Shown one piece after another: positions 1 to 64,000 of a stretch of 64,000 bases of DNA; the stretch's first letter is position 1; every line of letters starts with the position of its first letter. The translations under genes were made by a program, and so were the position numbers. Under the pieces are notes generated by a model. The model had not been told where the DNA came from. It ran no database searches and saw nothing but the letters and a program-made list of their open reading frames with translations. Origin of the DNA: Thermoanaerobaculum sp. (GTDB taxonomy: Bacteria; Acidobacteriota; Thermoanaerobaculia; Multivoradales; UBA5704). The DNA lies in contig JAJKHS010000091.1 in NCBI GenBank assembly GCA_021154885.1, positions 9,089 to 73,088 on the forward strand, in the 5' to 3' direction.

Positions 1-349
1 CGCCCACTCGCCCAACGGCATCACGGCCATGTTCATCGCCACCGGCCAGGACGTGGCCAACGTCTCCGAGTCGTCGGCGGGCATCGTCTACACCGAGCTG
101 ACGCCGGAGAAGGACCTGTACATCTCCTTCACCATCCCGTCGCTGATCGTCGCCACCCATGGCGGCGGCACGAACCTCGCCACCCAGCGCGAGTGCCTGG
201 AGATCCTCGGCTGCGCCGGCAAGGGCAAGGTGAAGAAGCTCGCCGAGATCATCGCCGGCGTGGTGCTGGCGGGCGAGCTGTCGCTGGCTTCCGCCATCTC
301 TTCCCTCGACTGGGTGTCGAGCCATGAGCAGTACGGGAGGAACCGGTAG
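1..349 (+). CDS. HMG-CoA reductase, C-terminal fragment (5-prime truncated by window edge)
   Basis: In-frame translation from nt 2 reads AHSPNGITAMFIATGQDVANVSESS...ELSLASAISSLDW, matching the conserved C-terminus of class I HMG-CoA reductase. Confidence 0.75.
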   Translation, partial: AHSPNGITAMFIATGQDVANVSESSAGIVYTELTPEKDLYISFTIPSLIVATHGGGTNLATQRECLEILGCAGKGKVKKLAEIIAGVVLAGELSLASAISSLDWVSSHEQYGRNR

Positions 350-373
350 GAGAAGAGGTAGACTCTGGAGGCG

Positions 374-2113
374 ATGCGGGCCGAACCCCAGGCGACCGAG
401 GTCGCCGCTCCCTCGACCGCGGCTCTGGCGCCCGTGCCCGCGCCGCCCCCCTCGTCGGCCGCGATTCCCGGTTTCGAGATGCTTTCGGACGCCCCCCCGC
501 AGGGGCTGGTCCGCCGCTTCATCACCACCCAGCGCCACCTGATCGCCCTGTTCCTCGGCGGCCTGGTGGCGCACGCGCGGCAGGGGCAGGCGCTCGGCCA
601 GGGGCGGCGCTTCCGCCTGCTGTTCAGCCTCGAGCGCCTCCTCGCCTGGCTGGTGCGGCCGTTCCTCGACAAGTCGATCGTCGGCCGGCCGTTCCCCGTG
701 CAGCTCCGGCGCCGGCTGGAGATCCTCGGACCCACCTACATCAAGCTGGGCCAGGTGCTCGCCCTGCGCCAGGACATCCTTCCGGAATCGATCACCGACG
801 AGCTCAAGAACCTGCTGGACCGGCTGCCGGTGGTCCCCTTCGAGCGCTACCTGGGGCTGATCGAAAAGGACGTCAAGCGGCCCATCGCGGAGATGTATTC
901 GTGGGTGGACCCCATCCCCACCGGCTCGGCGTCCATCGCCCAGATCCACCGCGCCACCACCTGCGAGGGGGACTCGGTGATCATCAAGGTGGTCAAGCCG
1001 GGGATCCGCGAAACGCTGAACCGCGACGCCGTCCTGCTGCGGCTGCTCGGGGCGATCCTCCAGACCCTGATCCCCCGCTACCGTCCCAAGCAGATGATCC
1101 GCGAGTTCGTGGAGTACACCCGCCGCGAGGTGGACCTGCGGCGAGAGGCGGACAACGCCGAGACCTTCACCGCCAATTTCCACGACCTGCCGGGCGTGGT
1201 CTTCCCCCGCATCTACCGCCAGTACAGCAGCAGCGGGGTGCTGTGCATGGAGTTCCTCAAGGGGTTCAAGCCCGGCTCGCCGGAGACCCTCGCCCTCTCG
1301 GACGAGGACCGCGACCGGCTGGTGGACCTCGGCGCCGCCAGCATCATCCGCATGCTCTTCCAGGATGGCTTCTTCCACGCCGACCTCCACCCGGGCAACC
1401 TGCTCATCCTGCCCGGGCCGCGGCTGGGGTTCATCGACCTCGGCATGGTGGGACGCTTCGACAGCGACCTGCGGCGCACCTTCCTCTACTACTACTACAC
1501 GCTGGTGATGGGGGACGCCGAGGGGGCGGCCCGCTACCTCGGCGCCATCGCCCAGCCGGGGCCGGGGGCCGACCCCGCCGGGTTCCGCCGCGAGGTCACC
1601 GAGGTCCTCCTGCGCTGGAACCGCAGCTCGAGCTTCCGCGAGTTCTCGCTCGCCCAGCTCATCATGCGCAGCGTCAACCTCGGGGCCCAGCACAACCTTT
1701 TCTTCCCGGTGGAGATGGTGCTGATGGTCAAGGCCCTGGTCACCTTCGAGGGGGTGGGGCAGATCCTCAAGCCGGGGCTCGACGTGGCCGCGGTGTCACA
1801 GGCCCACGCCAACGCCATCTTCCGCAACCAGTTCACCCCTCAGCATCTGTTCAAAGAGGTGCTGCGCGCCGGTCCCGAGGTGCTGGAGGCGCTGGCCAAG
1901 GCCCCGAGCCTCATCACCGAGGGGCTGCGCCTGCTGGAGCAGGCCACCCGGCGCTCGACGGAGAACCCGCTCGCCGGCATCCGCGGCACGCTCTTCGGCG
2001 GCTTCTGCATGGTGGCCGGCGCCGTGCTGGCCGGGGCGCGGGGGCCGTGGCCGGTGTGGGCCGTGCTCTTCGCGGTGGGCATCGGGGCGGCGCTGCACCG
2101 GGATCGGCGGTAG
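374..2113 (+). CDS. UbiB/ABC1 (ADCK) atypical kinase family protein
   Basis: LGPTYIKLGQVLALRQDILP motif and kinase-like core; GGAGG 6 nt upstream of ATG 374; low-complexity N-terminal 80 aa so true start could be later. Confidence 0.75.
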   Translation: MRAEPQATEVAAPSTAALAPVPAPPPSSAAIPGFEMLSDAPPQGLVRRFITTQRHLIALFLGGLVAHARQGQALGQGRRFRLLFSLERLLAWLVRPFLDKSIVGRPFPVQLRRRLEILGPTYIKLGQVLALRQDILPESITDELKNLLDRLPVVPFERYLGLIEKDVKRPIAEMYSWVDPIPTGSASIAQIHRATTCEGDSVIIKVVKPGIRETLNRDAVLLRLLGAILQTLIPRYRPKQMIREFVEYTRREVDLRREADNAETFTANFHDLPGVVFPRIYRQYSSSGVLCMEFLKGFKPGSPETLALSDEDRDRLVDLGAASIIRMLFQDGFFHADLHPGNLLILPGPRLGFIDLGMVGRFDSDLRRTFLYYYYTLVMGDAEGAARYLGAIAQPGPGADPAGFRREVTEVLLRWNRSSSFREFSLAQLIMRSVNLGAQHNLFFPVEMVLMVKALVTFEGVGQILKPGLDVAAVSQAHANAIFRNQFTPQHLFKEVLRAGPEVLEALAKAPSLITEGLRLLEQATRRSTENPLAGIRGTLFGGFCMVAGAVLAGARGPWPVWAVLFAVGIGAALHRDRR

Positions 2114-2138
2114 GGGAACGACCGGCGAGCCCGGCGCC

Positions 2139-3074
2139 CTAGGCCCGTGCCGCCTCCGCGAGCTCCCCTTTCACGCAGGAGGAGCGCGCCCGGTCCGAGC
2201 GGAAGGCGCCCGGCGTCAGGCCCACGAAACGCTTGAACTCGCGGGTGAAGTGGCTCTGGTCGGCGAAACCGGTATCCGCCGCCACCGCCCGCAGGGGCCG
2301 GCCTTGGTGGAGGAGAATCTTCGCCCGCGCGATGCGCACCTGCGTCTGGAAGGCGTGGGGGGACATGCCCACCTCGCGGGTGAACACCCGGTGGAGGTGG
2401 AAGGGGCTCAGGTTCGCCACCCGCGAGAGGTCCTCCAGCGCCACGTTCTCGGCGTAGCGCTGGATCAGGTACTCCCGGACCCGGCGGATGCCCAGGCGCT
2501 CCTCGCGGCCGTAGCCCTCGTGACAGCGCGTCTCGGAGGTCCGCCGGAACATCTCCTCCAGCAACCGCAGCAGCAGCGCGTCCCCCGTCAGCCGCGACGG
2601 CAGTTCCTCCAGCCGCGCATGGGTCGCCACGAACAGCCGGAACAGCTCCCGGTCCCGCACCACCGGCTCGCGCAGCGAGAAAGCCCGCTCGCCGCGGCCG
2701 CACACGCGGGCGACCAGCTCCGGCGCCACGTTCAGCGTCCGGTAGGTGCAGCCGGCGGGCGTGGCATGGCGGTTCGTATGCACCTCCCCCGGCGGTACGA
2801 AGAGGAGCGAGCCCTCCGGCGTCGGGTGCTCGCGGCCGCGGAAGGCCAGATACCCGGGCCCCTCCTCCAGGGCCGAGACCTGGATCTCCTCGTGCCAGTG
2901 CCAGGGATAGACGTGGGTCACCCCGATCCCCCGCGACATCTCGACCCTGCCGCCCAACTGGGAGGTGTACCAGAATTTGATGAAGTTTTCTGCTTGCGGC
3001 GCCATGGATGTCAGACCCTCTGCAGATTCTCTGCACATCTCGTTTATGCCATAACAGCGTAGCCCTACACCCAC
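2139..3074 (-). CDS. AraC family transcriptional regulator with N-terminal cupin-like domain
   Basis: C-terminal HTH segment LSPFHLHRVFTREVGMSPHAFQTQVRIARAKILL...FTREFKRFVGLTPGAFRS typical of AraC/XylS. Confidence 0.8.
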   Translation of the reverse strand: MGVGLRCYGINEMCRESAEGLTSMAPQAENFIKFWYTSQLGGRVEMSRGIGVTHVYPWHWHEEIQVSALEEGPGYLAFRGREHPTPEGSLLFVPPGEVHTNRHATPAGCTYRTLNVAPELVARVCGRGERAFSLREPVVRDRELFRLFVATHARLEELPSRLTGDALLLRLLEEMFRRTSETRCHEGYGREERLGIRRVREYLIQRYAENVALEDLSRVANLSPFHLHRVFTREVGMSPHAFQTQVRIARAKILLHQGRPLRAVAADTGFADQSHFTREFKRFVGLTPGAFRSDRARSSCVKGELAEAARA

Positions 3075-3222
3075 GGCCTGTCTTGCACAGTCTTGCTATC
3101 TTGCGGGGAACCCCCCAATCAAGTGTACTGTTGCCGTGATACACTAGGCAAAGCAGGAACCCAAGAGGACCCGCGAGGGTCTGAAGTAGCAGGACGAACC
3201 GAGAGAGCTCGAGGAGGAGACG

Positions 3223-6200
3223 ATGAGCCCTATGAAGAGGTGCATGCTGTTCGTGAGTCTGCTGGTGGTCTTTTGTACAGGGGGCGCGGTCGCCGGGTGG
3301 GCGCAGCCGGCGGCGATGGTGGCGGACATCAACACCACCCAGGAAGATGTCGTCAACTGGTTCTTCACCTATCCGGGGTTCGTCCAGGTGGGGACGAACG
3401 TCCTCTTCATTCACGACGACGGCATCCACGGCCTGGAGCTGTGGCGCACGGACGGCACCGCCGCCGGCACCGCCCTGGTGAAGGACATCTGTCCGGGCGC
3501 CTGCTGGGCGATGATCCATACCTTCGCGGTCTGGAACGGCGTCCTCTACTTCGGCGCCGACGACGGCGTCCACGGCCAGGAGCTGTGGAAGAGCGACGGC
3601 ACGGCCGCGGGCACGACCCTGGTGGCGGATGTCAACCCCGGTCTCCCGAGCGGTTTCAGAAATGTCCTCGTGGCCGGCGGCAAGCTCTACCTGACCGCCG
3701 ACGACGGCGTCCACGGTGTCGAGCTGTGGACGACGGACGGCACGGCCGCCGGCACCGTCCTCGTCAAGGACATCAACCCCGGGCCGGCGGGCTCGCTGCC
3801 GCGCCTCTGGCTGGACACGGGCGGCAGGCTGCTGCTCAACGCCGACGACGGCGTCCACGGCCAGGAGCCCTGGATGTCCGACGGCACGGCGGCGGGCACG
3901 ACGCTGCTCGCGGACGTCAACCCGGGGGCCGGCTCCTCGAGCCCGCCCTTCTCCTCGGCCTGGGAGGATGCCGCCGTCCTGCCGGGTGGCCGCTTCGTGT
4001 TCCAGGCCGACGACGGCAGCCACGGCGCAGAGCTGTGGATCTCCGACGGCACTCCGGCGGGCACCGCTCTGGTCCAGGACGTCAATCCGGGTCCGGACGC
4101 CTCCGCCCCCTTTAACCTGCTGCCCTTCGCCGGCCGCGTCCTGTTCCGCGCCTGCGATGCCACGCACGGTTTCGAGCTGTGGGCCACGGACGGCACCGCG
4201 GCCGGCACCGTCCTCGTCAAGGACATTGCGCCGGGGCCGTTCGGCTCCGCCCCCTTGCAGCTCACGCCCTTCGGCGGCCAGGTCTACTTCGAGGCCGACG
4301 ACAGCACCTCCGGCCGGGAGCTCTGGCGCACCGACGGTACGGCCGCCGGCACCGTCCTCGTCAAGGACATCAACCCCGGACCCGCGGGAGGGTTCACGTT
4401 CGTTTTCCGCTACCCGATCACGGCCCTGGACAGCGCCCTGTATTTCTTCGCCGACGACGGCGTGCACGGCGCCGAGTTGTGGAAAAGCGACGGCACCGCG
4501 GCCGGCACGACGCTGGTAAAGGACATCTACCCCGGGAACGTCGGCGGCTTCGCTCTGGGCTTTGCCGGCATGGCCACCCTGGACGGACGGCTGTTCTTCG
4601 AAGCCATCGCCGCCGACGGTATCGAGCCCTGGGTGAGCGACGGCACGGACGCGGGCACGGTCGAGGTCAAGAACGTCTCCGCCGTGGCTTCGGGCCTGCC
4701 GGTCTTCAACGGCTTCCTGAACGGATCGATCCAGGACCTCGGCAACGGGCGGCTGGTGTTCCCGGGGCCCTTCGGCCTCACCGCGCCCGTACCCTGGGGA
4801 ACCGACGGCACGGCCGCAGGGACCCAGCCGCTCTCGCCGGGGGACGACTTCGGCTGGTATCTTCCCTTCCGCTTCGGCGCCCAGACGCTCCTGGGGGGCA
4901 ACGGGCTGTGGACCACGGACGGCACGCCCGGCGGCACGGCGCGCGTCGTGCCGCAGACGACGCTCGGCAGCGCCTCGGGCTTCGTCGCGGCTCTGGGCGC
5001 CGTCTACTTCTCCGGCGGCAACTCCTTGTGGATGACCGATGGCACGGCCGCCGGCACCGCCATGATCCAGAATCTGGGTCCCAACGCCAACGCCACGGTG
5101 CTCGGCGCGCTCGGCTCGTCCGTCTTCTTCAGCGCCTCTTCCAGCACCTTCGGCCAGGAGCTGTACCGGTCCACGGGCGTCAACTCGGTCTTCTTCCTGG
5201 GCGACCTCAATCCCGGCACCGGAAGCTCCTACCCGGCTTCCTTCACCCCTCTCGGCTCCGTCGCCGTGTTCACCGCCGACGGCGGCACCGCGACCGGGCA
5301 GGAGCTCTTCGTGACCGACGGCACTCAGGGCGGCACCGGCCTGCTCAAGGACGTTCAGCCGGGAGCCGGCTCGTCCCATCCCACCTCGCTGCTGCGGCTC
5401 GGCGGCTCCGTCCTCTTCGTGGCCGACGACGGCGCCACGGGCCTCGAGCTGTGGCGCACGGACGGCACCACGGCCGGCACCGTCCAGGTGAAGGACGTCA
5501 ATCCCGGCCCCGGCGCCGGCATCCAATTCATTCCGAGCTCCGGCCTGGCGCTGACGCCGATGGGCAACGCCGTCTACTTCGTGGCCGACGACGGCACTTC
5601 CGGCCGCGAGTTGTGGAAGAGCGATGGCACGGCGGCCGGCACCGTGCGGGTCAAGGACATCCGACCGGGATCAGCCTCCTCGGACGTCGACCTCCTCACC
5701 GTGGCGGGCAACCGCCTCTTCTTCGTCGCCGACGACGGCGTCCACGGCCGCGAGCTGTGGGTGAGCGACGGCACCGGCGCGGGGACCCGGATGACGCGGG
5801 ACGCCGCGCCGGGCCCGGGCTCGCCCGCCATCCAGGGTCTCACCGCTCTCGGCTTCCACGTCCTCTTCTCCGCCGACGACGGCGTGCACGGCCGCGAGCT
5901 GTGGCGCAGCAACGGCGGCCCGGCCGGCACCTTCCAGGTACAGGACATCGCCCCCGGCGCCGCGCCTTCGACCCCCACCGGCTTCGCGGCCTCCGGCGAT
6001 GGCGTCTACTTCGCGGCCAATGACAACCTGGCGGGCTTCGAGCTGTGGCGGGCGCCGCGGGCGGCCCTGATGACCACCTTCTCCGACGTGCCGCTCACGC
6101 ACTGGGCCTGGCAGTTCATCGAAGCGGTGGCCGGCGCCGGCCTCACCCAGGGGTGCGGTGCCGGGCAATACTGCCCGTCCCAGACGGTGAGCCGGGCGGA

Positions 6201-6630
6201 GACGGCCGTCTTCCTGACCCGGGGTCTCCACGGTTCCGGCTTCACCCCGCCGCCGGCCACCGGCACCCGCTTCCAGGACGTCCCGGCGAGCTACTGGGCG
6301 GCGGATTTCATTGAACAGCTCGCGGCCGACGGCATCACCAACGGCTGCGGCGCTTCGCGGTTCTGCCCCGACTCCCTGCTCGATCGGGCCGAGGCGGCCA
6401 TCTTCCTCCTGCGCTCGCGGCACGGCGCGAGCTACGCACCACCGCCAGCCACCGGCACCCGGTTCCAGGACGTCCCTCCCGGCTACTGGGCCGGCGACTG
6501 GATCGAGCAGCTCGCCGCCGAGGGGATCTCCAACGGCTGCGCCGCCAACCGCTTCTGCCCGGAGGACCCCGTCAGCCGCGACCAGATGGCCGTCTTCCTG
6601 GCGCGGACTTTCAATCTGCCGTTGCCATGA
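3223..6630 (+). CDS. Secreted ELWxxDGT-repeat protein (about 19 repeats) with three C-terminal SLH-like domains
   Basis: Signal peptide MSPMKRCMLFVSLLVVFCTGGAVAGWAQP; recurring DDGVHGxELWxTDGTAAGTxLVKDINPG units every 45-55 aa; C-terminal triplicate FxDVPxxxWAxxFIExLAxxGITxGC...RAExAxFL blocks resembling S-layer homology domains; strong SD before ATG. Confidence 0.8.
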   Translation: MSPMKRCMLFVSLLVVFCTGGAVAGWAQPAAMVADINTTQEDVVNWFFTYPGFVQVGTNVLFIHDDGIHGLELWRTDGTAAGTALVKDICPGACWAMIHTFAVWNGVLYFGADDGVHGQELWKSDGTAAGTTLVADVNPGLPSGFRNVLVAGGKLYLTADDGVHGVELWTTDGTAAGTVLVKDINPGPAGSLPRLWLDTGGRLLLNADDGVHGQEPWMSDGTAAGTTLLADVNPGAGSSSPPFSSAWEDAAVLPGGRFVFQADDGSHGAELWISDGTPAGTALVQDVNPGPDASAPFNLLPFAGRVLFRACDATHGFELWATDGTAAGTVLVKDIAPGPFGSAPLQLTPFGGQVYFEADDSTSGRELWRTDGTAAGTVLVKDINPGPAGGFTFVFRYPITALDSALYFFADDGVHGAELWKSDGTAAGTTLVKDIYPGNVGGFALGFAGMATLDGRLFFEAIAADGIEPWVSDGTDAGTVEVKNVSAVASGLPVFNGFLNGSIQDLGNGRLVFPGPFGLTAPVPWGTDGTAAGTQPLSPGDDFGWYLPFRFGAQTLLGGNGLWTTDGTPGGTARVVPQTTLGSASGFVAALGAVYFSGGNSLWMTDGTAAGTAMIQNLGPNANATVLGALGSSVFFSASSSTFGQELYRSTGVNSVFFLGDLNPGTGSSYPASFTPLGSVAVFTADGGTATGQELFVTDGTQGGTGLLKDVQPGAGSSHPTSLLRLGGSVLFVADDGATGLELWRTDGTTAGTVQVKDVNPGPGAGIQFIPSSGLALTPMGNAVYFVADDGTSGRELWKSDGTAAGTVRVKDIRPGSASSDVDLLTVAGNRLFFVADDGVHGRELWVSDGTGAGTRMTRDAAPGPGSPAIQGLTALGFHVLFSADDGVHGRELWRSNGGPAGTFQVQDIAPGAAPSTPTGFAASGDGVYFAANDNLAGFELWRAPRAALMTTFSDVPLTHWAWQFIEAVAGAGLTQGCGAGQYCPSQTVSRAETAVFLTRGLHGSGFTPPPATGTRFQDVPASYWAADFIEQLAADGITNGCGASRFCPDSLLDRAEAAIFLLRSRHGASYAPPPATGTRFQDVPPGYWAGDWIEQLAAEGISNGCAANRFCPEDPVSRDQMAVFLARTFNLPLP

Positions 6631-6643
6631 GTGTCAGTGAACG

Positions 6644-7957
6644 TCAGTGAACCGTGAAAGGCTCCCCGAGCGGCGCGACCGCGGAGGGAGCCACCACCGG
6701 GCCGTCCTCCTCCTTCTCCTTCTGAGCCAGCAACCGTTCCAGCCGGTTGAGGGCATCGTCCAGCCGGCGGACCGTGGGGTTGGCCGAGGTGGCCACCTTC
6801 ACCCGGTCGCGGTCGAGCTTCACCTGCTCCCAGAGGTTCCGCTTCTCCGTGAGCACGTCCCGCCGCAGGGTGACGCCGTGGCGGGCGAGGACCGGTGCGA
6901 GCTGGTCGTAGCGCTCCAACAGGTCGCGGCGGGTGGCCTCGTAAGCGTACTCGCAGACCGCCTGGCGCTCGGCGAAGCCGAAGATGTTGGTGAAGAACAT
7001 CAGGTAATCGTCGCGCCTGGGCTCGATCAGCACCACGTCCGAGTCCTTGAACCGGGTGTCGTAGGCCGCCATGCCCACCTCCAGCCGCGAGTGGACCATG
7101 GTGCGGAAGGTCTGTGACAGCACGGTCGGCAGCCCCAGGTCGAAGAGTTTCGACTTCTTCATCATCCTCGCCTCGACGGCGTGGACGGTGTCCACGGGGA
7201 CGATCGGGTTGACGCAGATCAACAGATCGGCTCCCGCTTCCAGTGCCACCGAGGCGTGGAGGGTCTTGAGCAGCACGCCGTCGACGTAATGGCGGCCGTC
7301 GATCTCCACCGGCGAGTACAGCCCGGGGAGAGCGCCGCTCGCCTGCACGGCCTTCGAGATGGGGACATGGTCCAGCCCCGGCTCGCCGAAGCGGGCCGCC
7401 TGCCCCGAATCGAGGTCCGTCGCCACCACCACCAGGCGCTTGCCAAGCTTGCGGAAGTCGTCGGTGCGGCCCTTGAGGTTGTAGATCTTCTGCAGATAGG
7501 CGCGGATCGGCTCGTTGTCGAAGATCCCTACGGGCAGGGCCCGCGACAGCCGCAGGAGCGATTCGAGCAGGCTGCGGTCACCGAGGCGGGAGAGCCAGTC
7601 CCACAGCGCCTCGGCCACCAGCCGGGGCACCTTGCCGGTATTGCGCAGGTAGGACTTCCAGTGCGGAGTGAAAAAGGTTTCGGGGATGAACGGGTGCTCG
7701 CCGGGCTCGGGGGAGACGATGGCGCGGCACATCTGCGCCGTCGTCAGGTCGTTGGCGAGGTTGGCGCAGAGGAAGGCTCCCGCGCTCACCCCCACGTAGA
7801 TGAACAGGTTGTTGAAGTCGACGCCGTCCAAGGCTTCGTCGAGGGCCCGGAGGGCGCCGATCTCGTAGATGGCGCCCTCCGGCGCTCCCGTGGCGAGCGC
7901 CAGTCCGATCCTGGGGGAGCGGACCTGGGTGTGGGTACCTGTGCCGCTGCGCTCCAC
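6644..7957 (-). CDS. Patatin-like phospholipase family protein
   Basis: N-terminal GLALATGAPEGAIYEIGALRAL oxyanion-hole region and GVSAG serine nucleophile motif (GxSxG). Confidence 0.75.
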   Translation of the reverse strand: MERSGTGTHTQVRSPRIGLALATGAPEGAIYEIGALRALDEALDGVDFNNLFIYVGVSAGAFLCANLANDLTTAQMCRAIVSPEPGEHPFIPETFFTPHWKSYLRNTGKVPRLVAEALWDWLSRLGDRSLLESLLRLSRALPVGIFDNEPIRAYLQKIYNLKGRTDDFRKLGKRLVVVATDLDSGQAARFGEPGLDHVPISKAVQASGALPGLYSPVEIDGRHYVDGVLLKTLHASVALEAGADLLICVNPIVPVDTVHAVEARMMKKSKLFDLGLPTVLSQTFRTMVHSRLEVGMAAYDTRFKDSDVVLIEPRRDDYLMFFTNIFGFAERQAVCEYAYEATRRDLLERYDQLAPVLARHGVTLRRDVLTEKRNLWEQVKLDRDRVKVATSANPTVRRLDDALNRLERLLAQKEKEEDGPVVAPSAVAPLGEPFTVH

Positions 7958-7970
7958 CCGAATCCTCCCG

Positions 7971-8423
7971 TTAGACGACGATCTTGGACGGGTCCGTGGC
8001 CTCCGGTGAGCCGGGGGTCACGATCGGCGACGCCGGAGTCACCCGCGGCTTCAGCGTCTCGATCTTGGCGTTCAGCTCCTCGACCCGCAGCGTCAGGTTG
8101 CGGATCTCGTCGCGGGTGGGCACGCCCAGGCGATTGAGGGCGGAGCTCAGCTTCTCGTCGAGCTTGTCACCCCAGTTCTCGAAGGCGGACTCGGCCTTGG
8201 CCTTGGCCTTGTCGACCTCGACCCGGACCTTCTCGTTCACCTTGTCCACCTCGACCTTGCCCTTGGCCTCCACGTCGCGGCCACGATCCACCAGCCGGCT
8301 GAAGAGCTTCGAGCCCTCCTCCTCGGCCGCGGCCAGGGCGCCGAGCCCGGCCAGCCAGATGCGGTGCACAGAATCCTTGAGCTCGTCCTGCACGTTCTTC
8401 TCGGTACCGGTCGTTGTTTCCAT
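7971..8423 (-). CDS. Phasin family protein (PHA granule-associated)
   Basis: RIWLAGLGALAAAEEEGSKLFSRLVDRG N-terminal motif and K/E-rich coiled C-terminus typical of TIGR01837-type phasins; sits next to phaR. Confidence 0.7.
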   Translation of the reverse strand: METTTGTEKNVQDELKDSVHRIWLAGLGALAAAEEEGSKLFSRLVDRGRDVEAKGKVEVDKVNEKVRVEVDKAKAKAESAFENWGDKLDEKLSSALNRLGVPTRDEIRNLTLRVEELNAKIETLKPRVTPASPIVTPGSPEATDPSKIVV

Positions 8424-8494
8424 GGCTTACCCCTTTTTGGTGCCGCGCGCTTTCGCGGTGGCGGCCTTCACGGTTTTCACGGTTTGAGTCTCGC

Positions 8495-8980
8495 TCACTT
8501 GACGTCACCTTCCTTGACAATCACCACGTGCGGGCGCTCCGCGGACCGGCCGTTCTTCGGCTCCACGGTCGCCACCGCAAGGTCTTCCCTCTCGAGCTCC
8601 GCGAGCGACGACTCGAGCTGCTCGAGCCGCGCCCTGAGGCTCGACATCTCCTCACGCGCCTTGCGTACCGGCCCCAGGCGGTCGATGAGCCGGTCGACAC
8701 CGTGCTGCACCTGCTCCATGCCGTTGGAAACCGCGCGCTCGCCCAGGCGGACCAGGTCGTGCAGCAGCTCGCTCGGCAGGAAGGAGGTGCCCTTGCGCCC
8801 CTCCTCGAGGATGATCTGGGTCAAGGTCTGAGAGGTGACGTCGTTGTTGGTCGCGTTGTCCACCACCCGCACCTCCTGGCCCTGCCGGATCCAGGCGGAG
8901 ATCTCGTCCAGCGAGACGTACCGGCTCTCCTCGGTGTCATACAGTTTTCGGCTTTCGTAACGCTTGATGAGCCGGATCAT
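8495..8980 (-). CDS. phaR: Polyhydroxyalkanoate synthesis repressor PhaR
   Basis: MIRLIKRYESRKLYDTEESRYVSLDEISAWIRQGQEVRVVDNATNNDVTSQTLTQIILEE matches the PhaR DNA-binding domain almost position by position. Confidence 0.85.
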   Translation of the reverse strand: MIRLIKRYESRKLYDTEESRYVSLDEISAWIRQGQEVRVVDNATNNDVTSQTLTQIILEEGRKGTSFLPSELLHDLVRLGERAVSNGMEQVQHGVDRLIDRLGPVRKAREEMSSLRARLEQLESSLAELEREDLAVATVEPKNGRSAERPHVVIVKEGDVK

Positions 8981-9113
8981 TGGCTTCTCCTTCTTAGGGG
9001 TCGCGGCAATCCCGGGCTGCCGCGCCGAGAGAAACTTTACCGCAGTGCGGCATAGCGTGTCAAGAGATTTGTGACGCGGTGCGGCAAGAGCATCCCTTCG
9101 TGGATCAGGACGC

Positions 9114-10217
9114 CTACGACGACCGGCTGACGTACCGCTGCCATGCCGCCAGCCGCTCTTCGAGGGTGCGGCCCAGGGCCTCCAGGGAGGGGAGGTCGAT
9201 GGGCTCGTCCGCCAGCAGGGGGACGTCCACCAGCGGCTGCTCCCGGGAGAAGAGCTTGGCGAGCTCGATCAATCCCTTGCGGTCCCTCTCCCCGGCCCAG
9301 GAGAGGAGCTCCCAGCCGGTGGGCCGGCAGAGGTCCGCCGAAGGGGGCGGGGCGCCTTCGATCACGAAGCGGGGGTGGACCCGGTTCACCACCACGGGTC
9401 CCAGGTGGTAGCCGGCCTCCTCCAGCCGGCGGGCGAAGAAGAGGGTGTCGGGGATGCGCTCCTCGCCCGCGCCGGAGACCAGGACGAAGAGAGTCTGCGG
9501 CGAGCGCAGCAGCGCCTCCACCTGCCGCGCCCTTTCGCGGAAACCCTCGAAGAGGGGGGCGAAAGCCTGGAAGAACTCGGCCATGTCGCGCAGCAGGTCC
9601 ATGCCCACGACGTCGTCCAGGAAGCGCTCGGCCCGGCGGCCGAGGGCGCCCCAGCGGGAGGTGCTCTTGAGCCGCCCCTCCTCGTCGAACCAGTCGCGGA
9701 GAGCCACCCGCAGGGCGCCGCTGTCCAGGAAGCCGAGGATGCGCGAGGGGGCCTCGAGGAAGTCCAGGGCCTGCCGGGTGGGCGGCGTGTCCAGGATCAC
9801 CTGCTTATAGCGCCCGCTGCCCGCCACCTCGAACAGGCGCTCCACCGCCATGTACTCCAGGACGCCGCCGAGCGTGCCCGACATGTGCTGGTAGAAATGG
9901 TTCTCGAGCACGCGGCGGCGCGATGCCTCGTCCGGGGCGTAGCGCTCGATCAGGCGGTCGAAGGTCTGGCGGGCGTCGAGCAGGCTGGCGTGGAGGGTGC
10001 CCGGGGCGTCGAAGGCCACCGGCACCTCCTGGAGCTTCGCCTCCTCCCCCACTCCCAGGGCCTGCTTCAGGCGCAGCGACGGGTCGAAGGTCATCACCAG
10101 CGTGTCCCGTCCCTCGCGGGCGGAGAGCACGGCCATGGCGGCGGCCAGGGTCGTCTTGCCGACCCCGCCCGAGCCGACGACGATGATCAGCGGATAGCGA
10201 TCGGAGATCAGCTCCAT
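9114..10217 (-). CDS. ArsA/GET3-family ATPase, half-size (split ArsA partner 2)
   Basis: P-loop IIVVGSGGVGKTTLAAAMAV then TFDPSLRLKQALG. ATG at 10217 (MELISDRYPL) was chosen over the ORF-track start 10577, whose first 120 aa are low-complexity Ala/Gly/Arg. It overlaps the upstream gene by 10 bp. Confidence 0.7.
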   Translation of the reverse strand: MELISDRYPLIIVVGSGGVGKTTLAAAMAVLSAREGRDTLVMTFDPSLRLKQALGVGEEAKLQEVPVAFDAPGTLHASLLDARQTFDRLIERYAPDEASRRRVLENHFYQHMSGTLGGVLEYMAVERLFEVAGSGRYKQVILDTPPTRQALDFLEAPSRILGFLDSGALRVALRDWFDEEGRLKSTSRWGALGRRAERFLDDVVGMDLLRDMAEFFQAFAPLFEGFRERARQVEALLRSPQTLFVLVSGAGEERIPDTLFFARRLEEAGYHLGPVVVNRVHPRFVIEGAPPPSADLCRPTGWELLSWAGERDRKGLIELAKLFSREQPLVDVPLLADEPIDLPSLEALGRTLEERLAAWQRYVSRSS

Positions 10218-11140
10218 GCGCCCTCCCCTTCCCCCACCCCCAGATGCCGCCGGGCTGACTCCCCGAAACAGCGGCTGAGGGCTGCGAGGAGGGCCGGTCC
10301 ACGATCGAGCGGGAGCTGTGGCAGCTCGATCCGCGGCCCCTGCCAGCCCGTCTTGAGCCGCGCCAGCTCCCGCTCGTTGAGCGCCCGCCGCCGGCGCCAG
10401 AGGGCGACCAGCTCGTTCTCCCGCTCGCCCGGGACCTGATGCGGCGCCGGCGGATACAGACCATTGACCACCAGCAGCTCGGGGTCGCGCTGCACCCGGT
10501 CGCGCAGCGCCTGGCGCAGCTCCAGCGCCTCTTCGACCGGCATCTCCTCGGCCTGGGTGACCACCACGATGCCGCACTTCTCCGCATCGCCGACTAGCGC
10601 CGCCAGCTCGGAGGACATGACAGAGAAGGGGCCGCTGGTGATCACCTCGGAAACGAGCCGCGGTGCGGCAAGGAGGCTCACGCCGTGACCCGTGGCCGGC
10701 GCGTCGAGGACGATCGTGTCCAGGTCCGGAGTCCCCGGCGCTCCCAGCCCCCGCAGCAGGCGCAGGGCGTGCCCCAGGGTGGCGAGCTCCTTCAAGCCCG
10801 GGGCGCCGGCCGCGAAGTGGTGGTAGACGGGGCTGTCGAGCACCCGCCGCGCCAGCAGCTCCAGCTTCAGGCGCTCGCGCACCACCTCGTCCAGCACTTG
10901 GCGGGGCTTGAGGTTCTGCACCCAGAGGCGAGACTCGGCCTGGACAATGGCGCCGCCCGAGGGGGGGACGCCGAGCATCTGGTGGACGTTCTCGCGAGGG
11001 TCGACCTCCACGACGAGGGTCCGCCGGCCCGCGGCGGCCAGCGACCTACCCAGCGTGGCCGCGATGGCCGTCTTGCCGACGCCGCCCTTGCCCGTGACCA
11101 CCACGAGCTGGCGGCGGGAAAGCTGTTCGATCGGGTTCAT
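10208..11140 (-). CDS. ArsA/GET3-family ATPase, half-size (split ArsA partner 1)
   Basis: P-loop VVVTGKGGVGKTAIAATLG, anion-transporting ATPase-like fold; translationally coupled to downstream paralog. Confidence 0.7.
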   Translation of the reverse strand: MNPIEQLSRRQLVVVTGKGGVGKTAIAATLGRSLAAAGRRTLVVEVDPRENVHQMLGVPPSGGAIVQAESRLWVQNLKPRQVLDEVVRERLKLELLARRVLDSPVYHHFAAGAPGLKELATLGHALRLLRGLGAPGTPDLDTIVLDAPATGHGVSLLAAPRLVSEVITSGPFSVMSSELAALVGDAEKCGIVVVTQAEEMPVEEALELRQALRDRVQRDPELLVVNGLYPPAPHQVPGERENELVALWRRRRALNERELARLKTGWQGPRIELPQLPLDRGPALLAALSRCFGESARRHLGVGEGEGAWS

Positions 11141-11240
11141 GAATGCCGGTCCCCTCTCAGGTCACCGCGGCACGTCCTCTGCCGCAGAGCGGCATGACTA
11201 TATCCGAGGTCGATGAAACCCGGGGCCGGCAGATCGAATC

Positions 11241-11385
11241 AGGCGAAGCAGGGACTTCAGGGACAACAGGGACGACAGGGACTTCAGGGACACGAAGAAG
11301 ACCAGAGAGCAGAGCTTTTCTCGTCCCTGATGTCCCTGAAGTCCCTGTCGTCCCTGACTTCGGCTTTCTGCCGCGCAGGCTCCTC
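11241..11385. repeat. Family-1 palindromic MITE/REP-like element, copy A
   Basis: Arm of five 9-bp units CAGGGACNN, a spacer, then the inverse arm GTCCCTGNN; 3-prime terminus TTTCTGCCGCGCAGGCTCCT shared with copies at 34598 and 44663. Confidence 0.7.
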
Positions 11386-11574
11386 GCCCGCGCACCCTGC
11401 CACCCATAGAAGACGGAAAAGGAGGCCCGATCTTGCAACCGCCCGCCAGGCAAGGATTTGCGAGGGGGGTTTCGGCTCATCTTAGAGGCGACTGAATTGA
11501 GAGCGGCGGCTCGCCAATCCTGCCCCGGCACACCCTGTTCTGTAGACCCAGTCCCGTCTCAGGAGAGAGAAGAC

Positions 11575-11769
11575 ATGCGAAAGACGAAGAAGAAGCTGAC
11601 CCTTCAGCGCGAAACCCTCCAGCAGCTCGGCGCTCAGGCCCTCCGCGTCGCCGGGGGCAGTCACGTCAATCCCACCTACGGCACCTGCCCGCCGACCCAG
11701 GAGATCTCCGTCTGCGTCACCTGCGAGACGATGACCAACTGCCAGCTCTCGGGCTGCATCTGCGCCTGA
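11575..11769 (+). CDS. Small precursor-like peptide A (64 aa): double-glycine leader plus Cys/Thr/Ser-rich core
   Basis: AGGAG 9 nt upstream of ATG; MRKTKKKLTLQRETLQQLGAQALRVAGG then SHVNPTYGTCPPTQEISVCVTCETMTNCQLSGCICA; leader conserved with two downstream paralogs. Confidence 0.6.
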   Translation: MRKTKKKLTLQRETLQQLGAQALRVAGGSHVNPTYGTCPPTQEISVCVTCETMTNCQLSGCICA

Positions 11770-11884
11770 CCGAGCACGGCTGTCCCGGTCCTGGCGGGGA
11801 GACGGCACATCAAAGATGCCCCAGCCCATGCGCAAGGGTCTGGGGCCACGCCCGATCCCGGGTGTGCCTCGGAAAGGAGATCCA

Positions 11885-12082
11885 ATGAAGAAACCCGTCA
11901 AGAAACTGGTCCTCAACCGCGAGACCCTGCGGGACCTGGAGAGCCTGCGCGGGGTGGCGGGCGGGGCCATCCAGCCCGCCCCGACCCTGACCTGCTTCGA
12001 CTGCACGCGCAACAATGGGTTGTGCATCAGCGGCGCTCCGACCTGCTTCACCAACGACACGAACTGCACCATCCAGGGTTAG
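11885..12082 (+). CDS. Small precursor-like peptide B (65 aa), paralog of A
   Basis: AAGGAG SD; MKKPVKKLVLNRETLRDLESLRGVAGGA then IQPAPTLTCFDCTRNNGLCISGAPTCFTNDTNCTIQG. Confidence 0.6.
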   Translation: MKKPVKKLVLNRETLRDLESLRGVAGGAIQPAPTLTCFDCTRNNGLCISGAPTCFTNDTNCTIQG

Positions 12083-12098
12083 CCCAAGAGGAGAGAGC

Positions 12099-12287
12099 AT
12101 GAAAAAGACCACGAAGAAGCTCAGCCTCAGCCGAGAGACCCTCAGGAACCTCGAGGAGAGCACCCTCCTCCTGCCGCTCGGCGGCGCCGTCACCCAGATC
12201 GACTGCACCCGTGCCAACGCGTCCTGCATCAGCACCCAGCCGACCTGTTTCTGCACGCGCCTCGTTCCCTGTCCGACCACGCCCTGA
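12099..12287 (+). CDS. Small precursor-like peptide C (62 aa), paralog of A and B
   Basis: GAGGAG SD; [30 protein letters not shown] then [32 protein letters not shown]. Confidence 0.6.
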
Positions 12288-12381
12288 CGCTCAGTCCCCA
12301 CCCCGCCCTCGGCGGGGTGGGGACTCCACGCCAACCGGGGCGTTGCCTTCCCCCCCTTCTCCGCGATACAACCGCACCGCC

Positions 12382-13355
12382 ATGAGCTTCCCAGAGACCC
12401 GACTCCGTCGCTTCCGCCGCACTCCGGCCTTGCGCCGCATCGTCCGCGAGACCCGCCTCTCCCTGGACAACCTGGCCCTCCCGCTCTTCGTCTGTCCGGG
12501 CGAAGGGGTGGCACGGCCCGTGGGCTCCATGCCCGGCGTCCATCAGCATTCGGTGGACCGCCTGGTGGAGACTGTGAAGGAGGCCTGCGCCGAGGGGATC
12601 CGCTCCGTCCTGCTGTTCGGCCTGCCCGAGACCAAGGACGCCGTGGGCAGCGCCGCCTGGTCGCCGGACGGCATCGTGCAGCGCGCCATGCGGGCACTCA
12701 CCCAGGAGGTGCCCGGGCTGATCAAGATCGCCGACGTCTGCTTCTGCGAGTACACCGACCACGGCCACTGCGGCGTTCTCCACGGCAACGAGGTGGACAA
12801 CGACGCCACGCTGGAGAACCTCGCCAGGCAGTCCGTCTCCCTGGCCGAGGCCGGGGCGGACGTCATCGCGCCGTCGGACATGATGGACGGCCGGGTGGGA
12901 GCGATCCGCAAGGCGCTCGACGCCGCCGGCCACGCCTCGACTCCCATCCTCTCCTATGCGGTCAAGTTCGCCAGCGGCTTCTACGGCCCGTTCCGCGAGG
13001 CCGCCGAGTCGGCTCCCCAGTTCGGCGACCGCCGTGGGTATCAAATGGACCCGGCCAACGGCCGTGAGGCCCTGCGGGAGGCCGAGGCGGACGTCGAGGA
13101 GGGGGCGGACATGCTGATGGTCAAGCCCGCCCTGCCGTATCTGGACGTCCTCGCCGCCCTGCGCCAGCGCTTCGACCTACCGCTCGCCGCCTACCACGTC
13201 AGTGGCGAGTACTCGATGCTCAAGGCGGCGGCCGAGCGCGGCTGGATCGACTACGACCGGGTGATGATGGAGTCGCTGATCGCCATCCGCCGCGCCGGCG
13301 CCGACCTCATCTTCACCTATGCGGCGCGGGAGGCGGCACGGCTGCTGGCTTCGGG

Positions 13356-13368
<13 letters not shown>
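12382..13368 (+). CDS. hemB: Porphobilinogen synthase (delta-aminolevulinic acid dehydratase)
   Basis: [41 protein letters not shown] and downstream active-site regions typical of HemB; internal ATG at 12382 preferred over the ORF-track start 12211. Confidence 0.85.
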
Positions 13369-14656
<1,288 letters not shown>

Positions 14657-14660
<4 letters not shown>

Positions 14661-15787
14661 CGCACCCGGACGTCCTGGTGCTCGGCGGGGGGATCATCGG
14701 CCTGGCCTGTGCCCGTGAGCTGGCCCTCCGCGGTCTGCGGGTCGAGGTCGTGGAGCGCCTCCCCCACGGCGCCGAGGCCTCCCTCGCCGCCGCCGGCATG
14801 CTCTCGCCCATTGGCGATGTGAGCGAGCCGGAGGTGCACGGGCCGTTCCTCGACGCCTGCCGCGCTTCGCGCGACCTCTGGGGCTCCTGGGTGGCGGACC
14901 TGGAGGGCGAGACGGGCCTTTCGATCGACTACGACACCAGCGGCTCCCTGCTCGTGGCCCTGGAGGAGGGGGACGAGGCCGAGCTCGACAGGGTCCTGAG
15001 CGTCGCCCGGAGCTTAAGCGAACGGGCCGAGGAGATCGAGATCTCTGCCCTGCGTCACTGGGTGCCCGACGTCACCCCCGACGTCCGCCGCGTCCTCCAC
15101 CTTCCGGACGACCACCGGGTGGACAACGTGCAGGCCTGTGCCGTCCTCGCCCAGGCCACCCAGAAGCTGGGGGTGCTCATCCACTATGACAGCGAGGTGG
15201 AGCGGGTTGAGTGCCGGCCGGAGGGGACCGTCCTTGCCCATGGCCGCCACTGGCGCAAAGAGGCCCGCCTGCTGGTGCTGGCGGCGGGCGCCTGGAGCGG
15301 CCTCATCCCCGGGCTCCCCCCTTTCCCCGTGCGGCCGGTGCGCGGCCAGATGCTGCTGCTGGGCGGCGTCGAGTGGCCCTGGAGCGGCAGCGTGCGGCGC
15401 GGCCTCTCCTACGCCGTACGCCGCGGCGCCACCCGCCTGCTGGTGGGCTCGACCCTGGAAGAGGCGGGCTTCGACAAGCACAACACGGTCGAGGGGGTCG
15501 AGGCCCTCCTCGCCTTCGCCAGGCGTCTCTTCCCCGGCATGGGCAACGCCCGCCTGGAGACGGTCTGGGCCGGCCTGCGCCCCGCCACTCCGGACGGCCT
15601 GCCCATCCTGGGCCCGCTGCCGGACTGGCCGGCGGTGATCGCCACCGGCCATTTCCGCAACGGCATCCTCCTCGCGCCCTGGACGGCCCGGGAGGTCGCC
15701 CGCCTGGCCTTCGAGGATGGCGAGGACGAGATCCCGGAGTTCTCACCAAAACGTTTTGTCTTGAGGCCCGGCGCGCCTTCGCTATAA
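14657..15787 (+). CDS. FAD-dependent oxidoreductase, glycine oxidase (ThiO)/D-amino-acid oxidase family
   Basis: TTG start overlapping hemL stop; dinucleotide-binding VLVLGGGIIGLACARELALRGLRVEVVER; DAO-family C-terminus GHFRNGILLAPWTA. Confidence 0.65.
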
Positions 15788-15830
15788 TCCCCGCAACAGA
15801 GAGCTGCCGGCTCTTGAGGAGGGGCCAGGA

Positions 15831-16085
15831 ATGACGCACATCATCATGGAACCTTGTGTCGGCGTGAAGGATACGGCCTGCGTCGACGTCTGCCCCGTCG
15901 ATTGCATCTACGGCAAGAACGAGGACTGGGAGATGCTCTACATCCATCCCGAGGAGTGCATCGACTGCGGCCTGTGCGTCGACGCCTGTCCCGTCGAAGC
16001 CATCCTCCCCCTGGAAGAGGTGCCGGACAAGTGGAAGGCGTTCATCGCCAAGAACTACGAGCACTTCGGTTTCACCCCGCCGTGA
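15831..16085 (+). CDS. Ferredoxin (2x Cys-cluster, 7Fe/8Fe type)
   Basis: CVGVKDTACVDVCPVDCIY and CIDCGLCVDACPVEAI cluster motifs. Confidence 0.8.
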   Translation: MTHIIMEPCVGVKDTACVDVCPVDCIYGKNEDWEMLYIHPEECIDCGLCVDACPVEAILPLEEVPDKWKAFIAKNYEHFGFTPP

Positions 16086-16149
16086 GCGGCCCCTCCCGAT
16101 TCCCCTGACGACGATCTCCGGGCCGGCATTCCCGCCCGGAACGTCGCCC

Positions 16150-16365
16150 CCCGCCCCGAAGCCCTCACCCCTGTCCCCTCTCCCGCCCCTCCCACCCCCC
16201 TCACCGGGAGAGGGGAACCCGGTTGAAGCGGTCTTGCTGGTCTCCCCCTGTCCGTGTTTGTCCGTGCTTGTCCCTTCCGTCCTTGTTCTTTCTCCCTCTT
16301 CTCCCGGTGAGGGGGGTGGGAGGGAGCGGGAGAAGAGGGCCGGGGTGATGAGGGTCTTGGGGGAA
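16150..16365. repeat. Family-2 palindromic G/C-tract repeat element, copy 1
   Basis: CCCTCACCGGGAGAGGGG ... CCCTCTTCTCCCGGTGAGGGGGGTGGGAGGGAGCGGGAGAAGAGGGCCGGGGTGATGAGGGTCT; same core found at 32527, 35905 and 38018 in both orientations. Confidence 0.7.
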
Positions 16366-16393
16366 TGGACGTTCTCCCCATTCCGTTCTACAA

Positions 16394-16414
16394 TTTGAGT
16401 CGCGGGCACTCAAA
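16394..16414 (+). promoter_or_regulatory. HAIR-like operator (HspR-associated inverted repeat) upstream of dnaJ-clpB
   Basis: TTTGAGT-cgcgggc-ACTCAAA matches HAIR consensus CTTGAGT-N7-ACTCAAG; 67 bp upstream of the dnaJ start. Confidence 0.55.
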
Positions 16415-16480
16415 GTTAGTCCGCGATCCTCAAGCTTCGCGGCGCCGAGGCGCAGAATTCCGGTCGGAGGGGCAATTTCA

Positions 16481-17470
16481 TTGGACTACAAGGACTACTA
16501 TTCGACGTTGGGCGTCAAGAAGGACGCATCCCAGGAGGATATCCAGAAGGCGTACCGGAAGCTGGCGCGCAAGTTCCATCCGGACGTGAACAAGAACCCC
16601 GAGGCCGAGGTCAAGTTCAAGGAGATCGGCGAAGCCTACGAGGTTCTCAAGGACCCGGACAAGCGCCAGAAGTACGACCAGTTCGGCTCCTCTTGGAACC
16701 GTGCCCGGCAGAGCGGCGGCGGTGCTCCTCCGGGCTGGGAGAACATCCACTTCGGCAACGGCGGCGGTGGGTTCGACTTCGGAGATCTCGGCGGTGGCGG
16801 CGCGGGCAACGAACGGTTCAGCTCCTTCTTCGAGATGCTGTTCGGCGGCGGCGGTCCGGGAGGCGGCCGGCGGGGGACGGCCGCGGGCGGCCCGGCCGGA
16901 TTCGGCGGCTTCGGCGGCCAAGGGTTCGGCAACCAAGCCGGCGGCAACGCCGAGGCGACGCTCCCCATCACGATCGAAGAGGCCGTGCAGGGCGGCACCA
17001 AGGAGATCGCTCTCGCCGATCCGGCCACCGGCCAGCGGCGGACTCTGTCGGTCAAGGTTCCGCCGGGTGTGCGCTCGGGTCAGAAGATCCGCCTCGCGGG
17101 CCAGGGCTCGCCGGGATTCGGCGGCGGCGCGGCTGGCGACCTGCTGCTCAAGGTGGAGATCGAGCCCGACTCGCGGTTCAAGGTCGAGGGCGCGGACATC
17201 CACACCACCGTCCCGGTGGCCCCATGGGAGGCGGCGCTGGGCAGCGAAGCCGAGGTGGAGACGCCCACCGGCCCCGTGCGGGTGAAGATCCCGGCGGGCT
17301 CCTCCTCCGGACGGAAGATCCGCCTGCGCGACCGCGGCCTCACCGCACAGGGGGGCGTCAAGGGGGATCTTCTGGCCGAGATCCGGATCATGGTTCCCGA
17401 CCAACTCTCGCCGCGTGAGCGCGAGCTGTTCGAGGAGTTGGCGCAGGAGTCGGAGTTCCGAGCGCGATAA
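16481..17470 (+). CDS. cbpA: DnaJ-class chaperone lacking zinc finger (CbpA-like)
   Basis: J domain [36 protein letters not shown]-rich linker, C-terminal substrate-binding domains, no CxxCxGxG repeats; TTG start. Confidence 0.8.
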
Positions 17471-17508
17471 GCCCCAGGAATCGAAGGAATGAAGGGAGAA
17501 AAATCATC

Positions 17509-20151
17509 ATGGACATCAATAAACTGACGCAGAAATCCCAAGAGGCATTGCAGAGCGCTCAGACCAAAGCCCTGCGCTATGGCCACCAGGAGGTGGACGG
17601 CGAGCACCTGCTCCTAACTCTTTTGGAGCAGCCGGAGGGGCTGGTCCCCCGCCTGCTCGCCCGCATGGAGGTGCCCACCGAGGCCATGAAGGCCGAAGTC
17701 GAGCGTGAGCTCTCCCGCCGGCCCAAGGTCTCCGGACCGGGGGCCGAAGCGGGCAAGATCTATCTCACCCAGCGGCTGCAGCAGATCCTGGTGCGGGCCG
17801 AGGACGAGGCCAAGCGGCTGAAGGACGAGTACGTCTCCGTCGAGCACCTGCTGCTGGCAATGATCGAGGAGGCCTCCTCCTCGCCCGTGGGCCGCATCCT
17901 CGCCAGCTTCAATCTCACCCGTGACAAGTTCCTCGCCGTGCTGACGGCGGTGCGGGGCAACCAGCGGGTCACCAGCGCCATGCCGGAGGTCGCCTACGAG
18001 GCCCTGGAGAAATACGGCGTCGACCTCGTGGCCGAGGCGCGGCGCAACAGGCTCGATCCGGTCATCGGCCGCGACTCGGAGATCCGGCGGGTGATCCGCA
18101 TCCTGTCGCGCAAGACCAAGAACAACCCGGTGCTCATCGGCGAGCCCGGCGTGGGCAAGACGGCCATTGTCGAGGGCCTCGCCCAGCGCATCGTGCGCGG
18201 CGACGTGCCGGAGTGGCTGAAGGACCGCGCCCTCTTCTCGCTCGACATGGGGTCCCTCCTCGCCGGCGCCAAGTACCGCGGCGAGTTCGAGGAGCGTCTC
18301 AAGGCCGTGCTCAACGAGATCAAGCAGAGCGAGGGGCGCATCCTGCTCTTCATCGACGAGGTCCACACCATCGTCGGCGCCGGCAAGACCGAGGGCTCGC
18401 CCGACGCGGGCAACCTGCTGAAGCCCATGCTCGCCCGCGGCGAGCTGCACTGCATCGGCGCCACCACCCTCGACGAATACCGCAAGAACATCGAGAAGGA
18501 CGCGGCGCTCGAGCGGCGCTTCCAGCCGGTGATGGTCGATCCGCCGTCCGTCGAGGACACGGTCTCCATCCTCCGCGGCCTGCGCGAGCGCTTCGAAGTG
18601 CATCACGGCGTGCGTATCCAGGACAACGCCCTGGTGGCGGCGGCCGTGCTCTCCAACCGTTACATCTCCGACCGCTTCCTGCCGGACAAGGCCATCGACC
18701 TCATCGACGAGGCCTGCGCCATGATCCGCACCGAGATCGACTCGATGCCCCAGGAGCTCGACGAGGTCACCCGCCGGGTGATGCAGCTCGAAATCGAGGA
18801 GGCGGCGCTCAAAAAGGAGAAGGACAAGGCGAGCCGGGAGCGGCTGGAGGACCTCCGCCGCGAGCTGGCGGATCTCAAAGCCCAGGCCGACGCCATGCGC
18901 GCTCAGTGGGAAGCCGAGAAGCAGTCGATCGAGGAGGTGCGGGCCCTGCGCCAGCAGATCGAGCAGGCGCGCCTGGAGATCGAGGCCGCGGAACGGCAGT
19001 ACGACCTCAACAAGAGCGCCGAGCTGCGCTACGGCAAGCTCCCCCAGCTCGAGGCCCAGCTCCGGGAGAGGGAGGCGATGCTCGGGGAGAAGCAGAAGAG
19101 CGGCGGCAAGCTGCTGCGCGAGGAGGTCACGGATGAGGAGGTGGCCGAGATCGTCTCGCGCTGGACGGGCATTCCGGTCACCCGGCTGGTCGAAGGCGAG
19201 CGCGACAAGCTGCTGCGGCTCGACGAGATCCTCCACCAGCGCGTGGTGGGCCAGGACGAGGCCGTCCGTCTGGTGACCGACGCCGTCATCCGCGCCCGTT
19301 CGGGGATCAAGGACCCGCGGCGGCCCATCGGCTCTTTCATCTTCCTGGGGCCCACCGGCGTGGGCAAGACCGAGCTCGCCAAGACGCTCGCCCAGTCGCT
19401 CTTCGACAGCGAGGACAACATGGTCCGCATCGACATGAGCGAGTACATGGAGCGGCACACCGTATCGCGGCTGATCGGCGCGCCGCCGGGCTACGTCGGC
19501 TACGAGGAGGGGGGCCAGCTCACCGAGGCGGTGCGGCGCAAGCCCTACTCCGTCATCCTCTTCGACGAAATCGAAAAGGCGCACGGCGACGTCTTCAACG
19601 TGCTCCTCCAGATCCTCGACGACGGCCGGGTGACCGACTCGCAGGGGCGGACGGTGGACTTCAAGAACACCGTCATCATCATGACCTCGAACATCGGCTC
19701 CCACCACCTGCTGGAGGGGATGACGCCGGAGGGCGAGATCTCCGAGCGGGCGCGGGACGCCGTGATGCGTGAGCTGCGGAGCCACTTCCGGCCCGAGTTC
19801 TTGAACCGGGTGGACGACATCGTGCTCTTCCGAACGCTGACGCTGCCCGAGATCGAGCGCATCGTCGACCTGCAGACCGAGGACCTGAGGAAGCGCCTGG
19901 CGGACCGCGGCGTCCGTCTGGAGCTCTCGGAGCCGGCCCGGGTGCTGGTGGCCCGTCAGGGTTTCGACCCGGTCTACGGCGCCCGGCCGCTGAAGCGCTA
20001 CCTCCAGCACGAGTTGGAGTCGAAGATCGGCCGCGCCCTGATCGCCGGCGAGGTCCACGACGGAGCCCTCCTCCGCGTGGACGTCAAGGGCGGAGCGCTC
20101 GCCGTCGAGATCGAGAACCCCAAGGAGGCGGAGGTGGCGGTGGGGGTGTAA
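17509..20151 (+). CDS. clpB: ATP-dependent chaperone ClpB
   Basis: 880 aa, two AAA+ modules with Walker A GEPGVGKT and GPTGVGKT, middle coiled-coil domain, canonical N-terminus [18 protein letters not shown]. Confidence 0.9.
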
Positions 20152-20204
20152 GCTCCTGAAAGTGTCGGAAGAAGATTGAGCTGACCGATTCGAGCCAGCG
20201 AGAT

Positions 20205-20233
20205 CAGCGGCAAGCCGGCCGGGCTTTTTCTTT
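20205..20233 (+). terminator. Putative rho-independent terminator after clpB
   Basis: GC stem CAAGCCGGCCGGGCTT followed by TTTTTCTTTC. Confidence 0.45.
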
Positions 20234-20240
20234 CAGAAAC

Positions 20241-20491
20241 CTAATAAGCCTTGTCCCGCGGTAGCACCCGCAGGATGAGCAGAAGCGGACCGGCTGGATC
20301 TTTCTGAAAACGAACCCGCCAATCCCCTACCCGGAGCCGCCACTCTGGAGGGTGGAGGCCCTCCAATGGACATCTCCAGAACCCGTCGAGGCGAAGCGTT
20401 CGACCGCAGCCACTACACGCGCTCGGATCTGCGGGTCGAGCTTTCGCGTGTCTTTCAATGCACGAGGCGCCCAAACGATTTGCCAGCTCAT
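20241..20491 (-). pseudogene. relE: RelE/ParE-family toxin gene disrupted by frameshift
   Basis: ATG at 20491 overlaps antitoxin stop (ATGA). N-terminal frame MSWQIVWAPRALKDTRKLDPQIRARVVAAVERFASTGSGDVH stops at 20327. The C-terminal RelE signature PEWRLRVGDWRVRFQKDPAGPLLLILRVLPRDKAY lies in another frame and ends at 20241. Confidence 0.6.
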
Positions 20492-20778
20492 CCGAGGCCC
20501 AGCTCGCGCTTGACCTCTTCGTGCGAGATGCCTTTGGCCTCCCGAGCCTCACGTCGAGCTTCGGAGAGCCCGCCGTCGGCGTCGTCCGCGTCGCGTTCAT
20601 CGTCCAAGGGTGCCGTCAGCAGGGCCCGAAGCACCGGATCCGACGTGGCCCGCAGGCCCTCAAGGACTCGGGCAGCCACCGGGAGATCCTGCTCGGGCAA
20701 GTCATCGATCAGCCGGTGCAGTGCGTTTCTTCCGCCCATCGTCGCTTCCACCTCCTGTGCAGATAGTTGCCCCAGCAA
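20488..20778 (-). CDS. Putative type II antitoxin partnered with relE
   Basis: Small acidic protein ending ISHEEVKRELGLG, stop overlapping toxin start; true start may be internal Met (MGGRNALHRL). Confidence 0.45.
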   Translation of the reverse strand: MLGQLSAQEVEATMGGRNALHRLIDDLPEQDLPVAARVLEGLRATSDPVLRALLTAPLDDERDADDADGGLSEARREAREAKGISHEEVKRELGLG

Positions 20779-20929
20779 AGGAGCCCCTGACGATCTAGGA
20801 TATCAGACGGAACGCCGGTCCTCTCCGCGAACGGAGCGCCGATACGATGACGTTGGTGTCGAGGACGGCTCCCCAAGGAGGCGGAGGTGGAAGTGGGGGT
20901 GTGAGATCTACCCGGCTCTCCTGAAACCG

Positions 20930-20960
20930 GCAAGCCCGGCCGCGAGGCCGGGCTTTTTTC
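20930..20960 (+). terminator. Terminator hairpin in duplicated clpB 3-prime remnant
   Basis: AAGCCCGGCC-GCGA-GGCCGGGCTT followed by TTTTTC; preceded by a duplicate of the last 9 clpB codons. Confidence 0.45.
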
Positions 20961-21044
20961 TTGGAATCCGACCCGCAGCCTGTAATTGGCGGCGGGCTGC
21001 CATCACTGAATCAGGTGAACGCGCCACCAGAAAGGAGAAAGCGT

Positions 21045-21449
21045 ATGGCCAACATAGAAGGTGAATGGGAAATCCACTCGCGAGCAAAGAAGCCGACGAG
21101 CAACGGCAGACCCAACCGGATCTATTCCGCAAAGACTTGGACGATCAGCCAGAACGGCCGAGGTTGGGAGGCACTCTGGTGGTTTCAGGACGAAGAAGAC
21201 TCACTGCTGAACGAGCTCCCAGGTTCGGACGGTGGATCTTTCATCTTCCACAATGGATACAAGGATTGCACGGTCAGAGCCTGGCTGATCACCAATAGCC
21301 TCATGGTCGGCATCGCGACGAAGTACGAAGCGACCGACGAGAGACACTGCAAGGACGGACCCGTCTCAGACGATGACATCGACGTCTTCGTGGCGATGAG
21401 AAAAGGCCCCGCCGACTATACGGAGGCCACCGCTCGACCGGACCGTTGA
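21045..21449 (+). CDS. Hypothetical protein (134 aa)
   Basis: AAGGAG SD 8 nt upstream of ATG; no recognisable domain; GC visibly lower than flanks. Confidence 0.45.
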   Translation: MANIEGEWEIHSRAKKPTSNGRPNRIYSAKTWTISQNGRGWEALWWFQDEEDSLLNELPGSDGGSFIFHNGYKDCTVRAWLITNSLMVGIATKYEATDERHCKDGPVSDDDIDVFVAMRKGPADYTEATARPDR

Positions 21450-21709
21450 ATCCGAGGGGCTTGGCTACTCTTGCCTGGGAATCCGCAGCAGGTTATAGTC
21501 TGTACGAAAGCGACGAGATTCCATGAGGCCGCCAAGCCCCCGCATGGCGCCACCCTGTTCCATGTGAGGGAGGTGTCGTCACGCGCAACACGATCCTCTT
21601 CGTCCTGCCTCTCACCCTGGCCGGCGGAGCTCAGCCAGGCGGCCCGACCGCTTCGCTCGTCCTGAGCGCGGGCGACTACGTCCAGCTTCGGGCGGAGCAG
21701 GACGTCGAC

Positions 21710-24700
21710 GTGACGGTGAGCGTCCGGGACCCTGCGGGATTTCTGGTGACCGAGGTCGACGCCCTCACTGGACGTATCGAGCCAGAGGTCGTCCGCTTCG
21801 TCGCGGAAGCCCCCGGGATCTACAACATCGCGGTCCGTGCCCTGGAGAGTTTCCCCGGGGCACCACAGCCGAGTCTGGAGATCGACGAGATCCGTCGTGC
21901 GACCTTCCAGGATCGCTGGGTGGCAGCGGAGGAAGCGTCCCTGGCGCGGCTCGACAAGGGCTTCTCCGACCAGGACCCGGACGCTCTGCAGGCGGCGCTC
22001 CCAGCCTACCAAGGAGCTCTGGAGCGGGCTCGCCGGCTTGGAGACCTCCCCCGGCAAGCGGGGCTGGTCTACCGTCTCGGCGTGACTCACAACCGCCGGG
22101 GAGAGGTCGCGGCGGCACGGGACGACTTTGCGGCGGCCCTCGATCTTTACCGCCGGGCCGGCAATCCCAAAGGGATCGCAGCCACCCTCAATCAGCTCGG
22201 ACGCGTGGAGCGGCGCCTGGGAGACGTCGCGGCGGCGGTCCGGGATCTTACAGAGTCGCTGCGCCTGTGGCAGGGCCTGGGTGCGGAAGGCGAAGCGGCC
22301 GACGTCGGCAACAACCTGGGGTTTCTCGAGCAGTCGACGGGACGCTACGACGAAGCTCTGGAGGCCTATGACCGAGCCCTGCAGATCTACCGCAAGCGGC
22401 AGAACCTCGCGCGCCAGGCTTCCGTTCTGAACAATATCGGGGGCATCTATGACGGCCGCGGCGAGCCGGAGCAGTCTCTCCTCTACTACCGGGAGGCCCT
22501 GCCCCTCAGCCGGTCGCTGAAGAACCGGAGCCTGGAATCCGAGTTGCTGAACAACTTCGGCGCCGCCTACGTCCGCCAGGGGAAGCTCCAGGAGGCGCTT
22601 GACTCTTATGTCTCTGCGCTCGAGCTGATGCGCAGCCTCAAAGCCGAGAACCGGGAATCCCAGGTACTGACCAACCTGGCGGACCTGTTCATCCGGCTCG
22701 GTTCCCCCGAAAAGGCCCGGGAGCTTTTCGCCCGGGCGCTGGCTCTCCAGAAAAAGAGCCCCGACCGCCAGAGCGAAGCCGCGATCCTCGGCAACCTCGG
22801 CAGGGTCTCGACGCTCCTTGGCCAGTTCGCCGAAGCAGAGGACTTTCTCAATCAGGCCCTGGAGCTGGCGATCCGCACCGGGGATCGGTCGAGCCAGACC
22901 CTGACCCTGGTGCAGAAGGCTGAGCTCCTCGGCGCCCTGTCGCGACCGGACGAGGCGCGGGTCTCTCTGCATCAAGGCTTGAGCCTCGCCCGCCAGCTCG
23001 GCGATCACGCCGCGGAGCTCGTGGCCCTCGGCGCCCTGGGCCGCTTCGAGGCAGCCCGCGGCGAAACCGAGCCGGCGCGCCGGGACCTGGAGGCGGCGCG
23101 GCGGCTGGCCCAGGAGCTGGGCATCGTCGGGGAAGAGGCGAAGGCGCATCAGGAGCTGGCGCGGCTGGAACGGTCCCAGGGGCACCTGGACGCCGCCCGC
23201 GGTCATGTCGAGACGGCGCTAGCGCGTTTCGAGTCGCTGCGCTCGGACGTCGCGGGGGATCAGTCGCGGACCTCCCTCTTCGCCACCCAGCGCGAAGCCT
23301 ATGACCTCGACGTGGACATTCTCGAACAGCTCCATCTCGATACCCAGGCCTTCGAGGCCGCCGAGCGGGCACGGGCGCGCGGTCTGCTCGACTTCCTCGG
23401 CCAGGCGCAAGTGGACGTGCGGGAGGGCGATCCCCAACTCCTCGCCGAGGAGGGTCGTCTGCGCGCGGAGATCAACGCCAAAGCCGCCCTCCGTGCCGAG
23501 CTGCTGCGCAAATCGGACGGCGCCGCGCAGGCAGGGGCCCTCACACGGGAGCTGACGGCCCTCTCCGCCGAGCACCAGATCGCCGAGGCCCGCCTGCAGG
23601 CGCGCAGCGCCCGCTATGCCCGGCTCACCCAACCCGACACGCGGCTCTCCGAGCTCCAGGCCACGCTCGACGGGAACACCGTCGTCCTCGAATACTTCCT
23701 CGGCGAGCCCCACAGCTACCTCTGGAAAGTCTCCGCGAGCTCCTTCGCCAGCTTCGAGCTTCCCGGCCGGGAACGGATCGAGTCGCTGGCGCGGCGCGTC
23801 CACGAGCAGCTCGGCAGTCTCGGCACCCGAGAGGGTGCGCGAAATCGACAGGACCTCGAAGAGCTCAGCAGGACCCTCCTAGGGCCGGTGCTCGATGGGC
23901 TGCAGAGCGAGCGCCTGGCCATCGTGGCGGACGGCGCTCTCCTCTACGTCCCGTTCGCGGCCCTGCTTATCCCGGCCGAGGATGCCGCGCGCACCCAGGT
24001 GCCCTTGGTGGTCGCTCACGAGGTGGTCCATCTCCCATCGGCGGCCGTGCTGCGGGAGATCCGCCGCGCCCGGCAGGAGAAGCCCCGGCCGGCGGGAGCG
24101 GTGGCCGTCCTGGCGGACCCGGTATTCGGGAAGGACGATCCCCGGGCGCATCAGGCGATGGCCAAGACCCCACCGGCCCACCCCACGGGAGAAGGCCTGG
24201 CGGACCTCCTCGGCCCTCTCCGGCAGTCCCAAGCCGGCGATGGGTACTCCCGCCTGACCTGGAGCGGCCGTGAAGCCGAGCTCGTGGCCGCCGCGGCCCG
24301 GGGGAGGGATGTCCTCATCGCGCGAGGCTTCCAGGCCAGCCGGGAGCTCGCCATCTCGCCGGACCTCGGCCGGTTCCGCATCCTCCACTTCGCCACTCAT
24401 GGCTTTCTGGATGCCCAGCACCCGGAGCTCTCCGGCCTGGTCTTCTCGCAGCTCGATCCCCAGGGCCGCTCCCGCGACGGCTTCCTGCGCCTCCAGGACG
24501 TCTACCATCTCCATCTCAACGCCGACCTCGTCGTCCTCTCCGGCTGCGAGACGGCGCTGGGCAAGAATCTCCGCGGCGAGGGTATCGTGGGGCTCACCCA
24601 CGGCTTCTTCCACGCCGGCGCCTCCCAGGTCCTGGCGAGCCTCTGGCCGGTGCGCGACCGGGCCACGGCCGAGCTGATGCAGCGCTTCTACCACGGCCTG

Positions 24701-24877
24701 TTCCACGATGGCCTCCCCGCCTCCGCCGCTCTGCGCCAGGCCCAGATCTCCCTGTGGAAAGAGCGGACCTGGCGCGATCCCTACTTCTGGGCCGCCTTCA
24801 TCCTCCAGGGCGACTGGCAGGCCGGAGAGCGATGGACGAAAGCTCAGGGCGCGATGTCGAAACCGGTGCCCCCCTGA
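21710..24877 (+). CDS. TPR-repeat protein with C-terminal CHAT (caspase-like) domain
   Basis: Many TPR units (AGNPKGIAATLNQLGRVERRLGD, YDEALEAYDRALQIYRK ...) then CHAT with His HFATHGF and Cys LSGCETALG dyad. GTG start; upstream in-frame signal-peptide-like segment ILFVLPLTLAGGAQ without a clear start codon. Confidence 0.7.
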   Translation: MTVSVRDPAGFLVTEVDALTGRIEPEVVRFVAEAPGIYNIAVRALESFPGAPQPSLEIDEIRRATFQDRWVAAEEASLARLDKGFSDQDPDALQAALPAYQGALERARRLGDLPRQAGLVYRLGVTHNRRGEVAAARDDFAAALDLYRRAGNPKGIAATLNQLGRVERRLGDVAAAVRDLTESLRLWQGLGAEGEAADVGNNLGFLEQSTGRYDEALEAYDRALQIYRKRQNLARQASVLNNIGGIYDGRGEPEQSLLYYREALPLSRSLKNRSLESELLNNFGAAYVRQGKLQEALDSYVSALELMRSLKAENRESQVLTNLADLFIRLGSPEKARELFARALALQKKSPDRQSEAAILGNLGRVSTLLGQFAEAEDFLNQALELAIRTGDRSSQTLTLVQKAELLGALSRPDEARVSLHQGLSLARQLGDHAAELVALGALGRFEAARGETEPARRDLEAARRLAQELGIVGEEAKAHQELARLERSQGHLDAARGHVETALARFESLRSDVAGDQSRTSLFATQREAYDLDVDILEQLHLDTQAFEAAERARARGLLDFLGQAQVDVREGDPQLLAEEGRLRAEINAKAALRAELLRKSDGAAQAGALTRELTALSAEHQIAEARLQARSARYARLTQPDTRLSELQATLDGNTVVLEYFLGEPHSYLWKVSASSFASFELPGRERIESLARRVHEQLGSLGTREGARNRQDLEELSRTLLGPVLDGLQSERLAIVADGALLYVPFAALLIPAEDAARTQVPLVVAHEVVHLPSAAVLREIRRARQEKPRPAGAVAVLADPVFGKDDPRAHQAMAKTPPAHPTGEGLADLLGPLRQSQAGDGYSRLTWSGREAELVAAAARGRDVLIARGFQASRELAISPDLGRFRILHFATHGFLDAQHPELSGLVFSQLDPQGRSRDGFLRLQDVYHLHLNADLVVLSGCETALGKNLRGEGIVGLTHGFFHAGASQVLASLWPVRDRATAELMQRFYHGLFHDGLPASAALRQAQISLWKERTWRDPYFWAAFILQGDWQAGERWTKAQGAMSKPVPP

Positions 24878-25143
24878 GGGAGCGTGCGATTGAACTGGCG
24901 CTTCACCCCCCGATACGTGATGGTCACGTTGTAAGAGCCGGCGGGAAGATCCTGCAGGTAGTACGAGCCATCGTCAGCGGTGACGGCCCGCTGCTTGCTG
25001 GACCCGGAGCTGAAATCGATCAGGGCGTGGGGGACCGGAGCTCTGTTCCCCTGGAACAACACCTTCCCACTGATGGGTGCCGCCACGACATGGGCTGCCG
25101 CAAAGATCAACAGGGCAACGGCCAAGGCGAATATGCGTTTCAT
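24844..25143 (-). CDS. Small secreted protein with carboxypeptidase-regulatory-like beta-sandwich motif
   Basis: Signal peptide MKRIFALAVALLIFAAAHVVAAP; TADDGSYYLQDLPAGSYNVTI resembles CarboxypepD_reg/Cna-B folds. Confidence 0.5.
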   Translation of the reverse strand: MKRIFALAVALLIFAAAHVVAAPISGKVLFQGNRAPVPHALIDFSSGSSKQRAVTADDGSYYLQDLPAGSYNVTITYRGVKRQFNRTLPQGGTGFDIAP

Positions 25144-25168
25144 GATGGGTCTCCTAGATCGTCCATTG

Positions 25169-25687
25169 TCAAGGGCTCGCCGGCGCCACCTGTAACTGCT
25201 GGCTCCTGCGGATACCGGTTTTGGTGTCTGTAACCCGTAGCTCATAGACTCCCGCCGGGATGGGTCGGTAGTAAGCGAACCGGTTGCCTTCCGGCATGAG
25301 AGTGAAGACCGCGTCTCGCGGGATCAGCTCGAGACTCAGACTCTGGCTGCCGAAATCGACCCCCGGAACGTTCTGCACGTCGATGACGCGGGATCCCAGT
25401 GGGCCGGGATGAAGCTTGTCCGGGGCGGTCGTGACCAGTAACAGCTCCTTCGCTTCGCTGTAGGTCTTGGCAGGATTGACGAAGAAGAACACGAGCAGCG
25501 TGAAACCCCAGATGGCGCTCGCGCCCCCCAATTTCACCGCCATGCTGCTCATACCCGGAGCCTGACCGCTCAACTGGGACGCCCCCTTGTTCCAGAAGAG
25601 CATGGCCGCCAGGAAAGCCGCAATCGTAGCGAACACCCACCACCCCGCACAGAACAAGAGGAGATGGTCGAGATTTGAGTCCGGCAT
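25169..25687 (-). CDS. Hypothetical membrane-anchored protein
   Basis: Two predicted TM segments (LLLFCAGWWVFATIAAFLAAMLF; IWGFTLLVFFFV) then soluble domain; upstream in the same operon as 24844..25143. Confidence 0.5.
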   Translation of the reverse strand: MPDSNLDHLLLFCAGWWVFATIAAFLAAMLFWNKGASQLSGQAPGMSSMAVKLGGASAIWGFTLLVFFFVNPAKTYSEAKELLLVTTAPDKLHPGPLGSRVIDVQNVPGVDFGSQSLSLELIPRDAVFTLMPEGNRFAYYRPIPAGVYELRVTDTKTGIRRSQQLQVAPASP

Positions 25688-25835
25688 CTTGTACCTACCT
25701 TTCCATGGAGCTTCCAGCAGGGAAGCTCAGCAAGGTAGGCGCCCGGCTTCTCTGTTTGTTACAGCGTTGCTAAGAGATATGACGTCGAGCAGCTTGGGGA
25801 GCAACTCTTCTCCGTCCCGGTGCTACGATGCACCC

Positions 25836-26306
25836 ATGGAGCCGCTCGACAAGGACATCGTCCGAGCCACAGAGAGCGTTCCCGGGATCTCCGTCCTGGT
25901 GCTCTTCGGCTCCCGGGCGCGAGGGACCCATCGACCGGACAGCGACCTCGACGTGGCGGTCTTGCCGCAGAGCCCGGATTCCCGAGCCCGCCGGCATCTC
26001 CAAACGGACGTTGCCGTGGCCCTCGCCGATCTGGCTCCCGAGGGCCGAGTCGACGTCGTCCTCCTCGACGAGGCCGACGCCGTGCTGCGGCAGCGGATCA
26101 TGGAGACCGGCCGGGTCCTGCTCAACCGGGACGACGAAACCTGGAAAGAGCTGCGGGTCCGTACCATGCGGGAATACGGTGACGGGGAGTGGGCGCGACG
26201 GCTCTACCGCGAAGCCCAGCGCCGACGACTGGAACGAGGTGAGCCAAGTGGTCGATCGGGAAAAGCTCTCGAGTCGCTTAGACGCGTTGGAAAGCTACCT
26301 CGCTGA
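25836..26306 (+). CDS. Nucleotidyltransferase (MNT-type antitoxin-like)
   Basis: GSRARGTHRPDSDLDVAVL minimal nucleotidyltransferase motif (GS-x9-DxD). Confidence 0.65.
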   Translation: MEPLDKDIVRATESVPGISVLVLFGSRARGTHRPDSDLDVAVLPQSPDSRARRHLQTDVAVALADLAPEGRVDVVLLDEADAVLRQRIMETGRVLLNRDDETWKELRVRTMREYGDGEWARRLYREAQRRRLERGEPSGRSGKALESLRRVGKLPR

Positions 26307-26349
26307 GCTGCGGACCTTCCGCGGCACCACCCGCGGGCACCAAACCTGA
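26248..26349 (+). pseudogene. HepT (DUF86) toxin N-terminal remnant, truncated after about 33 codons
   Basis: GTG start overlapping MNT 3-prime end; VVDREKLSSRLDALESYLAELRTFRGTT resembles the HepT N-terminus; premature stop at 26349, no Rx4HxY motif. Confidence 0.4.
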
Positions 26350-26519
26350 CCCTGCAGTCCTCCAAGCCGGCCGATATTTCCCGCGTCTACGCGGAGAGCG
26401 CCCTCTCTGCTTCCCAGGCTGCCCCAGAGCCATCTCCCTCGTCACCTCTAAACACTGAAGGCGACGTCTGTGTCTTCACCACATGGACACGGCGAGAGAA
26501 CGAATCCAACCAGGACACC

Positions 26520-28106
26520 ATGCACGAACGAATCCAGACCTTCGAAGAGCTCGCCCTCCGACTGCGGCCCGACGGGGCCGGCGCCTACGTCGTCCAGGTC
26601 GTCCATTCGCCCTACGGCTGCCGCGACGTCCGATTCGATCTCAAGGATCTCGGATTTCCCTTCGACAGCCTTCGTCGGATCGACTTCTCAGCTTCGGAGT
26701 CCCGTGAGTTGGGAGAGGTCGAGCCTCCTCAGGGCGGGGGCTCGGCGACTCCGGAGACTCTGGGTGGAACGCTGTTTCGGGCTCTCTTCCGGGACGATCT
26801 CCTCTCGACCTTCCTGATGAGCCTGGGCCGTATCCAAGGAAGAAAGGACCTCGGTCTGCGAATCCGGCTGATCTTCGATCCTCTCGATCCCGCCAGCCGG
26901 CAGCTTCTCTCCCTTCCCTGGGAGCTTCTCTACCGCCCCGATACCCGAGATTTCCTGGCGAGGAGCCGGTTCACGCCCGTGGTCCGTTATCTGGAGGTTC
27001 CCCGGCTGACCACCCCGCTGGAGCTGACATCCCAACTGCGTATCCTCGTCGTCCTAGCAAACCCAGCAGGAACGGCGGGCCTCGATCTCGAACGAGAATG
27101 CCAGCAGATGGAGAGCGTTCTCCGAGAGAATCCCCGCATTCGTCTGGAGGTCCTCAGGAGCCCATCGCTCCCCGAAATTCGTTCGGCCCTTCAGAGATTC
27201 GAAGCTCACGTCTTCCACTACATGGGCCACGGCGGCTTCGACTCAAAGTCAGGGGAAGGCTCTCTGCTCTTCGAGGATTCGCAGCGCAGGCCGCAGCCGG
27301 TCGGAGCCGGCGTGCTGGCCGAGGCTCTCAAGAACCTGCCGAGCCTGCGGCTCGTCTTTCTCAACGCCTGCCGCACGGCCCAGGTTTCCGAAGATCCGAA
27401 ATTGGACCCCTTCAGCGGCTCGGCATCGGCCCTCTCTCTGGCGGGTGTACCGGCGATCCTTGCCATGCAACTTCCGATTTCAGACCGCGCCGCTCTGATG
27501 TTCAGCCAGCGGCTCTACGAAATGCTGGCCCAGGCTTTTCCAGTGGATGCCGCGGTCGCGGAGGCGCGGCTGGCCGTCCATCTCGATGCTCCGTCGTCGT
27601 ACGAATGGGCCACGCCGGCCCTTTACATGAGCGTGCCTGACGGTTGCCTCTTTGCTCCGGCTCCCCCCGGCGATGAAGAGGACCATTTCGCCCTCGGTTT
27701 GAGCTATCTGGACCAGGGCCTCTACGACCTCTCGGCTGCCGCCTTTCAGCGCGTTCTGGGCAAAACGACTCACGAGGAGGATCTTCTCTACTACCTCGCG
27801 CTCGCACTCATCGGGGGACAGCGACCAAGGGCCTTGAAGCTCGCCACCATCCGGCAAATCGAGACTTATCTGGCAGCCGCCATCCGCCTGAATGATCGGA
27901 AGTCTCACTACAAGCTCCTTCTCGCAGCGGCCAAGTACGACTACTATGCGAGCAACGGGCTTCGCATCCCTTCACCCCCAGTCGATCAACTCCTGAAAGA
28001 AGCTGCAAATGGAGAGATCGACCCGAAGGAAGTGCGCCTCATGCTTCGACATGCTCCCCTTCCCCCGGGAGACCTCCTCAGCGTCGTCCAGAATTTTTGC
28101 CATTGA
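26520..28106 (+). CDS. CHAT domain protein with C-terminal TPR-like region
   Basis: His HVFHYMGHGGF and Cys VFLNACRTA dyad region typical of CHAT; C-terminal LGLSYLDQGLYDLSAAAFQRVL TPR-like. Confidence 0.65.
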   Translation: MHERIQTFEELALRLRPDGAGAYVVQVVHSPYGCRDVRFDLKDLGFPFDSLRRIDFSASESRELGEVEPPQGGGSATPETLGGTLFRALFRDDLLSTFLMSLGRIQGRKDLGLRIRLIFDPLDPASRQLLSLPWELLYRPDTRDFLARSRFTPVVRYLEVPRLTTPLELTSQLRILVVLANPAGTAGLDLERECQQMESVLRENPRIRLEVLRSPSLPEIRSALQRFEAHVFHYMGHGGFDSKSGEGSLLFEDSQRRPQPVGAGVLAEALKNLPSLRLVFLNACRTAQVSEDPKLDPFSGSASALSLAGVPAILAMQLPISDRAALMFSQRLYEMLAQAFPVDAAVAEARLAVHLDAPSSYEWATPALYMSVPDGCLFAPAPPGDEEDHFALGLSYLDQGLYDLSAAAFQRVLGKTTHEEDLLYYLALALIGGQRPRALKLATIRQIETYLAAAIRLNDRKSHYKLLLAAAKYDYYASNGLRIPSPPVDQLLKEAANGEIDPKEVRLMLRHAPLPPGDLLSVVQNFCH

Positions 28107-28119
28107 AAGGAGAACTATC

Positions 28120-28959
28120 ATGGACAAGAGGCCCAAGCAGAACGACAGAGAGATTGCACTACGAAAGTATTTTGAAGTCGTGACTCGGGAGCGAACTACG
28201 ATTCTGATCGTGATGATCGCAGCAGGAATCGTCTTCGCCCTAGTCGGTTTAGCTTTGCTCTCCTCTCCGGACGGCGCCGCAATGGCCTGGTTCTGCATTG
28301 TTACCGGCTCGGGGATAGCGGCTGTAGGAGGTCTTCGACTGGGTTCCATCGAGGCTCGTTATCGAAGTGCCCTTGCGGCTACCCAACCGCAGCCGTCCGA
28401 CAGTCAGGTTGATGCGTGGTTTCAAGATAGCCGGCAACACCTCATCCTCCATGCCAAGAACCGGCTCAACCTGTTCGGGGCTGAGAGCGATTTTTTCAAG
28501 CCCCTGATCATTGAAGTTCCGACCCTCAGCGCGACCTATGGGGTTCCCACGGAGGACCTGAAGTGGCGCAAGGGAAGTGACGGCACCTTTCGGTTTGCCA
28601 TTCACCACCTCATAGTCATTTATCTGACCGAGCGTCACCTCGCCGCATTCACCTGCGATTTCAATTTCATCCGCGACGTTTCGCTAAACGAGACCACCCG
28701 TGAGTATCACTACCTGGACATCGTTTCCGTGGCTACCTATGAGTACTCCCAAGCGTTCACCCTTCCCACAGGAGAAAAACTCTCAACCTCTCAAACCTTC
28801 CGACTGTCGGTTGGGAGCGGAGAGTACATCGAGGTGAAGTTGGAGAACGACCAACTGCGCAAGATGACCCAGCAGGAAGAGGTCCCCACCTTTGAGGCGG
28901 ATCAGGCCGTGACGACGATCCGCGCCATGCTGAGGGACCGGAAGGCGTTGGCTGCCTAG
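28120..28959 (+). CDS. Hypothetical membrane protein (279 aa), low-GC
   Basis: AAGGAG SD; two N-terminal TM helices (ILIVMIAAGIVFALVGLALL; WFCIVTGSGIAAVGGL); GC about 50% against about 67% background. Confidence 0.5.
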   Translation: MDKRPKQNDREIALRKYFEVVTRERTTILIVMIAAGIVFALVGLALLSSPDGAAMAWFCIVTGSGIAAVGGLRLGSIEARYRSALAATQPQPSDSQVDAWFQDSRQHLILHAKNRLNLFGAESDFFKPLIIEVPTLSATYGVPTEDLKWRKGSDGTFRFAIHHLIVIYLTERHLAAFTCDFNFIRDVSLNETTREYHYLDIVSVATYEYSQAFTLPTGEKLSTSQTFRLSVGSGEYIEVKLENDQLRKMTQQEEVPTFEADQAVTTIRAMLRDRKALAA

Positions 28960-29120
28960 CAAAGGCCCCGAGCCGGAGCCGATGAGCCAAGGCTCAGGCG
29001 TTCCGGCTCGGCCTTGCGAGCTTCACGGCCTTCGCGGATCGTGTACTTCGGAGAAGTTTCTCTTCCAAGGGCTCCTTCTCCCGTGCTGCACGACGCCCAC
29101 CCCTGCTATCATCCCCCGCC

Positions 29121-29777
29121 ATGGCTTCCGACCTGCGCCTCGACAACCTCCCTGCCACCGTCCACCTGTTCGTGGTGAACCGCTTCATCCTCCTGCCGGA
29201 GACGACGCTGCCGCTGACGCTCACGGACGAGCGGTACAGCGGCCTGGTGGAGTCGCTGGCGGCCAGGGAGGGCTATCTCGGGTTCATCCTGTCCCAGGAT
29301 TCCAAGGAGGGCCGGCGCTTTCAGGAGGTGGGGTGCCTGGGCCGCATCCGGGAGATGGAGCGGGATGCCTACGGTCTCAACGTCGTCTTCGAGGGCGTGA
29401 TCCGCTTCCGCGTCCGGCGAGAGGTGCCCAAGGCAGGCAAGGACGACTTCCCGCGCGCCGAGGTCGGGTACGAGGAATTCGCCGCGGACCTGGAGGACGG
29501 GGAGGAGGATCTCGAAGGGTGGGACCTCGAGCGGATCAAGGCCACCCTCATCCAGATCGGACGCAAGGCGACACCTGAGGGCTGGTCGTCGCTGGAGGCG
29601 ATGCCGCCGCGCAAGATCCTCCGCCTGATGGCGCAGACCATGCCGTTCGCTCCCGCCGAGAAGCAGGCCCTGCTCGAAACACCCACCTTCCGCGCCCTCC
29701 TGGAGCTGCTCTTCGCGCTCCTCGCCGTGAATTTCCTCACCACCACGCCGGACGACTCGCAGGCGCAGGTCAATTGA
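29121..29777 (+). CDS. LON N-terminal (substrate-binding) domain protein
   Basis: LPATVHLFVVNRFILLPETTLPLTLTDERY matches Lon N-domain consensus (LPLFPL..VLFPG..LPLHIFEPRY). Confidence 0.6.
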   Translation: MASDLRLDNLPATVHLFVVNRFILLPETTLPLTLTDERYSGLVESLAAREGYLGFILSQDSKEGRRFQEVGCLGRIREMERDAYGLNVVFEGVIRFRVRREVPKAGKDDFPRAEVGYEEFAADLEDGEEDLEGWDLERIKATLIQIGRKATPEGWSSLEAMPPRKILRLMAQTMPFAPAEKQALLETPTFRALLELLFALLAVNFLTTTPDDSQAQVN

Positions 29778-29802
29778 TCTCTCCCCGCCTGCCCCAGCCG
29801 AG

Positions 29803-30126
29803 CTAACCTTCGTCCACGAACGCCGTCCAGTCGGCGACCGCCTCCTTGAGCTGAGGGAGGGGGAGCTCGAAAGGCTCCGCATTCTCGTCGATCTCGTTGA
29901 CCAGAGAGGCCCCCTGGGAGGAAAGCGTGAGGGTGTAGGAGTTGCCGGTGGTCTCCCAGCGGTCGAGCTGGCCGGCCTCGATGCGGTCGATGGCGCGCAG
30001 GATCGCGCGCCCCTGCCTGCCGCTCCCCTGGAGGTCGCCTTCGAGGAAGCTGGCCAGCACCTCGCTCTGACCCTTGCCGCGGGCGCGGGGGTCGCCGGCG
30101 CTGTCCCAGTAGAATTCGAGCTGCAT
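29803..30126 (-). CDS. Hypothetical small cytoplasmic protein; candidate immunity partner
   Basis: 107 aa acidic protein immediately downstream and co-oriented with the secreted nuclease-like gene. Confidence 0.4.
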   Translation of the reverse strand: MQLEFYWDSAGDPRARGKGQSEVLASFLEGDLQGSGRQGRAILRAIDRIEAGQLDRWETTGNSYTLTLSSQGASLVNEIDENAEPFELPLPQLKEAVADWTAFVDEG

Positions 30127-30151
30127 CGCTCCTCCCTCGCTCCTCAGTCTT

Positions 30152-30685
30152 TCAATCGCGGGTGAAGATGGGATAGGCCGTGTTGATGCGGCCGTTCTGG
30201 TAATACCCCTCGATGGTGAATCCCTGGCCGGAGGGTCCGCGGAACTTCTCCGAGCCGCCCGTGGTGCGCCCCGCGAAAGCGTGGAGAACGGCCTGGATCA
30301 CGGCGTCGCGGCTCAGGCGGTCAGGATAGAGGGTCGAGCGCTTGGGGAGCCAGTCCGAGCCGGAACGGATCTCCACCTCGGCGGTGTAGACCCCGGCGCG
30401 GTTCGGCCGGTCGACGACGCGCACCAGCCGCGCTCCCTGCGGGTCCCGCCCGCCTGGCCGGGAGTGGAAGCCCACCGGCTTGCCCCGCGAGTTGATCTCC
30501 CCCTCGAAGATGTGGGTAACGTTGACCGGCGGCGAGGTGCGGCTCCACTCCTCCGCCGGCCGCCGGCTCCGTCCCGGCTGTGAGGACCGGGACCGGGACC
30601 GCGACCACCCCTCGCCGTCTGCCAACAGCGAGACCACCAGCGCCAGCGCCACGGTCGTCCAGAGCAGCCTCGTATGTTTCAGCAT
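30152..30685 (-). CDS. Secreted protein with putative bacterial EndoU-like nuclease/toxin domain
   Basis: Signal peptide MLKHTRLLWTTVALALVVSLLADG; THIFEGEINSRGKPVGFHS ... GYYQNGRINTAYPIF motifs recalled as similar to EndoU_bacteria toxin domains (unverified). Confidence 0.4.
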   Translation of the reverse strand: MLKHTRLLWTTVALALVVSLLADGEGWSRSRSRSSQPGRSRRPAEEWSRTSPPVNVTHIFEGEINSRGKPVGFHSRPGGRDPQGARLVRVVDRPNRAGVYTAEVEIRSGSDWLPKRSTLYPDRLSRDAVIQAVLHAFAGRTTGGSEKFRGPSGQGFTIEGYYQNGRINTAYPIFTRD

Positions 30686-30775
30686 GGGCGAACGATATCC
30701 GAAGCGTTGAGCCCTCACCACCCTCCCGGGATTCAGGTTAGTGGCCGGCGGGACGCCGGCGGTCCCAGGGGGCCT

Positions 30776-32452
30776 TCACCGCGGCGACTTGCGCCAGACC
30801 CGCCAGTCGTCGTTCAGGAAGATGGTGAGGATGAGGGCGAAGCCGCAGGCCGCCGCCAGCAGGAAGAGGAGCATGGCGAGGCCCGGATAGCCGAAGAGGC
30901 GGAACCGGGTCTGCACCTGCATCAACAACGCCGCGCCCACGATCAGGGCCGCCAGCACCAGCCCCAGGGCGATGCGGTTGGCGATCTTCTGCAGGTTGTC
31001 CATGAGGCGGGTCTCGTCGAAGGCGTCGACTTTGATCTGGATCTTGTTGCCCGCCAGATTGTCCAGCACGGAGTTCATCCGCCCCGGGAGCTGCTGGGCG
31101 AACTCCTGGAGCTCCAGCACGGAGGCGAAGACGCTGCCCGGCGAGAGCTTCTTCAACATGTGGCGGGTCATGAGGGAGTTGCTGTACTGCCTCACCGTCT
31201 GATTGGGATCGAACTCCGGATCGAGGGTGCGGGCAGCCTCGTCGAGCTGCAGCAGGGCGCGGCCCATCATGGTCAGCTCGGGCGCCGGGCGCACGCCGTT
31301 CTTGGCCGACAGCCGGGCGAGATGGATCAGGGTCTTCCCCGCCTGGATCTGGCTGCCCTGAACGTTCTGGTAGCTCCCCACCAGGTCCGCCACCTGGCGC
31401 CGGTAGCGGTCCTCGTCGTAATCCTCCAGCGTGGTGCCGATCTGCACCGTGAGCTGCGCCACCTCGTTGCCGCGCCCTTCGGTGACGGCGAGGAGGAGCT
31501 TGAGCAGCCGCTCCTGCATCACCGGTTCGAGCCGCGCCACCATGCCGAGGTCGAGGAGGGCCAGGCGGCCGTCGTCCGTCACCAGCAGGTTGCCCGGATG
31601 GGGGTCGGCGTGGAAGAAGCCGTCCACCAGGATCTGGTCGAGGTAGGCCCGGCACAGGTCCTCAGCCAGGACCCGGCCGTCGATGTCGATGCGGGCGAGG
31701 GGCGACAGGTCGGTGATCTTCGTCCCCTTCACGTACTCCATGGTCAGCACGCGCGAGGTGGTGTAGTCGTCGATGGGCCGCGGGATGACCAGGCGGTGGT
31801 ACTCCTTGAGGTTGGTGGCGAGCAGGATGAGGTTCTGGGCCTCGCGCCGGTAGTCGAGCTCCCGCAGCAGGGTCTTGCGGAACTCGTCCAGGATATCCTG
31901 GAAGGCGAAGCGCCGGCCGACGTCCGTGTGCCGGTCGACGACGCCGGCGATCTGCTCGAAGGCCTCCAGGTCCTCCAGGATCACCTTCTGGATGCCCGGG
32001 CGCTGCACCTTGACCGCCACCTGCCGGCCGTCGCGCATCCGGGCCCGGTGCACCTGCCCCAGCGAGGCTGCCGCCAGGGGCTGCGATTCGAACTCCTCGA
32101 AAGCCTTGGACAGCCGCACTCCCAGCTCGCTCGAGACGATCTCCTCCACCTCGGCGAAGGAGAAGGGCTCGACCTTGTCCTGGAGGCGGGAGAGGGCGTC
32201 GAGGTACGGCGCGGGCAGCAGGTCCGAGCGGGTCGACAGGAGCTGGCCGAGCTTGATGAAGGTGGGGCCGAGCTCCTCGAGGTCCTTGGCGAGCTTCTCC
32301 GGATCGCCCCCACTCCCCGCCTCGCCGGCCTCCTCGCCGAGCGACGCCTCGGCGTCGAGCGACTTCACCAGGTCTCCGCGCCCATGCTGCACCAGCAGCC
32401 GCGCGATGTCCTTGTAGCGTTTCAGGTGCTCCGGCCTGAGCGAGAGCGGCAT
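30776..32452 (-). CDS. UbiB/ABC1 (ADCK) atypical kinase family protein, second paralog
   Basis: LGPTFIKLGQLLSTRSDLLPAPY and kinase core; C-terminal TM helices. Confidence 0.75.
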   Translation of the reverse strand: MPLSLRPEHLKRYKDIARLLVQHGRGDLVKSLDAEASLGEEAGEAGSGGDPEKLAKDLEELGPTFIKLGQLLSTRSDLLPAPYLDALSRLQDKVEPFSFAEVEEIVSSELGVRLSKAFEEFESQPLAAASLGQVHRARMRDGRQVAVKVQRPGIQKVILEDLEAFEQIAGVVDRHTDVGRRFAFQDILDEFRKTLLRELDYRREAQNLILLATNLKEYHRLVIPRPIDDYTTSRVLTMEYVKGTKITDLSPLARIDIDGRVLAEDLCRAYLDQILVDGFFHADPHPGNLLVTDDGRLALLDLGMVARLEPVMQERLLKLLLAVTEGRGNEVAQLTVQIGTTLEDYDEDRYRRQVADLVGSYQNVQGSQIQAGKTLIHLARLSAKNGVRPAPELTMMGRALLQLDEAARTLDPEFDPNQTVRQYSNSLMTRHMLKKLSPGSVFASVLELQEFAQQLPGRMNSVLDNLAGNKIQIKVDAFDETRLMDNLQKIANRIALGLVLAALIVGAALLMQVQTRFRLFGYPGLAMLLFLLAAACGFALILTIFLNDDWRVWRKSPR

Positions 32453-32526
32453 CCCGGGTCCTCCATCGAAGGCCTCAACTGCATCGATGGCTGGGAATGC
32501 ATGGGAGATGCCAGGGCCCTCGGAAC

Positions 32527-32712
32527 GCCCCCACCCAAGACCCTCATCACCCCGGCCCTCTTCTCCCGCTCCCTCCCACCCCCCTCACCGGGAGAAGAGG
32601 GAGACCAGCAAGAGCGCTTCAACCGGGTTCCCCTCTCCCGGTGAGGGGGTTGGGAGGGGGCGGGAGAGGGGACAGGGGGGGACAGGGGTGAGGGCTTCGG
32701 GGCGGGGGCGTT
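32527..32712. repeat. Family-2 palindromic repeat element, copy 2 (inverted relative to copy 1)
   Basis: CCCTCTTCTCCCGCTCCCTCCCACCCCCCTCACCGGGAGAAGAGGGAGACCAGCAAGAGCGCTTCAACCGGGTTCCCCTCTCCCGGTGAGGGGG. Confidence 0.7.
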
Positions 32713-32723
32713 CTGGGCCTCCC

Positions 32724-33197
32724 TCAGTCCTCCCCCACCAGCAGCCCCAGCAGATCGGACGTCGTGATGATCCCGACGGCCCGGTCCTCGCGGGTGACGA
32801 GGACGCGGTGGATGTGCCCCTTGAGCATCAGGGAGGCGATCTCGGCGACCGTGGCGTCCTCGCGCACGGAGTAGATCCTGGGGTTCATGATGTCGGCCAC
32901 GCGCAGGCCGTCATGGTCGAGCTGGAGCTCCTCCACGTCCTCCTCGTCGAGGCCGTCGTCCCAATCGGGGCCGAAGAAGCTCGAGCCCTCTTCGCCGGTG
33001 CGCGGCCCTTCGCCCGAAGCCAGGGCGGCGATGTCCACCAGCGAGACGACGCCCACCAGCCGATCCTGGGCGTCCGCCACCGGCGCGCCGCTGATCTCGT
33101 GCTCCATGAGGAAGCCGGCCAGCTCCCGCACGGTCATGTCCTCCCGGACCGTGAGGACCCCCGGGTTCATGAGGTCGCTGGCCGTGATCGGTCGCAT
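32724..33197 (-). CDS. CBS domain pair protein
   Basis: Two CBS motifs (MTVRELAGFLMEHEISGAPV; ATVAEIASLMLKGHIHRVLV). Confidence 0.7.
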   Translation of the reverse strand: MRPITASDLMNPGVLTVREDMTVRELAGFLMEHEISGAPVADAQDRLVGVVSLVDIAALASGEGPRTGEEGSSFFGPDWDDGLDEEDVEELQLDHDGLRVADIMNPRIYSVREDATVAEIASLMLKGHIHRVLVTREDRAVGIITTSDLLGLLVGED

Positions 33198-33272
33198 CGC
33201 AAGTCCCCACTTCTTCGTCGGCGTTCCTGCCTACGATATACGAAAACTTTGCGCGCCGTCGTCACATCGTCG

Positions 33273-34592
33273 TTACAGGACTCGCAGCATGGCCTCCAGG
33301 GCATCCGGGTGGCTGGCCCGCATCCGCGCCTCGTCGTCGCCGATCACGCCGCGGTGGACGAGTTGGGCCAGCGACTCCTCCAGGGCGATCATCCCTTGGC
33401 GCTTGCCAAGGGTGATCTCGTTGTAGAGCTTCTGCAGGGCATCGCTACGGATGTGATGGCGGATCGGGTAGTTGGCGAGGAGCAGCTCGATGGCCGGCAC
33501 CCGGCCCCGGCCGTCGGCCCGCGGCACGAGCTGCTGCACCACGATGGCGTGGAGCGACAGGGCGAGCTGGTGGCGGATCTGGGACTGCTGGGCCGGCGGG
33601 AAGACGTCCACGACGCGGTGCACGGCCTGCTGGGCGTCGTTGGTGTGGAGCGTCGAGAGGACCAGATGGCCCGTCTCCGCCGCCGTCAACGCCGTCGCCA
33701 CCGTCTCCAGGTCGCGCATCTCCCCCACCAGGATGACGTCCGGGTCCTGGCGCAGCGAGGCCCGCAGCGCCTCGTGAAAGGAGCGCGCGTCCCGTCCCAC
33801 CTCGACGTGCTCGACGACCGAGCGGATGGAGCGGTGCTCGTACTCGATGGGATCTTCGATCGTGATGACGTGGCTGGTGCGGGTACGGTTGATCTCCCCC
33901 ACCATCGCCGCCAGGGTCGAGGATTTCCCCGAGCCCGTGGGGCCGCAGACGAGGATCAACCCGCGGCTCGGCTTGACCAGCTCGGCCAGCACGGGAGGCA
34001 GGTTGAGGCTCGCCAGCGTGGGGATTTCCGACGGCAGGGCGCGGACGGCCGCCGCCGGCTCGCCGCGCTGGCGGTGGAGGTTGACCCGGAAGCGCCACGC
34101 CGGGCCGCTGCCATCGTCGAGCGAGCCGCCGCGGCCGAGGCTCAGGGTGAAGTCCGTGGCGCCCCTTTCCTCCAGGTCCAGCCGCTCCTTGCCCCCCAGA
34201 TGGGAGAGGAACAGCCGTCCCACGTCGTCCCCCTCCAGGGCGGCGGACTCCTCCATGCGGCTGAGGCGGCCGTTGATGCGGAAGACGGGCGGCAGGCCGG
34301 CGATGAGCAGCAGGTCACTCGCCTTGCGATACACCAGCTCGGCGAGGAAGCGGTTGAGGGTCTCCCCCTCGTTGACCAGGGCCTGCTCCGGCCGCCGCAG
34401 GGTCAGCGGCCGCTCGGACGGCTGGCGGATGAGCTCTTCATGGGGCTCGAACACGAAGCCTGCCTCGGAGTCGGCCGCCGCCTGGGTGCCGCGGTTCAGC
34501 TCGCGGACGAGCTCGTCGAGATCGGGGTCATGGAGGTGTTCGGCCATGTCAAAGAGAGCATACGTGGGAAGAGGGGATTTCGTCGCGGGCAT
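33273..34592 (-). CDS. pilT: PilT-family type IV pilus retraction / secretion ATPase
   Basis: Walker A GLILVCGPTGSGKSST; Asp/His boxes ITIEDPIEYEH ... ILVGEMRDLETV ... STLHTNDA. Start moved to ATG 34592 because the ORF-track start 34670 lies inside family-1 repeat copy B. Confidence 0.7.
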   Translation of the reverse strand: MPATKSPLPTYALFDMAEHLHDPDLDELVRELNRGTQAAADSEAGFVFEPHEELIRQPSERPLTLRRPEQALVNEGETLNRFLAELVYRKASDLLLIAGLPPVFRINGRLSRMEESAALEGDDVGRLFLSHLGGKERLDLEERGATDFTLSLGRGGSLDDGSGPAWRFRVNLHRQRGEPAAAVRALPSEIPTLASLNLPPVLAELVKPSRGLILVCGPTGSGKSSTLAAMVGEINRTRTSHVITIEDPIEYEHRSIRSVVEHVEVGRDARSFHEALRASLRQDPDVILVGEMRDLETVATALTAAETGHLVLSTLHTNDAQQAVHRVVDVFPPAQQSQIRHQLALSLHAIVVQQLVPRADGRGRVPAIELLLANYPIRHHIRSDALQKLYNEITLGKRQGMIALEESLAQLVHRGVIGDDEARMRASHPDALEAMLRVL

Positions 34593-34597
34593 CTCTC

Positions 34598-34762
34598 TAG
34601 GAGCCTGCGAGGAAGAAACAAGAAGCAAGGACGTAAAGGACATCAGGGACGACAAGGACCTCAAGGACACGAAGGAGATGCAAATCTGGTATTTTATTGT
34701 CCCTGCGGTCCTTGCGGTCCTTGATATCCCTGCTTCGGCTTTTCTGCCGCGCAGACTCCTGC
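34598..34762. repeat. Family-1 palindromic MITE/REP-like element, copy B
   Basis: TAGGAGCCTGCGAGGAAGAAA ... GGAC 9-mers ... GTCCCTGCGGTCCTTGCGGTCCTTG ... TTTTCTGCCGCGCAGACTCCTGC. Confidence 0.65.
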
Positions 34763-35772
34763 TAAACCCTCACCATCAGCTTCCCCCTATTGCTCCCATC
34801 GAAAAACCGCAGCAGCGCCTTGGGCGCGTTCTCCAGCCCTTCGACCACGTCCTCCCGGTAGTGGAGCTTGCCCTCGGCGAGCCAGCGGGCGAGCTGGCCT
34901 TGAGCTTCGGGGAAACGCGCGGTGTAGTCCAGGACGACGAAGCCTTCCATGCGGGCGCGCTGGACGAGGAGGGCGAGGTAGTTGGCAGGCCCCTTGGGCG
35001 GCTCCGTCGCGTTGTATTGGGAGATGGCGCCGCAGATCACCACCCGCGCGTGGAAGGCAAGGTTGCGCAGGGCCGTGTCCAGGATCTCGCCGCCGACGTT
35101 GTCGAAGTAGACGTCCACCCCCTTGGGGCAGGCGCCGCGGATCTCCTCGTGAAGATCCTTCGCCGTCCTATAGTTGATGGCGGCGTCGAAGCCCAGCTCT
35201 TCGGTGAGCCAGCGGCATTTGTCATCCGTGCCAGCGATGCCCACGGCGCGGCAATCGTGGACCTTGGCGATCTGACCCACGATCGAGCCCACGGCCCCGG
35301 CGGCGCCGGAGACGAGGACGGTCTCGCCCGCTTTGAGCTGGCCCACGTCCAGCAGGCCGAAGTACGCCGTCAGCCCGGTCATCCCTAAAGGGCCGAGGGC
35401 CACGGTCGGGGCAATGCCGGGCGGGATGCGGTTCAGGTCCTTGGCCCGGGCCACGGCATAGCGCTGCCAGCCGAGGACGCTGGAGACGACGTCGCCCGGC
35501 TTGAGGTCCGGATGGCGGGACTCCACCACCTCGCCCACCGTGAGGCCGCGCATCACCTCGCCGATGCCAATGGGCGGCACGTAGCTGCGCCCCTCGTTCA
35601 TCCAGCCGCGCATGGCGGGATCGAGGGACAGGAAAAGATTGCGCACCAGCACCTGCCCCTCCCCCGGCTGCGGGATGGGCTCCTCGGTGAACTGGAAATC
35701 GCTGTCCTTCGGCAGCCCCTTGGGCCGGGCGGCGAGCCGGATCTGAAGGTTGGTTTCGGTTGGCTGCGTCAT
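34762..35772 (-). CDS. NADP-dependent oxidoreductase, zinc-independent MDR family (YncB/CurA-like)
   Basis: MTQPTETNLQIRLAARPKGLPKDSDFQF N-terminus and AAGAVGSIVGQIAK NADP-binding motif. Confidence 0.75.
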   Translation of the reverse strand: MTQPTETNLQIRLAARPKGLPKDSDFQFTEEPIPQPGEGQVLVRNLFLSLDPAMRGWMNEGRSYVPPIGIGEVMRGLTVGEVVESRHPDLKPGDVVSSVLGWQRYAVARAKDLNRIPPGIAPTVALGPLGMTGLTAYFGLLDVGQLKAGETVLVSGAAGAVGSIVGQIAKVHDCRAVGIAGTDDKCRWLTEELGFDAAINYRTAKDLHEEIRGACPKGVDVYFDNVGGEILDTALRNLAFHARVVICGAISQYNATEPPKGPANYLALLVQRARMEGFVVLDYTARFPEAQGQLARWLAEGKLHYREDVVEGLENAPKALLRFFDGSNRGKLMVRV

Positions 35773-35904
35773 GGGTCTGCTCCTATTTCCCCGCTGGGCG
35801 AGTGCGAGGGAGAGAGTAGCGCGTTTCAAGAAAAAACGGAGTAAGTGGCCGGCGAGACGCCGGCGGTCCCAGGGGTCTTGCTTCTGCTGGTTTCAGACTA
35901 ACCA

Positions 35905-35975
35905 CTCCCTCTTCTCCCGGCGGTCGGGGGGGAGGCTGGGAGAAGAGGGCCGGGGTGATGAGGGCTTCGGAGGGC
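35905..35975. repeat. Family-2 repeat, partial copy 3
   Basis: CCCTCTTCTCCCGGCGGTCGGGGGGGAGGCTGGGAGAAGAGGGCCGGGGTGATGAGGGCTTCGG. Confidence 0.55.
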
Positions 35976-36066
35976 CGGCGTCCTTGATCCTGGCAAGGGC
36001 CTCTGGATCAGCCGTCACCCCAGCTCGCGCACGAGCACTCCCGCCCTGACGTGGTACCTTTCCGCC

Positions 36067-36660
36067 ATGCTCCCCGATCTCCCCCGCTGCGCCTGGGTGC
36101 GGCTCGACGATCCTCTCTACGTCGCCTATCACGACGAGGAATGGGGCGTGCCGGTGCACGACGACCGGCGGCTGTTCGAGATGCTGATCCTGGAGGGGGC
36201 GCAGGCGGGGCTGTCCTGGATCACGATCCTGCGGCGGCGGGAGGGCTACCGCAAGGCGTTCGACGGATTCGAGCCGGCGAAGATCGCCCGCTATCAGGGA
36301 GCGAAGATCGGCAAGCTGATGGCGGACACCGGGATCATCCGCAACCAGGCCAAGATCGAGGCCACGATCAAGAACGCACGGGCCTTCCTCGACGTGGTCG
36401 AGAAGACGGGGTCCTTCGACCGCTTCCTCTGGCAGTTCGTGAGCGGCGCGCCCAGGATCAATCACTGGCAGACCGGCCAGCAGATCCCCGTCGACACGGC
36501 CGAGTCCAAGGCGATGAGCAAGGAGCTCAAGCGGCGGGGGTTCGGCTTTGTGGGATCGACCATCTGCTACGCCTTCATGCAGGCGGTCGGCATGGTGGAC
36601 GACCACCTCGTGACCTGCTTCCGCCGTCAGGATAGAGCTACTTCCGCCAGGCCACGGTGA
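36067..36660 (+). CDS. tag: DNA-3-methyladenine glycosylase I
   Basis: YHDEEWGVPVHDDRRLFEMLILEGAQAGLSWITIL ... Tag family signature. Confidence 0.85.
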   Translation: MLPDLPRCAWVRLDDPLYVAYHDEEWGVPVHDDRRLFEMLILEGAQAGLSWITILRRREGYRKAFDGFEPAKIARYQGAKIGKLMADTGIIRNQAKIEATIKNARAFLDVVEKTGSFDRFLWQFVSGAPRINHWQTGQQIPVDTAESKAMSKELKRRGFGFVGSTICYAFMQAVGMVDDHLVTCFRRQDRATSARPR

Positions 36661-38005
36661 GGACGGTCCTGCCGTCCTTCTGAGCGCCCCGGACGAGGAC
36701 GACCCGGCCGCCGCCGGGCAGCTCGTGCGCCGTGAGGACGCGCTCGCGCGTGGGGCCGGGGGCCTCGGCCGGCCGCCCCTCGCCGGCATCCCGCGCGTCG
36801 GGCTTGGGCGCGCCGGGGACCGAGGCCACCCAGGCCGGCCGGCCAGCCAGCGGGCGCGAGCCCTTCGGGTCCCCTGCATAGAGCAGGAGGCGGTCGCCGG
36901 CGAGGACGAGGAGGTCCGGAATCCCGTCCCCCGTCAGGTCCGGTCCATAGAGCCAGTCCGTGGCCTGGTCCCCCAGCTTCCAGTGCCTGGGTCTGGAATC
37001 GAAATGGCCGCCGCCGGTCCCGTGATAGGCGGTGACCAGCAGCTCCTTGCCCTGCAGCCCGCCGGGATGCACGATCACGAGGTCCTGATGACCGTCGCCG
37101 TCGGCATCGGCGGACGCGGCGTCCAAGGGGAACCAGAGCGGGCAGTCGGTCTCGACAGCCAGGGTGGGAGCGCTCCCCTTGCGCGAGCGGTCGCGGCCGA
37201 GCACGTAGAGGCGGAAACGCTTCTTGGCGAAGACGCCGATCTTGTCGAAGCTCGTGGCCGCCAGCACCGGGACGCCGTCGATCCGCAGGTAGCGCCGGTC
37301 GTACATCAGCCGCTCCTCGCCCGGCAGCAGCGACCAGGCCTCCTGCTGGGCCGTGCCGTCGAGAGGGATCAGGAGCGTCTCGATCCGCCGCCGGCCGGCC
37401 ACCTGCGGACCCGCGGCGAAAAGGGGCGGATCGCCGGGCAGCAGGGTCACCGGCGGGCTGCTGAGGCGCAGGCCCCAGCGCTGCCGCTCGGCCTTCACCG
37501 GCAGCGGGTAGACGCCGTGATGCTGAAGAGCGCCGCCGGAGCCGCCGGGACCACGCTCGAACAGCTCCAGCAGGCCGGTGTGGGCGGCGGGGAGCCACGG
37601 CCGGCCCGCCGTGACTCCGGCCACGGAGCGCAGGTCCACGTTCGACTCGTTCAGCACCTTGCGCGATCCTCCCCCGCCGGCCGGAGCGAAGACCACGCCC
37701 GGCATACCGGCGAGGGGACTCGCCACGCCGTTGCCCGCGAGGTCGAAGGCGGCCACGACGTTGGTCTCCTCGTGCAGGTTGTCGATCCAGCGCTGGAGCG
37801 ATCGGCGCTCCGGATCGAAGAAGAGCAGGCTCTTGGCGCCCTTGCCGTCCCGTCCCGCGGCCAGCAGCAGGGCCACCCCGGGGCGGCCGCTCGGGCCGGT
37901 GACGCCGGCGGCGGAGACCAGGGTACCCGGGAGGGAGAGGGTGAAGGTCTGGGCGGAGGCGGGGAGGGGGAGGAGCGCAGAAAGGAAGAGCAGCACGCTG
38001 CCCAC
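36638..38005 (-). CDS. Secreted FG-GAP/VCBS-repeat protein, paralog 1
   Basis: GTG start giving signal peptide MGSVLLFLSALLPLPASAQ; DADGDGHQDLVIV and LTGDGIPDLLVL calcium-binding-like FG-GAP repeats. The ORF-track reading through to 39607 crosses repeat copy 4 and is rejected. Confidence 0.6.
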   Translation of the reverse strand: MGSVLLFLSALLPLPASAQTFTLSLPGTLVSAAGVTGPSGRPGVALLLAAGRDGKGAKSLLFFDPERRSLQRWIDNLHEETNVVAAFDLAGNGVASPLAGMPGVVFAPAGGGGSRKVLNESNVDLRSVAGVTAGRPWLPAAHTGLLELFERGPGGSGGALQHHGVYPLPVKAERQRWGLRLSSPPVTLLPGDPPLFAAGPQVAGRRRIETLLIPLDGTAQQEAWSLLPGEERLMYDRRYLRIDGVPVLAATSFDKIGVFAKKRFRLYVLGRDRSRKGSAPTLAVETDCPLWFPLDAASADADGDGHQDLVIVHPGGLQGKELLVTAYHGTGGGHFDSRPRHWKLGDQATDWLYGPDLTGDGIPDLLVLAGDRLLLYAGDPKGSRPLAGRPAWVASVPGAPKPDARDAGEGRPAEAPGPTRERVLTAHELPGGGRVVLVRGAQKDGRTVLTVAWRK

Positions 38006-38017
38006 GCGTCGCCCCCA

Positions 38018-38188
38018 CCCCGAAGCCCTCACCCCCTGCCCCCTCTCCCGCCCCCTCCCAACCCCCCTCACCGGGAGAGGGGGTCCCGGCTGAGGCGTTC
38101 CTGCCTTTCTCCCTCTTCTCCCGGGGAGGGGGGTGTGAGGGGGCGGGAGAAGAGGGCCGGGGTGATGAGGGTCTCTCACTTCGCCCCC
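38018..38188. repeat. Family-2 palindromic repeat element, copy 4
   Basis: CCCGAAGCCCTCACCCCCTGCCCCCTCTCCCGCCCCCTCCCAACCCCCCTCACCGGGAGAGGGGG ... CCCTCTTCTCCCGGGGAGGGGGGTGTGAGGGGGCGGGAGAAGAGGGCCGGGGTGATGAGGGTCT. Confidence 0.7.
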
Positions 38189-39840
38189 CCGCTCAAATAG
38201 AGGTCCAGCCGCACCGGCGGCGCGAACCCCTCCTCGGCCGCGCGCTTGGGCTGGATGACCATGAGGTCCGAGCGGCCGTCGCCGTCCAGGTCGCGGATCT
38301 GCACCAGCGACAGGTCGCGGGGCTCCTCTTTGAGGTCGAAGGCCATGTCCGGCGCGGCCGGGAAGGAGCAGTCGGCCCGGCCGCGGTGGATCGTCACCCG
38401 TTTGCCGCGGCCGAGCTGGACGAAGTCGGCCTTGCCGTCGCCGTCGAAGTCGCCGGAGAAAAGGGAGAGCTGGCTGATCCGCAGGTCGTTGAGGTCGACC
38501 CGGAAGGAGCCCGAGAGGTCGAGCCCCTTGACCGGTCGGAAGGCGCCGTCCTTCTGCTGACACCAGACGTGGAAGTCGAGCCCCACGGTCAGCCGCTTGG
38601 TGGCGAGGCTCCCCAGGACCTTCGCGACTCCCACGTCCATGGTGATGGTGACGAGGTCCGGCCGGCCGTCGCCGTTGACGTCCTTGAAGCCGCCCGGCAA
38701 TTCGATCTCGCTCTCCTGGGACTCGAAGCCGTGGCCGGTGACGTCGAAGGTGCGGTACGGGGCCTTCTCCAGCGCGAGGTCGCGGGAGAGGCGGTGGAAG
38801 GTGAGCCGGCTGTGAGGATCCCGGACCTTCTCGATCTCCTGGCGAATGGAGCCGCGCCTGGAATCGTCCAAGCTCTGGCGGAACACCACCTCGGCGAGGC
38901 CGTTCCCCTCCAGATCGCCCACCCAGACGGGGTTGGGCCCCTTGGGATCGCCCGTGCCCAGGACCACCTCGACGGCCGGCAGGAACTTCCCCTCCCCCGC
39001 GTTGCGGGCCACCCAGACGGAGCGCCAGCGCTTCACCGGATCGCGGAAGACGAGGTCCGGCCGGCCGTCGCCGTCGACGTCCTCGATCTTCGGCAGCGGA
39101 TAGCGGTGCTCCAGGTCCGCGGCCGAGCGCCAGGCCTCGCCCGGCACCGGCACGCGGGAGGCGGCCCGCCGGGCCAGGGCGCGGTCCTTGCGGCGGCCGA
39201 GGTAGACGGCGAGACCGTCGCGCGCCGGCAGCAGCAGGTCGGGGATGCCGTCGCCGTCGACGTCCTCGATCAGCTTGAGGTCGCCCAGGAAGTTGCCGGT
39301 GTGCGCCATCACCGGCGGATCGGCGATCCAGGGCTCGAGGCGCAGGGCGCCCCCTTCGTCCAGACGCAGGGCGCTCACCCCCTCGTCGGTCAAGGCGACG
39401 ACGGGCGTCCCCGGCGGCCCGGCCTCCATCCCCAGCACCGAGAGAGGGAGGGGGAGGACGCGGGCCGGCTCGTAGGAGCCGTCCGGCCGGGCGCGGTAGA
39501 GCCGCACCTCGCGGCGGTCGATCACCGCCGGCACGATCGTCATCACCTCCACCAGGCCCTTGACGTCGTCCATGGTGCTGCTCTCGGTGACGGCCACCTC
39601 GTCCCACTGGTTGTAGGCCACCACCACCACGAGGTCGCGATGACCGTCGCCGTCGACGTCGGCGGAGATCACCGCGGCCGGCGCTCCGGGAAGGTCCAGG
39701 CTCAGGGTCCGCAGGGTCGAAAGCGAGGGCCGGCCGGCGCCGAGGGGCACCGGCACGGCGCTGAGGAGGAGGGCCGCCAGCAGGAGGACCGGAAGGGAGG
39801 GGCGGCGGCCTCGGCTCCCGGGGGTATCGTTCAGCTCCAC
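38176..39840 (-). CDS. Secreted FG-GAP/VCBS-repeat protein, paralog 2
   Basis: Signal peptide PSLPVLLLAALLLSAVPVPLGAG; DVDGDGHRDLVVVV, DVDGDGIPDLLLP, DVDGDGRPDLVF repeats. Confidence 0.7.
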   Translation of the reverse strand: MELNDTPGSRGRRPSLPVLLLAALLLSAVPVPLGAGRPSLSTLRTLSLDLPGAPAAVISADVDGDGHRDLVVVVAYNQWDEVAVTESSTMDDVKGLVEVMTIVPAVIDRREVRLYRARPDGSYEPARVLPLPLSVLGMEAGPPGTPVVALTDEGVSALRLDEGGALRLEPWIADPPVMAHTGNFLGDLKLIEDVDGDGIPDLLLPARDGLAVYLGRRKDRALARRAASRVPVPGEAWRSAADLEHRYPLPKIEDVDGDGRPDLVFRDPVKRWRSVWVARNAGEGKFLPAVEVVLGTGDPKGPNPVWVGDLEGNGLAEVVFRQSLDDSRRGSIRQEIEKVRDPHSRLTFHRLSRDLALEKAPYRTFDVTGHGFESQESEIELPGGFKDVNGDGRPDLVTITMDVGVAKVLGSLATKRLTVGLDFHVWCQQKDGAFRPVKGLDLSGSFRVDLNDLRISQLSLFSGDFDGDGKADFVQLGRGKRVTIHRGRADCSFPAAPDMAFDLKEEPRDLSLVQIRDLDGDGRSDLMVIQPKRAAEEGFAPPVRLDLYLSGGAK

Positions 39841-40193
39841 GTCCTAAGAGTAACCGGAGGCGGAGCCCTTCGTTGCTTCAGCGGGGTCACATCCCCGCGG
39901 CTGATAGGGTGGCCGCAGCCACCAGCAGGAGAACCGAAGCGAGGGACAGCGCCAGCATCTTCACGAACTCTTTGGTCATGGCCTTACCCCTTTCGATGGT
40001 GATCTCGCCACTCCTGTCAGGCTCTGCAATCCCTTCCCTCGTTACAACGTCGCTTGGGATTCGATCCCCTCACCCGGTTTCTGACAAATCTAGACGCCAA
40101 ATGGGGGGCCAAGGTTTAGGTCCCCAATGTAGAGACGCCCCACGGGGAACCCCGTGGGGCGTCTCAGGTGCGGCTCCGGCCCGCCTGCTCTCC

Positions 40194-42614
40194 TCAGTGA
40201 TGCGAATAGGGCGACCGCAGAGGTGCGACCTCCACGACCGTCATCATGCCGCGGTCCTCGTGCGCGAGGATGTGGCAGTGGATGACGAAGTAGCCCGCAT
40301 AGTCGACGAAGCGGCTGCGCATCTTGAAATAGCCGGGGATGATGACCTGCTGCTGGGTTACGGGGTCCACGATCTTCGTGCCGTCCGCCAGGGTCGCGCC
40401 CAGCCCCGAGGGGATCGGGAACACGTCCCACCAGATCTCGTCCTTCGACGACGGGCCGCCGCCGTCGCACGGCTTCCAATCGTCAGGATTGCCGTGCGGG
40501 TCCAGATAGCACTGTCCGGGCTGGATCCCCGTCTTGTCGGTGACGTATTTCGGCAGGCCGTTGGGCAGCTTCACGTTCGGGCTGAACACCTCCACCACCT
40601 GGAACGGATTGATGTGAATGTGGAAGGGGTGGGAGATGCCGAGCGTCGCGTTCGTCACCTTCCACTGCTCGACCTTGTTCAGCAGGACGACGGCGCCGAC
40701 CTCGCCGTCGAACTTCTTGCCGTCGATGGTGTGAATGGCCGGCTGGGTCGGCGGCTTGGTCTGTTTCGCGGTCGCGAACGCGATCGTCTTGGTGCCGGTC
40801 ACCTCGCCGTCCTTGACGTCGCGCAGGAAGTCCGGGAAGCTCGGGGCCGCGGCGATGAGCTGCATGGCGGGCTTGTAGGGGGTGCCCGACACCTTGACCG
40901 TCAACAGGTTGATCTTGAACGGCGGGCCCTGGGAAGGGGGGACGGGAGGGGTGACGTCGCTCGGATCGACCTCGTTGTAGACCTGCACGGAGTACGTGCA
41001 CCCCTGCTTGTCGGTGCACGCCGCGTCCGGCGCCTTGACCAGGAGGTCGGCCCGATTGCCGGCCGCCAGCAGGAAGGAACGGTCCTCGCTCTTCTGATAG
41101 TTGACGTCCTTGAACTGCACGCCGTCCTGCGCCAGTTGCCGCCAGTGCAGGCCCGCGGGCGGCGCGAGGAAGTGCGTGCCGGCGCGGCCCGAGGTATTGA
41201 CGATGCGCCACATCTGCACCTCGCCCGGCCGCATGTGGATCACCGGGTTCATCCGGCCGTTGACGGAGAAATCGGGTCCCTTGTCCTGTCCGCCCCCCGG
41301 TGCCTTCAGGTTGGGGGAAACGCCGAACTGGTTGATCACCAGCACCGGCTGTCGGCGCGTCCAGTCAGGACCATACGCCTTGTATTTCTCGTTGAGCTCG
41401 TCGTCGTACTGGCCTTCGATGATGAAGGCTCCCGACATGCCGTTTTCGACGTCGATCGCCGTCGAGCCGTGCTTGTGCGCGTGATACCAGTGGGTGCCTG
41501 GCGACTGGCCCATCTGGAGGTCGTGGGTCGGCTGGTCTTCGTTGAGCTGTACGCTCGCCGCTGCGCCGTCCAGCTCCGCCGAGCCCTCACCGTCCATCTG
41601 CATCGCCGGCATCGCCGCGTGGCCGGCGGCTGGCGCCGGTGTCCCGGGGTACTCCGGCAGCTTGAAGCAGTAGGGATAGGAACCGAGGTAGTACTGCGGC
41701 CAGGCGCCCTCGTCCAGTTGCGCCTGATCCACCGGCCACAGCTTCCTGCCGTTGCCCGGTTGCTCGTCGAGCGTCTTCAGGAGCCGCCTCTGCTCATCCG
41801 TCCAGTCTTTGGGCAGGTCGGCCCATTTTCGCGGCCACTCCCGGTGACTCCCCTTCGCCAGCTCCGACTCGCAGCGATCGAAAAACTGGTCGAACACCGG
41901 GCGCACGCTCTCCGGGGTGACGGGAGCCCCGCCGGCCAGCCGCCGCGCCGACAGGATCTCGAGGAAGACGTTGTCGCCGGTCGTATTCGGATTCGTGTGC
42001 GTGCCGTGAAAATGCAGGTTGGCGGTGGTCGAGCCGTGGAAGCAGTTCGGGAACTTGTCCCCCTTCGGGTCCGTTCCCGGGTAGGGCGCGGAGGTCTCGT
42101 CGCAGGCTCCGGTGTCCCCGCGGTCGATCGAATTGCCGAAATTCCCCGGGTCGACGTTGTTGAGGAAGGCGAGCTCGATGACGTCGCCGACCCGGGCCCG
42201 CAGCGTCGGCCCGGGCAGCGGATCCGCAAAACCACCGGCCTGCGGCGGATAGGGGGGATACGGGGGGACCGCGTCGGGGCTGCGGAAAGCCCGCACGTAT
42301 TGGTTGAAGCACGCCGAGAAGGCGCTCGGGTCGCCGGGCTGCGTCGCCTTGCCGTTGGTCTTGGGCGGATTCCGGAAGGCCAGGCGGTCCAGCTCGCTCG
42401 TCACCGTGAAGGTGGCGCGCAACCTGCCGTCCTTGGAGATGAGCTCGGGTACCTTCACCAGGTCCTGCTGCGTGGGCAGGCACCGGACCTGGGACGTCGA
42501 GCCGGCGTCCGACGATTGGGCGCCCGCCGGCAGTGCCTGCAGCAGGACCACCGCCACCGCGACGACCGCCAGTGAATGGTTCTTGCGATCGTGAAGCTTG
42601 GCCTCGAAGGTCAT
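40194..42614 (-). CDS. Multicopper oxidase (three-domain laccase-like, extended)
   Basis: GGAGG SD then MTFEAKLHDRKNHSLAVVAVAVVLLQALPAGAQ signal; copper-binding motifs THWYHAHKHG, HFHGTH, HPFHIHINPFQ, HCHILAHEDRGMM. Confidence 0.8.
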   Translation of the reverse strand: MTFEAKLHDRKNHSLAVVAVAVVLLQALPAGAQSSDAGSTSQVRCLPTQQDLVKVPELISKDGRLRATFTVTSELDRLAFRNPPKTNGKATQPGDPSAFSACFNQYVRAFRSPDAVPPYPPYPPQAGGFADPLPGPTLRARVGDVIELAFLNNVDPGNFGNSIDRGDTGACDETSAPYPGTDPKGDKFPNCFHGSTTANLHFHGTHTNPNTTGDNVFLEILSARRLAGGAPVTPESVRPVFDQFFDRCESELAKGSHREWPRKWADLPKDWTDEQRRLLKTLDEQPGNGRKLWPVDQAQLDEGAWPQYYLGSYPYCFKLPEYPGTPAPAAGHAAMPAMQMDGEGSAELDGAAASVQLNEDQPTHDLQMGQSPGTHWYHAHKHGSTAIDVENGMSGAFIIEGQYDDELNEKYKAYGPDWTRRQPVLVINQFGVSPNLKAPGGGQDKGPDFSVNGRMNPVIHMRPGEVQMWRIVNTSGRAGTHFLAPPAGLHWRQLAQDGVQFKDVNYQKSEDRSFLLAAGNRADLLVKAPDAACTDKQGCTYSVQVYNEVDPSDVTPPVPPSQGPPFKINLLTVKVSGTPYKPAMQLIAAAPSFPDFLRDVKDGEVTGTKTIAFATAKQTKPPTQPAIHTIDGKKFDGEVGAVVLLNKVEQWKVTNATLGISHPFHIHINPFQVVEVFSPNVKLPNGLPKYVTDKTGIQPGQCYLDPHGNPDDWKPCDGGGPSSKDEIWWDVFPIPSGLGATLADGTKIVDPVTQQQVIIPGYFKMRSRFVDYAGYFVIHCHILAHEDRGMMTVVEVAPLRSPYSHH

Positions 42615-42615
42615 C

Positions 42616-43014
42616 TCATTCCTCCCCTTCCGGCGGCAGGTTCTGCACGGCGAAGACGACGATCGTGCCGTACTCCTCCGGGTGCAGCTTGCAGCCATAG
42701 GAGATCGTCGCCGGGGCCGCCGCCGTGACGTAGTAGTCCGGCCGCGACGACTGCCCGGGCAGGATCGGGTCCGTCGCAAAGCTCTTGTCGGTCAGCTCCG
42801 GCTGATGGGTCTCGTCCGTGGTGTTGTTCCAAGTGATCAAAGAATACTGAGGTACTTGCTGGCAGTCCGGTACGAACGCCGCCCCTTCTCCAGCCACAGA
42901 TGCTTCCTCGCCCAGTGCCAGGTCGCCGGTCTCGTAGTCCTCGACCTCATCGTCCGGTATGAACGCCGCACCTCCTCCAGCCGCCGCAACGATCTTGATC
43001 GAAAAGTCGGGCAT
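42616..43014 (-). CDS. Cupredoxin-like small protein (putative), translationally coupled to multicopper oxidase
   Basis: GGAGGAGGATCATC SD before ATG 43014; His at DETHQ and C-terminal ISYGCKLHPEEYGTIVVF resembles type-1 copper YxCxxHP...G.IVV motif; no signal peptide; stop overlaps MCO start. Confidence 0.4.
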   Translation of the reverse strand: MPDFSIKIVAAAGGGAAFIPDDEVEDYETGDLALGEEASVAGEGAAFVPDCQQVPQYSLITWNNTTDETHQPELTDKSFATDPILPGQSSRPDYYVTAAAPATISYGCKLHPEEYGTIVVFAVQNLPPEGEE

Positions 43015-43206
43015 GATGATCCTCCTCCCAAGGGCTTTTGCCGTGGTGACGATCGTGACAGTGAGCTCGCAGCTCACGCCAGGACCCGCACATCGAAGAG
43101 ATTTCGCAGGGCAGTATCCCGCAACGGTGACCGCGGTGCAAGCGCGGGCCGGGCTCCTCGCGGGGAGCCCGGAGCGGAGGGAGGTTCCAGCGGGGGAGAT
43201 CGGGCG

Positions 43207-43452
43207 TCACGCCCGGCGGATGAGCCTCAGGATGAAGATGAGCACCACCGCTCCTATGAAGGCGACGAAGATGGTGCCCGCCAGGCCGCCGAACGGCGTG
43301 TGCCAGTGCATCTGGCGAAAGATCCAGCCGCCGATGAAGGCGCCGACGATGCCGATGATGATGTCGCCGATGATCCCATAGCCGCCCCCGGCGACGAGCG
43401 ACGCCAGGACTCCGGCCACCAGTCCGACGATGATCCAGGTCAGGATGTCCAT
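43207..43452 (-). CDS. GlsB/YeaQ/YmgE family stress membrane protein
   Basis: 81 aa, Gly-rich TM helices IIVGLVAGVLASLVAGGGYGIIGDIIIGIVGAFIGGWIF typical of transglycosylase-associated protein family. Confidence 0.75.
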   Translation of the reverse strand: MDILTWIIVGLVAGVLASLVAGGGYGIIGDIIIGIVGAFIGGWIFRQMHWHTPFGGLAGTIFVAFIGAVVLIFILRLIRRA

Positions 43453-43557
43453 AACCGCGATTCTCCCGTGACGAAAGGCCGGGGGTTCCGGCCGGGTTCG
43501 GTGCCGACACTACGACGGCCGGAACCGAAGCACGTCGTATGCCACCGGCTCACAGGA

Positions 43558-43863
43558 TTACTGCTTGCCCTGGTCCTGCATCTCGTTGAGCTCCCGGCGT
43601 TCCTGGTCGAGCTTGTTGACGGCCTCGGCCTTCTCCTCGTCGGTGCCCTGCATGTTGCGGATCTCCTCCGCCTTGCGGTCGATCTCCGCGGCCTTGTCCT
43701 GCATCTTGCGGGTGCGCTCCGCCTCGTCGCCCGCGGGGTTGGAGCCGGCCTCCGCGGCGGGCGGCTTGCCATCCGCCTTGCAGCCCCACGACAACGGCAG
43801 CGACAGCGCGAGGAGCGTCAGGATCAGCCACGACAGCGGACGGCGCACACGGCTCCCTTGCAT
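43558..43863 (-). CDS. Lipoprotein with coiled-coil region
   Basis: Signal plus lipobox LALSLPLSWGC; K/E-rich coiled coil. Confidence 0.5.
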   Translation of the reverse strand: MQGSRVRRPLSWLILTLLALSLPLSWGCKADGKPPAAEAGSNPAGDEAERTRKMQDKAAEIDRKAEEIRNMQGTDEEKAEAVNKLDQERRELNEMQDQGKQ

Positions 43864-43949
43864 GGGAAATCTCCTTCTCTGCAAAGCTTCGTTGCCCGCA
43901 GCTTAGCACGCCGGGCATTGCAGATAGGGTCCCGAAGAGCCGGAGGCGC

Positions 43950-44435
43950 TCAATCCCCGGGCAGGACCGTGATGATCCCCATCATCGGCGTGCCGTGGTT
44001 GCCGTCGGAATCCTCGATGCCCCCCTTGGACCCGGGCGCCGCCGGCTGATTGTCCGCATCCAGATGAGCGTGGAAATGGCAGTAGTAGACGAAGGTGCCG
44101 GGATGGCCGAAGTGGAGGACCAGCGTCCCGGGCTTGCCGCCGTTGTTGTCGGTTCCCTTCAAAACGACATTGATCCCCCGGTTGCCGGCGGTGTTGAAGG
44201 CGTCGTCGCTGACCACCGTATGGTCGTCGGTGTCCATGTTGATCCAGCGCACGGAATCGCCGGCGCGGATGTTCTGCGCGAAGGGCGTGAAGCGATCCTC
44301 CTCGGGCACGATGACCTGGTTGTGGGCGACGTGTGCCGGCTGCGCGCTGGGGTTGGGGGCGGCGGCGACCAGGAACATGAGAAGAGCGAGGGACGAGATC
44401 AGGATGGTCGTCGGCTGGTGGAGCTTCGGCTTCAT
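43950..44435 (-). CDS. Cupredoxin (plastocyanin/azurin-like blue copper protein)
   Basis: AAGGAG SD; signal peptide MKPKLHQPTTILISSLALLMFLVAAAPNPSA; copper ligands H...FVYYCHFHAHL. Confidence 0.65.
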   Translation of the reverse strand: MKPKLHQPTTILISSLALLMFLVAAAPNPSAQPAHVAHNQVIVPEEDRFTPFAQNIRAGDSVRWINMDTDDHTVVSDDAFNTAGNRGINVVLKGTDNNGGKPGTLVLHFGHPGTFVYYCHFHAHLDADNQPAAPGSKGGIEDSDGNHGTPMMGIITVLPGD

Positions 44436-44662
44436 GAGCAGACTCCTTTCGTCAGGTGCCTCATTCATTCGCCCTCCCAATCCAAAGGACTCATCAGTTC
44501 CCGCCTCTCCGGGCGGATCAGCGTCGTAAAGCGTGCAAGAAAAATGCCTTGAGGGTGTTTCAAAAGTCCTTCCGAAGCCGCCTCCCCGCCCGGGCATGAA
44601 TGCCAGGGCTAAGAACGGTGCCGGATGAATCCGGCTTGAAGCCTCCTTCAGGAGGCGCTGTT

Positions 44663-44850
44663 CCTAGGAGGGTGCGCGGCAGAAACTCGAAGACAGGGAC
44701 AGCAGGGACACCAGAGACAGCAGGGACGAAAAATCTCGGGTCTTGACTAAGTTTTCACGTCCCTGTTGTCCCTGAAGTCCCTACTGTCCCTGCTGTCCTG
44801 CACCAACGCTGCCTACGAGCTTCTCTGCCGCGCAGGCTCCTAGGAGGGTG
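44663..44850. repeat. Family-1 palindromic MITE/REP-like element, copy C
   Basis: TIRs CCTAGGAGGGTGCGCGGCAGAAA / TTCTCTGCCGCGCAGGCTCCTAGG; arms of 9-bp units ACAGGGACA / GTCCCTGNN. Confidence 0.7.
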
Positions 44851-44960
44851 ACGTCGCTCGCACCGAAGACACCCTCTGAGCCATCTGCAAATCAGGTAAA
44901 GTACCTTCCGGGGAGAGCCGGTCCAGAGTCCGCAACCACAAAACACGACGGAGGTAGCCG

Positions 44961-45146
44961 ATGAAAAGATTGATCTGCCTTGCCAGCGTCCTTCTAGCAG
45001 CCTTCCTGGCGCTCCCGGCGCCCACCCCCGCCATGCCGGTCGGGGGTTGCACGTACAGGGAGTGCATCTTGGGATGCACCGATTGTCCCTGGGGCCATAC
45101 GTCCTACTGCATCAGCACCGCCGATTGCTTCTGCGGCTGCCGCTGA
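44961..45146 (+). CDS. Small secreted Cys-rich peptide (61 aa; 8 Cys in mature 35 aa)
   Basis: GGAGG SD; Sec signal MKRLICLASVLLAAFLALPAPTPA then MPVGGCTYRECILGCTDCPWGHTSYCISTADCFCGCR. Confidence 0.55.
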   Translation: MKRLICLASVLLAAFLALPAPTPAMPVGGCTYRECILGCTDCPWGHTSYCISTADCFCGCR

Positions 45147-45409
45147 GCCGCTGATCCCCCCGGACCGGCCTCCCCAAGTCCGGGCTGCGATGGCGTGGTC
45201 TTTCCGATCGAGATATACAGAAAAGCCTTTGTAGCCCTGGAGAGCTCCGGCTCCCCAACTCGTAATTCTTTCCCGCCGGCCGAGCTCTTCCAAAGCGCCT
45301 GACAGAGTCTTCCCCCGTTGAAGGATGCATCTCCTTCGATGGTTTATTCCTTGCATCAGAAATTCGTGCTTTAAAGTGAAACAACCAGGGGCGCGCGGGT
45401 CAGCTCGGC

Positions 45410-47179
45410 GTGTCGAGAAAGGTTCGGAGTCCGGTGGAGTCTTTGGCGAATCGCGTTCTGCTCACCATTGGAGTCGAGGACTACTACCAGGTCGGCTCGT
45501 TCGACGGGTTGATCCAGAAGGAGCACTGGTACCGTTTCGAGACCCGCATCGCCCGCAATACGGCGAAGGCGCTCGACCTGCTGGCGGCCTTCGACGTGCG
45601 GGCCACGTTCTTCGTCCTCGGCTGGGTGGCGGACGCGATGCCGGAGGTGGTGCGCGAGATCGTCCGCCGCGGGCACGAGGTCGCGAGCGGCGGCTACTGG
45701 CACCGCACCATACGGCAGATGAGCCCGGCGGAGTTCCGCGACGACCTGCGGCGCTCCCGCGAGGCCCTGGAGCGGGCGGCCGGGGTCCGCGTCTGCGGCC
45801 ACCGGGTGCCCCACTTCCTCCAGCCCTCGGACCTCTGGGCCCTCGACGTGGTGGCCGAGGAGGGCTACGCCTACGACTCCAGCCTCCGCCCCCTGCTGCG
45901 CCAGTCCGCCGCCGAGCCCTGGCTGCACGCCGTCCACCGCCGCGCCGCGGGCGGCCGGACGCTGTGGGAGATCCCGCCCTCCTCGGTGACGCTCGGCGGC
46001 CTGGCCCTGCCGCTCGCAGGCGGCAACTACTTCCGCCAGCTCCCCTACACGCTGGTCAAGCCGCTGGTGCGGCTCTGGCACCGCCAGCATTCCGCTCCCT
46101 TCGTCCTCTACTTCCACGTCTGGGAACTCGACCCCGGGCAGCCGACGCTCAACACCGGCTCGCTGCTGACCCGCGTCCGCCACTACCGCAACCTCGACAA
46201 GATGGAGTGGGTGCTGGAGGACTTCTTCCGCACCAGCCGGGTGCTGAGCATCGCCGACTATCTCGGACTCGATCCCGGCCCCATGGTCCAGGAAACAACG
46301 GCGGCGCCTGTGGCAACATCGCTGAAATCACTGAAGCCGCCGCAGCCGGCGAAGCATCCCAGCCGTGGGGGTTTGAGCCTCGTGCCGCGCCGGGCGCGCG
46401 TACCGGTCACCCTCGTCGTCCCCTGCTGCAACGAGGAGCGGTCGCTGGAGTACCTGGCCAACACGCTGCGCAGCGTGCGGCTCTGGCTGGGCCGGGACTA
46501 CGAGCTCGCCTTCGTCTTCGTGGACGACGCCAGCGGCGACGGCACGTGGGACCTCCTGCACCGGCTCTTCGGCGCGCGGTCCGACACCACGCTCCTGCGC
46601 CACGACCGCAACCGCGGCGTGGCGGCGGCGATCCTCACCGGCCTGCACGCCGCGGGCACGGAGATCGTCTGCTCGATCGACTGCGACTGCACCTACGATC
46701 CGCACGGGCTGGCGGAGATGATTCCCCGGCTCGCGGAAGGGGTGGACCTGGTCACCGCCTCGCCCTATCACCCGCGCGGCCGGGTGCTGAACGTGCCGGC
46801 CTGGCGCCTGGCGCTCTCCCGCGGCGCCTCCTTCCTCTACCGGCAGGTGCTGCGCCAGAGGCTCCACACCTACACGAGCTGCTTCCGCGTCTACCGCCGG
46901 CGGGCGCTGGCCGATCTGACGCTGCGCGAAGAGGGGTTCCTGGGGATCGCCGAGATGCTCGCCCGGCTGGACCTCCAGGGCTCGACGGTGGTGGAGCATC
47001 CCACGACGCTGGAGGTGCGGCTCCTTGGCCATTCCAAGATGAAGGTCCTGCGCTCGGTGGCGGGACATCTGCGGCTCCTCGCCCGGCTGGCGGCCCTGCG
47101 GCTCTTCGGGGCGCGCCGGCGGACGGGTGTGGCGGCGGTCGATCTCCGGCCTTCGGTTTCGGGAGCTCACCATGAATGA
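45410..47179 (+). CDS. Fusion protein: polysaccharide deacetylase-like N-domain plus family-2 glycosyltransferase C-domain
   Basis: N-terminal LLTIGVEDYYQVGSFDGLI ... deacetylase-like; C-terminal VTLVVPCCNEERSL ... FVFVDDASGDGT ... DCDCTYDP GT2 motifs (DxD); GTG start. Confidence 0.65.
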   Translation: MSRKVRSPVESLANRVLLTIGVEDYYQVGSFDGLIQKEHWYRFETRIARNTAKALDLLAAFDVRATFFVLGWVADAMPEVVREIVRRGHEVASGGYWHRTIRQMSPAEFRDDLRRSREALERAAGVRVCGHRVPHFLQPSDLWALDVVAEEGYAYDSSLRPLLRQSAAEPWLHAVHRRAAGGRTLWEIPPSSVTLGGLALPLAGGNYFRQLPYTLVKPLVRLWHRQHSAPFVLYFHVWELDPGQPTLNTGSLLTRVRHYRNLDKMEWVLEDFFRTSRVLSIADYLGLDPGPMVQETTAAPVATSLKSLKPPQPAKHPSRGGLSLVPRRARVPVTLVVPCCNEERSLEYLANTLRSVRLWLGRDYELAFVFVDDASGDGTWDLLHRLFGARSDTTLLRHDRNRGVAAAILTGLHAAGTEIVCSIDCDCTYDPHGLAEMIPRLAEGVDLVTASPYHPRGRVLNVPAWRLALSRGASFLYRQVLRQRLHTYTSCFRVYRRRALADLTLREEGFLGIAEMLARLDLQGSTVVEHPTTLEVRLLGHSKMKVLRSVAGHLRLLARLAALRLFGARRRTGVAAVDLRPSVSGAHHE

Positions 47180-48386
47180 GCCCCTGCCTTCGGACCAGGA
47201 CGCCTCCGGGCGGAGCTTCGGCGACGGCGAGCTGGCGCTGCTCGCCGAGGTCCTGCGCAGCGGCACGCTGTGCAGCACCCGGGGGAGCGTCGTCCGCAGC
47301 TTCGAGCGGCGCTTTGCCGAGACGCTCGGCGTCCGCCATGCCTGGGCCTGCTCCTCGGGCACCGCCGCCTTCCATACCGCCGTGGCGGCGATCGACCCCG
47401 AGCCGGGGGACGAGATCGTCGCCTCCCCCGTCACCGACATGGGCGCGCTGGCGCCGATCCTCTATCAGGGGGCGATCCCCGTCTTCGCCGACATCGACGC
47501 GGCGACCTGCAACGTCACGGCGGCGACGATCGAGCCCTGCCTCGGCGCGCGCACCCGCGCCATCGCCGTCACCCATCTGTTCGGCAATCCGTGCGACATG
47601 AGACCCATCCTGGATCTCGCCCGCGGCCGGGGCATCCCGGTGATCGAGGATTGCGCGCAGGCCTTCCTGGCCCGCGACCGGGGGCGGACGGTGGGGACGC
47701 TCGGCACGATCGGCGTCTTCAGCCTGCAGCAGGGCAAGCACGTCACCTGCGGCGAGGGCGGGCTGGTGGTCACGGACGACGACGCCCTGGCCCGCCGCAT
47801 GAACCTCTTCATCAACAAGGCCTGGGGTTACGGCGACCCGCACCCGGACCACACCTTCCTCGCCCTCAACTACCGGCTGAGCGAGCTCCAGGGAGCGGTG
47901 GCCCTGGCGCAGCTCCCGCGGCTCGCAGCCTTCGTGGCGCGGCGGATCGCCAACGCCGCCCGGCTCACTGCGGCCCTGCGGAACCTGCCGGGAATCGGAG
48001 CTCCCCAGGTAAGGCCGGAGAGCGTCCACGCCTACTGGCGCTTTTGTCTGCGAGTCGATTCCGAGGTGCTCCCGGGCGGCGTAGTGGCGCTGGGGGCGCG
48101 GCTCAGGGAGCGAGGCATCGCCGCGGCGCCGCGCTACATCCAGAAGCCGGCCTTCGCGTGCGAGGTGTTCCAGCAGCAGCGGACCTTCGGCGCCAGCCGC
48201 TGGCCGTTCACCCTGGCACGCCCCGAAGCGCTCGACTATCGCCCCTGCCGCTTTCCCGGCGTGGTCGCGGCCCTCGATTCCCTCCTCGTCCTGCCCTGGA
48301 ACGAGCGCTTCGAGGAGAAGCACGTGGACTTTCTCGCGGCCTGCATCCACGAGGCCGCCGGCGGCCTGATGCGGGAGGCGGCGTGA
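47172..48386 (+). CDS. DegT/DnrJ/EryC1/StrS family sugar aminotransferase (WbpE-like)
   Basis: PLP-dependent fold; SGTAAFHTAVAAI, CDMRPILDLARGRGIPVIEDCAQAF, FSLQQGKHVTCGEGG (PLP lysine). Confidence 0.8.
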   Translation: MNEPLPSDQDASGRSFGDGELALLAEVLRSGTLCSTRGSVVRSFERRFAETLGVRHAWACSSGTAAFHTAVAAIDPEPGDEIVASPVTDMGALAPILYQGAIPVFADIDAATCNVTAATIEPCLGARTRAIAVTHLFGNPCDMRPILDLARGRGIPVIEDCAQAFLARDRGRTVGTLGTIGVFSLQQGKHVTCGEGGLVVTDDDALARRMNLFINKAWGYGDPHPDHTFLALNYRLSELQGAVALAQLPRLAAFVARRIANAARLTAALRNLPGIGAPQVRPESVHAYWRFCLRVDSEVLPGGVVALGARLRERGIAAAPRYIQKPAFACEVFQQQRTFGASRWPFTLARPEALDYRPCRFPGVVAALDSLLVLPWNERFEEKHVDFLAACIHEAAGGLMREAA

Positions 48387-49435
48387 GCGAGCCCCTGCGC
48401 TCCGGGCTGCGCTTCGGGCTGATCGGGGCGGGGCGGATCGCTGAAGCCTATGTCCAGGCGTTCGCGGGCCAGGAGCGGGCCCGCATCGTGGCCGTGGCGG
48501 ACGTGCGGCCCGAGGCCGCCTTCGCGCTGGCCGGCCGGCTGGGCTACCCGGCCTTCGCGTCGCACAAGGCCATGTCCCTGGCCTGCCCGCTCGACGCCGT
48601 CGTCGTCTGCACGCCGCCGGTCTCGCACCCAGACGTCGCGCTCCACTTCCTGCGGCGGCGCGTCCACGTCCTCTGCGAAAAGCCCCTCAGCATCGATTCC
48701 CACAGCGCGCGGCTGATGGCGCACGTCGCCCGCCGCACGGGCGCAGTGCTCGCCATGGCCTCCAAGTTCCGCTACGTGGAGGACGTGGTCCGCGCCAGAG
48801 ACCTGGTTGCATCCGGAACGATCGGCGAGATCGTGCAGGCGGAAAACTCTTTCACCGGGCGCATCGACATGTCGGCGCGCTGGAGCTCCGATCCGCGCTT
48901 AAGCGGCGGCGGCGTGCTGATCGACAACGGCACCCATTCGGTCGATCTGCTGCGCTGCTTCCTCGGCCCGCTCGTGGAGGTGCAGGTCGTGGAGGGGCCG
49001 CGCAGCCAGGGGCTCGCCGTCGAGGAGACCGTCCGCCTCTTCGTGCGCAACGCCGCCGGCGTCCTGGGGAGCATCGACCTGTCGTGGAGCCTCGGCAAGG
49101 AGACGGCGAGCTATCTCACGCTCTATGGCACTGAGGGCGTCCTCCACCTCGGCTGGCGGGGGTCGCGCTACCGGCGAACCGGGAGCGAGGACTGGGTCTC
49201 CTTCGGCACCGGCTACGACAAGCTCCAGGCCTTCCGCTCACAGATCGAGAACTTCGTGCGGGCGATCGCGGGAGAAGAGGAGCTGCGGATCACCATGGCC
49301 GACGCGCTCGCCTCCGTCGAGGTCGTCGAGGCCGCCTACCGCGCCCTCCACGCCAGCCGCTGGACGGCGATCGGCGATCCCGAGCGCCTGCGCCGGCCTC
49401 GCACCTTATCCCTGGTGGCGGGCGAGCGGCGATGA
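48383..49435 (+). CDS. Gfo/Idh/MocA family sugar oxidoreductase (WbpB-like)
   Basis: GTG start overlapping upstream stop; LRFGLIGAGRIAEAYVQAF Rossmann N-terminus and EKPLSIDSHSARLM motif. Confidence 0.75.
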   Translation: MSEPLRSGLRFGLIGAGRIAEAYVQAFAGQERARIVAVADVRPEAAFALAGRLGYPAFASHKAMSLACPLDAVVVCTPPVSHPDVALHFLRRRVHVLCEKPLSIDSHSARLMAHVARRTGAVLAMASKFRYVEDVVRARDLVASGTIGEIVQAENSFTGRIDMSARWSSDPRLSGGGVLIDNGTHSVDLLRCFLGPLVEVQVVEGPRSQGLAVEETVRLFVRNAAGVLGSIDLSWSLGKETASYLTLYGTEGVLHLGWRGSRYRRTGSEDWVSFGTGYDKLQAFRSQIENFVRAIAGEEELRITMADALASVEVVEAAYRALHASRWTAIGDPERLRRPRTLSLVAGERR

Positions 49436-50067
49436 TCCATCCCACGGCGTTCGTCCACCCCACGGCGATCATCGAGGAAGAGGTGGAGATCGGCGCCGGC
49501 TGTGCGATCTGGGATCACGTCCACGTCCGGCGCGGCGCCCGACTCGGCGAGGAGTGCCTCGTCGGCGAGAAGACCTACATCGCCTACGGCGTGCGAATCG
49601 GCCATCGCGTGAAAATCAACGCCATGGTCTACGTCTGCGCCGCGGTGACGATCGAGGACGGCGTGATGATCAGCGCCGGCACCGTGTTCACCAATGATCG
49701 TTTCCCGCGGGCGACGACGCCGGACCTGCGGCACCTGCGCCCCTCCGGGCCGGACGAGCACACCCTCCCCACCCTGGTGCGCGAGGGGGCGACGATCGGC
49801 GCCGGCTGCACCGTCGGCAACGACCTCGCCATCGGCCGTTTCGCCATGATCGGCATGGGCTCGGTGGTGACGAAGCCCATCCCCGACTTCCACCTCGCGC
49901 TCGGTCATCCGGCCCGCCTCGCCGGCTGCGTCTGCCGCTGCGGCCAGCTCCTCTTCCGCTTCAACGCGCGCGACGCTGATCGCTTCCGGCAGGCGACCTG
50001 CGGGGTGTGCGGCCGGTGCTACGCGGCGAAACGGGGGGAGGTACGGGAGGGATGGCCCCCGGATTGA
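49432..50067 (+). CDS. Hexapeptide-repeat acyl/acetyltransferase (WbpD-like)
   Basis: Left-handed beta-helix repeats IEEEVEIGAGCAIWDHVHVRRGARLGEECLVGEKTYIAYGVRIGHRVKINAMVYV. Confidence 0.75.
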   Translation: MIHPTAFVHPTAIIEEEVEIGAGCAIWDHVHVRRGARLGEECLVGEKTYIAYGVRIGHRVKINAMVYVCAAVTIEDGVMISAGTVFTNDRFPRATTPDLRHLRPSGPDEHTLPTLVREGATIGAGCTVGNDLAIGRFAMIGMGSVVTKPIPDFHLALGHPARLAGCVCRCGQLLFRFNARDADRFRQATCGVCGRCYAAKRGEVREGWPPD

Positions 50068-51380
50068 CTGGATCGACTGGAACGGGCCGGCGCTGGGCTG
50101 TGGTCGGCGGCGGCATCCTGGGGATGACGCTCGCCCATCGCCTCGCCCGGGCCGGGCACGACGTCACCCTGTTCGAGGCGGCGGAGCAGCTCGGCGGCCT
50201 CGCCGCGGCCTGGAGCCTGAACGGCGTGGTGTGGGACCGCCATTACCACGTCACCCTGCTGTCGGACTCCCACCTGCGCGCGCTGTGGGCCGAGCTCGGC
50301 CTCGCGGACGAGCTGCGCTGGGCTGAGACGCGCACCGGCTTCTACTCCGGCGGCCAGTTCCACTCGATGTCGAACGCCCTGGAGTTCCTCCGCTTTCCTC
50401 CCCTGCGCCTGGTGGACAAGGCGCGGCTCGCGGCGACGATCCTCCACGCCTCGCGTATCCGCGACCCCTTGCCGCTGGAGGCGGTGACGGTGAGCGACTG
50501 GCTGCGGCGCTGGTCGGGCGAGCGGACGTTCCAGACGATCTGGCTGCCGCTGCTCGAAGCCAAGCTCGGGCGGCACTGGCAGCGGACCTCCGCCGCCTTC
50601 CTCTGGGCCACCATCGCCCGCCTGTACGCCGCCCGCCGGACGGGCCTCAAGAAGGAGATGTTTGGCTACGTCGCCGGCGGCTACGCCCGCGTCCTCGGCC
50701 GCTTCGCCGCGGTGCTGGCGGAGGAAGGAGTGGCGATCCGGGCCGGCCACGCCGCGGCGCGGATCGCTCCGGACTCCAACGGGATACGGGTCGAGTTTCG
50801 CAACGGCCACGGCGAGACCTTCGATCGCGTCGTGGCGACTGTGCCCGCGCCGGTGGCGGCGGATCTCTGCCAGGGGCTCACGGCCGAGGAGACGGCGCGG
50901 CTGCGGGGCGTGCAGTACCTTGGCATTATCTGCGCCTCCCTCCTCCTGCGCCGGCCGCTGGCCGGGTTCTACGTCACCAACGTCACCGATCCGGGTTATC
51001 CCTTCACGGCGGTGGTCGAGACGTCCACCCTGGTCGACCGCGCGCAATTCGGGGGACACGCCCTGGTCTACCTGCCGAAGTACGTGGATCCGGAGGACCC
51101 AGCCTTCGCCCTCTCGGACGGCGAGATCCGGGAGGCCTTCCTCGCCGGCCTGGAGCGGATGGTCCCCGGCTTCGATGGTGGCGACGTCCTCGCCTTCCGC
51201 GTCTCGCGCGTCCGCCACGTCTTCGCCCTGCCGACGCTCCACTACTCGCGGACGCTGCCGCCGATGACCACCTCCATCCCCGGGCTCCATCTCGTCAACG
51301 CGGCCCACATCGTCCACGGCACGCTGAACGTCGACGAGACGATCCAGCTCGCGAACCGGGCGGCGGCGGCGCTGCGTTGA
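50049..51380 (+). CDS. FAD/NAD(P)-binding amine-oxidase-like oxidoreductase
   Basis: WAVVGGGILGMTLAHRLARAGHDVTLFEAAEQLGGLAA dinucleotide-binding motif. Confidence 0.65.
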   Translation, partial: GMAPGLTGSTGTGRRWAVVGGGILGMTLAHRLARAGHDVTLFEAAEQLGGLAAAWSLNGVVWDRHYHVTLLSDSHLRALWAELGLADELRWAETRTGFYSGGQFHSMSNALEFLRFPPLRLVDKARLAATILHASRIRDPLPLEAVTVSDWLRRWSGERTFQTIWLPLLEAKLGRHWQRTSAAFLWATIARLYAARRTGLKKEMFGYVAGGYARVLGRFAAVLAEEGVAIRAGHAAARIAPDSNGIRVEFRNGHGETFDRVVATVPAPVAADLCQGLTAEETARLRGVQYLGIICASLLLRRPLAGFYVTNVTDPGYPFTAVVETSTLVDRAQFGGHALVYLPKYVDPEDPAFALSDGEIREAFLAGLERMVPGFDGGDVLAFRVSRVRHVFALPTLHYSRTLPPMTTSIPGLHLVNAAHIVHGTLNVDETIQLANRAAAALR

Positions 51381-53020
51381 AAAAGAAACCTTTTCTTCTG
51401 CTCGCTGGCGCGCTCCTCGCGATCGTGATCGCGCAAGGTTTGGCCTGGCAATCCGGCGAGCCGTTCTACAACAACGACGAGACCCGCCACGTGATGACGG
51501 GGGTGTTCGTCCACGATCTCCTCGTCGACCATCCTTTCTCACGCCTCAGGGACTACACCGTCGACTATTACCTCCAGTATCCGGCGCTCGGCCTGATCGT
51601 CTGGCCCCCTCTGTTCTACGGTTTTGAAGGGGTCCTCATGCTCGTCCTCGGCACCTCGTTCGCGGTGACGAAGGCCCTCGCCGGCCTCTTCTCCGCCCTC
51701 GCCTGCGTCTACCTCTTCCTGCTCGTCCGCCGCACCCATGGCGAGGTCGCCGCCGCGGTGGTGACGCTGCTCTTCGGCCTGTCGCCGCTGGTCTTCCTGC
51801 TGAGCCACCACGTGATGCTGGAGATGCCCGCCCTGGCCTTCGCGCTGGCGGCGATTTATCACTTCGTCCGCTATCTCGACGATCTCGACGGCGGGAAGCG
51901 CCTGGACGTCTTCATCGCCGCGGCCGCCGCGGCCGGCTTTGCCCTGACGCGCTACGACGCCTTCGTCCTCGTCCTCTTCTTCCTCCTCTCGCTGCTCGCC
52001 CTGCGGCGCTTCGACGTGCTGCGCCGGCGCGAGGTCTGGCTGGCGGCGCTGCTCGCCCTGGCGATCGTGCTGCCCGTCTACGTGCCGATGCTGGCCCAGT
52101 TCGGCCGCACCCACGTCCTGGTGACGGTCGAGGGCGGAGCCCATCCGGCCCCGGGCCTCGGCCTCTTCGGCGCCCTCGCCTTCTATCCCCGCGCCCTCCC
52201 CGGACAGATCGGGTGGCTCACCCTCGTGCCGGCGCTCGCCGGCCTCCTCTCGGCGCTGCGGCCGGCGCGGCGCCAAGCCTGCTGGCCCTACCTCACGCTG
52301 GCGGCGGCCACCTGGCTCGCCTTCACCCCGCTGGCGGAGCGCATGCCGCGCCACACGATCTACTGGGTCCCCGCCTTCGCCCTGTTTGCCTGGGAAGGGA
52401 TCGACTGGATCGCGAGCCGGCTGAAGCTGCCGCAGGGGCGGGCGGTCCTCGCCTCGATCGTCGCCTCGATCGTCATCGGCGGCGCCTTCTGGCTGGCCGC
52501 GACGAGCCGCATGCTCTACGTCCGGGGCTACGAGGAGGCGGCGCGCTACGTGGTGGCCAACACCCGGGCCTCGCGCTACTCCTTCGTCGACGGCTTCCTC
52601 AACGGCGACTTCATCTATCAGGTCCGCCGCCACGACCCCCGCCGCCGCCTCTGGGTGCTGAGGGGGGACAAGCTCCTCTATGGCGTAATCAACGATCCCA
52701 GCGGCGGCTACGAAGAATTCGCGGGTGGCGAGAACCAGATCCTCGCCGCCCTGTTCCGCTACGACCCGGAGTACCTGGTGGTCGAAGAGCCGCAGGTGCT
52801 CTTCAAGATACCCATGGCGGAGCGGCTGCGCCAGACCCTCGCCGAGCATCCCGAGCGCTTCGAGCGGGTGAAGAGCCTTCCAATCGAGAGCAACGTCCCC
52901 GCCTTCCGCGGGGTGCGGCTGGACGTCTACCGCAGCCGGCTCCGCAACCCGAGCCCTGAGCGCCGGCTCTCTCTGGACATGATGGGCCTCGGGCGGTCGC
53001 TGGGGACGGAGGTGCGGTAG
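51377..53020 (+). CDS. GT-C fold membrane glycosyltransferase (family 39 / ArnT-PMT-like)
   Basis: More than 10 predicted TM helices, N-terminal DE-containing loop FYNNDETRHVMTGVF; TTG start. Confidence 0.6.
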   Translation: MKKKPFLLLAGALLAIVIAQGLAWQSGEPFYNNDETRHVMTGVFVHDLLVDHPFSRLRDYTVDYYLQYPALGLIVWPPLFYGFEGVLMLVLGTSFAVTKALAGLFSALACVYLFLLVRRTHGEVAAAVVTLLFGLSPLVFLLSHHVMLEMPALAFALAAIYHFVRYLDDLDGGKRLDVFIAAAAAAGFALTRYDAFVLVLFFLLSLLALRRFDVLRRREVWLAALLALAIVLPVYVPMLAQFGRTHVLVTVEGGAHPAPGLGLFGALAFYPRALPGQIGWLTLVPALAGLLSALRPARRQACWPYLTLAAATWLAFTPLAERMPRHTIYWVPAFALFAWEGIDWIASRLKLPQGRAVLASIVASIVIGGAFWLAATSRMLYVRGYEEAARYVVANTRASRYSFVDGFLNGDFIYQVRRHDPRRRLWVLRGDKLLYGVINDPSGGYEEFAGGENQILAALFRYDPEYLVVEEPQVLFKIPMAERLRQTLAEHPERFERVKSLPIESNVPAFRGVRLDVYRSRLRNPSPERRLSLDMMGLGRSLGTEVR

Positions 53021-53059
53021 GAGATGCGCGCAAGCGTCGCAACCACCAAGCCACGAGAC

Positions 53060-53435
53060 GCCAATACCACGACACAAGCCGCACATACCAGGACAGCAGC
53101 CGCGAATACCAGCACATCAATCTCTCCGATTCCGACGTCAGCCGCAAATACCGAGATGGCAGCCGCAACTACCGAACTGTGAGACACCGACGCCACGGCA
53201 GCCTCACTCGCTCCACTTTCCTGAGCCGCAACTGTCCGAGCAGGAGCCGCGACTGTCTTCCTGTTTGCTGCAAATATTCGAGCAGCGCCCTCCGCTGCCG
53301 TGCCAGCGGTCACCGCGGCTCAGGCAGTTGCGGCAGCTTTCATGGAGTGGAGCGTCGCCTGGCAGGTAAGTTGCGGCACACGAACCGGCAAAGATCTCCG
53401 CTTGGGTTGCAAGCTGCGGCTGCTGGCTGGTAAGT
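53060..53435. repeat. 21-bp phased AGCCGC(A)A(T/C)ACC direct-repeat array followed by phased inverted AGTTGCGGC copies
   Basis: AGCCGC at 53067, 53088, 53130, 53151, 53214 and 53235 with degenerate units between them, all on a 21-bp phase. Inverted AGTTGCGGC or AGCTGCGGC at 53316, 53359, 53402 and 53423, also at 21/43-bp spacing. Confidence 0.6.
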
Positions 53436-53498
53436 TGCGGCTCCTGTCTTGAAGCTTGCAACCGACGCCGTCGGAGAGACGGCTCGTCTGCAGGAAGC

Positions 53499-54455
53499 TC
53501 AGCCGGCGGCACGCTCCGCCAGCTCGCCGCTCTCCAGTCTCGCGGCGTGCTCTCCCAGGGGTATCACCTCGAACCCCCGGCAGAGGGCGGCGAGGTGCTC
53601 GCTCACCCGCGCGAGCTTCCAGGCGCCGGGCCGGCGCATGGCGGGAAAGAAGGCGAGCGCCTCCGTGTCGTCGCCGCCCAGGAAGTCGAGCGGGTGGAGG
53701 AGGATCGACGGCTGCACTGCGGTCAGACGGCAGAGCCGCAGGGCCGTGTTGAAGTAGAGCCTTCCCAGCGACGGCGAGACAAGGTCCAGATAGAGCACGT
53801 AGCTGAGGTGGATCGGCGTGCGCAGGAGCGGCATCGTGGTGACCGGGATCTCGAGCAACCGCCGCTCCCCCACCCGCCAGCGGTAGGGCCGGATGGGCCG
53901 CAGTCCCTCGCCGAAGGTGCCGAAAAGGGCGCTGCGCTGTCGCCGCTGCTCCGCCGTGAGCCCGGCCGTCCGGAAGTAGTAGGCCCGCGCCAGCGGTCCC
54001 AGGAAGGTCGGCAGAGTGCTCGCGTCGTAGCGGTATCCCCGCCGCGCGAGCACGGCGAGCGTCGCCGGAGACAGGCTGAACCCCGGGCCGCGAAACCCCG
54101 CCGGCCGCTGCCCCGTGGCCTGCACGATCGCCTCCTCCGCCCGTGCCAGCTCCTCCTCCAGCTCCGCCTCGGAGTACAGGTGGAGCCACGACTCATGCCG
54201 GAACGAGTGGTTGCCGATCTCGTGCCCCGCCGCCGCGATCGACGCCAGGGCTGCGCGGTTTTCCTCCCGGGCCGCGTCCTGCCCCACGACGAAGAAGGTG
54301 ATCCGCAGCCGCCGCTCGGCCAGGAAAGCCAGGATGCGCGGCACCGCCACGTCCAGGTAGGAAGGGAACGCCTCCCACCCGGCGTCGCCATGGATCTTGA
54401 GATAGGACCAGAGGTTGTCGAGGTCCAGGGAGAGGCTGGCGAGGGGTGGCGTCAT
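53499..54455 (-). CDS. Polysaccharide deacetylase family protein
   Basis: NodB-homology-like region RITFFVVGQDAAREENRAALASIAAAGHEIGNHSFRHESW. Confidence 0.7.
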   Translation of the reverse strand: MTPPLASLSLDLDNLWSYLKIHGDAGWEAFPSYLDVAVPRILAFLAERRLRITFFVVGQDAAREENRAALASIAAAGHEIGNHSFRHESWLHLYSEAELEEELARAEEAIVQATGQRPAGFRGPGFSLSPATLAVLARRGYRYDASTLPTFLGPLARAYYFRTAGLTAEQRRQRSALFGTFGEGLRPIRPYRWRVGERRLLEIPVTTMPLLRTPIHLSYVLYLDLVSPSLGRLYFNTALRLCRLTAVQPSILLHPLDFLGGDDTEALAFFPAMRRPGAWKLARVSEHLAALCRGFEVIPLGEHAARLESGELAERAAG

Positions 54456-54500
54456 GGCGGACGAAAGTGTAGCTTCAGACGGTGCTACGATCGACCACCC

Positions 54501-56198
54501 ATGCCCCGTCTGCGCCTTGCCCTCGCGAGCGGCGATGACCGCGAGGCCATCTACCGGCTGCGCCACGCCGTCTACGCCGCCGAGTTGGGGCAGCACTCGA
54601 CCAACCCGGAGGGGCGGCTGCGCGACGGCCTCGACGATTGCAACGAGTACGTCGTCGCCACCGAGGGCGGCGAGCTCGCCGGCTTCGTCAGCCTCACGCC
54701 CCCCGGCGGGGCCAGCTACTCCATCGACAAGTATTTCGCCCGGGAGGACGTCCCCGTCGCCTTCGACGACGGGCTCTGGGAAGTGCGTCTGCTGACCGTC
54801 CCGCCAGGGCGCCGCGGCCGCGCCCTGGCCTTCCTTCTCATGTACGCCGCCTTCCGTCGTGTCGAGTCCCGGGGCGGCGCCCGGATCGTCGCCATCGGGC
54901 GCCGCGAGCTGCTCGGCTTCTACCGCAAGGCCGGCCTGCGGCCCCTCGGACCGCGGGCGCAGGCCGGGCGGGTGACCTACGAGCTGATGACCGCCACCCT
55001 CGCCGGCCTGCGGACGGCCGCGGTCCGCTTCGAGCCGCTGCTCCACAGGCTCCGCCGCACCCTGGACTGGGAGCTGGACGTCCCCTTCCAGGAGGAGGCC
55101 TGCTTCCACGGCGGCGCCTTCTTCACCGCGATCGGCGAGACGTTCGAGACGCTGGAGCGCCGGGACCACGTGGTCAACGCCGACGTGCTCGACGCCTGGT
55201 TCCCCCCGGCCCCGGGCGCCCTGCGCACCCTCGCCGACCACCTCCCCTGGCTCCTCCGGACGTCGCCGCCCACGGACGGGCGGGGCCTCATCCAGGTCAT
55301 CGCCGAGGTCCGCGGCGTGCCAGCCGGCTCCCTGGCCCTCGGCGCCGGCTCGTCGAGCCTCATCTTCCTGGCCTTCCGCCAATGGCTGACGCCCGCCTCG
55401 CGCGTCCTCCTGCCGGACCCGACATATGGCGAGTACGCCCACGTCCTCGAACGGGTCGTCGGCTGCCGCACGGATCGTCTCCGCCTGGCGCGCGCCGGCG
55501 GCTATCGCCTCGATCCGGAGGAGCTGCTGTCGCGCCTGCGACGGCGGCGCTACGACCTCGTGGTGCTGGTGAACCCCAACAATCCGACGGGCCAGCTCCT
55601 GCCGCAAGCCGGCGTCGCCTCGCTGCTGGCCGCCGTGCCCGCTCACACCCGCGTCTGGATCGACGAGGCGTACATCGACTACGCGGGGAGCGAGGAGTCC
55701 GTCGAGCGCCTCGCCGCGGCGAGCGGCAATGTGGTCGTCTGCAAGTCGCTGTCGAAGGTGTACTCCCTGAGCGGCGCCCGGGCGGCCTATCTCTGCGGTC
55801 CGCCCGCCCTGGCGCGGGAGCTGCGGTCGCTCACCCCTCCCTGGGCGGTGAGCCTGCCGGCGCAGGTGGCGGCGGTGGCCGCCCTGCGGGACCCGGCCTA
55901 TTACGCCGGGCGCTACCGGCAGACGGCGGAGCTCCGGCAGGATCTGGTCGCGAGCCTGCGGGAAGTCCTGCCCGGAGCGGAGATCCTGGCGGGAGTGGCG
56001 AACTACGTCCTCTGTCTCCTCCCCCGGCGAGGACCGGACGCGGCGACGGTGTGCGAACGCTGCCGCGGCCGTGGTGTCTTCCTGCGCGACAGCGGGGCGA
56101 CCAGCGCCGTCCTCGGCCGCCATGCCCTGCGGGTGGCGGTCAAGGACGAAGTCACCAACCGGCGCGTCGTGGAGACGCTGGCCTGGGCCTGGGCGTGA
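54501..56198 (+). CDS. Fusion: GNAT N-acetyltransferase domain plus class I/II PLP aminotransferase (HisC/CobD-like)
   Basis: N-terminal 170 aa GNAT-like (RRGRALAFLLMYAAF); C-terminal LVVLVNPNNPTGQLL and SLSKVYSLSGARAAYL (PLP-lysine region). Confidence 0.65.
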   Translation: MPRLRLALASGDDREAIYRLRHAVYAAELGQHSTNPEGRLRDGLDDCNEYVVATEGGELAGFVSLTPPGGASYSIDKYFAREDVPVAFDDGLWEVRLLTVPPGRRGRALAFLLMYAAFRRVESRGGARIVAIGRRELLGFYRKAGLRPLGPRAQAGRVTYELMTATLAGLRTAAVRFEPLLHRLRRTLDWELDVPFQEEACFHGGAFFTAIGETFETLERRDHVVNADVLDAWFPPAPGALRTLADHLPWLLRTSPPTDGRGLIQVIAEVRGVPAGSLALGAGSSSLIFLAFRQWLTPASRVLLPDPTYGEYAHVLERVVGCRTDRLRLARAGGYRLDPEELLSRLRRRRYDLVVLVNPNNPTGQLLPQAGVASLLAAVPAHTRVWIDEAYIDYAGSEESVERLAAASGNVVVCKSLSKVYSLSGARAAYLCGPPALARELRSLTPPWAVSLPAQVAAVAALRDPAYYAGRYRQTAELRQDLVASLREVLPGAEILAGVANYVLCLLPRRGPDAATVCERCRGRGVFLRDSGATSAVLGRHALRVAVKDEVTNRRVVETLAWAWA

Positions 56199-56204
56199 GG
56201 AGCG

Positions 56205-57059
56205 TCACCGCCCCGACGAGAAGGTGTCGCAGCGGCCCATGTCTCCCGAGTCGAAGCCGGTGCGGAACCAGCGGGCGCGCTGCTCGGAGGAGCCGTGAGT
56301 CCAGGTCTCGGGGTGCACCTGGCCCGTGGCCTGCTTCTGAATCCGGTCGTCGCCCACGGCAGCGGCGGCGCGCAGGCCGTCGTCGAGATCCCCCGGATCC
56401 AGAATGTTGCGCTGCTTGGCCGTGTAGCCCCAGACGCCCGCCAGGCAGTCGGCCTGAAGCTCCAGCTTCACCGACAGCGCTTTGGCGCTGCGGGGATTCT
56501 GCTGCTGGGCGCGTTCGACCTGGTCGCTGATCCCCAGCAGCTTCTGCACGTGGTGGCCGAGCTCATGGGCGACCACGTAGGCCTCCGCGAACTCGCCCGG
56601 CGCGCCGAAGCGATCCCTCAGCTCGCGGTAGAAGCCGAGGTCGATGTAGACCTTCTCGTCGGCCGGGCAGTAGAACGGCCCCATGGCGGTCTCGGCGAAG
56701 CCGCAGCCGGAGCGCACGGTGTCGGTGAAGAGGTGGAGCTTGGCGTGCCGGTAGGTCTTCCCCGAGCTCGCGAAGAGCTGGGTCCACGTCTTCTGGTCGT
56801 CGTCGAGGACGAAGGAGACGAACTGCACGAGCTTGTCCTCCTCGGGCGAGGAGGCCCGCGGCGCGGTCTGGGCCGGCGGGCCGCCCGGCGCGCCTCCTCC
56901 ACCGACCAGCGCGAAGAAGTCCTTCTTGAAGATGAAGCTCAGCAGGAGCAGCACGAGGAAGCCGCCGATCCCCAGCTTCGGGAGGGGGCCCCCACCGCCG
57001 CCTGAGCTCCCCCGATCGTCCTCCAGATCGGCGCTGGGTCCACCTGGCGTCCATCGCAT
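56205..57059 (-). CDS. YpfJ-family neutral zinc metallopeptidase (membrane-anchored)
   Basis: TM anchor LGIGGFLVLLLLSFIF, HELGHH zinc-binding motif, family features FYCPADEKVYIDL ... QADCLAGVW. Confidence 0.75.
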   Translation of the reverse strand: MRWTPGGPSADLEDDRGSSGGGGGPLPKLGIGGFLVLLLLSFIFKKDFFALVGGGGAPGGPPAQTAPRASSPEEDKLVQFVSFVLDDDQKTWTQLFASSGKTYRHAKLHLFTDTVRSGCGFAETAMGPFYCPADEKVYIDLGFYRELRDRFGAPGEFAEAYVVAHELGHHVQKLLGISDQVERAQQQNPRSAKALSVKLELQADCLAGVWGYTAKQRNILDPGDLDDGLRAAAAVGDDRIQKQATGQVHPETWTHGSSEQRARWFRTGFDSGDMGRCDTFSSGR

Positions 57060-57232
57060 GCGAGCCCCCTTTCCCGGTTGGAGAGATCCTATCAGGGAGA
57101 TGACGGCCTCTCCCGGGAGACGCCTCTCTGCACACCTCGTGCCTCGCCTTGGCGATTCGAGATCGGGATCGCATTGCCCAAGGACACGCACCCTTCTTTT
57201 TGTGGATGGACCCTTCAACCCAAGGAGAAACG

Positions 57233-57526
57233 ATGCGCAAGACTCTCATGGCAGCAGCTCTGGCGATCCCGATGGCGTTCATGGCGGTCTCGACGTTCGC
57301 GGCGATCCCGGCCGAGCAACCGCAGTCCTTCACCCCGGCCCATATCGCGACGGACCAGGTGTCCCAGTACCTTGCGGACGAGATCTTCCTCCCCGCCCCT
57401 GGCGCTGCGTCGGCGCCGGTCTTTGCGATCACCCGGGGGGTCTGCAATATCACCTGCGAGGAATGCTACGGCTCGTGTCCGCCGGTCGGTAACCTGAGGC
57501 AGACCTGCACCTTCGCCTGCAACTGA
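57233..57526 (+). CDS. Small secreted protein with Cys-rich C-terminus (97 aa)
   Basis: AAGGAG SD; signal MRKTLMAAALAIPMAFMAVSTFAA; C-terminal GVCNITCEECYGSCPPVGNLRQTCTFACN. Confidence 0.55.
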   Translation: MRKTLMAAALAIPMAFMAVSTFAAIPAEQPQSFTPAHIATDQVSQYLADEIFLPAPGAASAPVFAITRGVCNITCEECYGSCPPVGNLRQTCTFACN

Positions 57527-57597
57527 ATCGATTGCATCCGGGGGACGCCGCGGCTGCCGGCATCCCCCGTCCGCCTCCGATCGGCTAGACTCCACGA

Positions 57598-58698
57598 ATG
57601 CTCCCGACCGCCGCCGCTGCCGCGATGCCCTGGGACCGCCGCGCCCCGGAGCGGGAAGGCCCGCCCTCCGCCTGGTCCTTGCTGCCCGAGGACCTCGCGG
57701 CCCGCGGCTGCCCCGGCCGGCCGGAGCACGTGTTCGCCCGGCTTCAGCGCGTCCGCACCTGGCAGCCGGACCGCCTCTTCGTCGCGCGGGAGATCCGCGC
57801 CTGGCTCGCGGATCACACCGATCAGTCCTTGCCGGCGATCCTCGAACGCCACCCCTCGTACGACGGCTCCACCAAGCTGGTGCTCGGGCTGGCGGACGGC
57901 CAGCGGATCGAGGCCGTCCACATGCCCCGCCACGAGGCGGACCATCGCGTCACCTACTGCGTGTCGAGCCAGGTGGGGTGCGCCCTGGGTTGCACCTTCT
58001 GCGCCACGGGGGCCATGGGGATCGTGCGCAACCTGACGGCGGGCGAGATCGTAGGGCAGGTCCTGGCGCTGATGCGCGACCTCGGGCCGCGGTGCGGCGA
58101 GTCGGTCCACCTCGTCTTCATGGGCATGGGCGAGCCGCTCCACAACCTCGACCACGTGCACCGGGCGGTGACCGTCCTCTGCCATCCGGAGGGCGCCGGC
58201 CTCTCGCCCTGGCGCATCACGGTGAGCACCGCGGGCCTGGTCTCCGGCATCGAGCGGCTGGCGCGGATGGTGCCGCGGCCGCAGCTCGCCGTCTCGGTCA
58301 ACGCCACCACCGACGCGGCGCGCTCGGCCACCATGCCGGTCAACCGGGCCTGGAACCTCGCCCGTCTGCGCCAGGCGCTCGACGCCTGGGAGCTCAAGCG
58401 CCACGAGCGCTTCATCTTCGAGTACGTGCTCCTCGCCGGAGTCAACGACACGCTGGAAGATGCGGACCGCCTGGCGGATTGGCTGGGGGACCTGCGCCAT
58501 CGCCACAACGTCAATTTGATCCCGATGAACGAGCACCCCCACTCCCCCTTCCGCGGTCCCGGCGAGCAGCGCCTCCAGGCCTTCGCCGCCCGCCTCCACC
58601 AGCACGGCTGCTTCATCACCGTGCGCCGCAGCCGCAGCCGCGACGTGCAGGGAGCGTGCGGACAGTTGGTGAAACAGCGGGAGGCGGCGGTCGGGTAG
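57598..58698 (+). CDS. rlmN: RlmN/Cfr-family radical SAM RNA methyltransferase
   Basis: CALGCTFC (Cx3Cx2C) and GMGEPLHN, VSTAGLV motifs; size matches RlmN. Confidence 0.75.
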   Translation: MLPTAAAAAMPWDRRAPEREGPPSAWSLLPEDLAARGCPGRPEHVFARLQRVRTWQPDRLFVAREIRAWLADHTDQSLPAILERHPSYDGSTKLVLGLADGQRIEAVHMPRHEADHRVTYCVSSQVGCALGCTFCATGAMGIVRNLTAGEIVGQVLALMRDLGPRCGESVHLVFMGMGEPLHNLDHVHRAVTVLCHPEGAGLSPWRITVSTAGLVSGIERLARMVPRPQLAVSVNATTDAARSATMPVNRAWNLARLRQALDAWELKRHERFIFEYVLLAGVNDTLEDADRLADWLGDLRHRHNVNLIPMNEHPHSPFRGPGEQRLQAFAARLHQHGCFITVRRSRSRDVQGACGQLVKQREAAVG

Positions 58699-58699
58699 A

Positions 58700-59300
58700 T
58701 ATCGTCGGGTCACCTCTGCCGATTTCGTCGGGTCACCTCTGCCGGAGGGGTTCCTTTCAGGCCCGAAGGGCCGGCGGCATGTAGCCTGGGGCTGGCGCTT
58801 TTTGCCAGCCCCAGGAAACGCAACCCATACAAACCCAAAGCCCTGAAAGGGCGACGGCAGCTCATCATTTGAAGCAAACTGCCGCCGCCCCTCCGGGGCT
58901 TGGGGGTAATTTGGGGCTCTGTTCCTGGGGCTTGCGCCCCAGGCTACATGCCGCCGGCCCTTCGGGCCTGATGACTCATGAGACACCCTCTGAGTCTCAT
59001 GCCTCAATCCCCCGAAGGGTCCCGCCCTCTTTGTGACCTTCTTTCGAAGGAGGGAATGTTCCATGCGTAGCAAGGTCTCAATCCCCCGAAGGGTCTCCAC
59101 GAGAGTGAAGTCCATCAGTTGTCAAAGACCAGGTTCAATTCCACCGCATCCGGCGGTCGGGTTCTACCCACGTCCAACAGGAGCTCGGCTCCGGTGCGGG
59201 CGGAGTCGTCCTTCACGACCGAGGACGGACCCGCTGGCGCCAGTCCCGATCTGCGCCTGTGCTAGACTGCTTCTCAGCCTAAATCCCTAACCTGGGTCCT
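58700..59300. repeat. Structured non-coding spacer: tandem 20-mer, 35-bp perfect inverted repeats flanking 145 bp, repeated CTCAATCCCCCGAAGGGTC boxes
   Basis: TCGTCGGGTCACCTCTGCCG at 58703 and 58726; CAGGCCCGAAGGGCCGGCGGCATGTAGCCTGGGGC at 58759 and its exact reverse complement at 58935; box at 59003 and 59076. Confidence 0.6.
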
Positions 59301-59355
59301 GACGTCGGTGCTCTACGGCCGGCCCCGGAGCGGGAGTGCGTTACGGGGTCGACCC

Positions 59356-60999
59356 ATGGAATTCTCCGCCAGCTCTTCGCCCAGCCTTCAGGTCCTCCCG
59401 GACCGCCGCGGGACCACCCAGGCCGCCCCCTTCGAGCGCGCCCTGGGGACGTTCGCCGTCCGCCGCTATGGCGCCGCCGTGGCGCTGGTGCTGATGCTCA
59501 TGGCCACCAACGTCTTCGCCGGGCTGGGCTCGGTCAGCATCAACGACTCGGACGAGGCGCGCTATGGCGTCTCCGCCTGGGAGATGCTCCAGCACCGGTC
59601 GTTCATCGTCACCACCTATGCGGGGGAGCCGGAGTACTGGAACCTGAAGCCGCCGCTGGGCTACTGGCTGATCGCGCTCTCGTTCTGGATCTTCGGTCCC
59701 ACGACCTTCGCGCTGCGCCTCCCCGCGGCCCTCTGCGCGCTTGGGGCCGTCGCCCTCGCCGTGGACCTCAGCCGGCGTTGGTTCGGGCGCCGGGCGAGCC
59801 TGCTGACCGGCCTGTTCCTATCCACGGCCTACGGCTTCCTCACCAACCATGGCGCACGCAGCGGTGATCTCGACGCCGCCCTGACGCTCGTCCTGCTGGT
59901 GGCGACGCTCGAGGTGTCCTGCCTCGGCAAGTCGCCGTGGCGGGTGGTGTCCATGGGCTTCCTGCTGGGCCTGGGATTCCTGCTCAAGAGCTTCGCCATC
60001 CTCCCGCTGGTCGCCACGGCCGGGCTCTACGCCTTGTGGACCGGCTCCTGGCGGCGGCAGCGGCTCCTGCCCTGCGTTCTGGCGTTCCTGGCCTTCGCCC
60101 TGCCGGTGGCCATCTGGGCCGCCGCGCGCGTCCACGCCGACGGCTCGACCTACTTTCTCCAGCGCATGGTGCGGGAAGACCTCCTCGCCCGCTCGACGAC
60201 CATCATCGACAAGGTCACCTACTCGCCCTTCGGTTATGTCGGGACGCTGTTCGATCGTTTCGCCCCCTGGCCGCTGCTGATCCTCATCGCGGTGTTCCTC
60301 GCCGTCCGGGAGGAGCGCTTCCGCCTGCGCGTCCTCGGCCGCCGGCTGGCGCGGGGGCGGCTGCCGCTGGTGCTGCTCTGGGCCCTGGTGCCGCTCGTCC
60401 TCTTCTCCCTGTCGCGCACCCAGCACCACTGGTACCTCGATCCGAGCTACCCGGCCTGGGCCATGCTCGGCGCGCTGTCCGTGCTGGAGATCGTGCGCCG
60501 CACACCGCCAGCCCGCCGCCGGGCGGCGCTCCTCGCCTGCATCCTCGTGCCCTTAGGGCTGTGCGAGGTGCGCGTCCTCTACCGCGTGCTCCTCGCCGAG
60601 AGGACGCCGGAGTCGCAGCGTTTCCTCCTCTCGCTCGCCCAGCACCGGGTGGAGCTCGGGGGTGAGCTGTGGACCGGACGACTGCTGCATTCCGAGCGCT
60701 TCATCCTCGAGGTGATGGACGGCTTTCAGGTCAAAGAGGTCAGGCAGGACAGGTCCGTCCCTCCCTCAGGTCCCTATGAGGAGCCCTCGGTCCTGATTGC
60801 CAAGGCGACGCCCGGCCCGCGGCCCCAGCCGCAGCTCGGCTCCGGGATCTTCCTGGAGTCCAGGGACTACCTGCTGTTCCAGGGCGCGAACGACATCGCC
60901 GGGCGCGCCTCCTCGGTCCGCCCGCGCCCGCGCTCGCACCACTTCGGCCGCCGTCCGCGCCTGTGGCGGGGGCCGCGCAGCCGGGTTTTCCCCAGTTAG
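59356..60999 (+). CDS. GT-C fold membrane glycosyltransferase (ArnT/PMT family 39-like), second paralog
   Basis: Multiple TM helices; early loop DSDEARYGVSAWEM and YWNLKPPLGYWLIALSFWIFG typical of ArnT-like transferases. Confidence 0.65.
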   Translation: MEFSASSSPSLQVLPDRRGTTQAAPFERALGTFAVRRYGAAVALVLMLMATNVFAGLGSVSINDSDEARYGVSAWEMLQHRSFIVTTYAGEPEYWNLKPPLGYWLIALSFWIFGPTTFALRLPAALCALGAVALAVDLSRRWFGRRASLLTGLFLSTAYGFLTNHGARSGDLDAALTLVLLVATLEVSCLGKSPWRVVSMGFLLGLGFLLKSFAILPLVATAGLYALWTGSWRRQRLLPCVLAFLAFALPVAIWAAARVHADGSTYFLQRMVREDLLARSTTIIDKVTYSPFGYVGTLFDRFAPWPLLILIAVFLAVREERFRLRVLGRRLARGRLPLVLLWALVPLVLFSLSRTQHHWYLDPSYPAWAMLGALSVLEIVRRTPPARRRAALLACILVPLGLCEVRVLYRVLLAERTPESQRFLLSLAQHRVELGGELWTGRLLHSERFILEVMDGFQVKEVRQDRSVPPSGPYEEPSVLIAKATPGPRPQPQLGSGIFLESRDYLLFQGANDIAGRASSVRPRPRSHHFGRRPRLWRGPRSRVFPS

Positions 61000-61054
61000 G
61001 GGGTGTTTGGAAATGGTGTCAGTCCCGGGAAGAGGCGGTTCGGCGGAGGTCGTA

Positions 61055-61128
61055 GGGGCGCAATTCATTGCGCCCGCAGGGTCGGCGTCACCTCAGGGCG
61101 CAATGAATTGCGCCCCTACGACGCACGC
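61055..61128. terminator. Bidirectional hairpin between convergent genes
   Basis: TCGTAGGGGCGCAATTCATTGCGCCC ... GGGCGCAATGAATTGCGCCCCTACGA: 24-bp perfect inverted repeat, each arm itself near-palindromic. Confidence 0.45.
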
Positions 61129-61201
61129 GGAGCGTTTCGGATGGTGGACAGGCTGAAGCCGCAGATTTTCCAGACACCCAGTTAGGCACCAGCCAGGCCC
61201 A

Positions 61202-61807
61202 TCAGCTCAAAAACTTCGCCAACGCGTCGGGATGGAGGTTCCAGCCCAGGAAGCCGGCGAAGCCGAGCACCACGCCGAAGCCGGCGAACACGATCGCGAG
61301 CCCCACCAGCCATCTCTTCCGGGTCAGCGCGCTGACGCCCAGTAGCGCGATGGCGATGCTGAGGGCGGCTTCGGACATGTCGAACTGGTCGTCGTGCACG
61401 TTCAGGCGGTCGTACTCCTTCTGAGCATCCTCCGCCTGCTTCTTGATGTCTTCCTTTTCCTTCTGATACTTCTTCACGCTCTGCGCGTAGAGGGCCAGTT
61501 CCTTGTCGAGCAAGGCCGCCGCCGGCGCCGGGAGGCCCGCGCTCATCTGTTTCTGCAGCGTGAGCTGATCGAGCACGCTCTCGGCGAGGTTCTGCTTCAT
61601 GCCTTTGGCCTGGTAATAGGACCAGTAGTCGACCGCCTTGGCCTGCTCCTGGGACATCGCCTGCACGATGTTGCCGTCTTTGATATTGCAGAGCGCCATG
61701 AAGGTCGCGATCAACGCGACCAGGATGGCGACGACGGAGTTGAGGGGATCCGAAGACTCCTTGGCTTTCTCCACGGCCTCGGAAATCGTCTCGTCGATCT
61801 CGCTCAT
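61202..61807 (-). CDS. DUF4337 family protein
   Basis: MSEIDETISEAVEKAKE ... NSVVAILVALIATFMALCNIKDGNIVQAMSQEQAKAVDYWSYYQAKGMKQ matches the DUF4337 pattern; C-terminal TM helix. Confidence 0.65.
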   Translation of the reverse strand: MSEIDETISEAVEKAKESSDPLNSVVAILVALIATFMALCNIKDGNIVQAMSQEQAKAVDYWSYYQAKGMKQNLAESVLDQLTLQKQMSAGLPAPAAALLDKELALYAQSVKKYQKEKEDIKKQAEDAQKEYDRLNVHDDQFDMSEAALSIAIALLGVSALTRKRWLVGLAIVFAGFGVVLGFAGFLGWNLHPDALAKFLS

Positions 61808-61947
61808 CGGGACACTTTCCTTCCTTGCAGAAATGGATTTGGAGCTGCGGGCATCAAGGTAAGCCAGCTCCGCGGTCGCCGTCAACACGACCGCTCGGTG
61901 CTCCGGACGTCAGAGCGATATACTGGAAGCGTCGCAAGGAGGTTTGC

Positions 61948-63648
61948 ATGAAGAGGATGTTCCTGTCTGCTGTCTGCCTGGTCGGCGCCGTGGCGCTCGG
62001 TTCAGCGCTGGCCTGGGCACAGCCGAAACAGCAGAAGACGCCGCCCAAGTCCCAGGAGTCGCCGATCTTCGGCGAGACGATCGACGTGCGGGTGGTCAAC
62101 GTCGAAGCGGTGGTCACCGACAAGGACGGCAACCGCGTCACCGGCCTCAAGCCCACCGATTTCCGTCTGAAGGTGGACGGCAAGGAGGTGCCGGTCACCT
62201 ACTTCTCCGAGATCGCCGGCGGCCAGGCCGCCGCCCCTCCCGCAGCGGCGGCCCCGGCCGCGGGAGCCCCGGCCGTCGCTCCGGCCGTGCCGGGGGTGGA
62301 GCCGGGCGGGGCCGTGGGCACCAGCTATCTCGTCTTCGTCGACGACTACTTCCCCGTCGAAGTCCGGCGCAACGAGGTGCTCAAGGCGCTCAAGAACGAC
62401 CTCGCCCGCCTGGGTCCGGAGGACCGCATGGCGATCGTCGCCTATGACGGCGGCCATCTCACCATGGTCTCGAACTGGTCGCAGTCCCAGGCCGAGCTGG
62501 CCCGGGCTTTCGATCAGGCCATGGCGCGGCCGGCGCGGGGCCTCGACCGGATCACCGAGTTCCAGGTCTTCCAGCACGACCAGGGGTTCGCCTCGGGGAC
62601 CGCGGGGGACAATGCGCCCCTCGACCTCAATACCCGGATCGAGAATTCCGGCCTGAACATGGGGGCGCGGGCCTACGGCTCGACGCTCTTCCGCCAGATC
62701 GAGGGGGTGGTCAACGCCGCGGCGCGGACGCTGCGCACCTTCGCCGCGCCGCCCGGGCGCAAGGTCATGCTCCTGCTGGACGGCGGCTGGCCGTACTCGA
62801 TCCAGAGCTTCATCGCCGGCGACGCCCCCGTTTCCGCGTCGCGGGAGTTCAAGGACGGCGAGCCGCTCTTCCGCAACCTGACCAGCACGGCCAACCTGCT
62901 CGGCTACACCGTCTATCCGGTCGACGTGCCCGGGCTTCAGACCTCGGCCAACGATGCTTCGCTCGCCGGGTCCGTCGGCGCCGGCGCCGGGTCGCTCCGC
63001 GAGCAGGAGATCAAGGGCACCCTCGAGTTCGTGGCCAAGGAGACGGGCGGCAAGCCCCTGCGTTATGGCAACCGGCTGGTGGCCCTCACCGAGGCCGCGG
63101 CCGACACCCGCTCGTACTATTGGCTCGGCTTCTCCCCCACCTGGGAGCGCAACGACACTCGCCACAAGGTGGACGTCAGCGTCAACAAGCCGGGCCTCAA
63201 GGTGCGCTCGCGGGAGAGCTTCCTCGACCTGTCGAAAAAGACGGAGGTCTCGATGATGGTCGAGAGCGCCCTGCTCTTCGGCAACCTCCCGGGCAACGCC
63301 GCCCTGCCCATGCGGATCGGCACGCCGGTGAAAGCCAAGGGGGGCGGAACGGAGATCCCCATCACCCTGGGCCTGCCCGCCGACGTGGTGACGCTGGTGC
63401 AGGTGGGCAACAAGTACGCGGCCCATGCCGAGCTCCGCTTCGCAGCCTCGGACGACAAGGGCAGCGGCTCGGAGATTCCCGTCGTGCCGCTCGACATCTC
63501 GTCGGACCATCCCGCGAAGCCGGGCGGGTTCATCAAGTACGAGACCAAGCTCACTCTCAAGGGGAAGGCCAACCGTCTCGTGGCCACGGTCTACGATCCG
63601 GTGAGCGGCAAGCTGGCGACAGCCGAGACGAGCCTGGCCCTGCCGTGA
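61948..63648 (+). CDS. VWFA-related Acidobacterial domain protein (secreted)
   Basis: AAGGAGG SD; signal MKRMFLSAVCLVGAVALGSALAWAQ; FGETIDVRVVNVEAVVTDKDGNRVTGLKPTDFRLKVDGKEVPVTYF matches the N-terminal signature recalled for TIGR03436. Confidence 0.65.
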   Translation: MKRMFLSAVCLVGAVALGSALAWAQPKQQKTPPKSQESPIFGETIDVRVVNVEAVVTDKDGNRVTGLKPTDFRLKVDGKEVPVTYFSEIAGGQAAAPPAAAAPAAGAPAVAPAVPGVEPGGAVGTSYLVFVDDYFPVEVRRNEVLKALKNDLARLGPEDRMAIVAYDGGHLTMVSNWSQSQAELARAFDQAMARPARGLDRITEFQVFQHDQGFASGTAGDNAPLDLNTRIENSGLNMGARAYGSTLFRQIEGVVNAAARTLRTFAAPPGRKVMLLLDGGWPYSIQSFIAGDAPVSASREFKDGEPLFRNLTSTANLLGYTVYPVDVPGLQTSANDASLAGSVGAGAGSLREQEIKGTLEFVAKETGGKPLRYGNRLVALTEAAADTRSYYWLGFSPTWERNDTRHKVDVSVNKPGLKVRSRESFLDLSKKTEVSMMVESALLFGNLPGNAALPMRIGTPVKAKGGGTEIPITLGLPADVVTLVQVGNKYAAHAELRFAASDDKGSGSEIPVVPLDISSDHPAKPGGFIKYETKLTLKGKANRLVATVYDPVSGKLATAETSLALP

Positions 63649-64000
63649 AGCCGGGCGGCGGCCGCAAGCTGCGTTTCGGGGTGATCGGGGCGGGGGCCTT
63701 TGCCGAGGCCTGCCACGTCCCCGGTCTGCTGAGCCACCCGCGGGCCGAGGTGGTGGCGATCTGCGGCCGGCACCGCGAGCGGGCCCAGGCGCTCGCCGGC
63801 CGCTTCGGCATCCCCGCCGTCCACACCGACCCGGGCGAGTTGGTCGCCCGGGACGACCTTGACGGGGTCACCCTCTGCACTCCCAACGCCGCGCACCGCG
63901 AGCAGGCCCTGCTCGCCTTCGCCCACGGCAAGCACGTCTTCTGCGAAAAACCGCTGGGGCTCTCGGTGGCCGAAGCCGAGGAGATGGCCCGCGCCGCCGA
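63645..64000 (+). CDS. Gfo/Idh/MocA family oxidoreductase (3-prime truncated by window edge)
   Basis: GTG start overlapping upstream stop; LRFGVIGAGAFAEACHVPGLL ... FCEKPLGLSVAEAEEMARAA. Confidence 0.7.
   Translation, partial: MKPGGGRKLRFGVIGAGAFAEACHVPGLLSHPRAEVVAICGRHRERAQALAGRFGIPAVHTDPGELVARDDLDGVTLCTPNAAHREQALLAFAHGKHVFCEKPLGLSVAEAEEMARAA

Follow-up and report, generated by a model that had tools for sequence, protein, structure and literature searches.

Known elements of similar form

The Correia elements (NEMIS) of Neisseria are small repeats with terminal repeats and TA flanks, and in transcripts they form a hairpin that can affect termination or processing; no cognate transposase is known for them. 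REPs, at 20-40 bp, have a GTAG or CGTC head and an association with RAYT transposases. The Foldback (FB) transposons of Drosophila consist, at kilobase scale, of long inverted arms of short tandem sub-repeats around a variable centre. The insertion sequence (IS) ISKpn6, which lies downstream of blaKPC in Tn4401, is about 1540 bp long, encodes a transposase and is flanked by TA at both ends. Among small elements with IS1182-family connections, the MITEs assigned to ISMac2 in Methanosarcina acetivorans measure 160 and 169 bp and share their terminal repeats with an IS1182-family partner; direct repeats of 4 or 0 bp are reported for them, and phased tandem sub-repeats are not described (PMC3852290).

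The repeat analysed here occurs three times in a 64-kb stretch of an acidobacterial metagenome-assembled genome (MAG), and this whole stretch of 64,000 nt is called the window below. We estimate at roughly 80% the probability that the three loci belong to a single family of non-autonomous DNA transposons (MITEs) with ISKpn6-like IS1182 ends. They resemble the ISMac2 MITEs in element kind, size class and the sharing of ends with an IS1182-family partner, and differ from them in IS subgroup, host domain, TA flanks and phased 9-mers. Unlike ISKpn6, an element of Enterobacterales, they are 160-175 bp long, lack a transposase and enclose a 9-mer hairpin unrelated to any IS sequence. Small size, terminal repeats, TA flanks and a hairpin are common to them and the Correia elements, and by analogy the two may work similarly, although the Correia sequence is unrelated and has no 9-mer periodic arms. 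The extragenic palindromes of the REP/BIME/REPIN type often lie right after stop codons, as do the 9-mer modules without terminal repeats described below, but the size, heads and RAYT link of REPs are not seen here. The likeness to eukaryotic FB transposons is one of form only, with no relation in sequence or enzyme. The element kind is already known and a MITE as such is ordinary; new are this family and the naming of its cognate IS group as ISKpn6-like (IS1182), and the unusual part is the phased 9-mer hairpin core. Three anonymous repeats thereby become an annotatable element class in a poorly studied, uncultured lineage.

Anatomy of the three copies

Reading of the window sequence confirmed three copies, here A, B and C, at the loci where a preliminary description had placed them. 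Their features, none with an assigned strand, are as follows.

11222-11248, copy A, left-end remnant and linker (GGGGCC..GGCAGATCGAATCAGGCGAAG), degenerate; read and aligned to the other copies
11249-11291, copy A, left arm of five CAGGGACNN units; heptamer matches and Tandem Repeats Finder
11292-11322, copy A, central loop region, variable between copies; read, folded and aligned
11323-11357, copy A, right arm of four GTCCCTGNN units; heptamer matches and Tandem Repeats Finder
11358-11384, copy A, linker CTTCGGC and intact right terminal repeat TTTCTGCCGCGCAGGCTCCT; 0 mismatches
34600-34759, copy B, complete 160-bp element, GGAG...CTCC; 20-mer search, Tandem Repeats Finder, folding and end pairing
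34600-34618 and 34741-34759, copy B, left (2 mismatches) and right terminal repeats
34626-34668 and 34699-34733, copy B, arms
34598-34599 and 34760-34761, copy B, flanks, TA on the left and TG on the right
44667-44840, copy C, complete 174-bp element; 20-mer search, Tandem Repeats Finder, folding and end pairing
44667-44685 and 44822-44840, copy C, left (GG variant) and right terminal repeats
44694-44727 and 44759-44798, copy C, arms, with an additional 23 nt at 44799-44821
44665-44666 and 44841-44842, copy C, flanks, TA on both sides

All follow one general plan: a terminal inverted repeat of 17-20 bp (GGAGYCTGCGCGGCAGAAA), the linker GCCGAAG, four to five phased 9-mers (CARGGACNN), a variable loop, and the mirror image of all of these. 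The three copies can be aligned end to end in both orientations and are about 70-75% identical to one another. A search of the window with the 20-mer TTTCTGCCGCGCAGGCTCCT at up to 3 mismatches returned 5 matches where 0.02 were expected, every one at a copy end (A right, B left and right, C left and right), and the end sequence GGAGYCTGCGCGGCAGA fits these five ends with 0-2 mismatches. Terminal inverted repeats had been claimed for every copy; the claim holds for both ends of B and C and for the right end of A, and fails at the left end of A (about 11222-11248), which is degenerate, has a deletion of about 5 bp and was missed by the 3-mismatch search. The right repeat of A occupies 11365-11384, with the element ending at 11383 before a flanking TC; its linker CTTCGGC is conserved in four relatives described below (L067, L106, L240 and L251), and the copy spans about 160 bp.

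The arms of tandem 9-mers mirrored across a centre, and the long hairpin that each copy was said to form, are both borne out. In all three copies Tandem Repeats Finder detects arrays of period 9 on the two arms, and together the copies hold 18 of the 23 CAGGGAC heptamers in the window. Each copy folds into a single long hairpin (A, -97; B, -77.6; C, -111 kcal/mol; z-scores -8.9, -6.5 and -7.3), and none of 200 shuffles folds as well.

Copies A and C lie in intergenic regions between divergent genes and copy B between tandem genes. Copy B had been described as overlapping both the 5' end of pilT and the stop codon of the neighbouring oxidoreductase gene, and neither overlap stands: a pilT start at 34547 gives an exact match to the NCBI protein on record, which puts the element 52 nt upstream, and at its other end the element stops 2 nt before the stop codon. 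The only ORFs overlapping the copies are spurious, the NCBI record calls no gene inside copy B, and no transposase was found in the 64-kb window. The PilT and ALAD proteins of the window are closest to those of Thermoanaerobaculia MAGs.

A 12-nt direct repeat, CCTAGGAGGGTG, is present on both sides of copy C (44663-44674 and 44838-44849). The right flank of this copy begins like a further left end (TAGGAGGGTG), and the left end of the copy has the same GG variant; nested insertion, gene conversion or local duplication could each account for the 12-nt repeat.

The ends are those of ISKpn6-like insertion sequences

What kind of element do these ends belong to? The sequence GGAGYCTGCGCGGCAGA is the terminal inverted repeat of ISKpn6-like insertion sequences of the IS1182 family. 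The ends of ISKpn6 read cc-TA-GGAGCCTGCGCGGCAGAAG ... CTCTGCCGCGCAGACTCC-TA-gcc, and the terminal repeat core GGAGCCTGCGCGGCAGA agrees with the ISKpn6 IRL at 17 of 17 positions. Genome contigs representing one genome per species were scanned with the query TYTCTGCCGCGCAGRCTCCT, which gave at least 117 stretches (L-numbers here and below label the loci fetched for comparison). Hosts among the matches listed include Acidobacteriota (Thermoanaerobaculia, Vicinamibacteria, Holophagales, Terriglobales), Binatia, Betaproteobacteria (Massilia, Janthinobacterium, Telluria, Rubrivivax, Ramlibacter, Piscinibacter) and Gammaproteobacteria (Marinobacter, Granulosicoccus, Vreelandella, Rhodanobacteraceae), and the sequence inside the terminus is wholly different from genome to genome. 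In viral contigs there was one match per pattern, one of them ISKpn6 itself beside blaKPC. Many of the listed matches lie at contig ends, as expected since the repeats are multi-copy; such repeats break MAG assemblies.

The 1527-bp element of a Janthinobacterium locus (L025) has two such ends and a 441-aa ORF whose product is an IS1182-family transposase (NCBIfam NF033551, E = 4e-103; Pfam DDE_Tnp_1 and DUF772). Full-length homologues with the same ends are 48-66% identical to it, with closer ones within Oxalobacteraceae. The matches listed place them in a Thermoanaerobaculia MAG (L003), in further Acidobacteriota (L047, L108), and in Binatia (L104), Vreelandella (L096) and Telluria (L117). 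Of the named elements ISKpn6 comes nearest, with a transposase that is 64% identical. The end sequence of this clinically known element is therefore common to a wide environmental family of IS and MITEs, spread over at least three phyla, and it is retained although transposase identity falls to about 50-64%. Three isolated loci, or a similarity confined to low-complexity tracts, would have spoken against the preliminary description; instead the termini are conserved and not of low complexity, and the family is wider than the window. Its suggestion of a MITE-like palindrome with a variable centre is supported by the identity of the termini and from the same ends bracketing unrelated cores elsewhere. 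Set against the REP, BIME and MITE families, the copies fit MITEs and differ from REP/REPIN in unit size and heads.

Pairing of left and right ends in all fetched loci gave 65 distinct elements, all of which start with GGAG and end with CTCC. TA stands on both sides in 42 of the 65 and most of the others are one base off TA; beyond the TA the flanks are not repeated, and the usual context is C-TA-G. The boundaries given earlier have to be moved accordingly, the element being GGAG...CTCC and the CTAG formerly counted with it being the flanking TA in its CTAG context. By length the paired elements form two groups, the MITEs with their several unrelated cores (40-340 bp) and the full IS (about 1.35-1.58 kb). 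Copies B (TA/TG) and C (TA/TA) fall within this pattern, and copy A keeps its right end only. A 4-bp CTAG duplication is ruled out by cases such as L031 (a-TA ... TA-a), and TA could be part of the element instead of a duplication. CTAG is rare in this 68% G+C genome and is often part of a stop codon.

The copies thus have the marks of a MITE: a length below about 600 bp, no coding capacity, terminal inverted repeats, ends in common with an autonomous IS, and dispersed copies. An ISKpn6-like transposase, a DDE enzyme encoded elsewhere in the genome now or formerly, would have bound both ends and moved the element in trans; a Thermoanaerobaculia relative (L003) does possess such a transposase. 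Insertion would take place at TA, preferably inside CTAG, so that TA then stands on both sides of the element.

A separate MITE family of about 160 bp also has ISKpn6-type ends and contains an internal hairpin (..ATTTTCACGATTTTGAGGTGCATAG..CTAT..CGAGAAATCG..) whose shape looks conserved, with base changes, over two phyla. It was seen in Acidobacteriota (L010-L013, L038, L068, L073-L077, L084, L090, L093, L095, L101, L110, L112) and in Gammaproteobacteria and other Pseudomonadota (L044, L053, L064, L070, L075, L079, L088), with many copies in chromosome OZ241897.

Relatives and occupancy

The junction of terminal repeat, linker and array (GGCAGAAA-GCCGAAG-CARGGAC) recurs in L067, L106, L114, L240 and L251 at about 70-75% identity. 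Its conservation across genomes shows that ends and core spread as one unit. Only one intact end remains in 4 of 9 copies examined (window A, L067, L106 and L251), so decay is common. The DNA of relatives chosen without regard to the repeat held 2 copies in 80 kb, and the window holds 3 in 64 kb, which puts the density at about 1 copy per 20-40 kb.

Occupancy differs between relatives. In L240 the CBS gene, a neighbour of pilT, carries a copy at its stop codon (gaggac-TA-GGAGCC...[element]...GGCTCC-ca); the CBS-UbiB spacer of L239 and L241 is short and has no insert, and that of the window has another, G/C-rich palindrome at that point. The ArsA-ALAD spacer of L251, whose ALAD is 93% identical, aligns on both sides and is missing about 270 nt that correspond to window 11232-11503, copy A included. 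For none of the three window copies did the relatives compared yield a clean empty site with one TA; their spacers are rearranged or differently filled. For copy B, the relatives carry Uma2 and BtrH_N between the oxidoreductase gene and pilT, which gives no clean comparison. Together, these sequence comparisons make mobility of the element family well supported, if not proven at base resolution.

The divergence between copies gives no indication of recent activity. The window copies are old and most of them probably immobile now, since A has lost one end and the ends of B are mutated.

The spacers of these relatives hold other repeats as well. A second, G/C-rich palindromic family (CCCCTCTCCCGC...GGGAGAGGGG) is present in the window at 16148-16361, 32534-32710, 35898-35967 and 38010-38174, and in L249 at about 3270-3420. 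Compared with L239, its member at 32534-32710, bounded by CAGAACGCCCCC / GGGGGCGTTCCG, is inserted in the CBS-UbiB spacer, and an element similar to this family fills the ArsA-ALAD spacer of L249. In L251, arrays of the short palindrome TTCCCCGTGGGGAA (241-290 and 435-520) lie on either side of the MITE copy.

The 9-mer hairpin core

The core has the design (CARGGACNN)n-loop-(NNGTCCYTG)n, and its unit is the heptamer CA-R-GGAC plus a 2-nt spacer of largely free bases, the first of which is preferably A. The heptamer is conserved and the spacers are variable; 89% of core positions are paired against 56% of spacer positions. By inference from the register, the A/G position faces its stem partner as G:C in 48 cases, A:T in 45, G:T in 12 and A:C in 6; it co-varies with this partner (Fisher p = 0.007 within mixed modules). 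RNAalifold on seven copies gave 40 consensus pairs, 9 of them changed on both sides, and a covariation term of +1.07, that is, no net bonus.

Eight full IS copies have no 9-mer units in their non-coding heads or tails. The core is therefore not the product of an internal deletion of the IS; IS tails are ruled out as its source on the same ground, and the core is not IS-derived.

A metagenome scan for three phased GTCCYTG units found at least 120 loci. Non-palindromic loci make up 95 of the matches listed, and 88 of these are unrelated one-stranded arrays in long ORFs for collagen-like GPQ or KDx repeats. About 25 of the matches listed are modules that repeat the palindromic design of the core, and in each the CARGGAC arm is the 5' one. 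Most of the listed palindromic modules have no recognisable terminal repeat, and L139, L144 and L146 have decayed ones. At about 17 of 24 loci among the matches listed a high-GC3 ORF precedes the module, which starts 0-33 nt beyond its stop codon, and modules often overlap the stop codon itself (TGAGGGAC, TAAAGGAC). Those without terminal repeats come from soil metagenome contigs, one of which (L204) is placed in Thermoanaerobaculia by its DUF4388 protein.

Four orthologues of the conserved TPR-DUF4388-HSP70 locus of L204 have the sequence ggaataaatctgcgtcccaatttgtcaaacatg downstream in common. From the stop codon to this sequence, L242-L244 have unrelated short hairpins, L245 has none, and L204 alone has a 9-mer module, which begins at the stop codon. 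In L232 a module has a stop codon on one side and a TPP riboswitch on the other. The 9-mer hairpin type is thus a variable occupant of the position directly behind the stop codon and can exist without IS ends.

A possible function of the hairpin

Could the hairpin be the functional unit and the IS ends incidental? It would then be a 3'-end element selected by the host (a terminator, an RNA stabiliser or a protein-binding array), and the window copies would persist for the hairpin's effect. This partly overlaps with the MITE explanation, and we consider it possible, if on the doubtful side. The placement of modules without terminal repeats behind stop codons in most of the metagenome loci argues for it, as do the L204 module, at a site where orthologues carry other hairpins or none, the L232 module ahead of its riboswitch, the retention of the heptamer beside changing spacers, and the covariation at the A/G position. 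An intrinsic terminator, in particular, would fit the position after stop codons. However, it is not obvious what a terminator would do between divergent genes, the setting of copies A and C, and scans for canonical terminators at A, B and C were negative. Behind the modules without terminal repeats, T-content hardly exceeds what the unit itself contributes, the U-tracts there being mostly weak, with clear T-runs in few (L122 and L156, for example). Nor do the two strands differ as selection at the RNA level would have them do: G-U pairs number 40 in sense against 36 in antisense (Wilcoxon p = 0.19), stability is likewise unbiased, and the tally of the more stable strand is 10 of 14. The conserved junction of repeat, linker and array shows that the version with terminal repeats spread as one unit.

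The remaining alternatives treat the palindrome as a member of another class. That it belongs to a structured small RNA or cis-regulatory RNA family is very improbable: the folding is very stable and some consensus pairs have changed on both sides, but the covariation term is close to zero, neither strand folds better than the other and no promoter-like site was found at A, B or C. Rfam at gathering thresholds over the whole window assigned no family to the copies, and at E <= 1 the copies and modules drew only far sub-threshold matches to generic miRNA-precursor hairpin models. Less credible still is a REP/REPIN-like palindrome dispersed by a RAYT. The elements are extragenic, palindromic, present in several copies and often just past stop codons, yet their termini are those of a DDE IS with TA flanks, the copies are 160-175 bp and not 20-40 bp long, they show no GTAG or CGTC head, and no Y1 transposase was found among the window ORFs examined. 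CRISPR, iteron and DnaA-box arrays were also considered and rejected, as the units are contiguous with 2-nt spacers, laid out as a palindrome and without likeness to those consensus sequences.

As for the source of the core, the MITE with ISKpn6-like ends probably took up a 9-mer hairpin of this type, or gave rise to the type. A tentative version of the former, which we hold to be rather unlikely as it stands, has the hairpin as an independent sequence-specific module of Thermoanaerobaculia (a 3'-end or insulator element, or a protein-binding array) that has its normal place at stop codons and was captured by ISKpn6-type ends; the window copies would then be a transposon-borne, portable form of a host regulatory hairpin. 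Wherever the MITE lands, a very stable stem-loop would come along that could block read-through or stabilise a transcript. If the hairpin is functional, such MITEs would spread a ready-made regulatory stem-loop.

Other features of the window

Near copy A, two paralogous small ORFs upstream of the ALAD gene (11458-11769 and 11816-12082, plus strand) encode peptides with a KKKLxLxRETLxxL...VAGG leader and tails rich in Cys and Thr. They resemble RiPP precursors of the double-glycine-leader type, and one is conserved in L251 at 2744-2938. A large ORF contains about 17 tandem coding repeats of 144 nt (48 aa; ...ADDGVHG.ELW.SDGTAAGT...) at 3380-6050.

Two matches to the Acido-Lenti-1 RNA above the Rfam gathering score lie within 58757-58971 (58759-58815 on the minus strand and 58924-58969 on the plus strand). 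The pair forms the arms of a 36-nt perfect inverted repeat, and the same motif occurs in L214. A 41-nt inverted repeat at 61040-61131, with a GGGGCGCAATTCATTGCGCCC core, is 85% complementary across a 10-nt spacer. Tandem Repeats Finder further reports period-21 tandem repeats at 53038-53116 and 53411-53459 (CGCAAATACCAGGACACAAGC; AAGCTTGCGGCTCCTGGCTGGT).

Follow-up and report, generated by a model that had tools for sequence, protein, structure and literature searches.

Homology-facilitated illegitimate recombination (HFIR) has been proposed for displaced 3′ ends and orphan immunity genes that lie beyond conserved genes in the T6SS clusters of Vibrio cholerae and in Rhs loci (Kirchberger et al., 2017; PMC5361080), a process described by de Vries and Wackernagel (2002), Prudhomme et al. 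(2002) and Meier and Wackernagel (2003), as cited in that paper. In such displacement ("orphan") arrays of T6SS, Rhs and CDI loci, a conserved upstream gene serves as the homologous anchor, the incoming DNA carries a new module together with the 3′ end of that gene, and the old 3′ end and module move downstream, where they decay; no integrase is involved, and related strains hold alternative modules. The locus described here, part of a 64-kb stretch of DNA that was analysed as a whole (the window), would be alike in all these respects under the reading favoured here. Unlike them, its anchor is the housekeeping chaperone gene clpB and not a toxin or delivery gene, its modules are type II toxin-antitoxin (TA) and CHAT-TPR genes and not effector-immunity pairs, and it holds a single displaced tail, for which either polarity is possible.

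Integrative elements that enter the 3′ ends of tRNA, tmRNA or protein genes by means of tyrosine integrases, regenerating the gene end and leaving an attL/attR duplication, also present direct repeats including the 3′ end, an intact gene and unoccupied relatives, as found at this locus. In contrast to these elements, no integrase was found among the island genes and 30 other large ORFs of the window, its cargo is a decayed TA of 0.75 kb, the inner boundary is a broken gene instead of an att arm, the TA lies beside clpB without repeats in other genomes, and viral, phage and plasmid searches gave no extrachromosomal or phage copy. Defence and TA hotspots without integrases are also known between core genes, where they are exchanged by flanking homologous recombination, a concept from pan-genome studies. 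The island in the window resembles them in its fixed core flanks (clpB and the LON_substr_bdg gene) and its variable content, dominated by TA and putative defence genes, although clean flanking recombination leaves no duplicate and the window records an imprecise event. Finally, chromosomal integron cassette arrays and CALINs with TA cassettes likewise array small TA modules between hairpin-forming repeats, but the window hairpin is, by eye, a plain intrinsic terminator with a perfect stem and a T-run and without attC architecture, and no intI integrase was found among the large ORFs examined in the 64-kb window.

The 3′ end of clpB occurs twice

The repeat and its surroundings comprise the following features:

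17509–20151, plus strand: clpB, intact, 880 aa (ORF call; Pfam Clp_N/AAA/ClpB_D2-small on the identical protein)
20118–20155, plus strand: r1, repeat copy 1, the functional clpB terminus (last 10 codons, TAA stop and 4 nt beyond)
20153–20161, plus strand: spacer motif CTCCTGAAA, copy 1, lacking the 12 nt that copy 2 and the relatives have after the stop
20208–20240: degraded convergent terminator of clpB and ParE, with a 5-bp stem left and the ancestral junction CTTTCAGAAACC abutting the ParE stop
20871–20908, plus strand: r2, repeat copy 2, a displaced, non-functional clpB terminus (PKEAEVEVGV, TGA stop)
20906–20961, plus strand: native-type spacer and intrinsic terminator, complete (12 nt and CTCCTGAAAC) and strong (10-bp stem, GCGA loop, T-run)

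In pairwise comparison, r1 and r2 are identical at 34 of 38 positions, lie 753 nt apart and have a longest exact common run of 20 nt. The 32-mer core of the repeat contains two mismatches, and a second match to it appeared in none of 100 dinucleotide shuffles. Copy 2 carries a GCG>GAA codon change, which is its one amino acid difference, and TGA for TAA as the stop; its EVEVGV tail variant also occurs in genuine ClpB orthologues (P0017 and P0036). The likeness extends through the spacer and the terminator, the copies being set apart by three indels: 12 additional nt after the stop in copy 2, about 47 additional nt between CTCCTGAAA and the hairpin in copy 1, and 9 nt of the hairpin gone from copy 1. 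On the copy 2 side CTCCTGAAA recurs at 20918–20926, and both hairpins have in common CGGCAAGCC (20208–20216 and 20928–20936) and GGCCGGGCTTTTT (20217–20229 and 20946–20958). A Logan assembly contig (L002; run SRR9952762, 1034 nt) is identical to the window across both copies, the ParE frameshift described below and the joint, so the arrangement is not one assembler's quirk. The duplicated clpB tail, reproduced by this independent assembly, is real and not a product of chance, and it marks an insertion or recombination junction.

The first-pass annotation had described a duplication of the last nine codons and the stop (20118–20152), recurring about 750 bp further on from 20868. The duplication and its recurrence stand, with the length corrected to ten codons and the second copy placed at 20871. 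The similarity takes in the ten coding codons and the stop position as well as the terminator hairpin, and both the single amino acid change and the cleaner terminator ascribed to copy 2 are borne out. Indeed, the copy-2 hairpin folds at −24.3 kcal/mol (z −2.6 against shuffles), as opposed to −8.7 kcal/mol for the copy-1 remnant, whose shuffles fold equally well. As a consequence, clpB would lack a good terminator until 20932–20955, and its transcript therefore probably reads antisense through the decayed TA. In the interval 20000–21100, Rfam gave no match and a promoter scan found no promoter.

Genes and gene fragments between the copies

Between the two clpB ends, and up to the joint, we found:

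20160–20210 (about), minus strand: fragment of a DUF3368 (PIN-like toxin) gene, codons about 9–25 (PLISLARIGQLNLLPTL), between spacer and hairpin
20241–20491, minus strand: pseudogene of a ParE/RelE-family toxin, with PF05016 matches on both halves
20488–20739, minus strand: putative antitoxin, 83 aa, its stop overlapping the ParE start by 4 nt
20740–20776, minus strand: antitoxin 5′ leader, about 20–30 nt common to L171 and L177, then 17 nt without assigned origin
20777–20870, minus strand: 5′ fragment of a PIN_3 toxin gene, codons about 6–36 (AVLDTNVIVSALRSRRGPAFRLIS, an internal stop, then IVRGSF)
20870/20871: illegitimate joint, PIN_3 codon about 6 fused to clpB codon 870 (by comparison with the intact PIN_3 of L171 and with clpB)

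The antitoxin gene and the frameshifted relE that had first been annotated between the copies are thus present, together with the DUF3368 and PIN_3 fragments, and are not the only content. Compared with intact orthologues, the ParE pseudogene has a 4-nt deletion between 20367 and 20368 that shifts the frame and is also present in L002. Intact 84-aa orthologues annotated with PF05016 occur in the relatives L168, L174 and L177, and L175 holds an uninterrupted homologous sequence. In the window, PF05016 matches the N-terminal half with E = 0.045 and the C-terminal half with E = 9e-5, at 23.4 bits against a cutoff of 23; the ParE_toxin domain is that of a type II TA, the window copy being a pseudogene. 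The antitoxin falls into no Pfam family, with HTH matches at sub-threshold level only. In all the contexts retrieved, members of its 45-member family lie directly upstream of ParE or of what is left of a truncated ParE.

The DUF3368 fragment shows 91% nucleotide identity to positions 8503–8549 of L083 and 83% to positions 8980–9027 of L086, both within annotated DUF3368 genes, and was also detected by tblastn; it looks like filler or a templated insertion. Its presence in the copy-1 spacer would require an event separate from the recombination proposed below, which speaks against that proposal.

The PIN_3 fragment has lost its first five codons or so and its promoter. Over 31 residues, its amino acid identity to PIN_3 of L171 and L178 is 77%; at the nucleotide level, the homology extends over 88 nt and begins at codon about 6, at the joint. 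Judged from this comparison, the inner edge of r2 reads as a break within a toxin gene and not as an att-type boundary. The microhomology at the joint is a single common C (1 nt), below the 3–10 nt that are typical of experimental HFIR joints, which speaks against HFIR here.

Versions of the island in related genomes

The clpB orthologues of Thermoanaerobaculia are 85–97% identical, and in these relatives the interval between clpB and the LON-domain gene is a variable island of TA and CHAT-TPR genes. Its contents (ParE/antitoxin, PIN_3, DUF3368/UPF0175, MNT/HepT, CHAT-TPR and TIR-TPR) vary highly among relatives at 88–97%. In L175/L176 (ClpB 88%) the island consists of the TA only: a single clpB end is followed by the terminator, ParE and the antitoxin, with the TA convergent on clpB and the terminator in common. 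Decayed or displaced forms of this layout are present in L083 and L177. The junction of the copy-1 terminator with the ParE stop in the window (GGGCTTTTTCTTTCAGAAACC directly followed by TAATAAG, within 20208–20240) is homologous to that of L175/L176, L083 and L177.

The closest relative, L084 (ClpB 97%), has the order terminator, hypothetical gene, CHAT-TPR, MNT, HepT after clpB, as the window does after copy 2. The empty site that the first-pass annotation had proposed looking for is therefore found, since in both L084/L085 and L086/L087 clpB leads directly to the terminator and then to downstream genes of the kind seen in the window. Taken together with its spacer, its terminator and the flank that follows, copy 2 aligns collinearly with the one clpB end and terminator of L083, L084 and L086, at 79–85% identity over about 95 nt. 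The spacer reads CTCCTGAAA in both window copies, as opposed to CCCTGAATA in L084/L086 and CCCTAGAAT in L175, which suggests that the two parents were very closely related. Neither parental haplotype with a CTCCTGAAA-type spacer was recovered among the relatives, and the event is therefore reconstructed from more distant ones (ClpB 88–97%).

Other relatives record further rearrangements. ParE has suffered independent deletions in L083 and L171, and L083 holds a UPF0175 stub. The PIN_3 5′ end and a homologous CHAT module are neighbours in L171, about 290 nt apart, and PIN_3 adjoins LON in L178. L178 has the clpB terminator twice, the second time as an exact copy of 24 nt, bracketing its cargo. 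The module thus occurs twice around a block in at least two haplotypes (the window and L178), a hint of a reusable insertion point, and the L178 copy hints at more frequent reuse of the terminator than random illegitimate recombination predicts, which counts against an HFIR scar. L177, with two terminator-like hairpins, may be a third haplotype with a doubled module.

A second case of a duplicated clpB coding end was not found among the twelve contigs looked up. Searches with the C-terminal 299 aa of ClpB against genome contigs and with the last 60 aa against metagenome contigs gave 76–82% as the best among the matches listed, with no close relatives. The stretch 7991–8095 of L083 (GAGATCT...CTTCCTGAAAC...hairpin) was considered as a decayed second clpB end and rejected: comparison with L177 identified it as a UPF0175 5′ fragment and an unrelated hairpin, and a control stretch of the genome reached the score of its hairpin match. 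Similarly, the resemblance of the 110-nt stretch between the hairpins of L177 to a degenerate clpB tail (GGGTGTAAG, GAGCTGGCGGTGG) was not significant against shuffles. Sliding-window identity and the last 105 nt of clpB gave a fine mosaic only, with one patch of 35 nt that matches L083 exactly amid sequence otherwise like that of L084, and no clean crossover point within the gene.

From copy 2 to the LON gene

Downstream of the joint, the island continues as follows:

20871–26335, plus strand: L084-type block (clpB tail, terminator, 134-aa hypothetical gene, CHAT-TPR, two minus-strand genes, MNT, HepT stub)
21710–24877: CHAT-TPR, within the L084-type block
25836–26303: MNT, within the L084-type block
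26287–26335: HepT cut to 16 codons, right end of the L084-type block
26421–28959, plus strand: second cargo module (CHAT of 528 aa and an x236-like gene), homologous to modules of L171 and L178
29121–29777: LON_substr_bdg core gene, after the second cargo module

The L084-type block is syntenic with L084/L168/L174 and has truncated genes at both ends. Its homology ends sharply at 26335, with 36 of 36 nt identical up to that position. A clean split insertion was rejected: PIN_3 codons 1–5 and the promoter are absent to the right of the HepT stub, and homology to L171 resumes about 85 nt further on, at 26421.

Origin of the duplicate

The clpB-tail duplicate is probably the scar left by the stacking of two versions of the variable island through HFIR, rather than an attachment site used by a mobile TA cassette. 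The modules found between the core genes clpB and LON_substr_bdg in this Thermoanaerobaculia lineage would be interchangeable, clpB being the conserved homologous anchor. An alpha version (clpB, terminator, then ParE, antitoxin and PIN_3 on the opposite strand) and a beta version (clpB, terminator, hypothetical gene, CHAT-TPR, MNT, HepT) would have co-existed in very close relatives until one HFIR event stacked them, with one end of the incoming DNA exchanged by ordinary homologous recombination and the other joined without homology, PIN_3 codon about 6 to clpB codon 870. In the polarity that we slightly favour, alpha DNA would have been anchored inside clpB and have brought a clpB tail, the terminator remnant, ParE, the antitoxin and the PIN_3 stub, so that the resident tail of clpB, with its terminator and the CHAT-TPR block, came to lie 753 bp further downstream. 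The mirror event, in which the beta block would have arrived to the right of the resident TA and used DNA downstream as its anchor, is nearly as good a fit. Mechanism and polarity are inferred; what the comparisons show is an anchor gene intact to 20151 with its own displaced 3′ end downstream (20871–20908), a far-end joint with 1 nt of microhomology at which PIN_3 is truncated and fused to clpB, and both arrangements in relatives (alpha in L175/L176, decayed or displaced in L083 and L177; beta in L084/L168/L174). The island also contains other debris of illegitimate junctions, namely DUF3368 codons 9–25, HepT cut at codon 16 and the 4-nt deletion in ParE.

The proposal of the first-pass annotation, a TA cassette integrating itself at the clpB 3′ end and regenerating it, is not supported by these comparisons, which show a PIN_3 break at the r2 edge, no integrase among the ORFs examined, and the TA without a duplicate in L175/L176. 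Its structural picture would hold if the TA-bearing 753 bp were the incoming piece, for which the chances are about even, with new DNA bringing a clpB tail of its own and displacing the old one downstream; even then, the route would be homologous recombination on one side and illegitimate joining on the other, from a sister haplotype, in place of site-specific integration. Stated in full, that proposal, in which the TA is a minimal non-autonomous cassette inserted by a site-specific recombinase acting in trans, with a clpB-tail mimic regenerating the gene and the copies standing as attL/attR, has very little probability. It is in keeping with imperfect direct repeats that take in the 3′ end of the target gene and leave clpB intact, with the empty site in relatives, and with the second exact clpB terminator hairpin around other cargo in L178. 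However, where a recombination core would lie, at the inner boundary of r2, there is the PIN_3 gene broken at codon about 6, and integrase, recombinase or transposase domains were found neither in the island genes nor in another 30 large ORFs from the 64 kb, the check for an integrase being negative at this scope. In L175/L176, and as decayed remains in L083, the TA also adjoins clpB with no duplicate; neither the clpB tail nor the antitoxin matched phage, plasmid or viral contigs; and the antitoxin family is small, seemingly lineage-restricted (few named matches, contexts fetched) and located in this island in each context retrieved. The same element with the same boundaries, or a free form bearing attP, was not found in the twelve contigs or the viral, phage and plasmid searches, and no title or abstract listed by a literature search describes integration at the clpB 3′ end. 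It is also very unlikely that the clpB tail and terminator form a dedicated, reusable insertion point at which integrase-less cassettes (TA, CHAT-TPR, MNT/HepT) are swapped through a recombination activity that is directed by hairpins or terminators and has its gene elsewhere.

The truncated genes and sharp ends of homology on both sides of 20871–26335 are what would be expected if a linear fragment of about 5.46 kb had been captured at a double-strand break by two illegitimate, NHEJ-type joints. A copy from a beta chromosome, from clpB codon 870 to HepT codon 16, would then have been ligated between the PIN_3 5′ end and the 528-aa CHAT gene of a resident alpha island, with about 200–300 nt lost; L171, with its PIN_3 5′ end and CHAT module about 290 nt apart, looks like the expected recipient, and the roughly 85 unassignable nt at 26336–26420 could be filler. 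This is nevertheless unlikely, as a single event would have to supply two non-homologous joints, the adjacency in L171 is weak evidence because PIN_3 neighbours other modules in other genomes (LON in L178), and the closest relative by core genes has beta at clpB, which suggests beta as the resident version. Direct repeats that flank the insert in just the way a single crossover would produce, the empty site in relatives, and the pop-out of the segment that the same repeats would permit agree with a Campbell-type integration by RecA. A sister cell or chromosome would have given rise, by illegitimate circularisation, to a circle of 753 bp with the clpB tail, spacer, ParE, antitoxin and PIN_3 stub, and a single homologous crossover in the approximately 38–100 nt of clpB tail and terminator homology would have integrated it. 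This is a quite improbable route, given two rare steps: circularisation on 1 nt of microhomology and a crossover on very short, interrupted homology (longest exact run 20 nt). A chimeric contig, in which the islands of two strains were merged through the clpB tail, might be suspected in a metagenome-assembled genome (GCA_019509815.1) from a lineage whose island haplotypes clearly differ between related strains. Such an artefact is extremely unlikely: the longest exact match is below usual assembler k-mers, a chimera via the repeat would not yield the joint of PIN_3 stub and clpB tail, and the independent contig L002 runs from copy 1 through the TA and the joint to copy 2 at 100% identity. Tandem duplication followed by deletion was rejected because a random deletion would not recreate the ancestral junction of terminator and ParE.

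Implications

The clpB-tail duplicate brings to light no new type of mobile element, and it cautions that a gene-end duplication need not be an att site. RecA could loop out the 753 bp between r1 and r2, and loss of the unit is predicted. Stacking by HFIR, as favoured here, would make this locus a base-resolved case of an integrase-free variable island being remodelled beside a housekeeping gene, with a displaced tail and truncated toxin genes left behind, and would extend the displacement-array pattern of T6SS and Rhs loci to TA and defence islands in an uncultured acidobacterial class.

Duplication of the clpB 3′ end

The last 10 codons of clpB with their stop (copy 1, 20118-20155) are repeated 753 nt further on, at 20871-20908 (copy 2), with 34 of 38 positions identical; the 32-nt core of the repeat has two mismatches, and a second match was found in 0 of 100 dinucleotide shuffles. 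Copy 2 reads PKEAEVEVGV with a TGA stop, and the stop of copy 1 is TAA. Both copies are followed by CTCCTGAAA (20153-20161 and 20918-20926) and, downstream, by pieces of one hairpin (CGGCAAGCC...GGCCGGGCTTTTT). Indels separate the two: 12 additional nt lie behind the stop of copy 2, and in copy 1 about 47 additional nt stand ahead of the hairpin, whose stem has lost 9 nt. With a 10-bp stem and a folding energy of -24.3 kcal/mol (z = -2.6), the copy-2 hairpin forms a strong terminator; the remnant in copy 1 shows no greater stability than shuffled sequence. An assembly chimera is an unlikely alternative explanation of this arrangement; a Logan contig of 1034 nt (run SRR9952762) includes both copies and is identical to the window, and therefore the structure is not an artefact of one assembler. 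The duplicated clpB tail and cleaner second terminator described in the first-pass annotation are thus confirmed, except that the repeat had been given as nine codons.

Two genes lie between the copies:

20241-20491, minus strand, ParE/RelE-family toxin gene (PF05016)
20488-20739, minus strand, putative antitoxin, 83 aa

Compared with intact orthologues, the toxin gene lacks 4 nt. The antitoxin has no Pfam family; it belongs to a small family (45 clusters), and all contexts fetched correspond to the same island, the variable stretch between clpB and the LON_substr_bdg gene (29121-29777 in the window). The antitoxin is intact in the window (20488-20739), L083 (7745-7996) and L171 (1915-2166), but loss of the partner ParE took three separate forms: the 4-nt frameshift in the window and differing deletions in the other two.

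The island in related genomes

The window was assigned to contig JAEKLO010000018.1 of the metagenome-assembled genome GCA_019509815.1. Many ClpB orthologues are found at 85-97% identity, labelled Thermoanaerobaculia or Acidobacteriota. Their clade-typical tail ends in V or A, and the EVEVGV variant is present in some members. All comparative evidence comes from twelve contig look-ups by exact protein match, and the content between clpB and LON differs in every relative.

Table. Gene order of the island in contigs of related genomes (percentages, ClpB identity to the window).
L084, L168, L174 (97%): clpB, terminator, hypothetical gene (247 aa), CHAT-TPR, MNT, HepT; opposite-strand ParE and antitoxin; LON
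L086: clpB, terminator, MNT, HepT; opposite-strand DUF3368 and UPF0175; LON
L083: clpB, terminator; opposite-strand mostly deleted ParE, antitoxin, DUF3368, UPF0175; LON
L178: clpB, terminator, CHAT, x236, MNT, second terminator copy; opposite-strand HicB-like gene and PIN_3; LON
L175, L176 (88%): clpB, terminator; opposite-strand ParE and antitoxin; no further island genes
L171, L177: cargo genes, terminator; opposite-strand ParE (deleted in L171), antitoxin, UPF0175; LON

In L178 (95% ClpB identity), the exact 24-nt clpB terminator hairpin (CCCGGCCGCGAGGCCGGGCTTTTT) occurs twice (10673-10696 and 14215-14238), flanking the cargo CHAT596-x236-MNT with the second copy at its distal edge; this hairpin is otherwise single-copy in the 64-kb window and the other loci examined. 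The island of L083 contains a further small duplication (8005-8095): a UPF0175 5′ fragment of about 45 nt lies directly upstream of the antitoxin, and the complete UPF0175 gene is also present at a distance of 600 nt.

Counterparts of the two copies

Copy 2, its 12-nt spacer, CTCCTGAAAC, the hairpin and the right flank are collinear with the sole clpB end of L084, L086 and L083 (79-85% over about 95 nt); beyond the clpB end, the gene types of L084 resemble those of the window. The copy-1 hairpin remnant and the ParE-stop junction (GGGCTTTTTCTTTCAGAAACC adjoining TAATAAG) have their homologous counterpart where clpB, terminator and ParE meet in L175/L176, L083 and L177. Each junction of a clpB end with its neighbour therefore matches a single-copy junction in relatives, showing that both are native and that the window holds them in tandem. 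Since CTCCTGAAA is common to both copies, where L084 and L086 have CCCTGAATA and L175 has CCCTAGAAT, the parental versions came from very close relatives.

At a finer scale, the clpB 3′ end (20047-20151) is a mosaic, in which a 35-nt patch (~20080-20114) is identical to L083, with 6 mismatches to L084, and both sides are nearer to L084. G+C is 0.55-0.60 over 20900-21500 versus ~0.68 in the flanks, across a 134-aa hypothetical gene (21045-21449) located after copy 2 and having no Pfam match and no nucleotide match among the relatives.

The joint and gene debris

Immediately left of copy 2, ~90 nt on the minus strand (20777-20870) translate to AVLDTNVIVSALRSRRGPAFRLIS*IVRGSF, which represents a PIN_3 toxin gene from codon ~6 to codon ~36 (77% amino-acid identity over 31 residues to the intact PIN_3 of L171 and L178; nucleotide homology over 88 nt). 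The switch from PIN_3 to clpB homology falls between 20870 and 20871, with one C in common; this is an illegitimate joint and not an att core. In copy 1, the 47 additional nt represent part of a DUF3368 toxin gene (codons 9-25; 91% to L083). The antitoxin and frameshifted relE, previously taken as the only cassette content, are indeed there, accompanied by PIN_3 and DUF3368 fragments.

The L084-like block ends, on its far side, in a HepT gene truncated after 16 codons (26287-26335), which leaves MNT (25836-26303) an orphan. Homology to L084/L168/L174 is 36/36 nt up to 26335 and then stops sharply; similarity resumes at 26421, now to the region upstream of the CHAT module adjoining PIN_3 in L171. 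Together with the independent ParE deletions in L083 and L171 and the UPF0175 stub in L083, this accumulation of joint and truncated genes shows that the island evolves via repeated imprecise joins.

Other elements in the window

An intergenic repeat family of ~65-105 nt (16186-16290, 32594-32659, 35892-35964 and 38052-38118) was revealed by cross-matches with the spacer upstream of dnaJ in L084 (3734-3836) and L086 (3776-3850); it has no Rfam match and may be a REP/MITE-like element. Two Acido-Lenti-1 sRNA matches (RF01687) score 39.5 and 47.7 bits, above the gathering threshold of 37, and are oppositely oriented ~100 nt apart, at 58759-58815 (minus strand) and 58924-58969 (plus strand).

Origin of the tandem arrangement

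Site-specific integration of a mobile toxin-antitoxin cassette, as initially proposed, is not supported. A search of the island genes and another 30 large ORFs of the 64 kb detected no domain of an integrase, recombinase or transposase, and the joint is a broken PIN_3 gene. Phage and plasmid collections contain no match to the 866-nt region, the antitoxin and a degenerate clpB-tail pattern are absent from the viral contigs searched, and the clpB coding-end duplicate was not found in any other sampled genome; in L175/L176, the toxin-antitoxin pair adjoins clpB without a duplicate of the clpB end. The earlier interpretation holds insofar as the region is the scar of an insertion that left a gene tail displaced.

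The arrangement is most simply explained by a single homology-facilitated illegitimate recombination (HFIR) event between an alpha haplotype, with the toxin-antitoxin pair adjoining clpB, and a beta haplotype, with the CHAT-TPR block adjoining clpB. One end would have recombined through homology, and the other would have been joined at PIN_3 codon ~6 and clpB codon 870. NHEJ-type capture of the 5.46-kb block and Campbell-type integration of a 753-bp circle are less likely alternatives to this single event, and the second terminator copy of L178 leaves a small door open beyond it.

Regarding polarity, we slightly favour the arrival of alpha DNA anchored in clpB, because the genome closest by core genes has the beta arrangement at clpB, clpB far surpasses any other anchor, and known arrays share this polarity. 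The mirror event is almost equally probable, with hints from the PIN_3/CHAT adjacency in L171 and the truncated genes at both block ends. If alpha DNA arrived, the structural picture of the first-pass annotation would be correct, the DNA bearing the toxin-antitoxin pair having brought its own clpB tail. It has been suggested that HFIR gave rise to the displaced 3′ ends and the orphan immunity genes seen in T6SS and Rhs arrays (PMC5361080), and the scar in the window would be a fresh instance of this already known kind of event.

Follow-up and report, generated by a model that had tools for sequence, protein, structure and literature searches.

A CHAT protease fused to a TPR-like adaptor and its membrane-protein partner: a candidate modular conflict system in Thermoanaerobaculum sp.

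Introduction

In a window of 64,000 nucleotides from Thermoanaerobaculum sp. (contig JAJKHS010000091.1), two CHAT proteases with opposite domain orders lie close together among small genes of mixed kinds. The original prediction treated everything from 21045 to 28959 as one possible protease-based conflict or defence assembly. Which of these genes belong together, and what might they do? What stands of the proposal is the second CHAT protein with the membrane protein encoded behind it, a conserved, compositionally deviant and uncharacterised module with hallmarks of conflict and defence systems. Our leading, though still tentative, explanation is that 26520–28959 forms one operon for a modular, membrane-anchored conflict system of the abortive-infection type, in which the membrane protein would be sensor or scaffold and the CHAT protease effector.

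Genes and composition of the island

Pfam searches and sequence inspection recovered every predicted gene at its expected position, and the His/Cys dyads of both CHAT proteins proved intact. The first, a giant TPR-CHAT protein of 1055 aa (21710–24877, plus strand), matches Pfam CHAT at residues 715–1035 (1.4e-63) and TPR_12 in five stretches; its dyad is His897 (HFATHG) and Cys946 (LSGCET). The second, hereafter CHAT2 (26520–28106, plus strand, 528 aa), matches CHAT at residues 82–367 (4.2e-30) and, weakly, TPR_16 at 390–431, with its dyad at His237/Cys284. It is followed, 13 nt downstream, by the gene for a 279-aa membrane protein with two transmembrane (TM) segments (28120–28959, plus strand). 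The Shine-Dalgarno sequence of this gene, AAGGAG, read off at 28107–28112 (plus strand, 7 nt ahead of the ATG), begins directly behind the CHAT2 stop codon (28104–28106), which implies that the two genes are co-transcribed.

The remaining genes are small. An orphan ORF of 134 aa (21045–21449, plus strand, GC3 0.70), without a match in Pfam, PADLOC or NCBIfam, is unrelated to the module. On the minus strand, a CarboxypepD_reg beta-sandwich protein with a signal-peptide-like N-terminus (24844–25143, or to 25245; Pfam 1.8e-10) is paired with a 172-aa protein that has two hydrophobic segments by hydropathy (25169–25687); this convergent pair (24844–25687) is unrelated cargo. An MNT nucleotidyltransferase gene (about 25836–26306, plus strand; Pfam Polbeta 9e-17) precedes a HepT stub (about 26231–26349, plus strand) that keeps the first ~35 codons when compared with the intact 137-aa HepT of locus L006. 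Both are toxin-antitoxin cargo (25836–26349, plus strand), as judged from the Polbeta match and from tblastx against L006 and L002, and a degraded ParE lies further upstream in the island.

The deviant composition of the CHAT2/membrane pair was borne out, GC3 being 0.52–0.73 against 0.83–0.96 in the flanking genes. For the membrane gene itself the predicted deviation is real, although the proposed value of about 50% was wrong: it has 56% GC (GC3 0.68) on a background of 68%, where flanking genes reach a GC3 of 0.87–0.96. Deviation covers most of 21.0–29.0 kb except the giant TPR-CHAT, whose GC3 of 0.84 is near the host value, and low GC3 is found in every Thermoanaerobaculia-type copy of the cassette.

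If the island were a single protease assembly, two CHAT proteases would act in cascade together with the toxin-antitoxin remnant, the secreted proteins and the membrane protein. The giant TPR-CHAT is indeed close to the cassette in the window, in L003 (directly 5′, with a 22-bp gap) and in L054 (5.4 kb upstream), and MNT genes flank the cassette in the window, L006 (an intact MNT-HepT directly upstream), L002 (downstream, by tblastx) and possibly L013. However, these are only 3 of about 12 contexts for the giant, which is missing from the other nine or so; it belongs to a different CHAT subfamily, does not cross-match the CHAT2 HMM, and has its closest homologues (50% and 38% identity) in unrelated neighbourhoods, beside ECF sigma factor or CHASE2 genes. 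No related locus contains a segment homologous to the orphan or to the CarboxypepD_reg/2-TM pair. Moreover, the cassette stands directly behind clpB in L002 and L004, which suggests that the ~6.3 kb separating them in the window are a later insertion. We consider the whole island as one assembly highly improbable: the genes of 21045–26349 are cargo in their own right, carried in a variable hotspot that clpB and a Lon-N-domain gene bound, and the MNT/HepT and ParE pieces are its ordinary toxin-antitoxin cargo. The possible MNT-type flank of L013 is an unannotated 172-aa ORF.

The CHAT2 protease and its fusion to an adaptor domain

The N-terminal 190 aa of CHAT2 had been listed as unknown. Most of this region is accounted for, since the CHAT match starts at residue 82 and is preceded by a beta-rich element (aa 1–80; 26520–26759, plus strand; AF2 strands 7–17, 23–29 and 37–39). 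This element matches no Pfam family and is kept across the whole CHAT2 family; in a 24-sequence alignment its invariant residues are E9, L13 and G33, with P31 and Y32 close to invariance. The predicted catalytic codons, for His237 in YMGHGG (27228–27230) and Cys284 in LNACRT (27369–27371), both on the plus strand, specify residues invariant in the 24 homologues, as are G238 and N282. According to Foldseek, the best PDB matches of the AF2 model (mean pLDDT 85.6) are SAVED-CHAT 8TL0 (5e-10), separase 5FC3 and Csx29 (8EEY and 7ZOQ). Across the CHAT2 family the protease is N-terminal, while the C-terminal part varies among many domains, FGE-sulfatase, AAA_16, TIR and PASTA among them.

The predicted order, CHAT then TPR, holds, but the "TPR" part is a short TPR-like helical domain (aa 383–528; 27666–28103, plus strand; AF2 helices 386–527) rather than canonical repeats; Foldseek matches it to designed TPR arrays (E 2.5e-3, prob 1.00). 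Most relatives have the split form, with one gene for CHAT and a separate "mid" gene comprising a zinc ribbon, a Gly-rich motif and the TPR-like domain. By BLASTP, residues 1–386 of CHAT2 correspond to the separate CHAT gene and residues 383–528 to residues ~92–236 of mid. At the junction in the window (27639–27700, plus strand; ...PDGCLFAPAPPGDEEDHFALGLSYLDQG), an in-frame deletion relative to split relatives has removed the C-terminal tail of CHAT together with the zinc ribbon and the two copies of the Gly-rich motif, and L001, L004 and L008 have ~150 additional residues at this position. Judging from these alignments, CHAT2 of the window is an in-frame "all-in-one" fusion that has lost zinc ribbon and motif.

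In split relatives, the CHAT tail and mid share a co-varying, G/N/Q/V/I-rich motif of ~23 aa (TVGGxGxxxIGGxGxxIxGGIHF), whose copies are more alike within a locus (identity 0.62) than between loci (0.45). Its QNGVI fraction is 0.60 and its KPL fraction 0.04, against 0.22 and 0.23 in the background, a composition in line with the published criteria for BASS (Dyrka et al., 2020, 10.1101/2020.01.06.895854). Composition, position and covariation make it a putative amyloid-type motif resembling a bacterial amyloid-signalling sequence, though gene conversion could also cause the covariation. Published partners of BASS11 are TIR, CHAT and EAD7 (Ibarlosa et al., 2024, 10.1101/2024.11.07.622273). The shared motif appears to couple the separate CHAT to the adaptor in most relatives; with the protease fused directly to the adaptor, as in the window, motif and zinc ribbon, both lost there, would be dispensable.

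The same loss might instead have inactivated signalling, leaving genes that are turning into pseudogenes. The closest relatives are split and retain the motif (L001, 82% identity), the window form is shorter by about 150 residues, and the neighbouring HepT and ParE are themselves truncated or degraded. However, neither the reading frame nor the dyad, the TPR-like domain or the membrane gene is damaged, the exact window protein occurs on 3–4 contigs, and dN/dS is 0.13–0.22 for CHAT2 (against L001 and L002) and 0.12–0.19 for the membrane gene, 0.19 being the value against its nearest relative. Comparable direct fusions arose independently in L002 (a 596-aa form that retains one motif copy), in L036 and in a clade with P0071 and P0077 (525–528 aa, 37–40% identity, followed by a membrane-family paralogue with an HMM E of 5e-28), and so did the TIR fusions. 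With an intact dyad, an in-frame fusion and dN/dS of 0.12–0.22, CHAT2 and the membrane gene look functional, and decay is a very unlikely account of them.

The membrane protein

The membrane protein consists of a conserved N-terminal helix (REIALRKYF), a TM hairpin (TM1 at residues 27–46, TM2 at ~53–72) and a predicted cytoplasmic beta-rich domain with a C-terminal helix; its AF2 model has a pLDDT of 83.7, with lower-confidence loops at 121–130 and 211–220. By the positive-inside rule, both the N-terminal helix and the ~185-aa beta-rich domain would be cytoplasmic. Searches against Pfam, PADLOC, NCBIfam, PDB sequences, Foldseek PDB and BFVD gave no hit for the protein. Its family nevertheless comprises 946 clusters at E<=1e-3, most distant hits matching only profile positions ~95–280, that is, the C-terminal core domain (aa ~95–279; 28402–28956, plus strand). 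In a 60-sequence alignment, Y198, T206, F227, G234, I267, R268, L271 and R272 are nearly invariant.

Conservation and the wider core

As predicted, the neighbourhood of CHAT2 and the membrane protein is conserved: the two are co-located in all independent contexts recovered. Among close members of the membrane family, the order CHAT-mid-membrane is found in L001, L003, L004, L006, L008 and L011, and fused forms in L002 and the window. The flanks vary (clpB/Lon-N, CsgG, radical-SAM/MlaD, YceI/HTH), with MNT/HepT, HicB/PIN, UPF0175 and PemK as toxin-antitoxin neighbours.

The true core is wider than CHAT. In 40 of 42 genome loci, an iterated HMM search found the TPR-like domain encoded immediately 5′ of the membrane gene and on its strand; the loci span at least six phyla (Thermoanaerobaculia, Blastocatellia, Chloroflexota, Bacteroidota, Gammaproteobacteria, Desulfobacterota and Actinomycetota are the phyla and classes represented), and P0256 is a natural fusion of the two. 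By this distribution, the TPR-like domain is the obligate partner of the membrane protein. The N-terminal side of the adaptor carries TIR_2 in L019 (1.5e-20) and L028 (1.1e-16), EAD7 in L027 (6e-20), a short CHAT in L036 and zinc ribbons in L022, L026 and L004. Partners encoded as separate genes are CHAT, a Peptidase_C14 caspase with the same C-terminal motif (L015, 6e-18) and, in a three-gene form, a small helical protein; upstream of CHAT2 in the window we found no small ORF. Unannotated and spread over many bacterial phyla, with cell-death domains (TIR, caspase, EAD7) elsewhere, the adaptor-membrane pair has the appearance of a conflict or immunity module of a new kind.

These loci bear on the proposal that the membrane protein is target or effector of the protease. 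Under such a scheme, akin to gasdermin, EACC1 or Pepco logic, CHAT2 would cleave the membrane protein or the adaptor to release a pore-forming or membrane-disrupting form, and the TPR-like domain would hold the substrate. Caspase-like and trypsin-like proteases beside latent membrane effectors have been published (Evans et al., 2025, 10.1101/2025.11.14.688446; Kaur et al., 2020, PMC7159879), the two window genes are tightly coupled translationally at 13 nt, the membrane protein combines a TM hairpin with a beta-rich domain, the 2TM region of P0168 weakly matches Pfam CyanoTRADDas_TM (E 1e-3), and either low-confidence loop could be a cleavage site. However, more than 30 of the 42 loci are protease-free, and the membrane protein is much alike whether it occurs with TIR, EAD7, a zinc ribbon or no enzyme; a TIR NADase needs no proteolytic substrate. 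The family matches none of Gasdermin, SLATT, EACC1 and Pepco, and the copies linked to CHAT have no variable or autoinhibitory segment of their own that would go with a protease. With the TPR-like domain as obligate partner, we regard the licensing of a membrane toxin as unlikely, and the predicted target or effector role was not supported. Reversed roles, with the membrane protein as executioner, could also apply; in most cases EAD7 is the mark of an effector that a different core recruits (Kaur et al., 2020, PMC7159879).

Is the pair instead a housekeeping regulatory module of the membrane, for instance in envelope-stress or developmental signalling, with CHAT, TIR and the others as lineage-specific additions? 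Six Streptomyces species carry a small-mid-membrane trio of native GC3 (0.91–0.98, measured in L040), beside genes for a ROK regulator, an ABC sugar transporter and MscS (Pfam) in L040. The upstream gene sizes of the other five match L040, which suggests the same locus in all six, and such a trio has the look of a conserved cellular function, not of a mobile defence gene. The membrane family also includes fusions to FHA, GYF and zinc-ribbon domains, as is typical of proteins in signalling, the Foldseek neighbours of CHAT2 include DdvA (8ROT), an anti-sigma factor, and no PADLOC model matches the core. On the other hand, systems of conflict and cell death are where TIR_2, EAD7 and caspase-family domains characteristically occur (PMC7159879; PMC8195603), and composition is strongly deviant, insertion sites differ among Acidobacteria, toxin-antitoxin genes cluster around the cassette, and the paired BASS-like motif is present. 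A non-defence role thus strikes us as rather improbable.

Proposed mechanism and comparison with known systems

In the conflict system that we favour, the constant core would be the short TPR-like adaptor domain and the two-pass inner-membrane protein, serving at the membrane as a sensor or as a platform for assembly. The effector, exchangeable and activated by proximity, would sit on the N-terminal side of the adaptor; in the lineage of the window it would be the caspase-like CHAT protease. A trigger would alter the state of the membrane protein and cluster the adaptor, His237/Cys284 of CHAT would become active, and cleavage of cellular targets would lead to growth arrest or death. Such a constant core with a swappable effector matches known conflict systems (the EAD principle, BASS/Bab-Agp), here without an NTPase.

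The closest of these are Bab/Agp and other BASS gene pairs (Dyrka et al., 2020, 10.1101/2020.01.06.895854; Ibarlosa et al., 2024, 10.1101/2024.11.07.622273). They share a ~23–25-aa G/N/Q/V/I-rich, K/P/L-poor motif common to adjacent genes, at the effector C-terminus (here of CHAT or C14 caspase) and close to the N-terminus of the protein on the sensor side, as well as the effector repertoire (CHAT, TIR, EAD7), split and "all-in-one" variants, and TPR-type helices on the sensor side. In contrast, our sensor side has neither an NLR/STAND NTPase nor GreA/B-C-PIN, and instead a ~145-aa TPR-like domain with an obligate 2TM partner. The mid motif comes behind a zinc ribbon, and the small helical protein of the three-gene form carries it at the N-terminus, not the C-terminus. 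The window copy has no motif, and that of its relatives is BASS-like by sequence.

The EACC1-caspase "System 4" (Kaur et al., 2020, PMC7159879; Evans et al., 2025, 10.1101/2025.11.14.688446) is likewise membrane-associated with a caspase-superfamily protease, is enriched in filamentous or "multicellular" phyla as the CHAT2 system is, and shares with the CHAT2 family an N-terminal protease with many alternative C-terminal domains. EACC1, however, has ~115 aa and a single TM segment, its gene lies 5′ of that for the caspase, and the caspase cleaves it (PMC7159879; 10.1101/2025.11.14.688446), whereas our membrane protein is encoded 3′ of the protease, has 279 aa with two TM segments and a beta-rich domain, and has the TPR-like domain, not the protease, as its fixed partner. 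Bacterial gasdermin-protease operons also place a caspase-like protease gene beside one for a membrane-active protein, and abortive infection is a plausible logic; here there is no gasdermin fold or family match, and the membrane protein already has its TM hairpin and is mostly protease-free.

The suggested kinship with type III-E TPR-CHAT holds at the level of the fold and no further. CHAT2 shares the CHAT/separase-like fold of Csx29 and SAVED-CHAT (Foldseek E 8e-9 for 8EEY, 5e-10 for 8TL0) and, with Craspase TPR-CHAT, a helical repeat domain in the protease itself. The domain order is reversed (CHAT then TPR-like) and sequence identity is 12–21%; gRAMP/Cas7-11, a CRISPR array, Csx30/31 and a SAVED domain are absent here. 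Finally, the EAD10/effector-TPR-GreA/B-C-PIN system (Kaur et al., 2021, PMC8195603) also joins a constant C-terminal region to a variable N-terminal EAD or effector, but the constant region is wholly different here and a second constant gene, that of the membrane protein, is required.

A variable hotspot between clpB and the Lon-N gene

The window has a GC content of 68%, and its well-supported genes have a GC3 of 0.87–0.96. Between clpB (17509–20151) and a gene encoding a Lon substrate-binding domain (Lon-N, 29121–29777; Pfam 1.1e-20), about 9 kb of DNA shows a lower GC3. ORF, Pfam and sequence checks located in this interval all the genes that the original prediction had grouped into one CHAT protease conflict island. 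These are an orphan ORF (21045–21449), a giant TPR-CHAT protein of 1055 aa (21710–24877; CHAT 1.4e-63), a convergent minus-strand pair encoding a CarboxypepD_reg protein and a 2-TM protein (24844–25687), an MNT gene (~25836–26306) directly followed by a HepT remnant, a 528-aa CHAT protein with a TPR-like C-terminal domain (CHAT2, 26520–28106; CHAT 4.2e-30), and the gene of a 279-aa membrane protein (28120–28959), which has an AAGGAG 7 nt ahead of its ATG. Two details had to be changed: the membrane gene has 56% GC instead of the predicted ~50%, and the CHAT domain of CHAT2 begins at residue 82, within what had been taken for an unknown N-terminal region of 190 aa.

Both flanks are syntenic with two related loci, L002 and L004 (upstream: aminotransferase, DAO, ferredoxin, DnaJ and ClpB; downstream: Lon-N, UPF0231, EndoU, ABC1, CBS and T2SSE). 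In these two loci, the CHAT and membrane genes with their associated genes, split or fused (hereafter the cassette), directly follow clpB, whereas ~6.3 kb of other cargo has built up in between in the window. The clpB-to-Lon-N interval (window 20151–29121; L002 5933–10289; L004 5783 onward) is a variable hotspot in related Thermoanaerobaculia-like genomes, holding MNT, HicB and PIN genes besides the cassette in L002, UPF0175 and GH16 genes in L004, and ~9 kb of mixed cargo in the window. MNT itself is intact (Polbeta 9e-17), but HepT is reduced to its N-terminal ~35 residues (~35 codons only), compared with a 137-aa HepT in the related locus L006 and ~135 aa for an intact HepT. We therefore rejected an intact MNT/HepT type VII toxin–antitoxin.

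An insertion at clpB had also been predicted, and a direct-repeat search confirms it. A 38-nt direct repeat with 89% identity (20118–20155 and 20871–20908), which copies the 3′ end of clpB including the stop codon, flanks a 753-bp segment with a degraded ParE-like ORF (20241–20600, minus strand), of which Pfam ParE_toxin matches the C-terminal half only. The segment appears to have inserted into the end of clpB and to have supplied the gene with a replacement terminus. About 300 bp of the window (20494–20792) resemble positions 8985–9281 of the related locus L001 (tblastx, 77–92% in several frames), a segment with neither a Pfam nor an Rfam assignment. In L001 it sits between the membrane gene and the Lon-N gene, on the opposite side of the cassette from the window copy, which points to rearrangement inside the hotspot. 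No tRNA was found in the window when mobile-element signatures were checked, and there was no Rfam match in 19.5–30.0 kb. The repeat search revealed neither long inverted repeats bracketing the cassette nor a long terminal repeat marking the island. A promoter and terminator scan of 26250–29200 gave uninformative output.

The giant TPR-CHAT is a co-resident gene

The giant matches Pfam PF12770 with 215.5 bits (cut-off 24) and has His897 and Cys946, so that both CHAT proteins of the interval retain the His/Cys dyad. We treated the giant as a co-resident gene outside the module and rejected it as a core component, since it belongs to a CHAT subfamily other than that of CHAT2, has a host-like GC3 (0.84), and lies near a cassette in three contexts only, namely the window, L003 (with a gap of 22 bp) and L054 (at a distance of 5.4 kb). 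In addition, its closest homologues (50% and 38% identity) adjoin ECF sigma factor and CHASE2/SpoIIE genes. L003 alone shows a giant TPR-CHAT that clearly shares an operon with the cassette. There, positions 1150–8846 form a tight four-gene operon encoding a TPR-CHAT of 1102 aa, a 934-aa CHAT with an N-terminal extension of ~570 aa lacking a Pfam match, an adaptor and the membrane protein.

According to tblastx, the other island genes have no counterpart in related loci, except MNT(-HepT), which precedes the cassette in L006 and follows it in L002. The proposal of an uncharacterised, protease-bearing, conflict-type module thus stands for the two-gene unit of CHAT2 and the membrane protein but not for the island as a whole. 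The annotation of the locus is corrected in this sense: the two-gene unit matters, and the remainder of the "island" is miscellaneous cargo in a hotspot.

CHAT2 is an in-frame fusion of two genes

CHAT2 matches Pfam PF12770 with 105.6 bits (cut-off 24), and its His237/Gly238 and Cys284 are unchanged in 24 homologues. Its AF2 model (pLDDT 85.6) has a caspase/separase-like fold. The nearest solved structures in Foldseek were SAVED-CHAT 8TL0 (5e-10), separase 5FC3, the Csx29 TPR-CHAT proteins 8EEY and 7ZOQ, and the anti-sigma factor DdvA 8ROT, with a probability of 1.00 to 8TL0, 5FC3, 8EEY and 7ZOQ; these likenesses are at the level of the fold only. The C-terminal domain resembles designed TPR arrays.

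BLASTP showed that residues 1–386 of CHAT2 correspond to a separate CHAT protein of relatives (82% identity to that of L001), and residues 383–528 to residues ~92–236 of a second separate protein, an adaptor composed of a zinc ribbon, a Gly-rich motif and a TPR-like domain (hereafter mid). This makes the window gene an in-frame fusion, from which the C-terminal tail of CHAT, the mid zinc ribbon (CPYCxExI...RCKHCHA) and the two copies of the Gly-rich motif have been lost. The fusion in L002 differs, being 596 aa long and keeping one copy of the motif.

Several observations argue against decay of the window copy. The fusion is in frame with the dyad and both domains intact, the AF2 model is confident, and dN/dS is 0.13–0.22 for the CHAT core and the TPR-like part; for the membrane gene it is 0.12–0.19, including 0.19 against a 90%-identical relative. 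Moreover, a distant clade (37–40% identity) contains CHAT-TPR-like fusions of 525–528 aa, indicating that direct fusion is a recurrent natural architecture. In this clade, the genes after the fusion encode first a membrane-family paralogue of 243 aa (HMM E 5e-28), then a multi-TM protein and a zinc-ribbon/TM/TPR protein. These three genes form a second recurrent trio (paralogue of 243–247 aa, multi-TM protein of ~216–221 aa, zinc-ribbon/TM/TPR protein of 207–379 aa), found after the first cassette in L008 (6002–8715) and after a fused CHAT-TPR-like gene in L055 (7589–9809) and L056 (7120–9327). Between the window and L002, dS is 0.77–1.34 for the cassette but 0.36 for clpB next to it, a two- to fourfold difference suggesting that the cassette evolves faster, is under weaker codon constraint or has a non-vertical history.

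The cassette is conserved in different surroundings

A word-indexed search with the membrane protein returned no more than 18 relatives, every one of them from Acidobacteria-like metagenomes, and eight were looked up. The gene order CHAT, mid (~238 aa), membrane gene was present in every context looked up, by gene tables and tblastx, the latter rescuing miscalled genes of L011. The flanks, on the other hand, differ: the window, L002 and L004 have clpB and Lon-N, L001 has Lon-N alone, L003 a CsgG-like gene, L006 and L007 have radical-SAM and MlaD genes, and L008–L011 have YceI and HTH genes.

All the Thermoanaerobaculia-type copies have a GC3 of 0.52–0.73, against 0.83–0.96 in the flanking genes, and have toxin–antitoxin neighbours too. 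This deviant composition and company speak against a non-defence role, which we regard as less likely. What favours such a role is that a three-gene form with native codon usage occurs in six Streptomyces species, and that in one of them (L040) the trio adjoins a ROK regulator and an ABC sugar transporter; matching sizes of the upstream genes suggest the same locus in the other five. In these loci (L040, L043, L048, L050, L052 and L053), the trio of small, mid and membrane genes is at an apparently conserved chromosomal position and resembles a core gene set more than cargo of an island. MscS and HNH genes lie downstream in L040, where the GC3 of the trio is 0.91–0.98 and fully native.

A few kb from the cassette, L008 (9263–11398) and L011 (6315–8483) encode a 66-aa Cys-rich protein with no precomputed Pfam match, directly ahead of a CHAT-FGE-sulfatase. 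It is another caspase-type conflict gene pair near the cassette.

The TPR-like domain is the constant partner of the membrane protein

The membrane protein had no usable match in Pfam (down to E 10), PADLOC, NCBIfam or a PDB sequence-profile search. In its AF2 model (pLDDT 83.7), a short conserved N-terminal helix (REIALRKYF), two long TM helices and a linker helix precede a domain of ~nine strands, on which a conserved C-terminal helix forms a cap. From the basic character of both termini and the short, acidic inter-TM loop, we infer a cytoplasmic location for the N-terminal helix as well as for the beta-rich domain. Foldseek gave no match to this fold on PDB or BFVD at E<=1e-3, and no Gasdermin, SLATT or Pepco profile was found among 16 members of the family (Pfam at E<=10). 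These identities were rejected.

An exhaustive profile search with the membrane-protein alignment retrieved 946 clusters (50% identity) at E<=1e-3 and 484 at E<=1e-10, the conserved core being the C-terminal ~185 residues. Loci were scanned with a 20-sequence alignment, the 60-sequence family alignment being too diverse for the scanner. With one genome per species, this yielded 42 loci from Thermoanaerobaculia, Blastocatellia, Chloroflexota, Chitinophagaceae, Gammaproteobacteria, Desulfobacterota and many Actinomycetes; a metagenome scan gave only 8 loci, mostly repeats of known ones. When an iterated HMM was built on the TPR-like part of mid, 40 of the 42 loci proved to encode this domain immediately upstream and in the same orientation, and in one family member (P0256) it is fused to the N-terminus of the membrane protein. 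The constant unit is thus the TPR-like domain with the membrane protein, and not CHAT with the membrane protein. Some family members carry extra domains (P0168, P0149 and P0158), namely a C-terminal FHA, a C-terminal double zinc ribbon or an N-terminal GYF_2.

This result bears on the role first predicted for the membrane protein, that of target or effector of the protease. The main rival to our own reading is that it is a toxin activated by CHAT, in the manner of gasdermin, EACC1 or Pepco (10.1101/2025.11.14.688446). This rival is weakened because most members of the family occur without a protease and the membrane protein is alike in protease-linked and TIR-linked loci. The defining partner of the membrane protein is the TPR-like adaptor rather than the protease. 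We consider a protease-licensed toxin less likely, and the membrane protein is more likely a constant sensor or scaffold than the target of the protease.

Effectors vary by locus, and some share a short motif with mid

The N-terminal side of the TPR-like domain varies by locus. It is a TIR_2 domain in L019 (1.5e-20) and L028 (1.1e-16), EAD7 in L027 (6e-20), a short CHAT in L036, and single or double zinc ribbons in L022, L026 and L004. CHAT is a separate gene in Thermoanaerobaculia-type loci, as is, in L015, a Peptidase_C14 caspase (6e-18) whose C-terminus bears the same motif. Mid is preceded in Bacteroidota and Actinomycetes by a helical protein of 110–119 aa, and both proteins start with a common Q/N-rich motif of ~22 aa, e.g. 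MTTFNQQGQQVNHQYN versus MTDFDQRGQRVDHQFN.

In the Thermoanaerobaculia type, the CHAT tail and mid carry TVGGxGxxxIGGxGxxIxGGIHF with locus-specific variants, such as GSFNIGGSGH in both copies of L008 and NQVGxIH in both copies of L001. Motif copies from one locus have a mean identity of 0.62, against 0.45 for copies from different loci. A shared motif was seen in L001, L003, L004, L006, L008, L013 and L015 and in the small/mid pairs of L017, L020, L023, L035 and L040; it is absent from the fused window copy. Its Q/N/G/V/I content is 0.51–0.60 (background 0.22) and its K/P/L content 0.04–0.05 (background 0.23). The published description of bacterial amyloid signalling sequences fits the motif in length, composition, position (at the effector's C-terminus and where the partner starts), presence in adjacent genes and coexistence of split and "all-in-one" forms (10.1101/2020.01.06.895854). 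BASS11, from the Bab/Agp defence system of E. coli, was reported with an identical set of partners, namely TIR, CHAT and EAD7 (10.1101/2024.11.07.622273). By likeness to these descriptions rather than by sequence, the shared motif may be an amyloid signalling sequence.

Comparison with known systems

Type III-E Craspase (Csx29) is encoded with gRAMP/Cas7-11, a CRISPR array and Csx30/Csx31/RpoE, unlike the island. Pfam detected no Cas genes among the island genes and the Lon-N flank, nor in the flanks of L002 and L004 (DnaJ, ClpB, Lon-N, EndoU, ABC1, CBS and T2SSE), and the direct-repeat search of 19.8–29.4 kb returned no array-like family. A SAVED-CHAT identity was rejected as well: the PADLOC SAVED_CHAT match (2.3e-15) spans profile positions 102–270, i.e. 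CHAT2 residues 172–373, inside the Pfam CHAT domain, and Pfam found no SAVED domain in CHAT2.

EACC1-caspase systems have a small single-TM EACC1 gene immediately 5′ of the caspase, but no conserved small ORF precedes CHAT in the window, L001, L002, L004, L006 or L008. What the CHAT2 family does have in common with them is an N-terminal protease with highly variable C-termini (in CHAT2-family homologues, FGE-sulfatase, AAA_16, TPR, TIR, PASTA, Big_2 and HHH). In BASS pairs, adjacent genes have a common motif of ~25 aa that is closer within a locus than between loci, as is the case in the relatives but not in the window, whose fused form parallels the "all-in-one" forms of amyloid-signalling systems. 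[quoted passage not shown]

A possible NTPase-free membrane sensor

The module combines a constant region with an exchangeable N-terminal TIR, caspase or EAD domain, or with a templating motif. Prokaryotic conflict systems have been described with such a layout (the EAD principle and EACC systems; PMC7159879, PMC8195603), and it was demonstrated for Agp/Bab. The module follows known design rules with components that are missing from the libraries searched. Induced proximity is the mode of activation common to TIR domains, caspases, Death-like adaptors and amyloid motifs. This, together with the conflict-system layout, led us to propose that the membrane protein and the TPR-like adaptor would form a membrane-resident sensor or assembly platform. 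On a trigger, the platform would cluster and activate the attached effector, here CHAT through His237/Cys284. Tentatively, and with more doubt than confidence, we suggest that the TPR-like adaptor and the 2TM/beta-domain protein are a new, widespread, NTPase-free membrane immune sensor, spread over at least six phyla. It may signal to interchangeable cell-death effectors (CHAT/C14 caspases, TIR, EAD7-recruited partners and small helical proteins), to which it would be coupled either as a direct fusion or through a short common motif that templates in an amyloid-like way.

If so, amyloid signalling would extend beyond NLR and Agp sensors to a membrane sensor, and a family of 946 clusters with no Pfam, PADLOC or NCBIfam model would be the constant core of a modular cell-death/immunity system. 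Its effector toolkit would match that of eukaryotic innate immunity, with caspase-like proteases, TIR and Death-like adaptors. We found no description of a constant sensor with a swappable effector and a templating motif on a membrane protein in the papers and libraries checked. As split and fused natural versions coexist, the coupling mechanism is directly testable.

Just outside the island, two minus-strand genes (29803–30721) are, by synteny and gene size with L002, UPF0231-like (107 aa) and EndoU_bacteria nuclease-like (189 aa); they could be a toxin/immunity pair.

Follow-up and report, generated by a model that had tools for sequence, protein, structure and literature searches.

An array of direct and inverted 21-bp repeats between two convergent genes of a Thermoanaerobaculia bacterium: probable relic of a lineage-specific foldback-type insertion, not an iteron array

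The question raised by this locus is why the gap between the 3' ends of two convergent genes should carry a long, ordered series of short repeats set two helical turns apart, followed by the same repeats in the opposite orientation. The stretch of DNA analysed, referred to here as the window, is 64,000 nt long, and the original prediction read the gap as an iteron-like array of protein-binding sites or, alternatively, as sequence able to fold into an extended imperfect hairpin. Our answer, which we give with moderate confidence, is that the 478 bp of the gap are a lineage-specific, non-coding and decayed insertion of foldback type, probably what is left of a non-autonomous mobile element; they are neither a replication origin nor an iteron array.

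The gap (53021-53498) lies between the stop codons of a gene for an ArnT-like GT39/PMT_2 glycosyltransferase (51377-53020, plus strand, 547 aa; Pfam PMT_2, 1.5e-12) and, convergent with it, a gene for a polysaccharide deacetylase (53499-54455, minus strand, 318 aa; Pfam Polysacc_deac_1, 1.5e-20). Independent gene calls thus uphold the convergent arrangement that had been described, with a gap of 478 bp against the 480 bp claimed. Very long ORFs on both strands at 53.5-56.2 kb are a high-GC artefact lying over two real genes. The array sits in a chromosomal gene cluster that resembles the Arn pathway (Arn-like glycolipid or sugar modification) and that includes, besides the ArnT-like PMT_2 gene and the convergent polysaccharide deacetylase, genes for a deacetylase-GT2 fusion, a DegT aminotransferase, a GFO/IDH oxidoreductase, a hexapeptide acyltransferase and an amine oxidase. 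The PMT_2 protein has an exact match in the MAG GCA_019509815.1, the region itself matches contig JAEKLO010000018.1 of that MAG, and the closest relatives of the window are uncultured Acidobacteriota / Thermoanaerobaculia. The 478-bp sequence is identical in five assemblies (the MAG and four independent read-set assemblies), all of them from one study or population, so the array is not an assembly artefact; no gene is called within 53021-53498 in any of the five.

The array itself consists of two arms. The left arm (53035-53307, plus strand) comprises 13 slots in exact 21-bp phase, with the consensus AGCCGCAACTACCAGGACAGC. Its best units start at 53077, 53098, 53140, 53161, 53224 and 53245, where the hexamer AGCCGC is exact in 6 of the 13 slots, at spacings of 21, 42, 21, 63 and 21; four more are degenerate but recognisable (CGTCGC at 53035, AGACGC at 53056, AGACAC at 53182 and TGCTGC at 53266), so that 10 of the 13 can be recognised and three (53119, 53203 and 53287) cannot. 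The right arm (53315-53442, minus strand) holds about six inverted units of 21-22 bp, which on the minus strand take the form (A/T)GCCGCAACT(T)ACC; in plus-strand coordinates its cores lie at 53326, 53369, 53412 and 53433 (spacings 43, 43 and 21), with AGTTGCGGC at 53326, 53369 and 53433 and the variant unit AGCTGCGGC at 53412. Between the arms is a GC-rich centre of symmetry (53287-53320), which, as read from the sequence, contains a small inverted repeat, CCGCTG...CAGCGG, and a CCGCGG palindrome; alignment of the arms with each other places the centre near 53300. The core of the units may be given as AGCCGCAAnTACC or as AGCCGCAAATACC. The original description thus stands in its main lines, with the motif spacings as claimed and "about nine" direct units a fair count, while the coordinates it quoted for the motifs were all 10 bp too low. 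Its four inverted units exist as well, although not in the strict phase attributed to them, since a +1 slip occurs twice.

The phasing was checked in several ways and held up. Tandem Repeats Finder (TRF) reports a period of 21 in both arms, and against dinucleotide shuffles, whose maximum has its 95th percentile at 3.5, the autocorrelation comes to z=8.1 at a lag of 21 and z=7.8 at a lag of 42 and is likewise high at 63, 84 and 105. When lag-21 excess was computed in 280-bp segments across the 64 kb, the array region came joint first, and each of the other five leading segments falls inside a long ORF, of TPR/CHAT, ClpB or deacetylase/glycosyltransferase genes. When up to two mismatches are allowed, the 13-mer AGCCGCAAMTACC is found eight times in the window against 1.6 expected, every time inside the array; by this measure the motif has no copy elsewhere in the 64 kb. 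Among the units, the core columns (1-13) are conserved at 0.53 and the spacer columns at 0.34, a marginal difference (p=0.05, or 0.13 with the length of the column window free) that is non-significant when the choice of column window is allowed for. The exact 21-bp phase across the 13 slots, the unrecognisable ones included, argues for some constraint, and 13 slots without a single indel are more ordered than simple neutral decay would predict.

The decisive evidence in judging the array comes from empty orthologous sites. Orthologous loci were gathered by a scan of one genome per species together with protein look-ups. In the three closest relatives (L006, L078 and L079, with 74-77% identity in the PMT_2 protein) the two stop codons overlap, as TTAG or TTAA, the junction reading ...GTGCCTTAGCC... 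or ...TTAACC..., and in more distant syntenic relatives (L007, L009, L011, L083 and L085) a gap of 0-75 bp lies between both genes. The array is absent at the orthologous site in all the syntenic relatives examined, where either the gap is 0-75 bp or synteny is broken. In a neighbour-joining tree of the PMT_2 proteins, lineages in which the genes abut are both sister to and basal to the lineage of the window, and the ancestral state was therefore one without a spacer; it follows that the entire 478 bp (53021-53498) is, as judged from these sequence comparisons, a lineage-specific insertion.

The ends of the two genes suggest how the insertion may have come about. Both genes of the window stop at the ancestral codon: the PMT_2 protein ends in ...GTEVR* here and in ...GTEVP* in the relatives, and the deacetylase ends in ...G* in the window and the relatives alike. 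Because the two stop codons shared the TTAG and both have been kept, at least 4 bp of target would have had to be duplicated upon insertion. The two presumed copies of the TTAG overlap now read GTAG and TCAG, identical in two of the four bases; a TTAG target duplication that has since decayed would yield the retained stop positions that are observed. In the most likely sequence of events, a non-autonomous mobile or foldback element, or the relic of one, would have entered at the TTAG stop-codon overlap and duplicated at least 4 bp of the target, as in transposition, so that both stops were retained; the 21-bp units and the same units inverted would then have decayed heavily. Derivation of the insert from the neighbouring genes was rejected, the 478 bp having no significant similarity to their flanks.

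Small size (478 bp), lack of coding function and empty sites in relatives are features of miniature inverted-repeat transposable elements (MITEs), and all are found here. At the exact borders of the insertion there are no terminal inverted repeats (TIRs), the first and last 40 nt sharing only GCGTCG at unequal offsets, and the inverted arms are internal. A blastn search of plasmids and phages gave no match to the element. A strict two-unit pattern scan returned 58 loci in JGI metagenomes and two in viral contigs, none of them blastn-similar to the element, and the multi-match loci that were inspected hold 21-bp repeats unrelated to it, for the most part GC-rich tandem arrays that look Gly-rich; one array found by the scan, in L030, is probably non-coding. 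A second copy of the element was thus found neither in the window nor in the plasmid and phage collections nor, by the two-unit pattern, in the JGI metagenomes and viral contigs.

The alternative that survives best is that the array is a local minisatellite, in which a seed was expanded by slippage, part of the product was duplicated in inverted orientation and the whole then underwent neutral decay, with no mobile element and no function involved. The array does consist of head-to-tail copies of one unit, as the TRF period and the table of phases indicate, and its uniqueness in all the data searched, the want of TIRs at its borders and the marginal difference between core and spacer conservation are what such a history would leave. 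However, the ancestral junction offers no intergenic DNA that could have served as a seed, and the insert resembles neither flank. Slippage would also need a duplication of the overlap, both stops being at their ancestral positions, and the inverted arm demands an additional rearrangement. Nor does the array vary in copy number among the five assemblies, which represent a single population. We regard a minisatellite origin as unlikely, though it is the most serious of the rivals.

Some weight on the side of a minisatellite comes from unrelated arrays that have arisen at the same junction in other lineages. In L080 and L081, at least 14 copies of a 21-bp unit, CGTACCTCGGGGGGAGAGGCT, directly follow the stop codon of the orthologous PMT_2 gene, and in L010 the same position is occupied by 3.7 copies of a 42-bp unit; neither unit is related to that of the window. 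By the tree, arrays of 21 or 42 bp have been gained at the PMT_2 3' end three times independently among about 22 orthologous sites examined. Three independent gains at the 3' end of an ArnT-like gene might reflect a site-directed process, and the only account we offer for their recurrence is that the 3' end of the cluster is a permissive site. We also considered whether the L080 array is the end of a transposon and rejected this, as an IS1-like element (26-bp TIRs, 8-bp duplication TCGGGGGG) has landed inside a 21-bp array that was already there.

The insertion is also far from being the only palindromic element in the neighborhood. TRF and an inverted-repeat scan identified at least seven other palindromic intergenic elements in the same 64 kb, making at least eight with the array element, among them two families, designated CAGGGAC and CCCTCACCGGGAGA. 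The CAGGGAC hairpin elements are present in three copies (11215-11386, 34597-34762 and 44664-44843) and have a 9-bp period, the left arm being made of four to five (CAGGGACNN) units and the right arm of four to five (NNGTCCCTG) units; each lies between inverted termini of the type GAGSSTGCGCGGCAGAAA, with CTAG flanking both ends of copy B and the left end of copy C. The second family, built around CCCTCCCACCCCCCTCACCGGGAGA, also has three copies (16187-16324, 32540-32689 and 38029-38165). In addition there are an inverted pair of Acido-Lenti-1 RNA motifs (58757-58971) and a hairpin with 41-bp arms in another convergent gap (61040-61131). The genome thus appears densely seeded with palindromic intergenic elements, several of whose hairpin arms are built of tandem units, and the three CAGGGAC hairpins imply that hairpin elements with tandem-repeat arms recur in it; the array element looks like a longer, older-looking example of the same direct-then-inverted design with a 21-bp unit.

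Membership of the array element in the CAGGGAC family was nonetheless rejected: local alignments between their bodies do not rise above shuffles, and an HMM of the CAGGGAC termini, which finds five of its five training termini, misses the ends of the array element even at E=1000. In alignments anchored at the borders, the left end (TAG followed by GAGATGCGCGCAAG) matches that of the CAGGGAC elements (CTAG followed by GAGGGTGCGCGGCAGAA) at p of about 0.02, which is no more than suggestive, and the right end has to be shifted by 2 nt before it scores. Hairpin arms made of tandem units are well known in eukaryotic foldback elements; to our knowledge they have hardly been described in bacteria. 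A bolder form of the preferred reading, to which we give a slim chance, would make the insertion a non-autonomous bacterial foldback transposon, its ends composed of many 21-bp-phased sites for a putative transposase, much as in eukaryotic FB/CACTA elements or in an exaggerated Tn7/Mu end, within a previously undescribed Thermoanaerobaculia class of tandem-repeat-armed hairpins of which the CAGGGAC elements would be younger, active-looking members. If these elements are mobile, they would provide a tractable system for studying how tandem subterminal repeats arise and are recognised.

The hairpin offered originally as an alternative is borne out computationally. Local alignment shows part of the left arm (53121-53287, plus strand) to be collinear, as an inverted repeat, with 53313-53479, scoring 47 against 22.8 +/- 3.5 for shuffles, and the minimum-free-energy folds contain local stems between the inverted pairs 53209-53241 with 53318-53354 and 53068-53103 with 53416-53451. 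About 100 bp more of array (53021-53120) lies to the left of the palindrome, and an alternative pairing joins it with the outermost units of the right arm. The RNA of the plus strand folds at -198 kcal/mol (z=-3.1), that of the minus strand at -232 kcal/mol (z=-4.3), and the single-stranded DNA at z=-4.4; in none of the three did any shuffle fold as well as the element. The stems are poor, with about 57-75% complementarity. Just past the stop codon of the deacetylase gene, the folds also include a short GC-rich stem-loop, GACGCCGTC GGAGA GACGGCTCGTC (53464-53488), which has no U-tract. Given a relic of the kind we propose, transcripts running past the end of either gene would be expected to form a long imperfect hairpin. 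It would keep apart two transcription units that formerly overlapped, and it might stop 3' exonucleases or make RNA polymerase stall. A passive hairpin of this sort at the 3' ends of both transcripts is the only present activity that we would predict.

This folding might instead have been selected, the insert being a structured RNA that serves as a bidirectional terminator or insulator in the 3' UTRs, or an independent non-coding RNA. That either strand folds better than its shuffles, and the minus strand most clearly, accords with such a role, and the 41-bp-arm hairpin at 61040-61131 indicates that this genome makes use of hairpins at the 3' ends of converging genes. But the relatives, whose stop codons overlap, do without a hairpin, and the stems are far poorer than in the other hairpins of the window, the CAGGGAC elements folding at z of about -6.4 to -7.0. 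Nor are the expected signals in place: a scan of 52500-54000 detected no intrinsic terminator, the hairpins there having no T-runs, no promoter consensus, that of sigma-70 included, was found in the region, and Rfam 15 returned no family at the gathering threshold and only chance-level matches at E up to 10. We consider a selected RNA very unlikely.

Equally small, in our view, is the chance that the units are a cooperative protein-binding array, with 13-bp cores two helical turns apart that would be subterminal transposase sites, sites for a regulator or enhancer-binding protein, or centromere-like sites. The phase of exactly 21.0 bp, kept even through slots whose unit can no longer be recognised, and the better conservation of the cores are what this explanation has in its favour, as is an operator-like array of the same geometry in a relative (L080:6337-6420), where AATTCTTCCCCA stands next to an RHH gene in three direct copies and one inverted copy with 21-bp phase. 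In the window, however, the motif is missing from all other sites and the ORFs of the 64 kb scanned against Pfam include no candidate binding protein, be it an enhancer-binding protein, a transposase or a product of rep or par; the cores are not significantly better conserved than the spacers once the choice of columns is allowed for, and a position at two 3' ends, empty in the relatives, makes conserved regulation impossible.

In a sigma-54 variant of the binding-array explanation, the right-arm units R4 and R1 would be promoters for an antisense transcript and the left arm would supply upstream activator sites. TGGCAGGTAAGTTGCG at 53360 and TGGCTGGTAAGTTGCG at 53424 do fit the GG-N10-GC spacing of sigma-54 promoters of the type TGGCAC-N5-TTGC, and 53360-53375 has, correctly spaced, 10 of the 12 bases that the consensus specifies, although matches of this quality are about as common in the window as chance predicts (8 against 7.9 expected), which counts against such a promoter; the sigma-54-like sequence is, moreover, oriented antisense into the 3' end of a gene, and no Sigma54_activat regulator was found in the window.

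An origin of replication or iteron array, as first proposed, is rejected. The geometry fits, with tandem direct repeats in the range of 17-22 bp and in helical phase over 13 slots of exactly 21 bp. Every other sign looked for was missing: the window ORFs scanned against Pfam across the 64 kb contain no Rep, Par, integrase, transposase or sigma-54 activator domain; there is no initiator gene; there is no AT-rich unwinding element, the lowest GC content of any 40 bp in 52900-53600 being 50%; the nearest DnaA-box-like 9-mer lies more than 10 kb from the array; and the cumulative GC-skew curve continues through the array without inflection. The original prediction had named, as one outcome that would refute it, a one-off minisatellite in decay that related strains do not conserve, and a decayed array with no second copy and no counterpart in the relatives is what was found. 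This locus may serve as a worked example that strict phasing at two helical turns together with inverted copies is insufficient for calling iterons, and annotations should list it neither as an iteron array nor as an origin.

The remaining possibility, a coding repeat (21 bp being seven codons), is suggested by one frame that stays open for more than 130 codons, in which the consensus unit reads AGC CGC AAC TAC CAG GAC AGC with G or C at every third position, and is rejected, as the first start codon in that frame comes no earlier than 53179, no gene is called, ORFs inside the insert have no Pfam match and the variation between units is not concentrated at third positions. Searched exhaustively with phmmer, 1.84 billion representative proteins yielded nothing but a spurious low-complexity match, which we take from its sequence to be a eukaryotic-retroelement-like, tandem-duplicated protein.

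What has been established for this locus is the geometry of the repeats, their status as an insertion, their potential to form a hairpin and the fact that it lacks the features of an origin, of coding sequence and of known RNAs. Taken alone, the array matters little: it is a single decayed lineage-specific insertion in which nothing points to a role as an origin, in regulation or in coding.

Comparison with known systems places the array as follows. Iterons, as in the origins of pSC101, P1, F and RK2, are direct repeats of about 20 bp that follow one another at roughly two helical turns and have inverted copies close by, and the likeness lies in the phasing of the direct repeats and in the inverted copies; the array differs in lacking an initiator gene, an AT-rich unwinding element, a DnaA box and a plasmid context, in lying between two 3' ends, in being absent from relatives and in having units far more degenerate than those of working iterons. 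Minisatellites and VNTRs such as MIRU, with repeat units of 10-100 bp, resemble it in having head-to-tail units in an intergenic region of a gene cluster, whereas half of the array is inverted, its units are strongly diverged and its copy number is constant in the five assemblies. With REP, BIME, ERIC, BOX and Correia elements and other bacterial MITEs it has in common that it is a small, non-coding intergenic insertion with hairpin potential; in contrast to REP and BIME, its unit AGCCGCAACTACCAGGACAGC is not self-complementary and its motif is confined to one locus. The CAGGGAC elements of the same genome share the arrangement of tandem units first direct and then inverted, with no demonstrable homology, the array having a period of 21 bp rather than 9 bp and being longer and more decayed. 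Inverted arms of short tandem or phased units are also found in the Drosophila foldback (FB) transposons and at the ends of En/Spm-CACTA, Tn7 and Mu elements, all of which are multicopy, with defined termini, target duplications and a cognate transposase; of these the array, known from one decayed copy, shows no clear termini and no transposase, and it resembles them in its inverted arms of repeat units and in being an insertion opposite empty sites. On balance, its architecture appears closest to that of foldback transposons, of transposon ends with subterminal repeats and of bacterial MITEs.

The stop codon of the PMT_2 glycosyltransferase gene is followed by repeats in two other lineages as well as in the window. 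In the relative represented by loci L080 and L081, whose PMT_2 orthologue is 72% identical, an array of at least 14 well-preserved copies of a 21-bp unit, CGTACCTCGGGGGGAGAGGCT, begins directly 3' of the stop (L081:11613-11846 and 16004-16061; = L080:4113-4346), and this unit differs from the one in the window. The array is interrupted by a 4.2-kb IS1-like element with 26-bp terminal inverted repeats, GGTAGTGGTGCTGTAGTGTGTTGCCG, and an 8-bp duplication, TCGGGGGG. Another relative's locus, L010, carries a 42-bp array at the same junction (6209-6365). Taken together with the window's own array, the L080/L081 21-bp and L010 42-bp arrays amount to three independent gains of 21-/42-bp arrays at this junction. 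Also following the PMT_2 orthologue in L010 is a small ORF, MKKKLPPPTLKKEPPRLALSRETIQRLDEPTLTVVIAGLVDSSQVCCPNTT (5700-5860, minus strand), whose product, with its leader and Cys-rich core, looks like the precursor of a RiPP.

Within the right arm of the window's insertion, units R4 (TGGCAGGTAAGTTGCG, 53360-53375) and R1 (TGGCTGGTAAGTTGCG, 53424-53439) are compatible with sigma-54 -24/-12 spacing (GG-N10-GC) and face the deacetylase gene in antisense orientation; in the window, matches of this kind are no commoner than chance. Beyond the insertion, ORFs of more than 870 aa run on both strands across the same 2.7 kb (53499-56198). These overlapping ORFs are a high-GC shadow-ORF trap, the real genes identified by Pfam being the deacetylase (53499-54455, minus strand) and a GNAT/FeeM-aminotransferase fusion (about 54.5-56.2 kb, plus strand).

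The window also holds three copies of a 150-190 bp CAGGGAC hairpin element (11215-11386, 34597-34762 and 44664-44843), with left arms made up of four to five (CAGGGACNN) units and right arms of four to five (NNGTCCCTG) units, and GAGSSTGCGCGGCAGAAA-type inverted termini at their borders. The 7-nt cores of the units are nearly invariant, whereas the 2-nt spacers differ in almost every unit. CTAG lies beside both ends of the copy designated B and the left end of copy C. As RNA folds the elements score z of about -6.4 to -7.0; Rfam contains no family for them, and none turned up in about 130 kb of loci from relatives. They have the look of a MITE-like family not described before, and an IS5-type transposase may be what mobilises them.

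Palindromic elements of a second family occupy the intergenic sites 16187-16324, 32540-32689 and 38029-38165; their arms, of 25-56 nt, are built around CCCTCCCACCCCCCTCACCGGGAGA / TCTCCCGGTGAGGGGGGTGGGAGGG. Two Acido-Lenti-1 RNA motifs recognised by Rfam, at 58759-58815 (minus strand) and, inverted relative to it, at 58924-58969 (plus strand), give rise to an inverted repeat that is perfect over 36 nt (58757-58792 and 58936-58971). Ahead of them lies a tandem duplication of 23 bp at 58698-58744, the whole region spanning 58698-58971. The hairpin at 61040-61131, with 41-nt arms that are 85% complementary and a 10-nt loop, sits in another convergent gap, where a DUF4337 gene meets a second gene of the PMT_2 type, and could serve as a terminator in both directions. 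The segment 21710-28103 encodes a Polbeta-type nucleotidyltransferase and two proteins with CHAT domains, one of which also has TPR repeats; GC content is lower here (56-64% at 25-29 kb), and the segment is possibly an island of defence genes or of foreign DNA.

The original prediction read the window's repeats as an iteron-like, cooperative protein-binding array. A clean example of an operator-like, probably protein-binding array is provided by L080:6337-6420, within the cargo of the IS1-like element, where AATTCTTCCCCA occurs three times directly on a 21-bp phase and once inverted, about 330 bp downstream of an Arc/CopG-type RHH gene (L080:5815-6003). Its geometry is the one that had been envisaged for the window's array.
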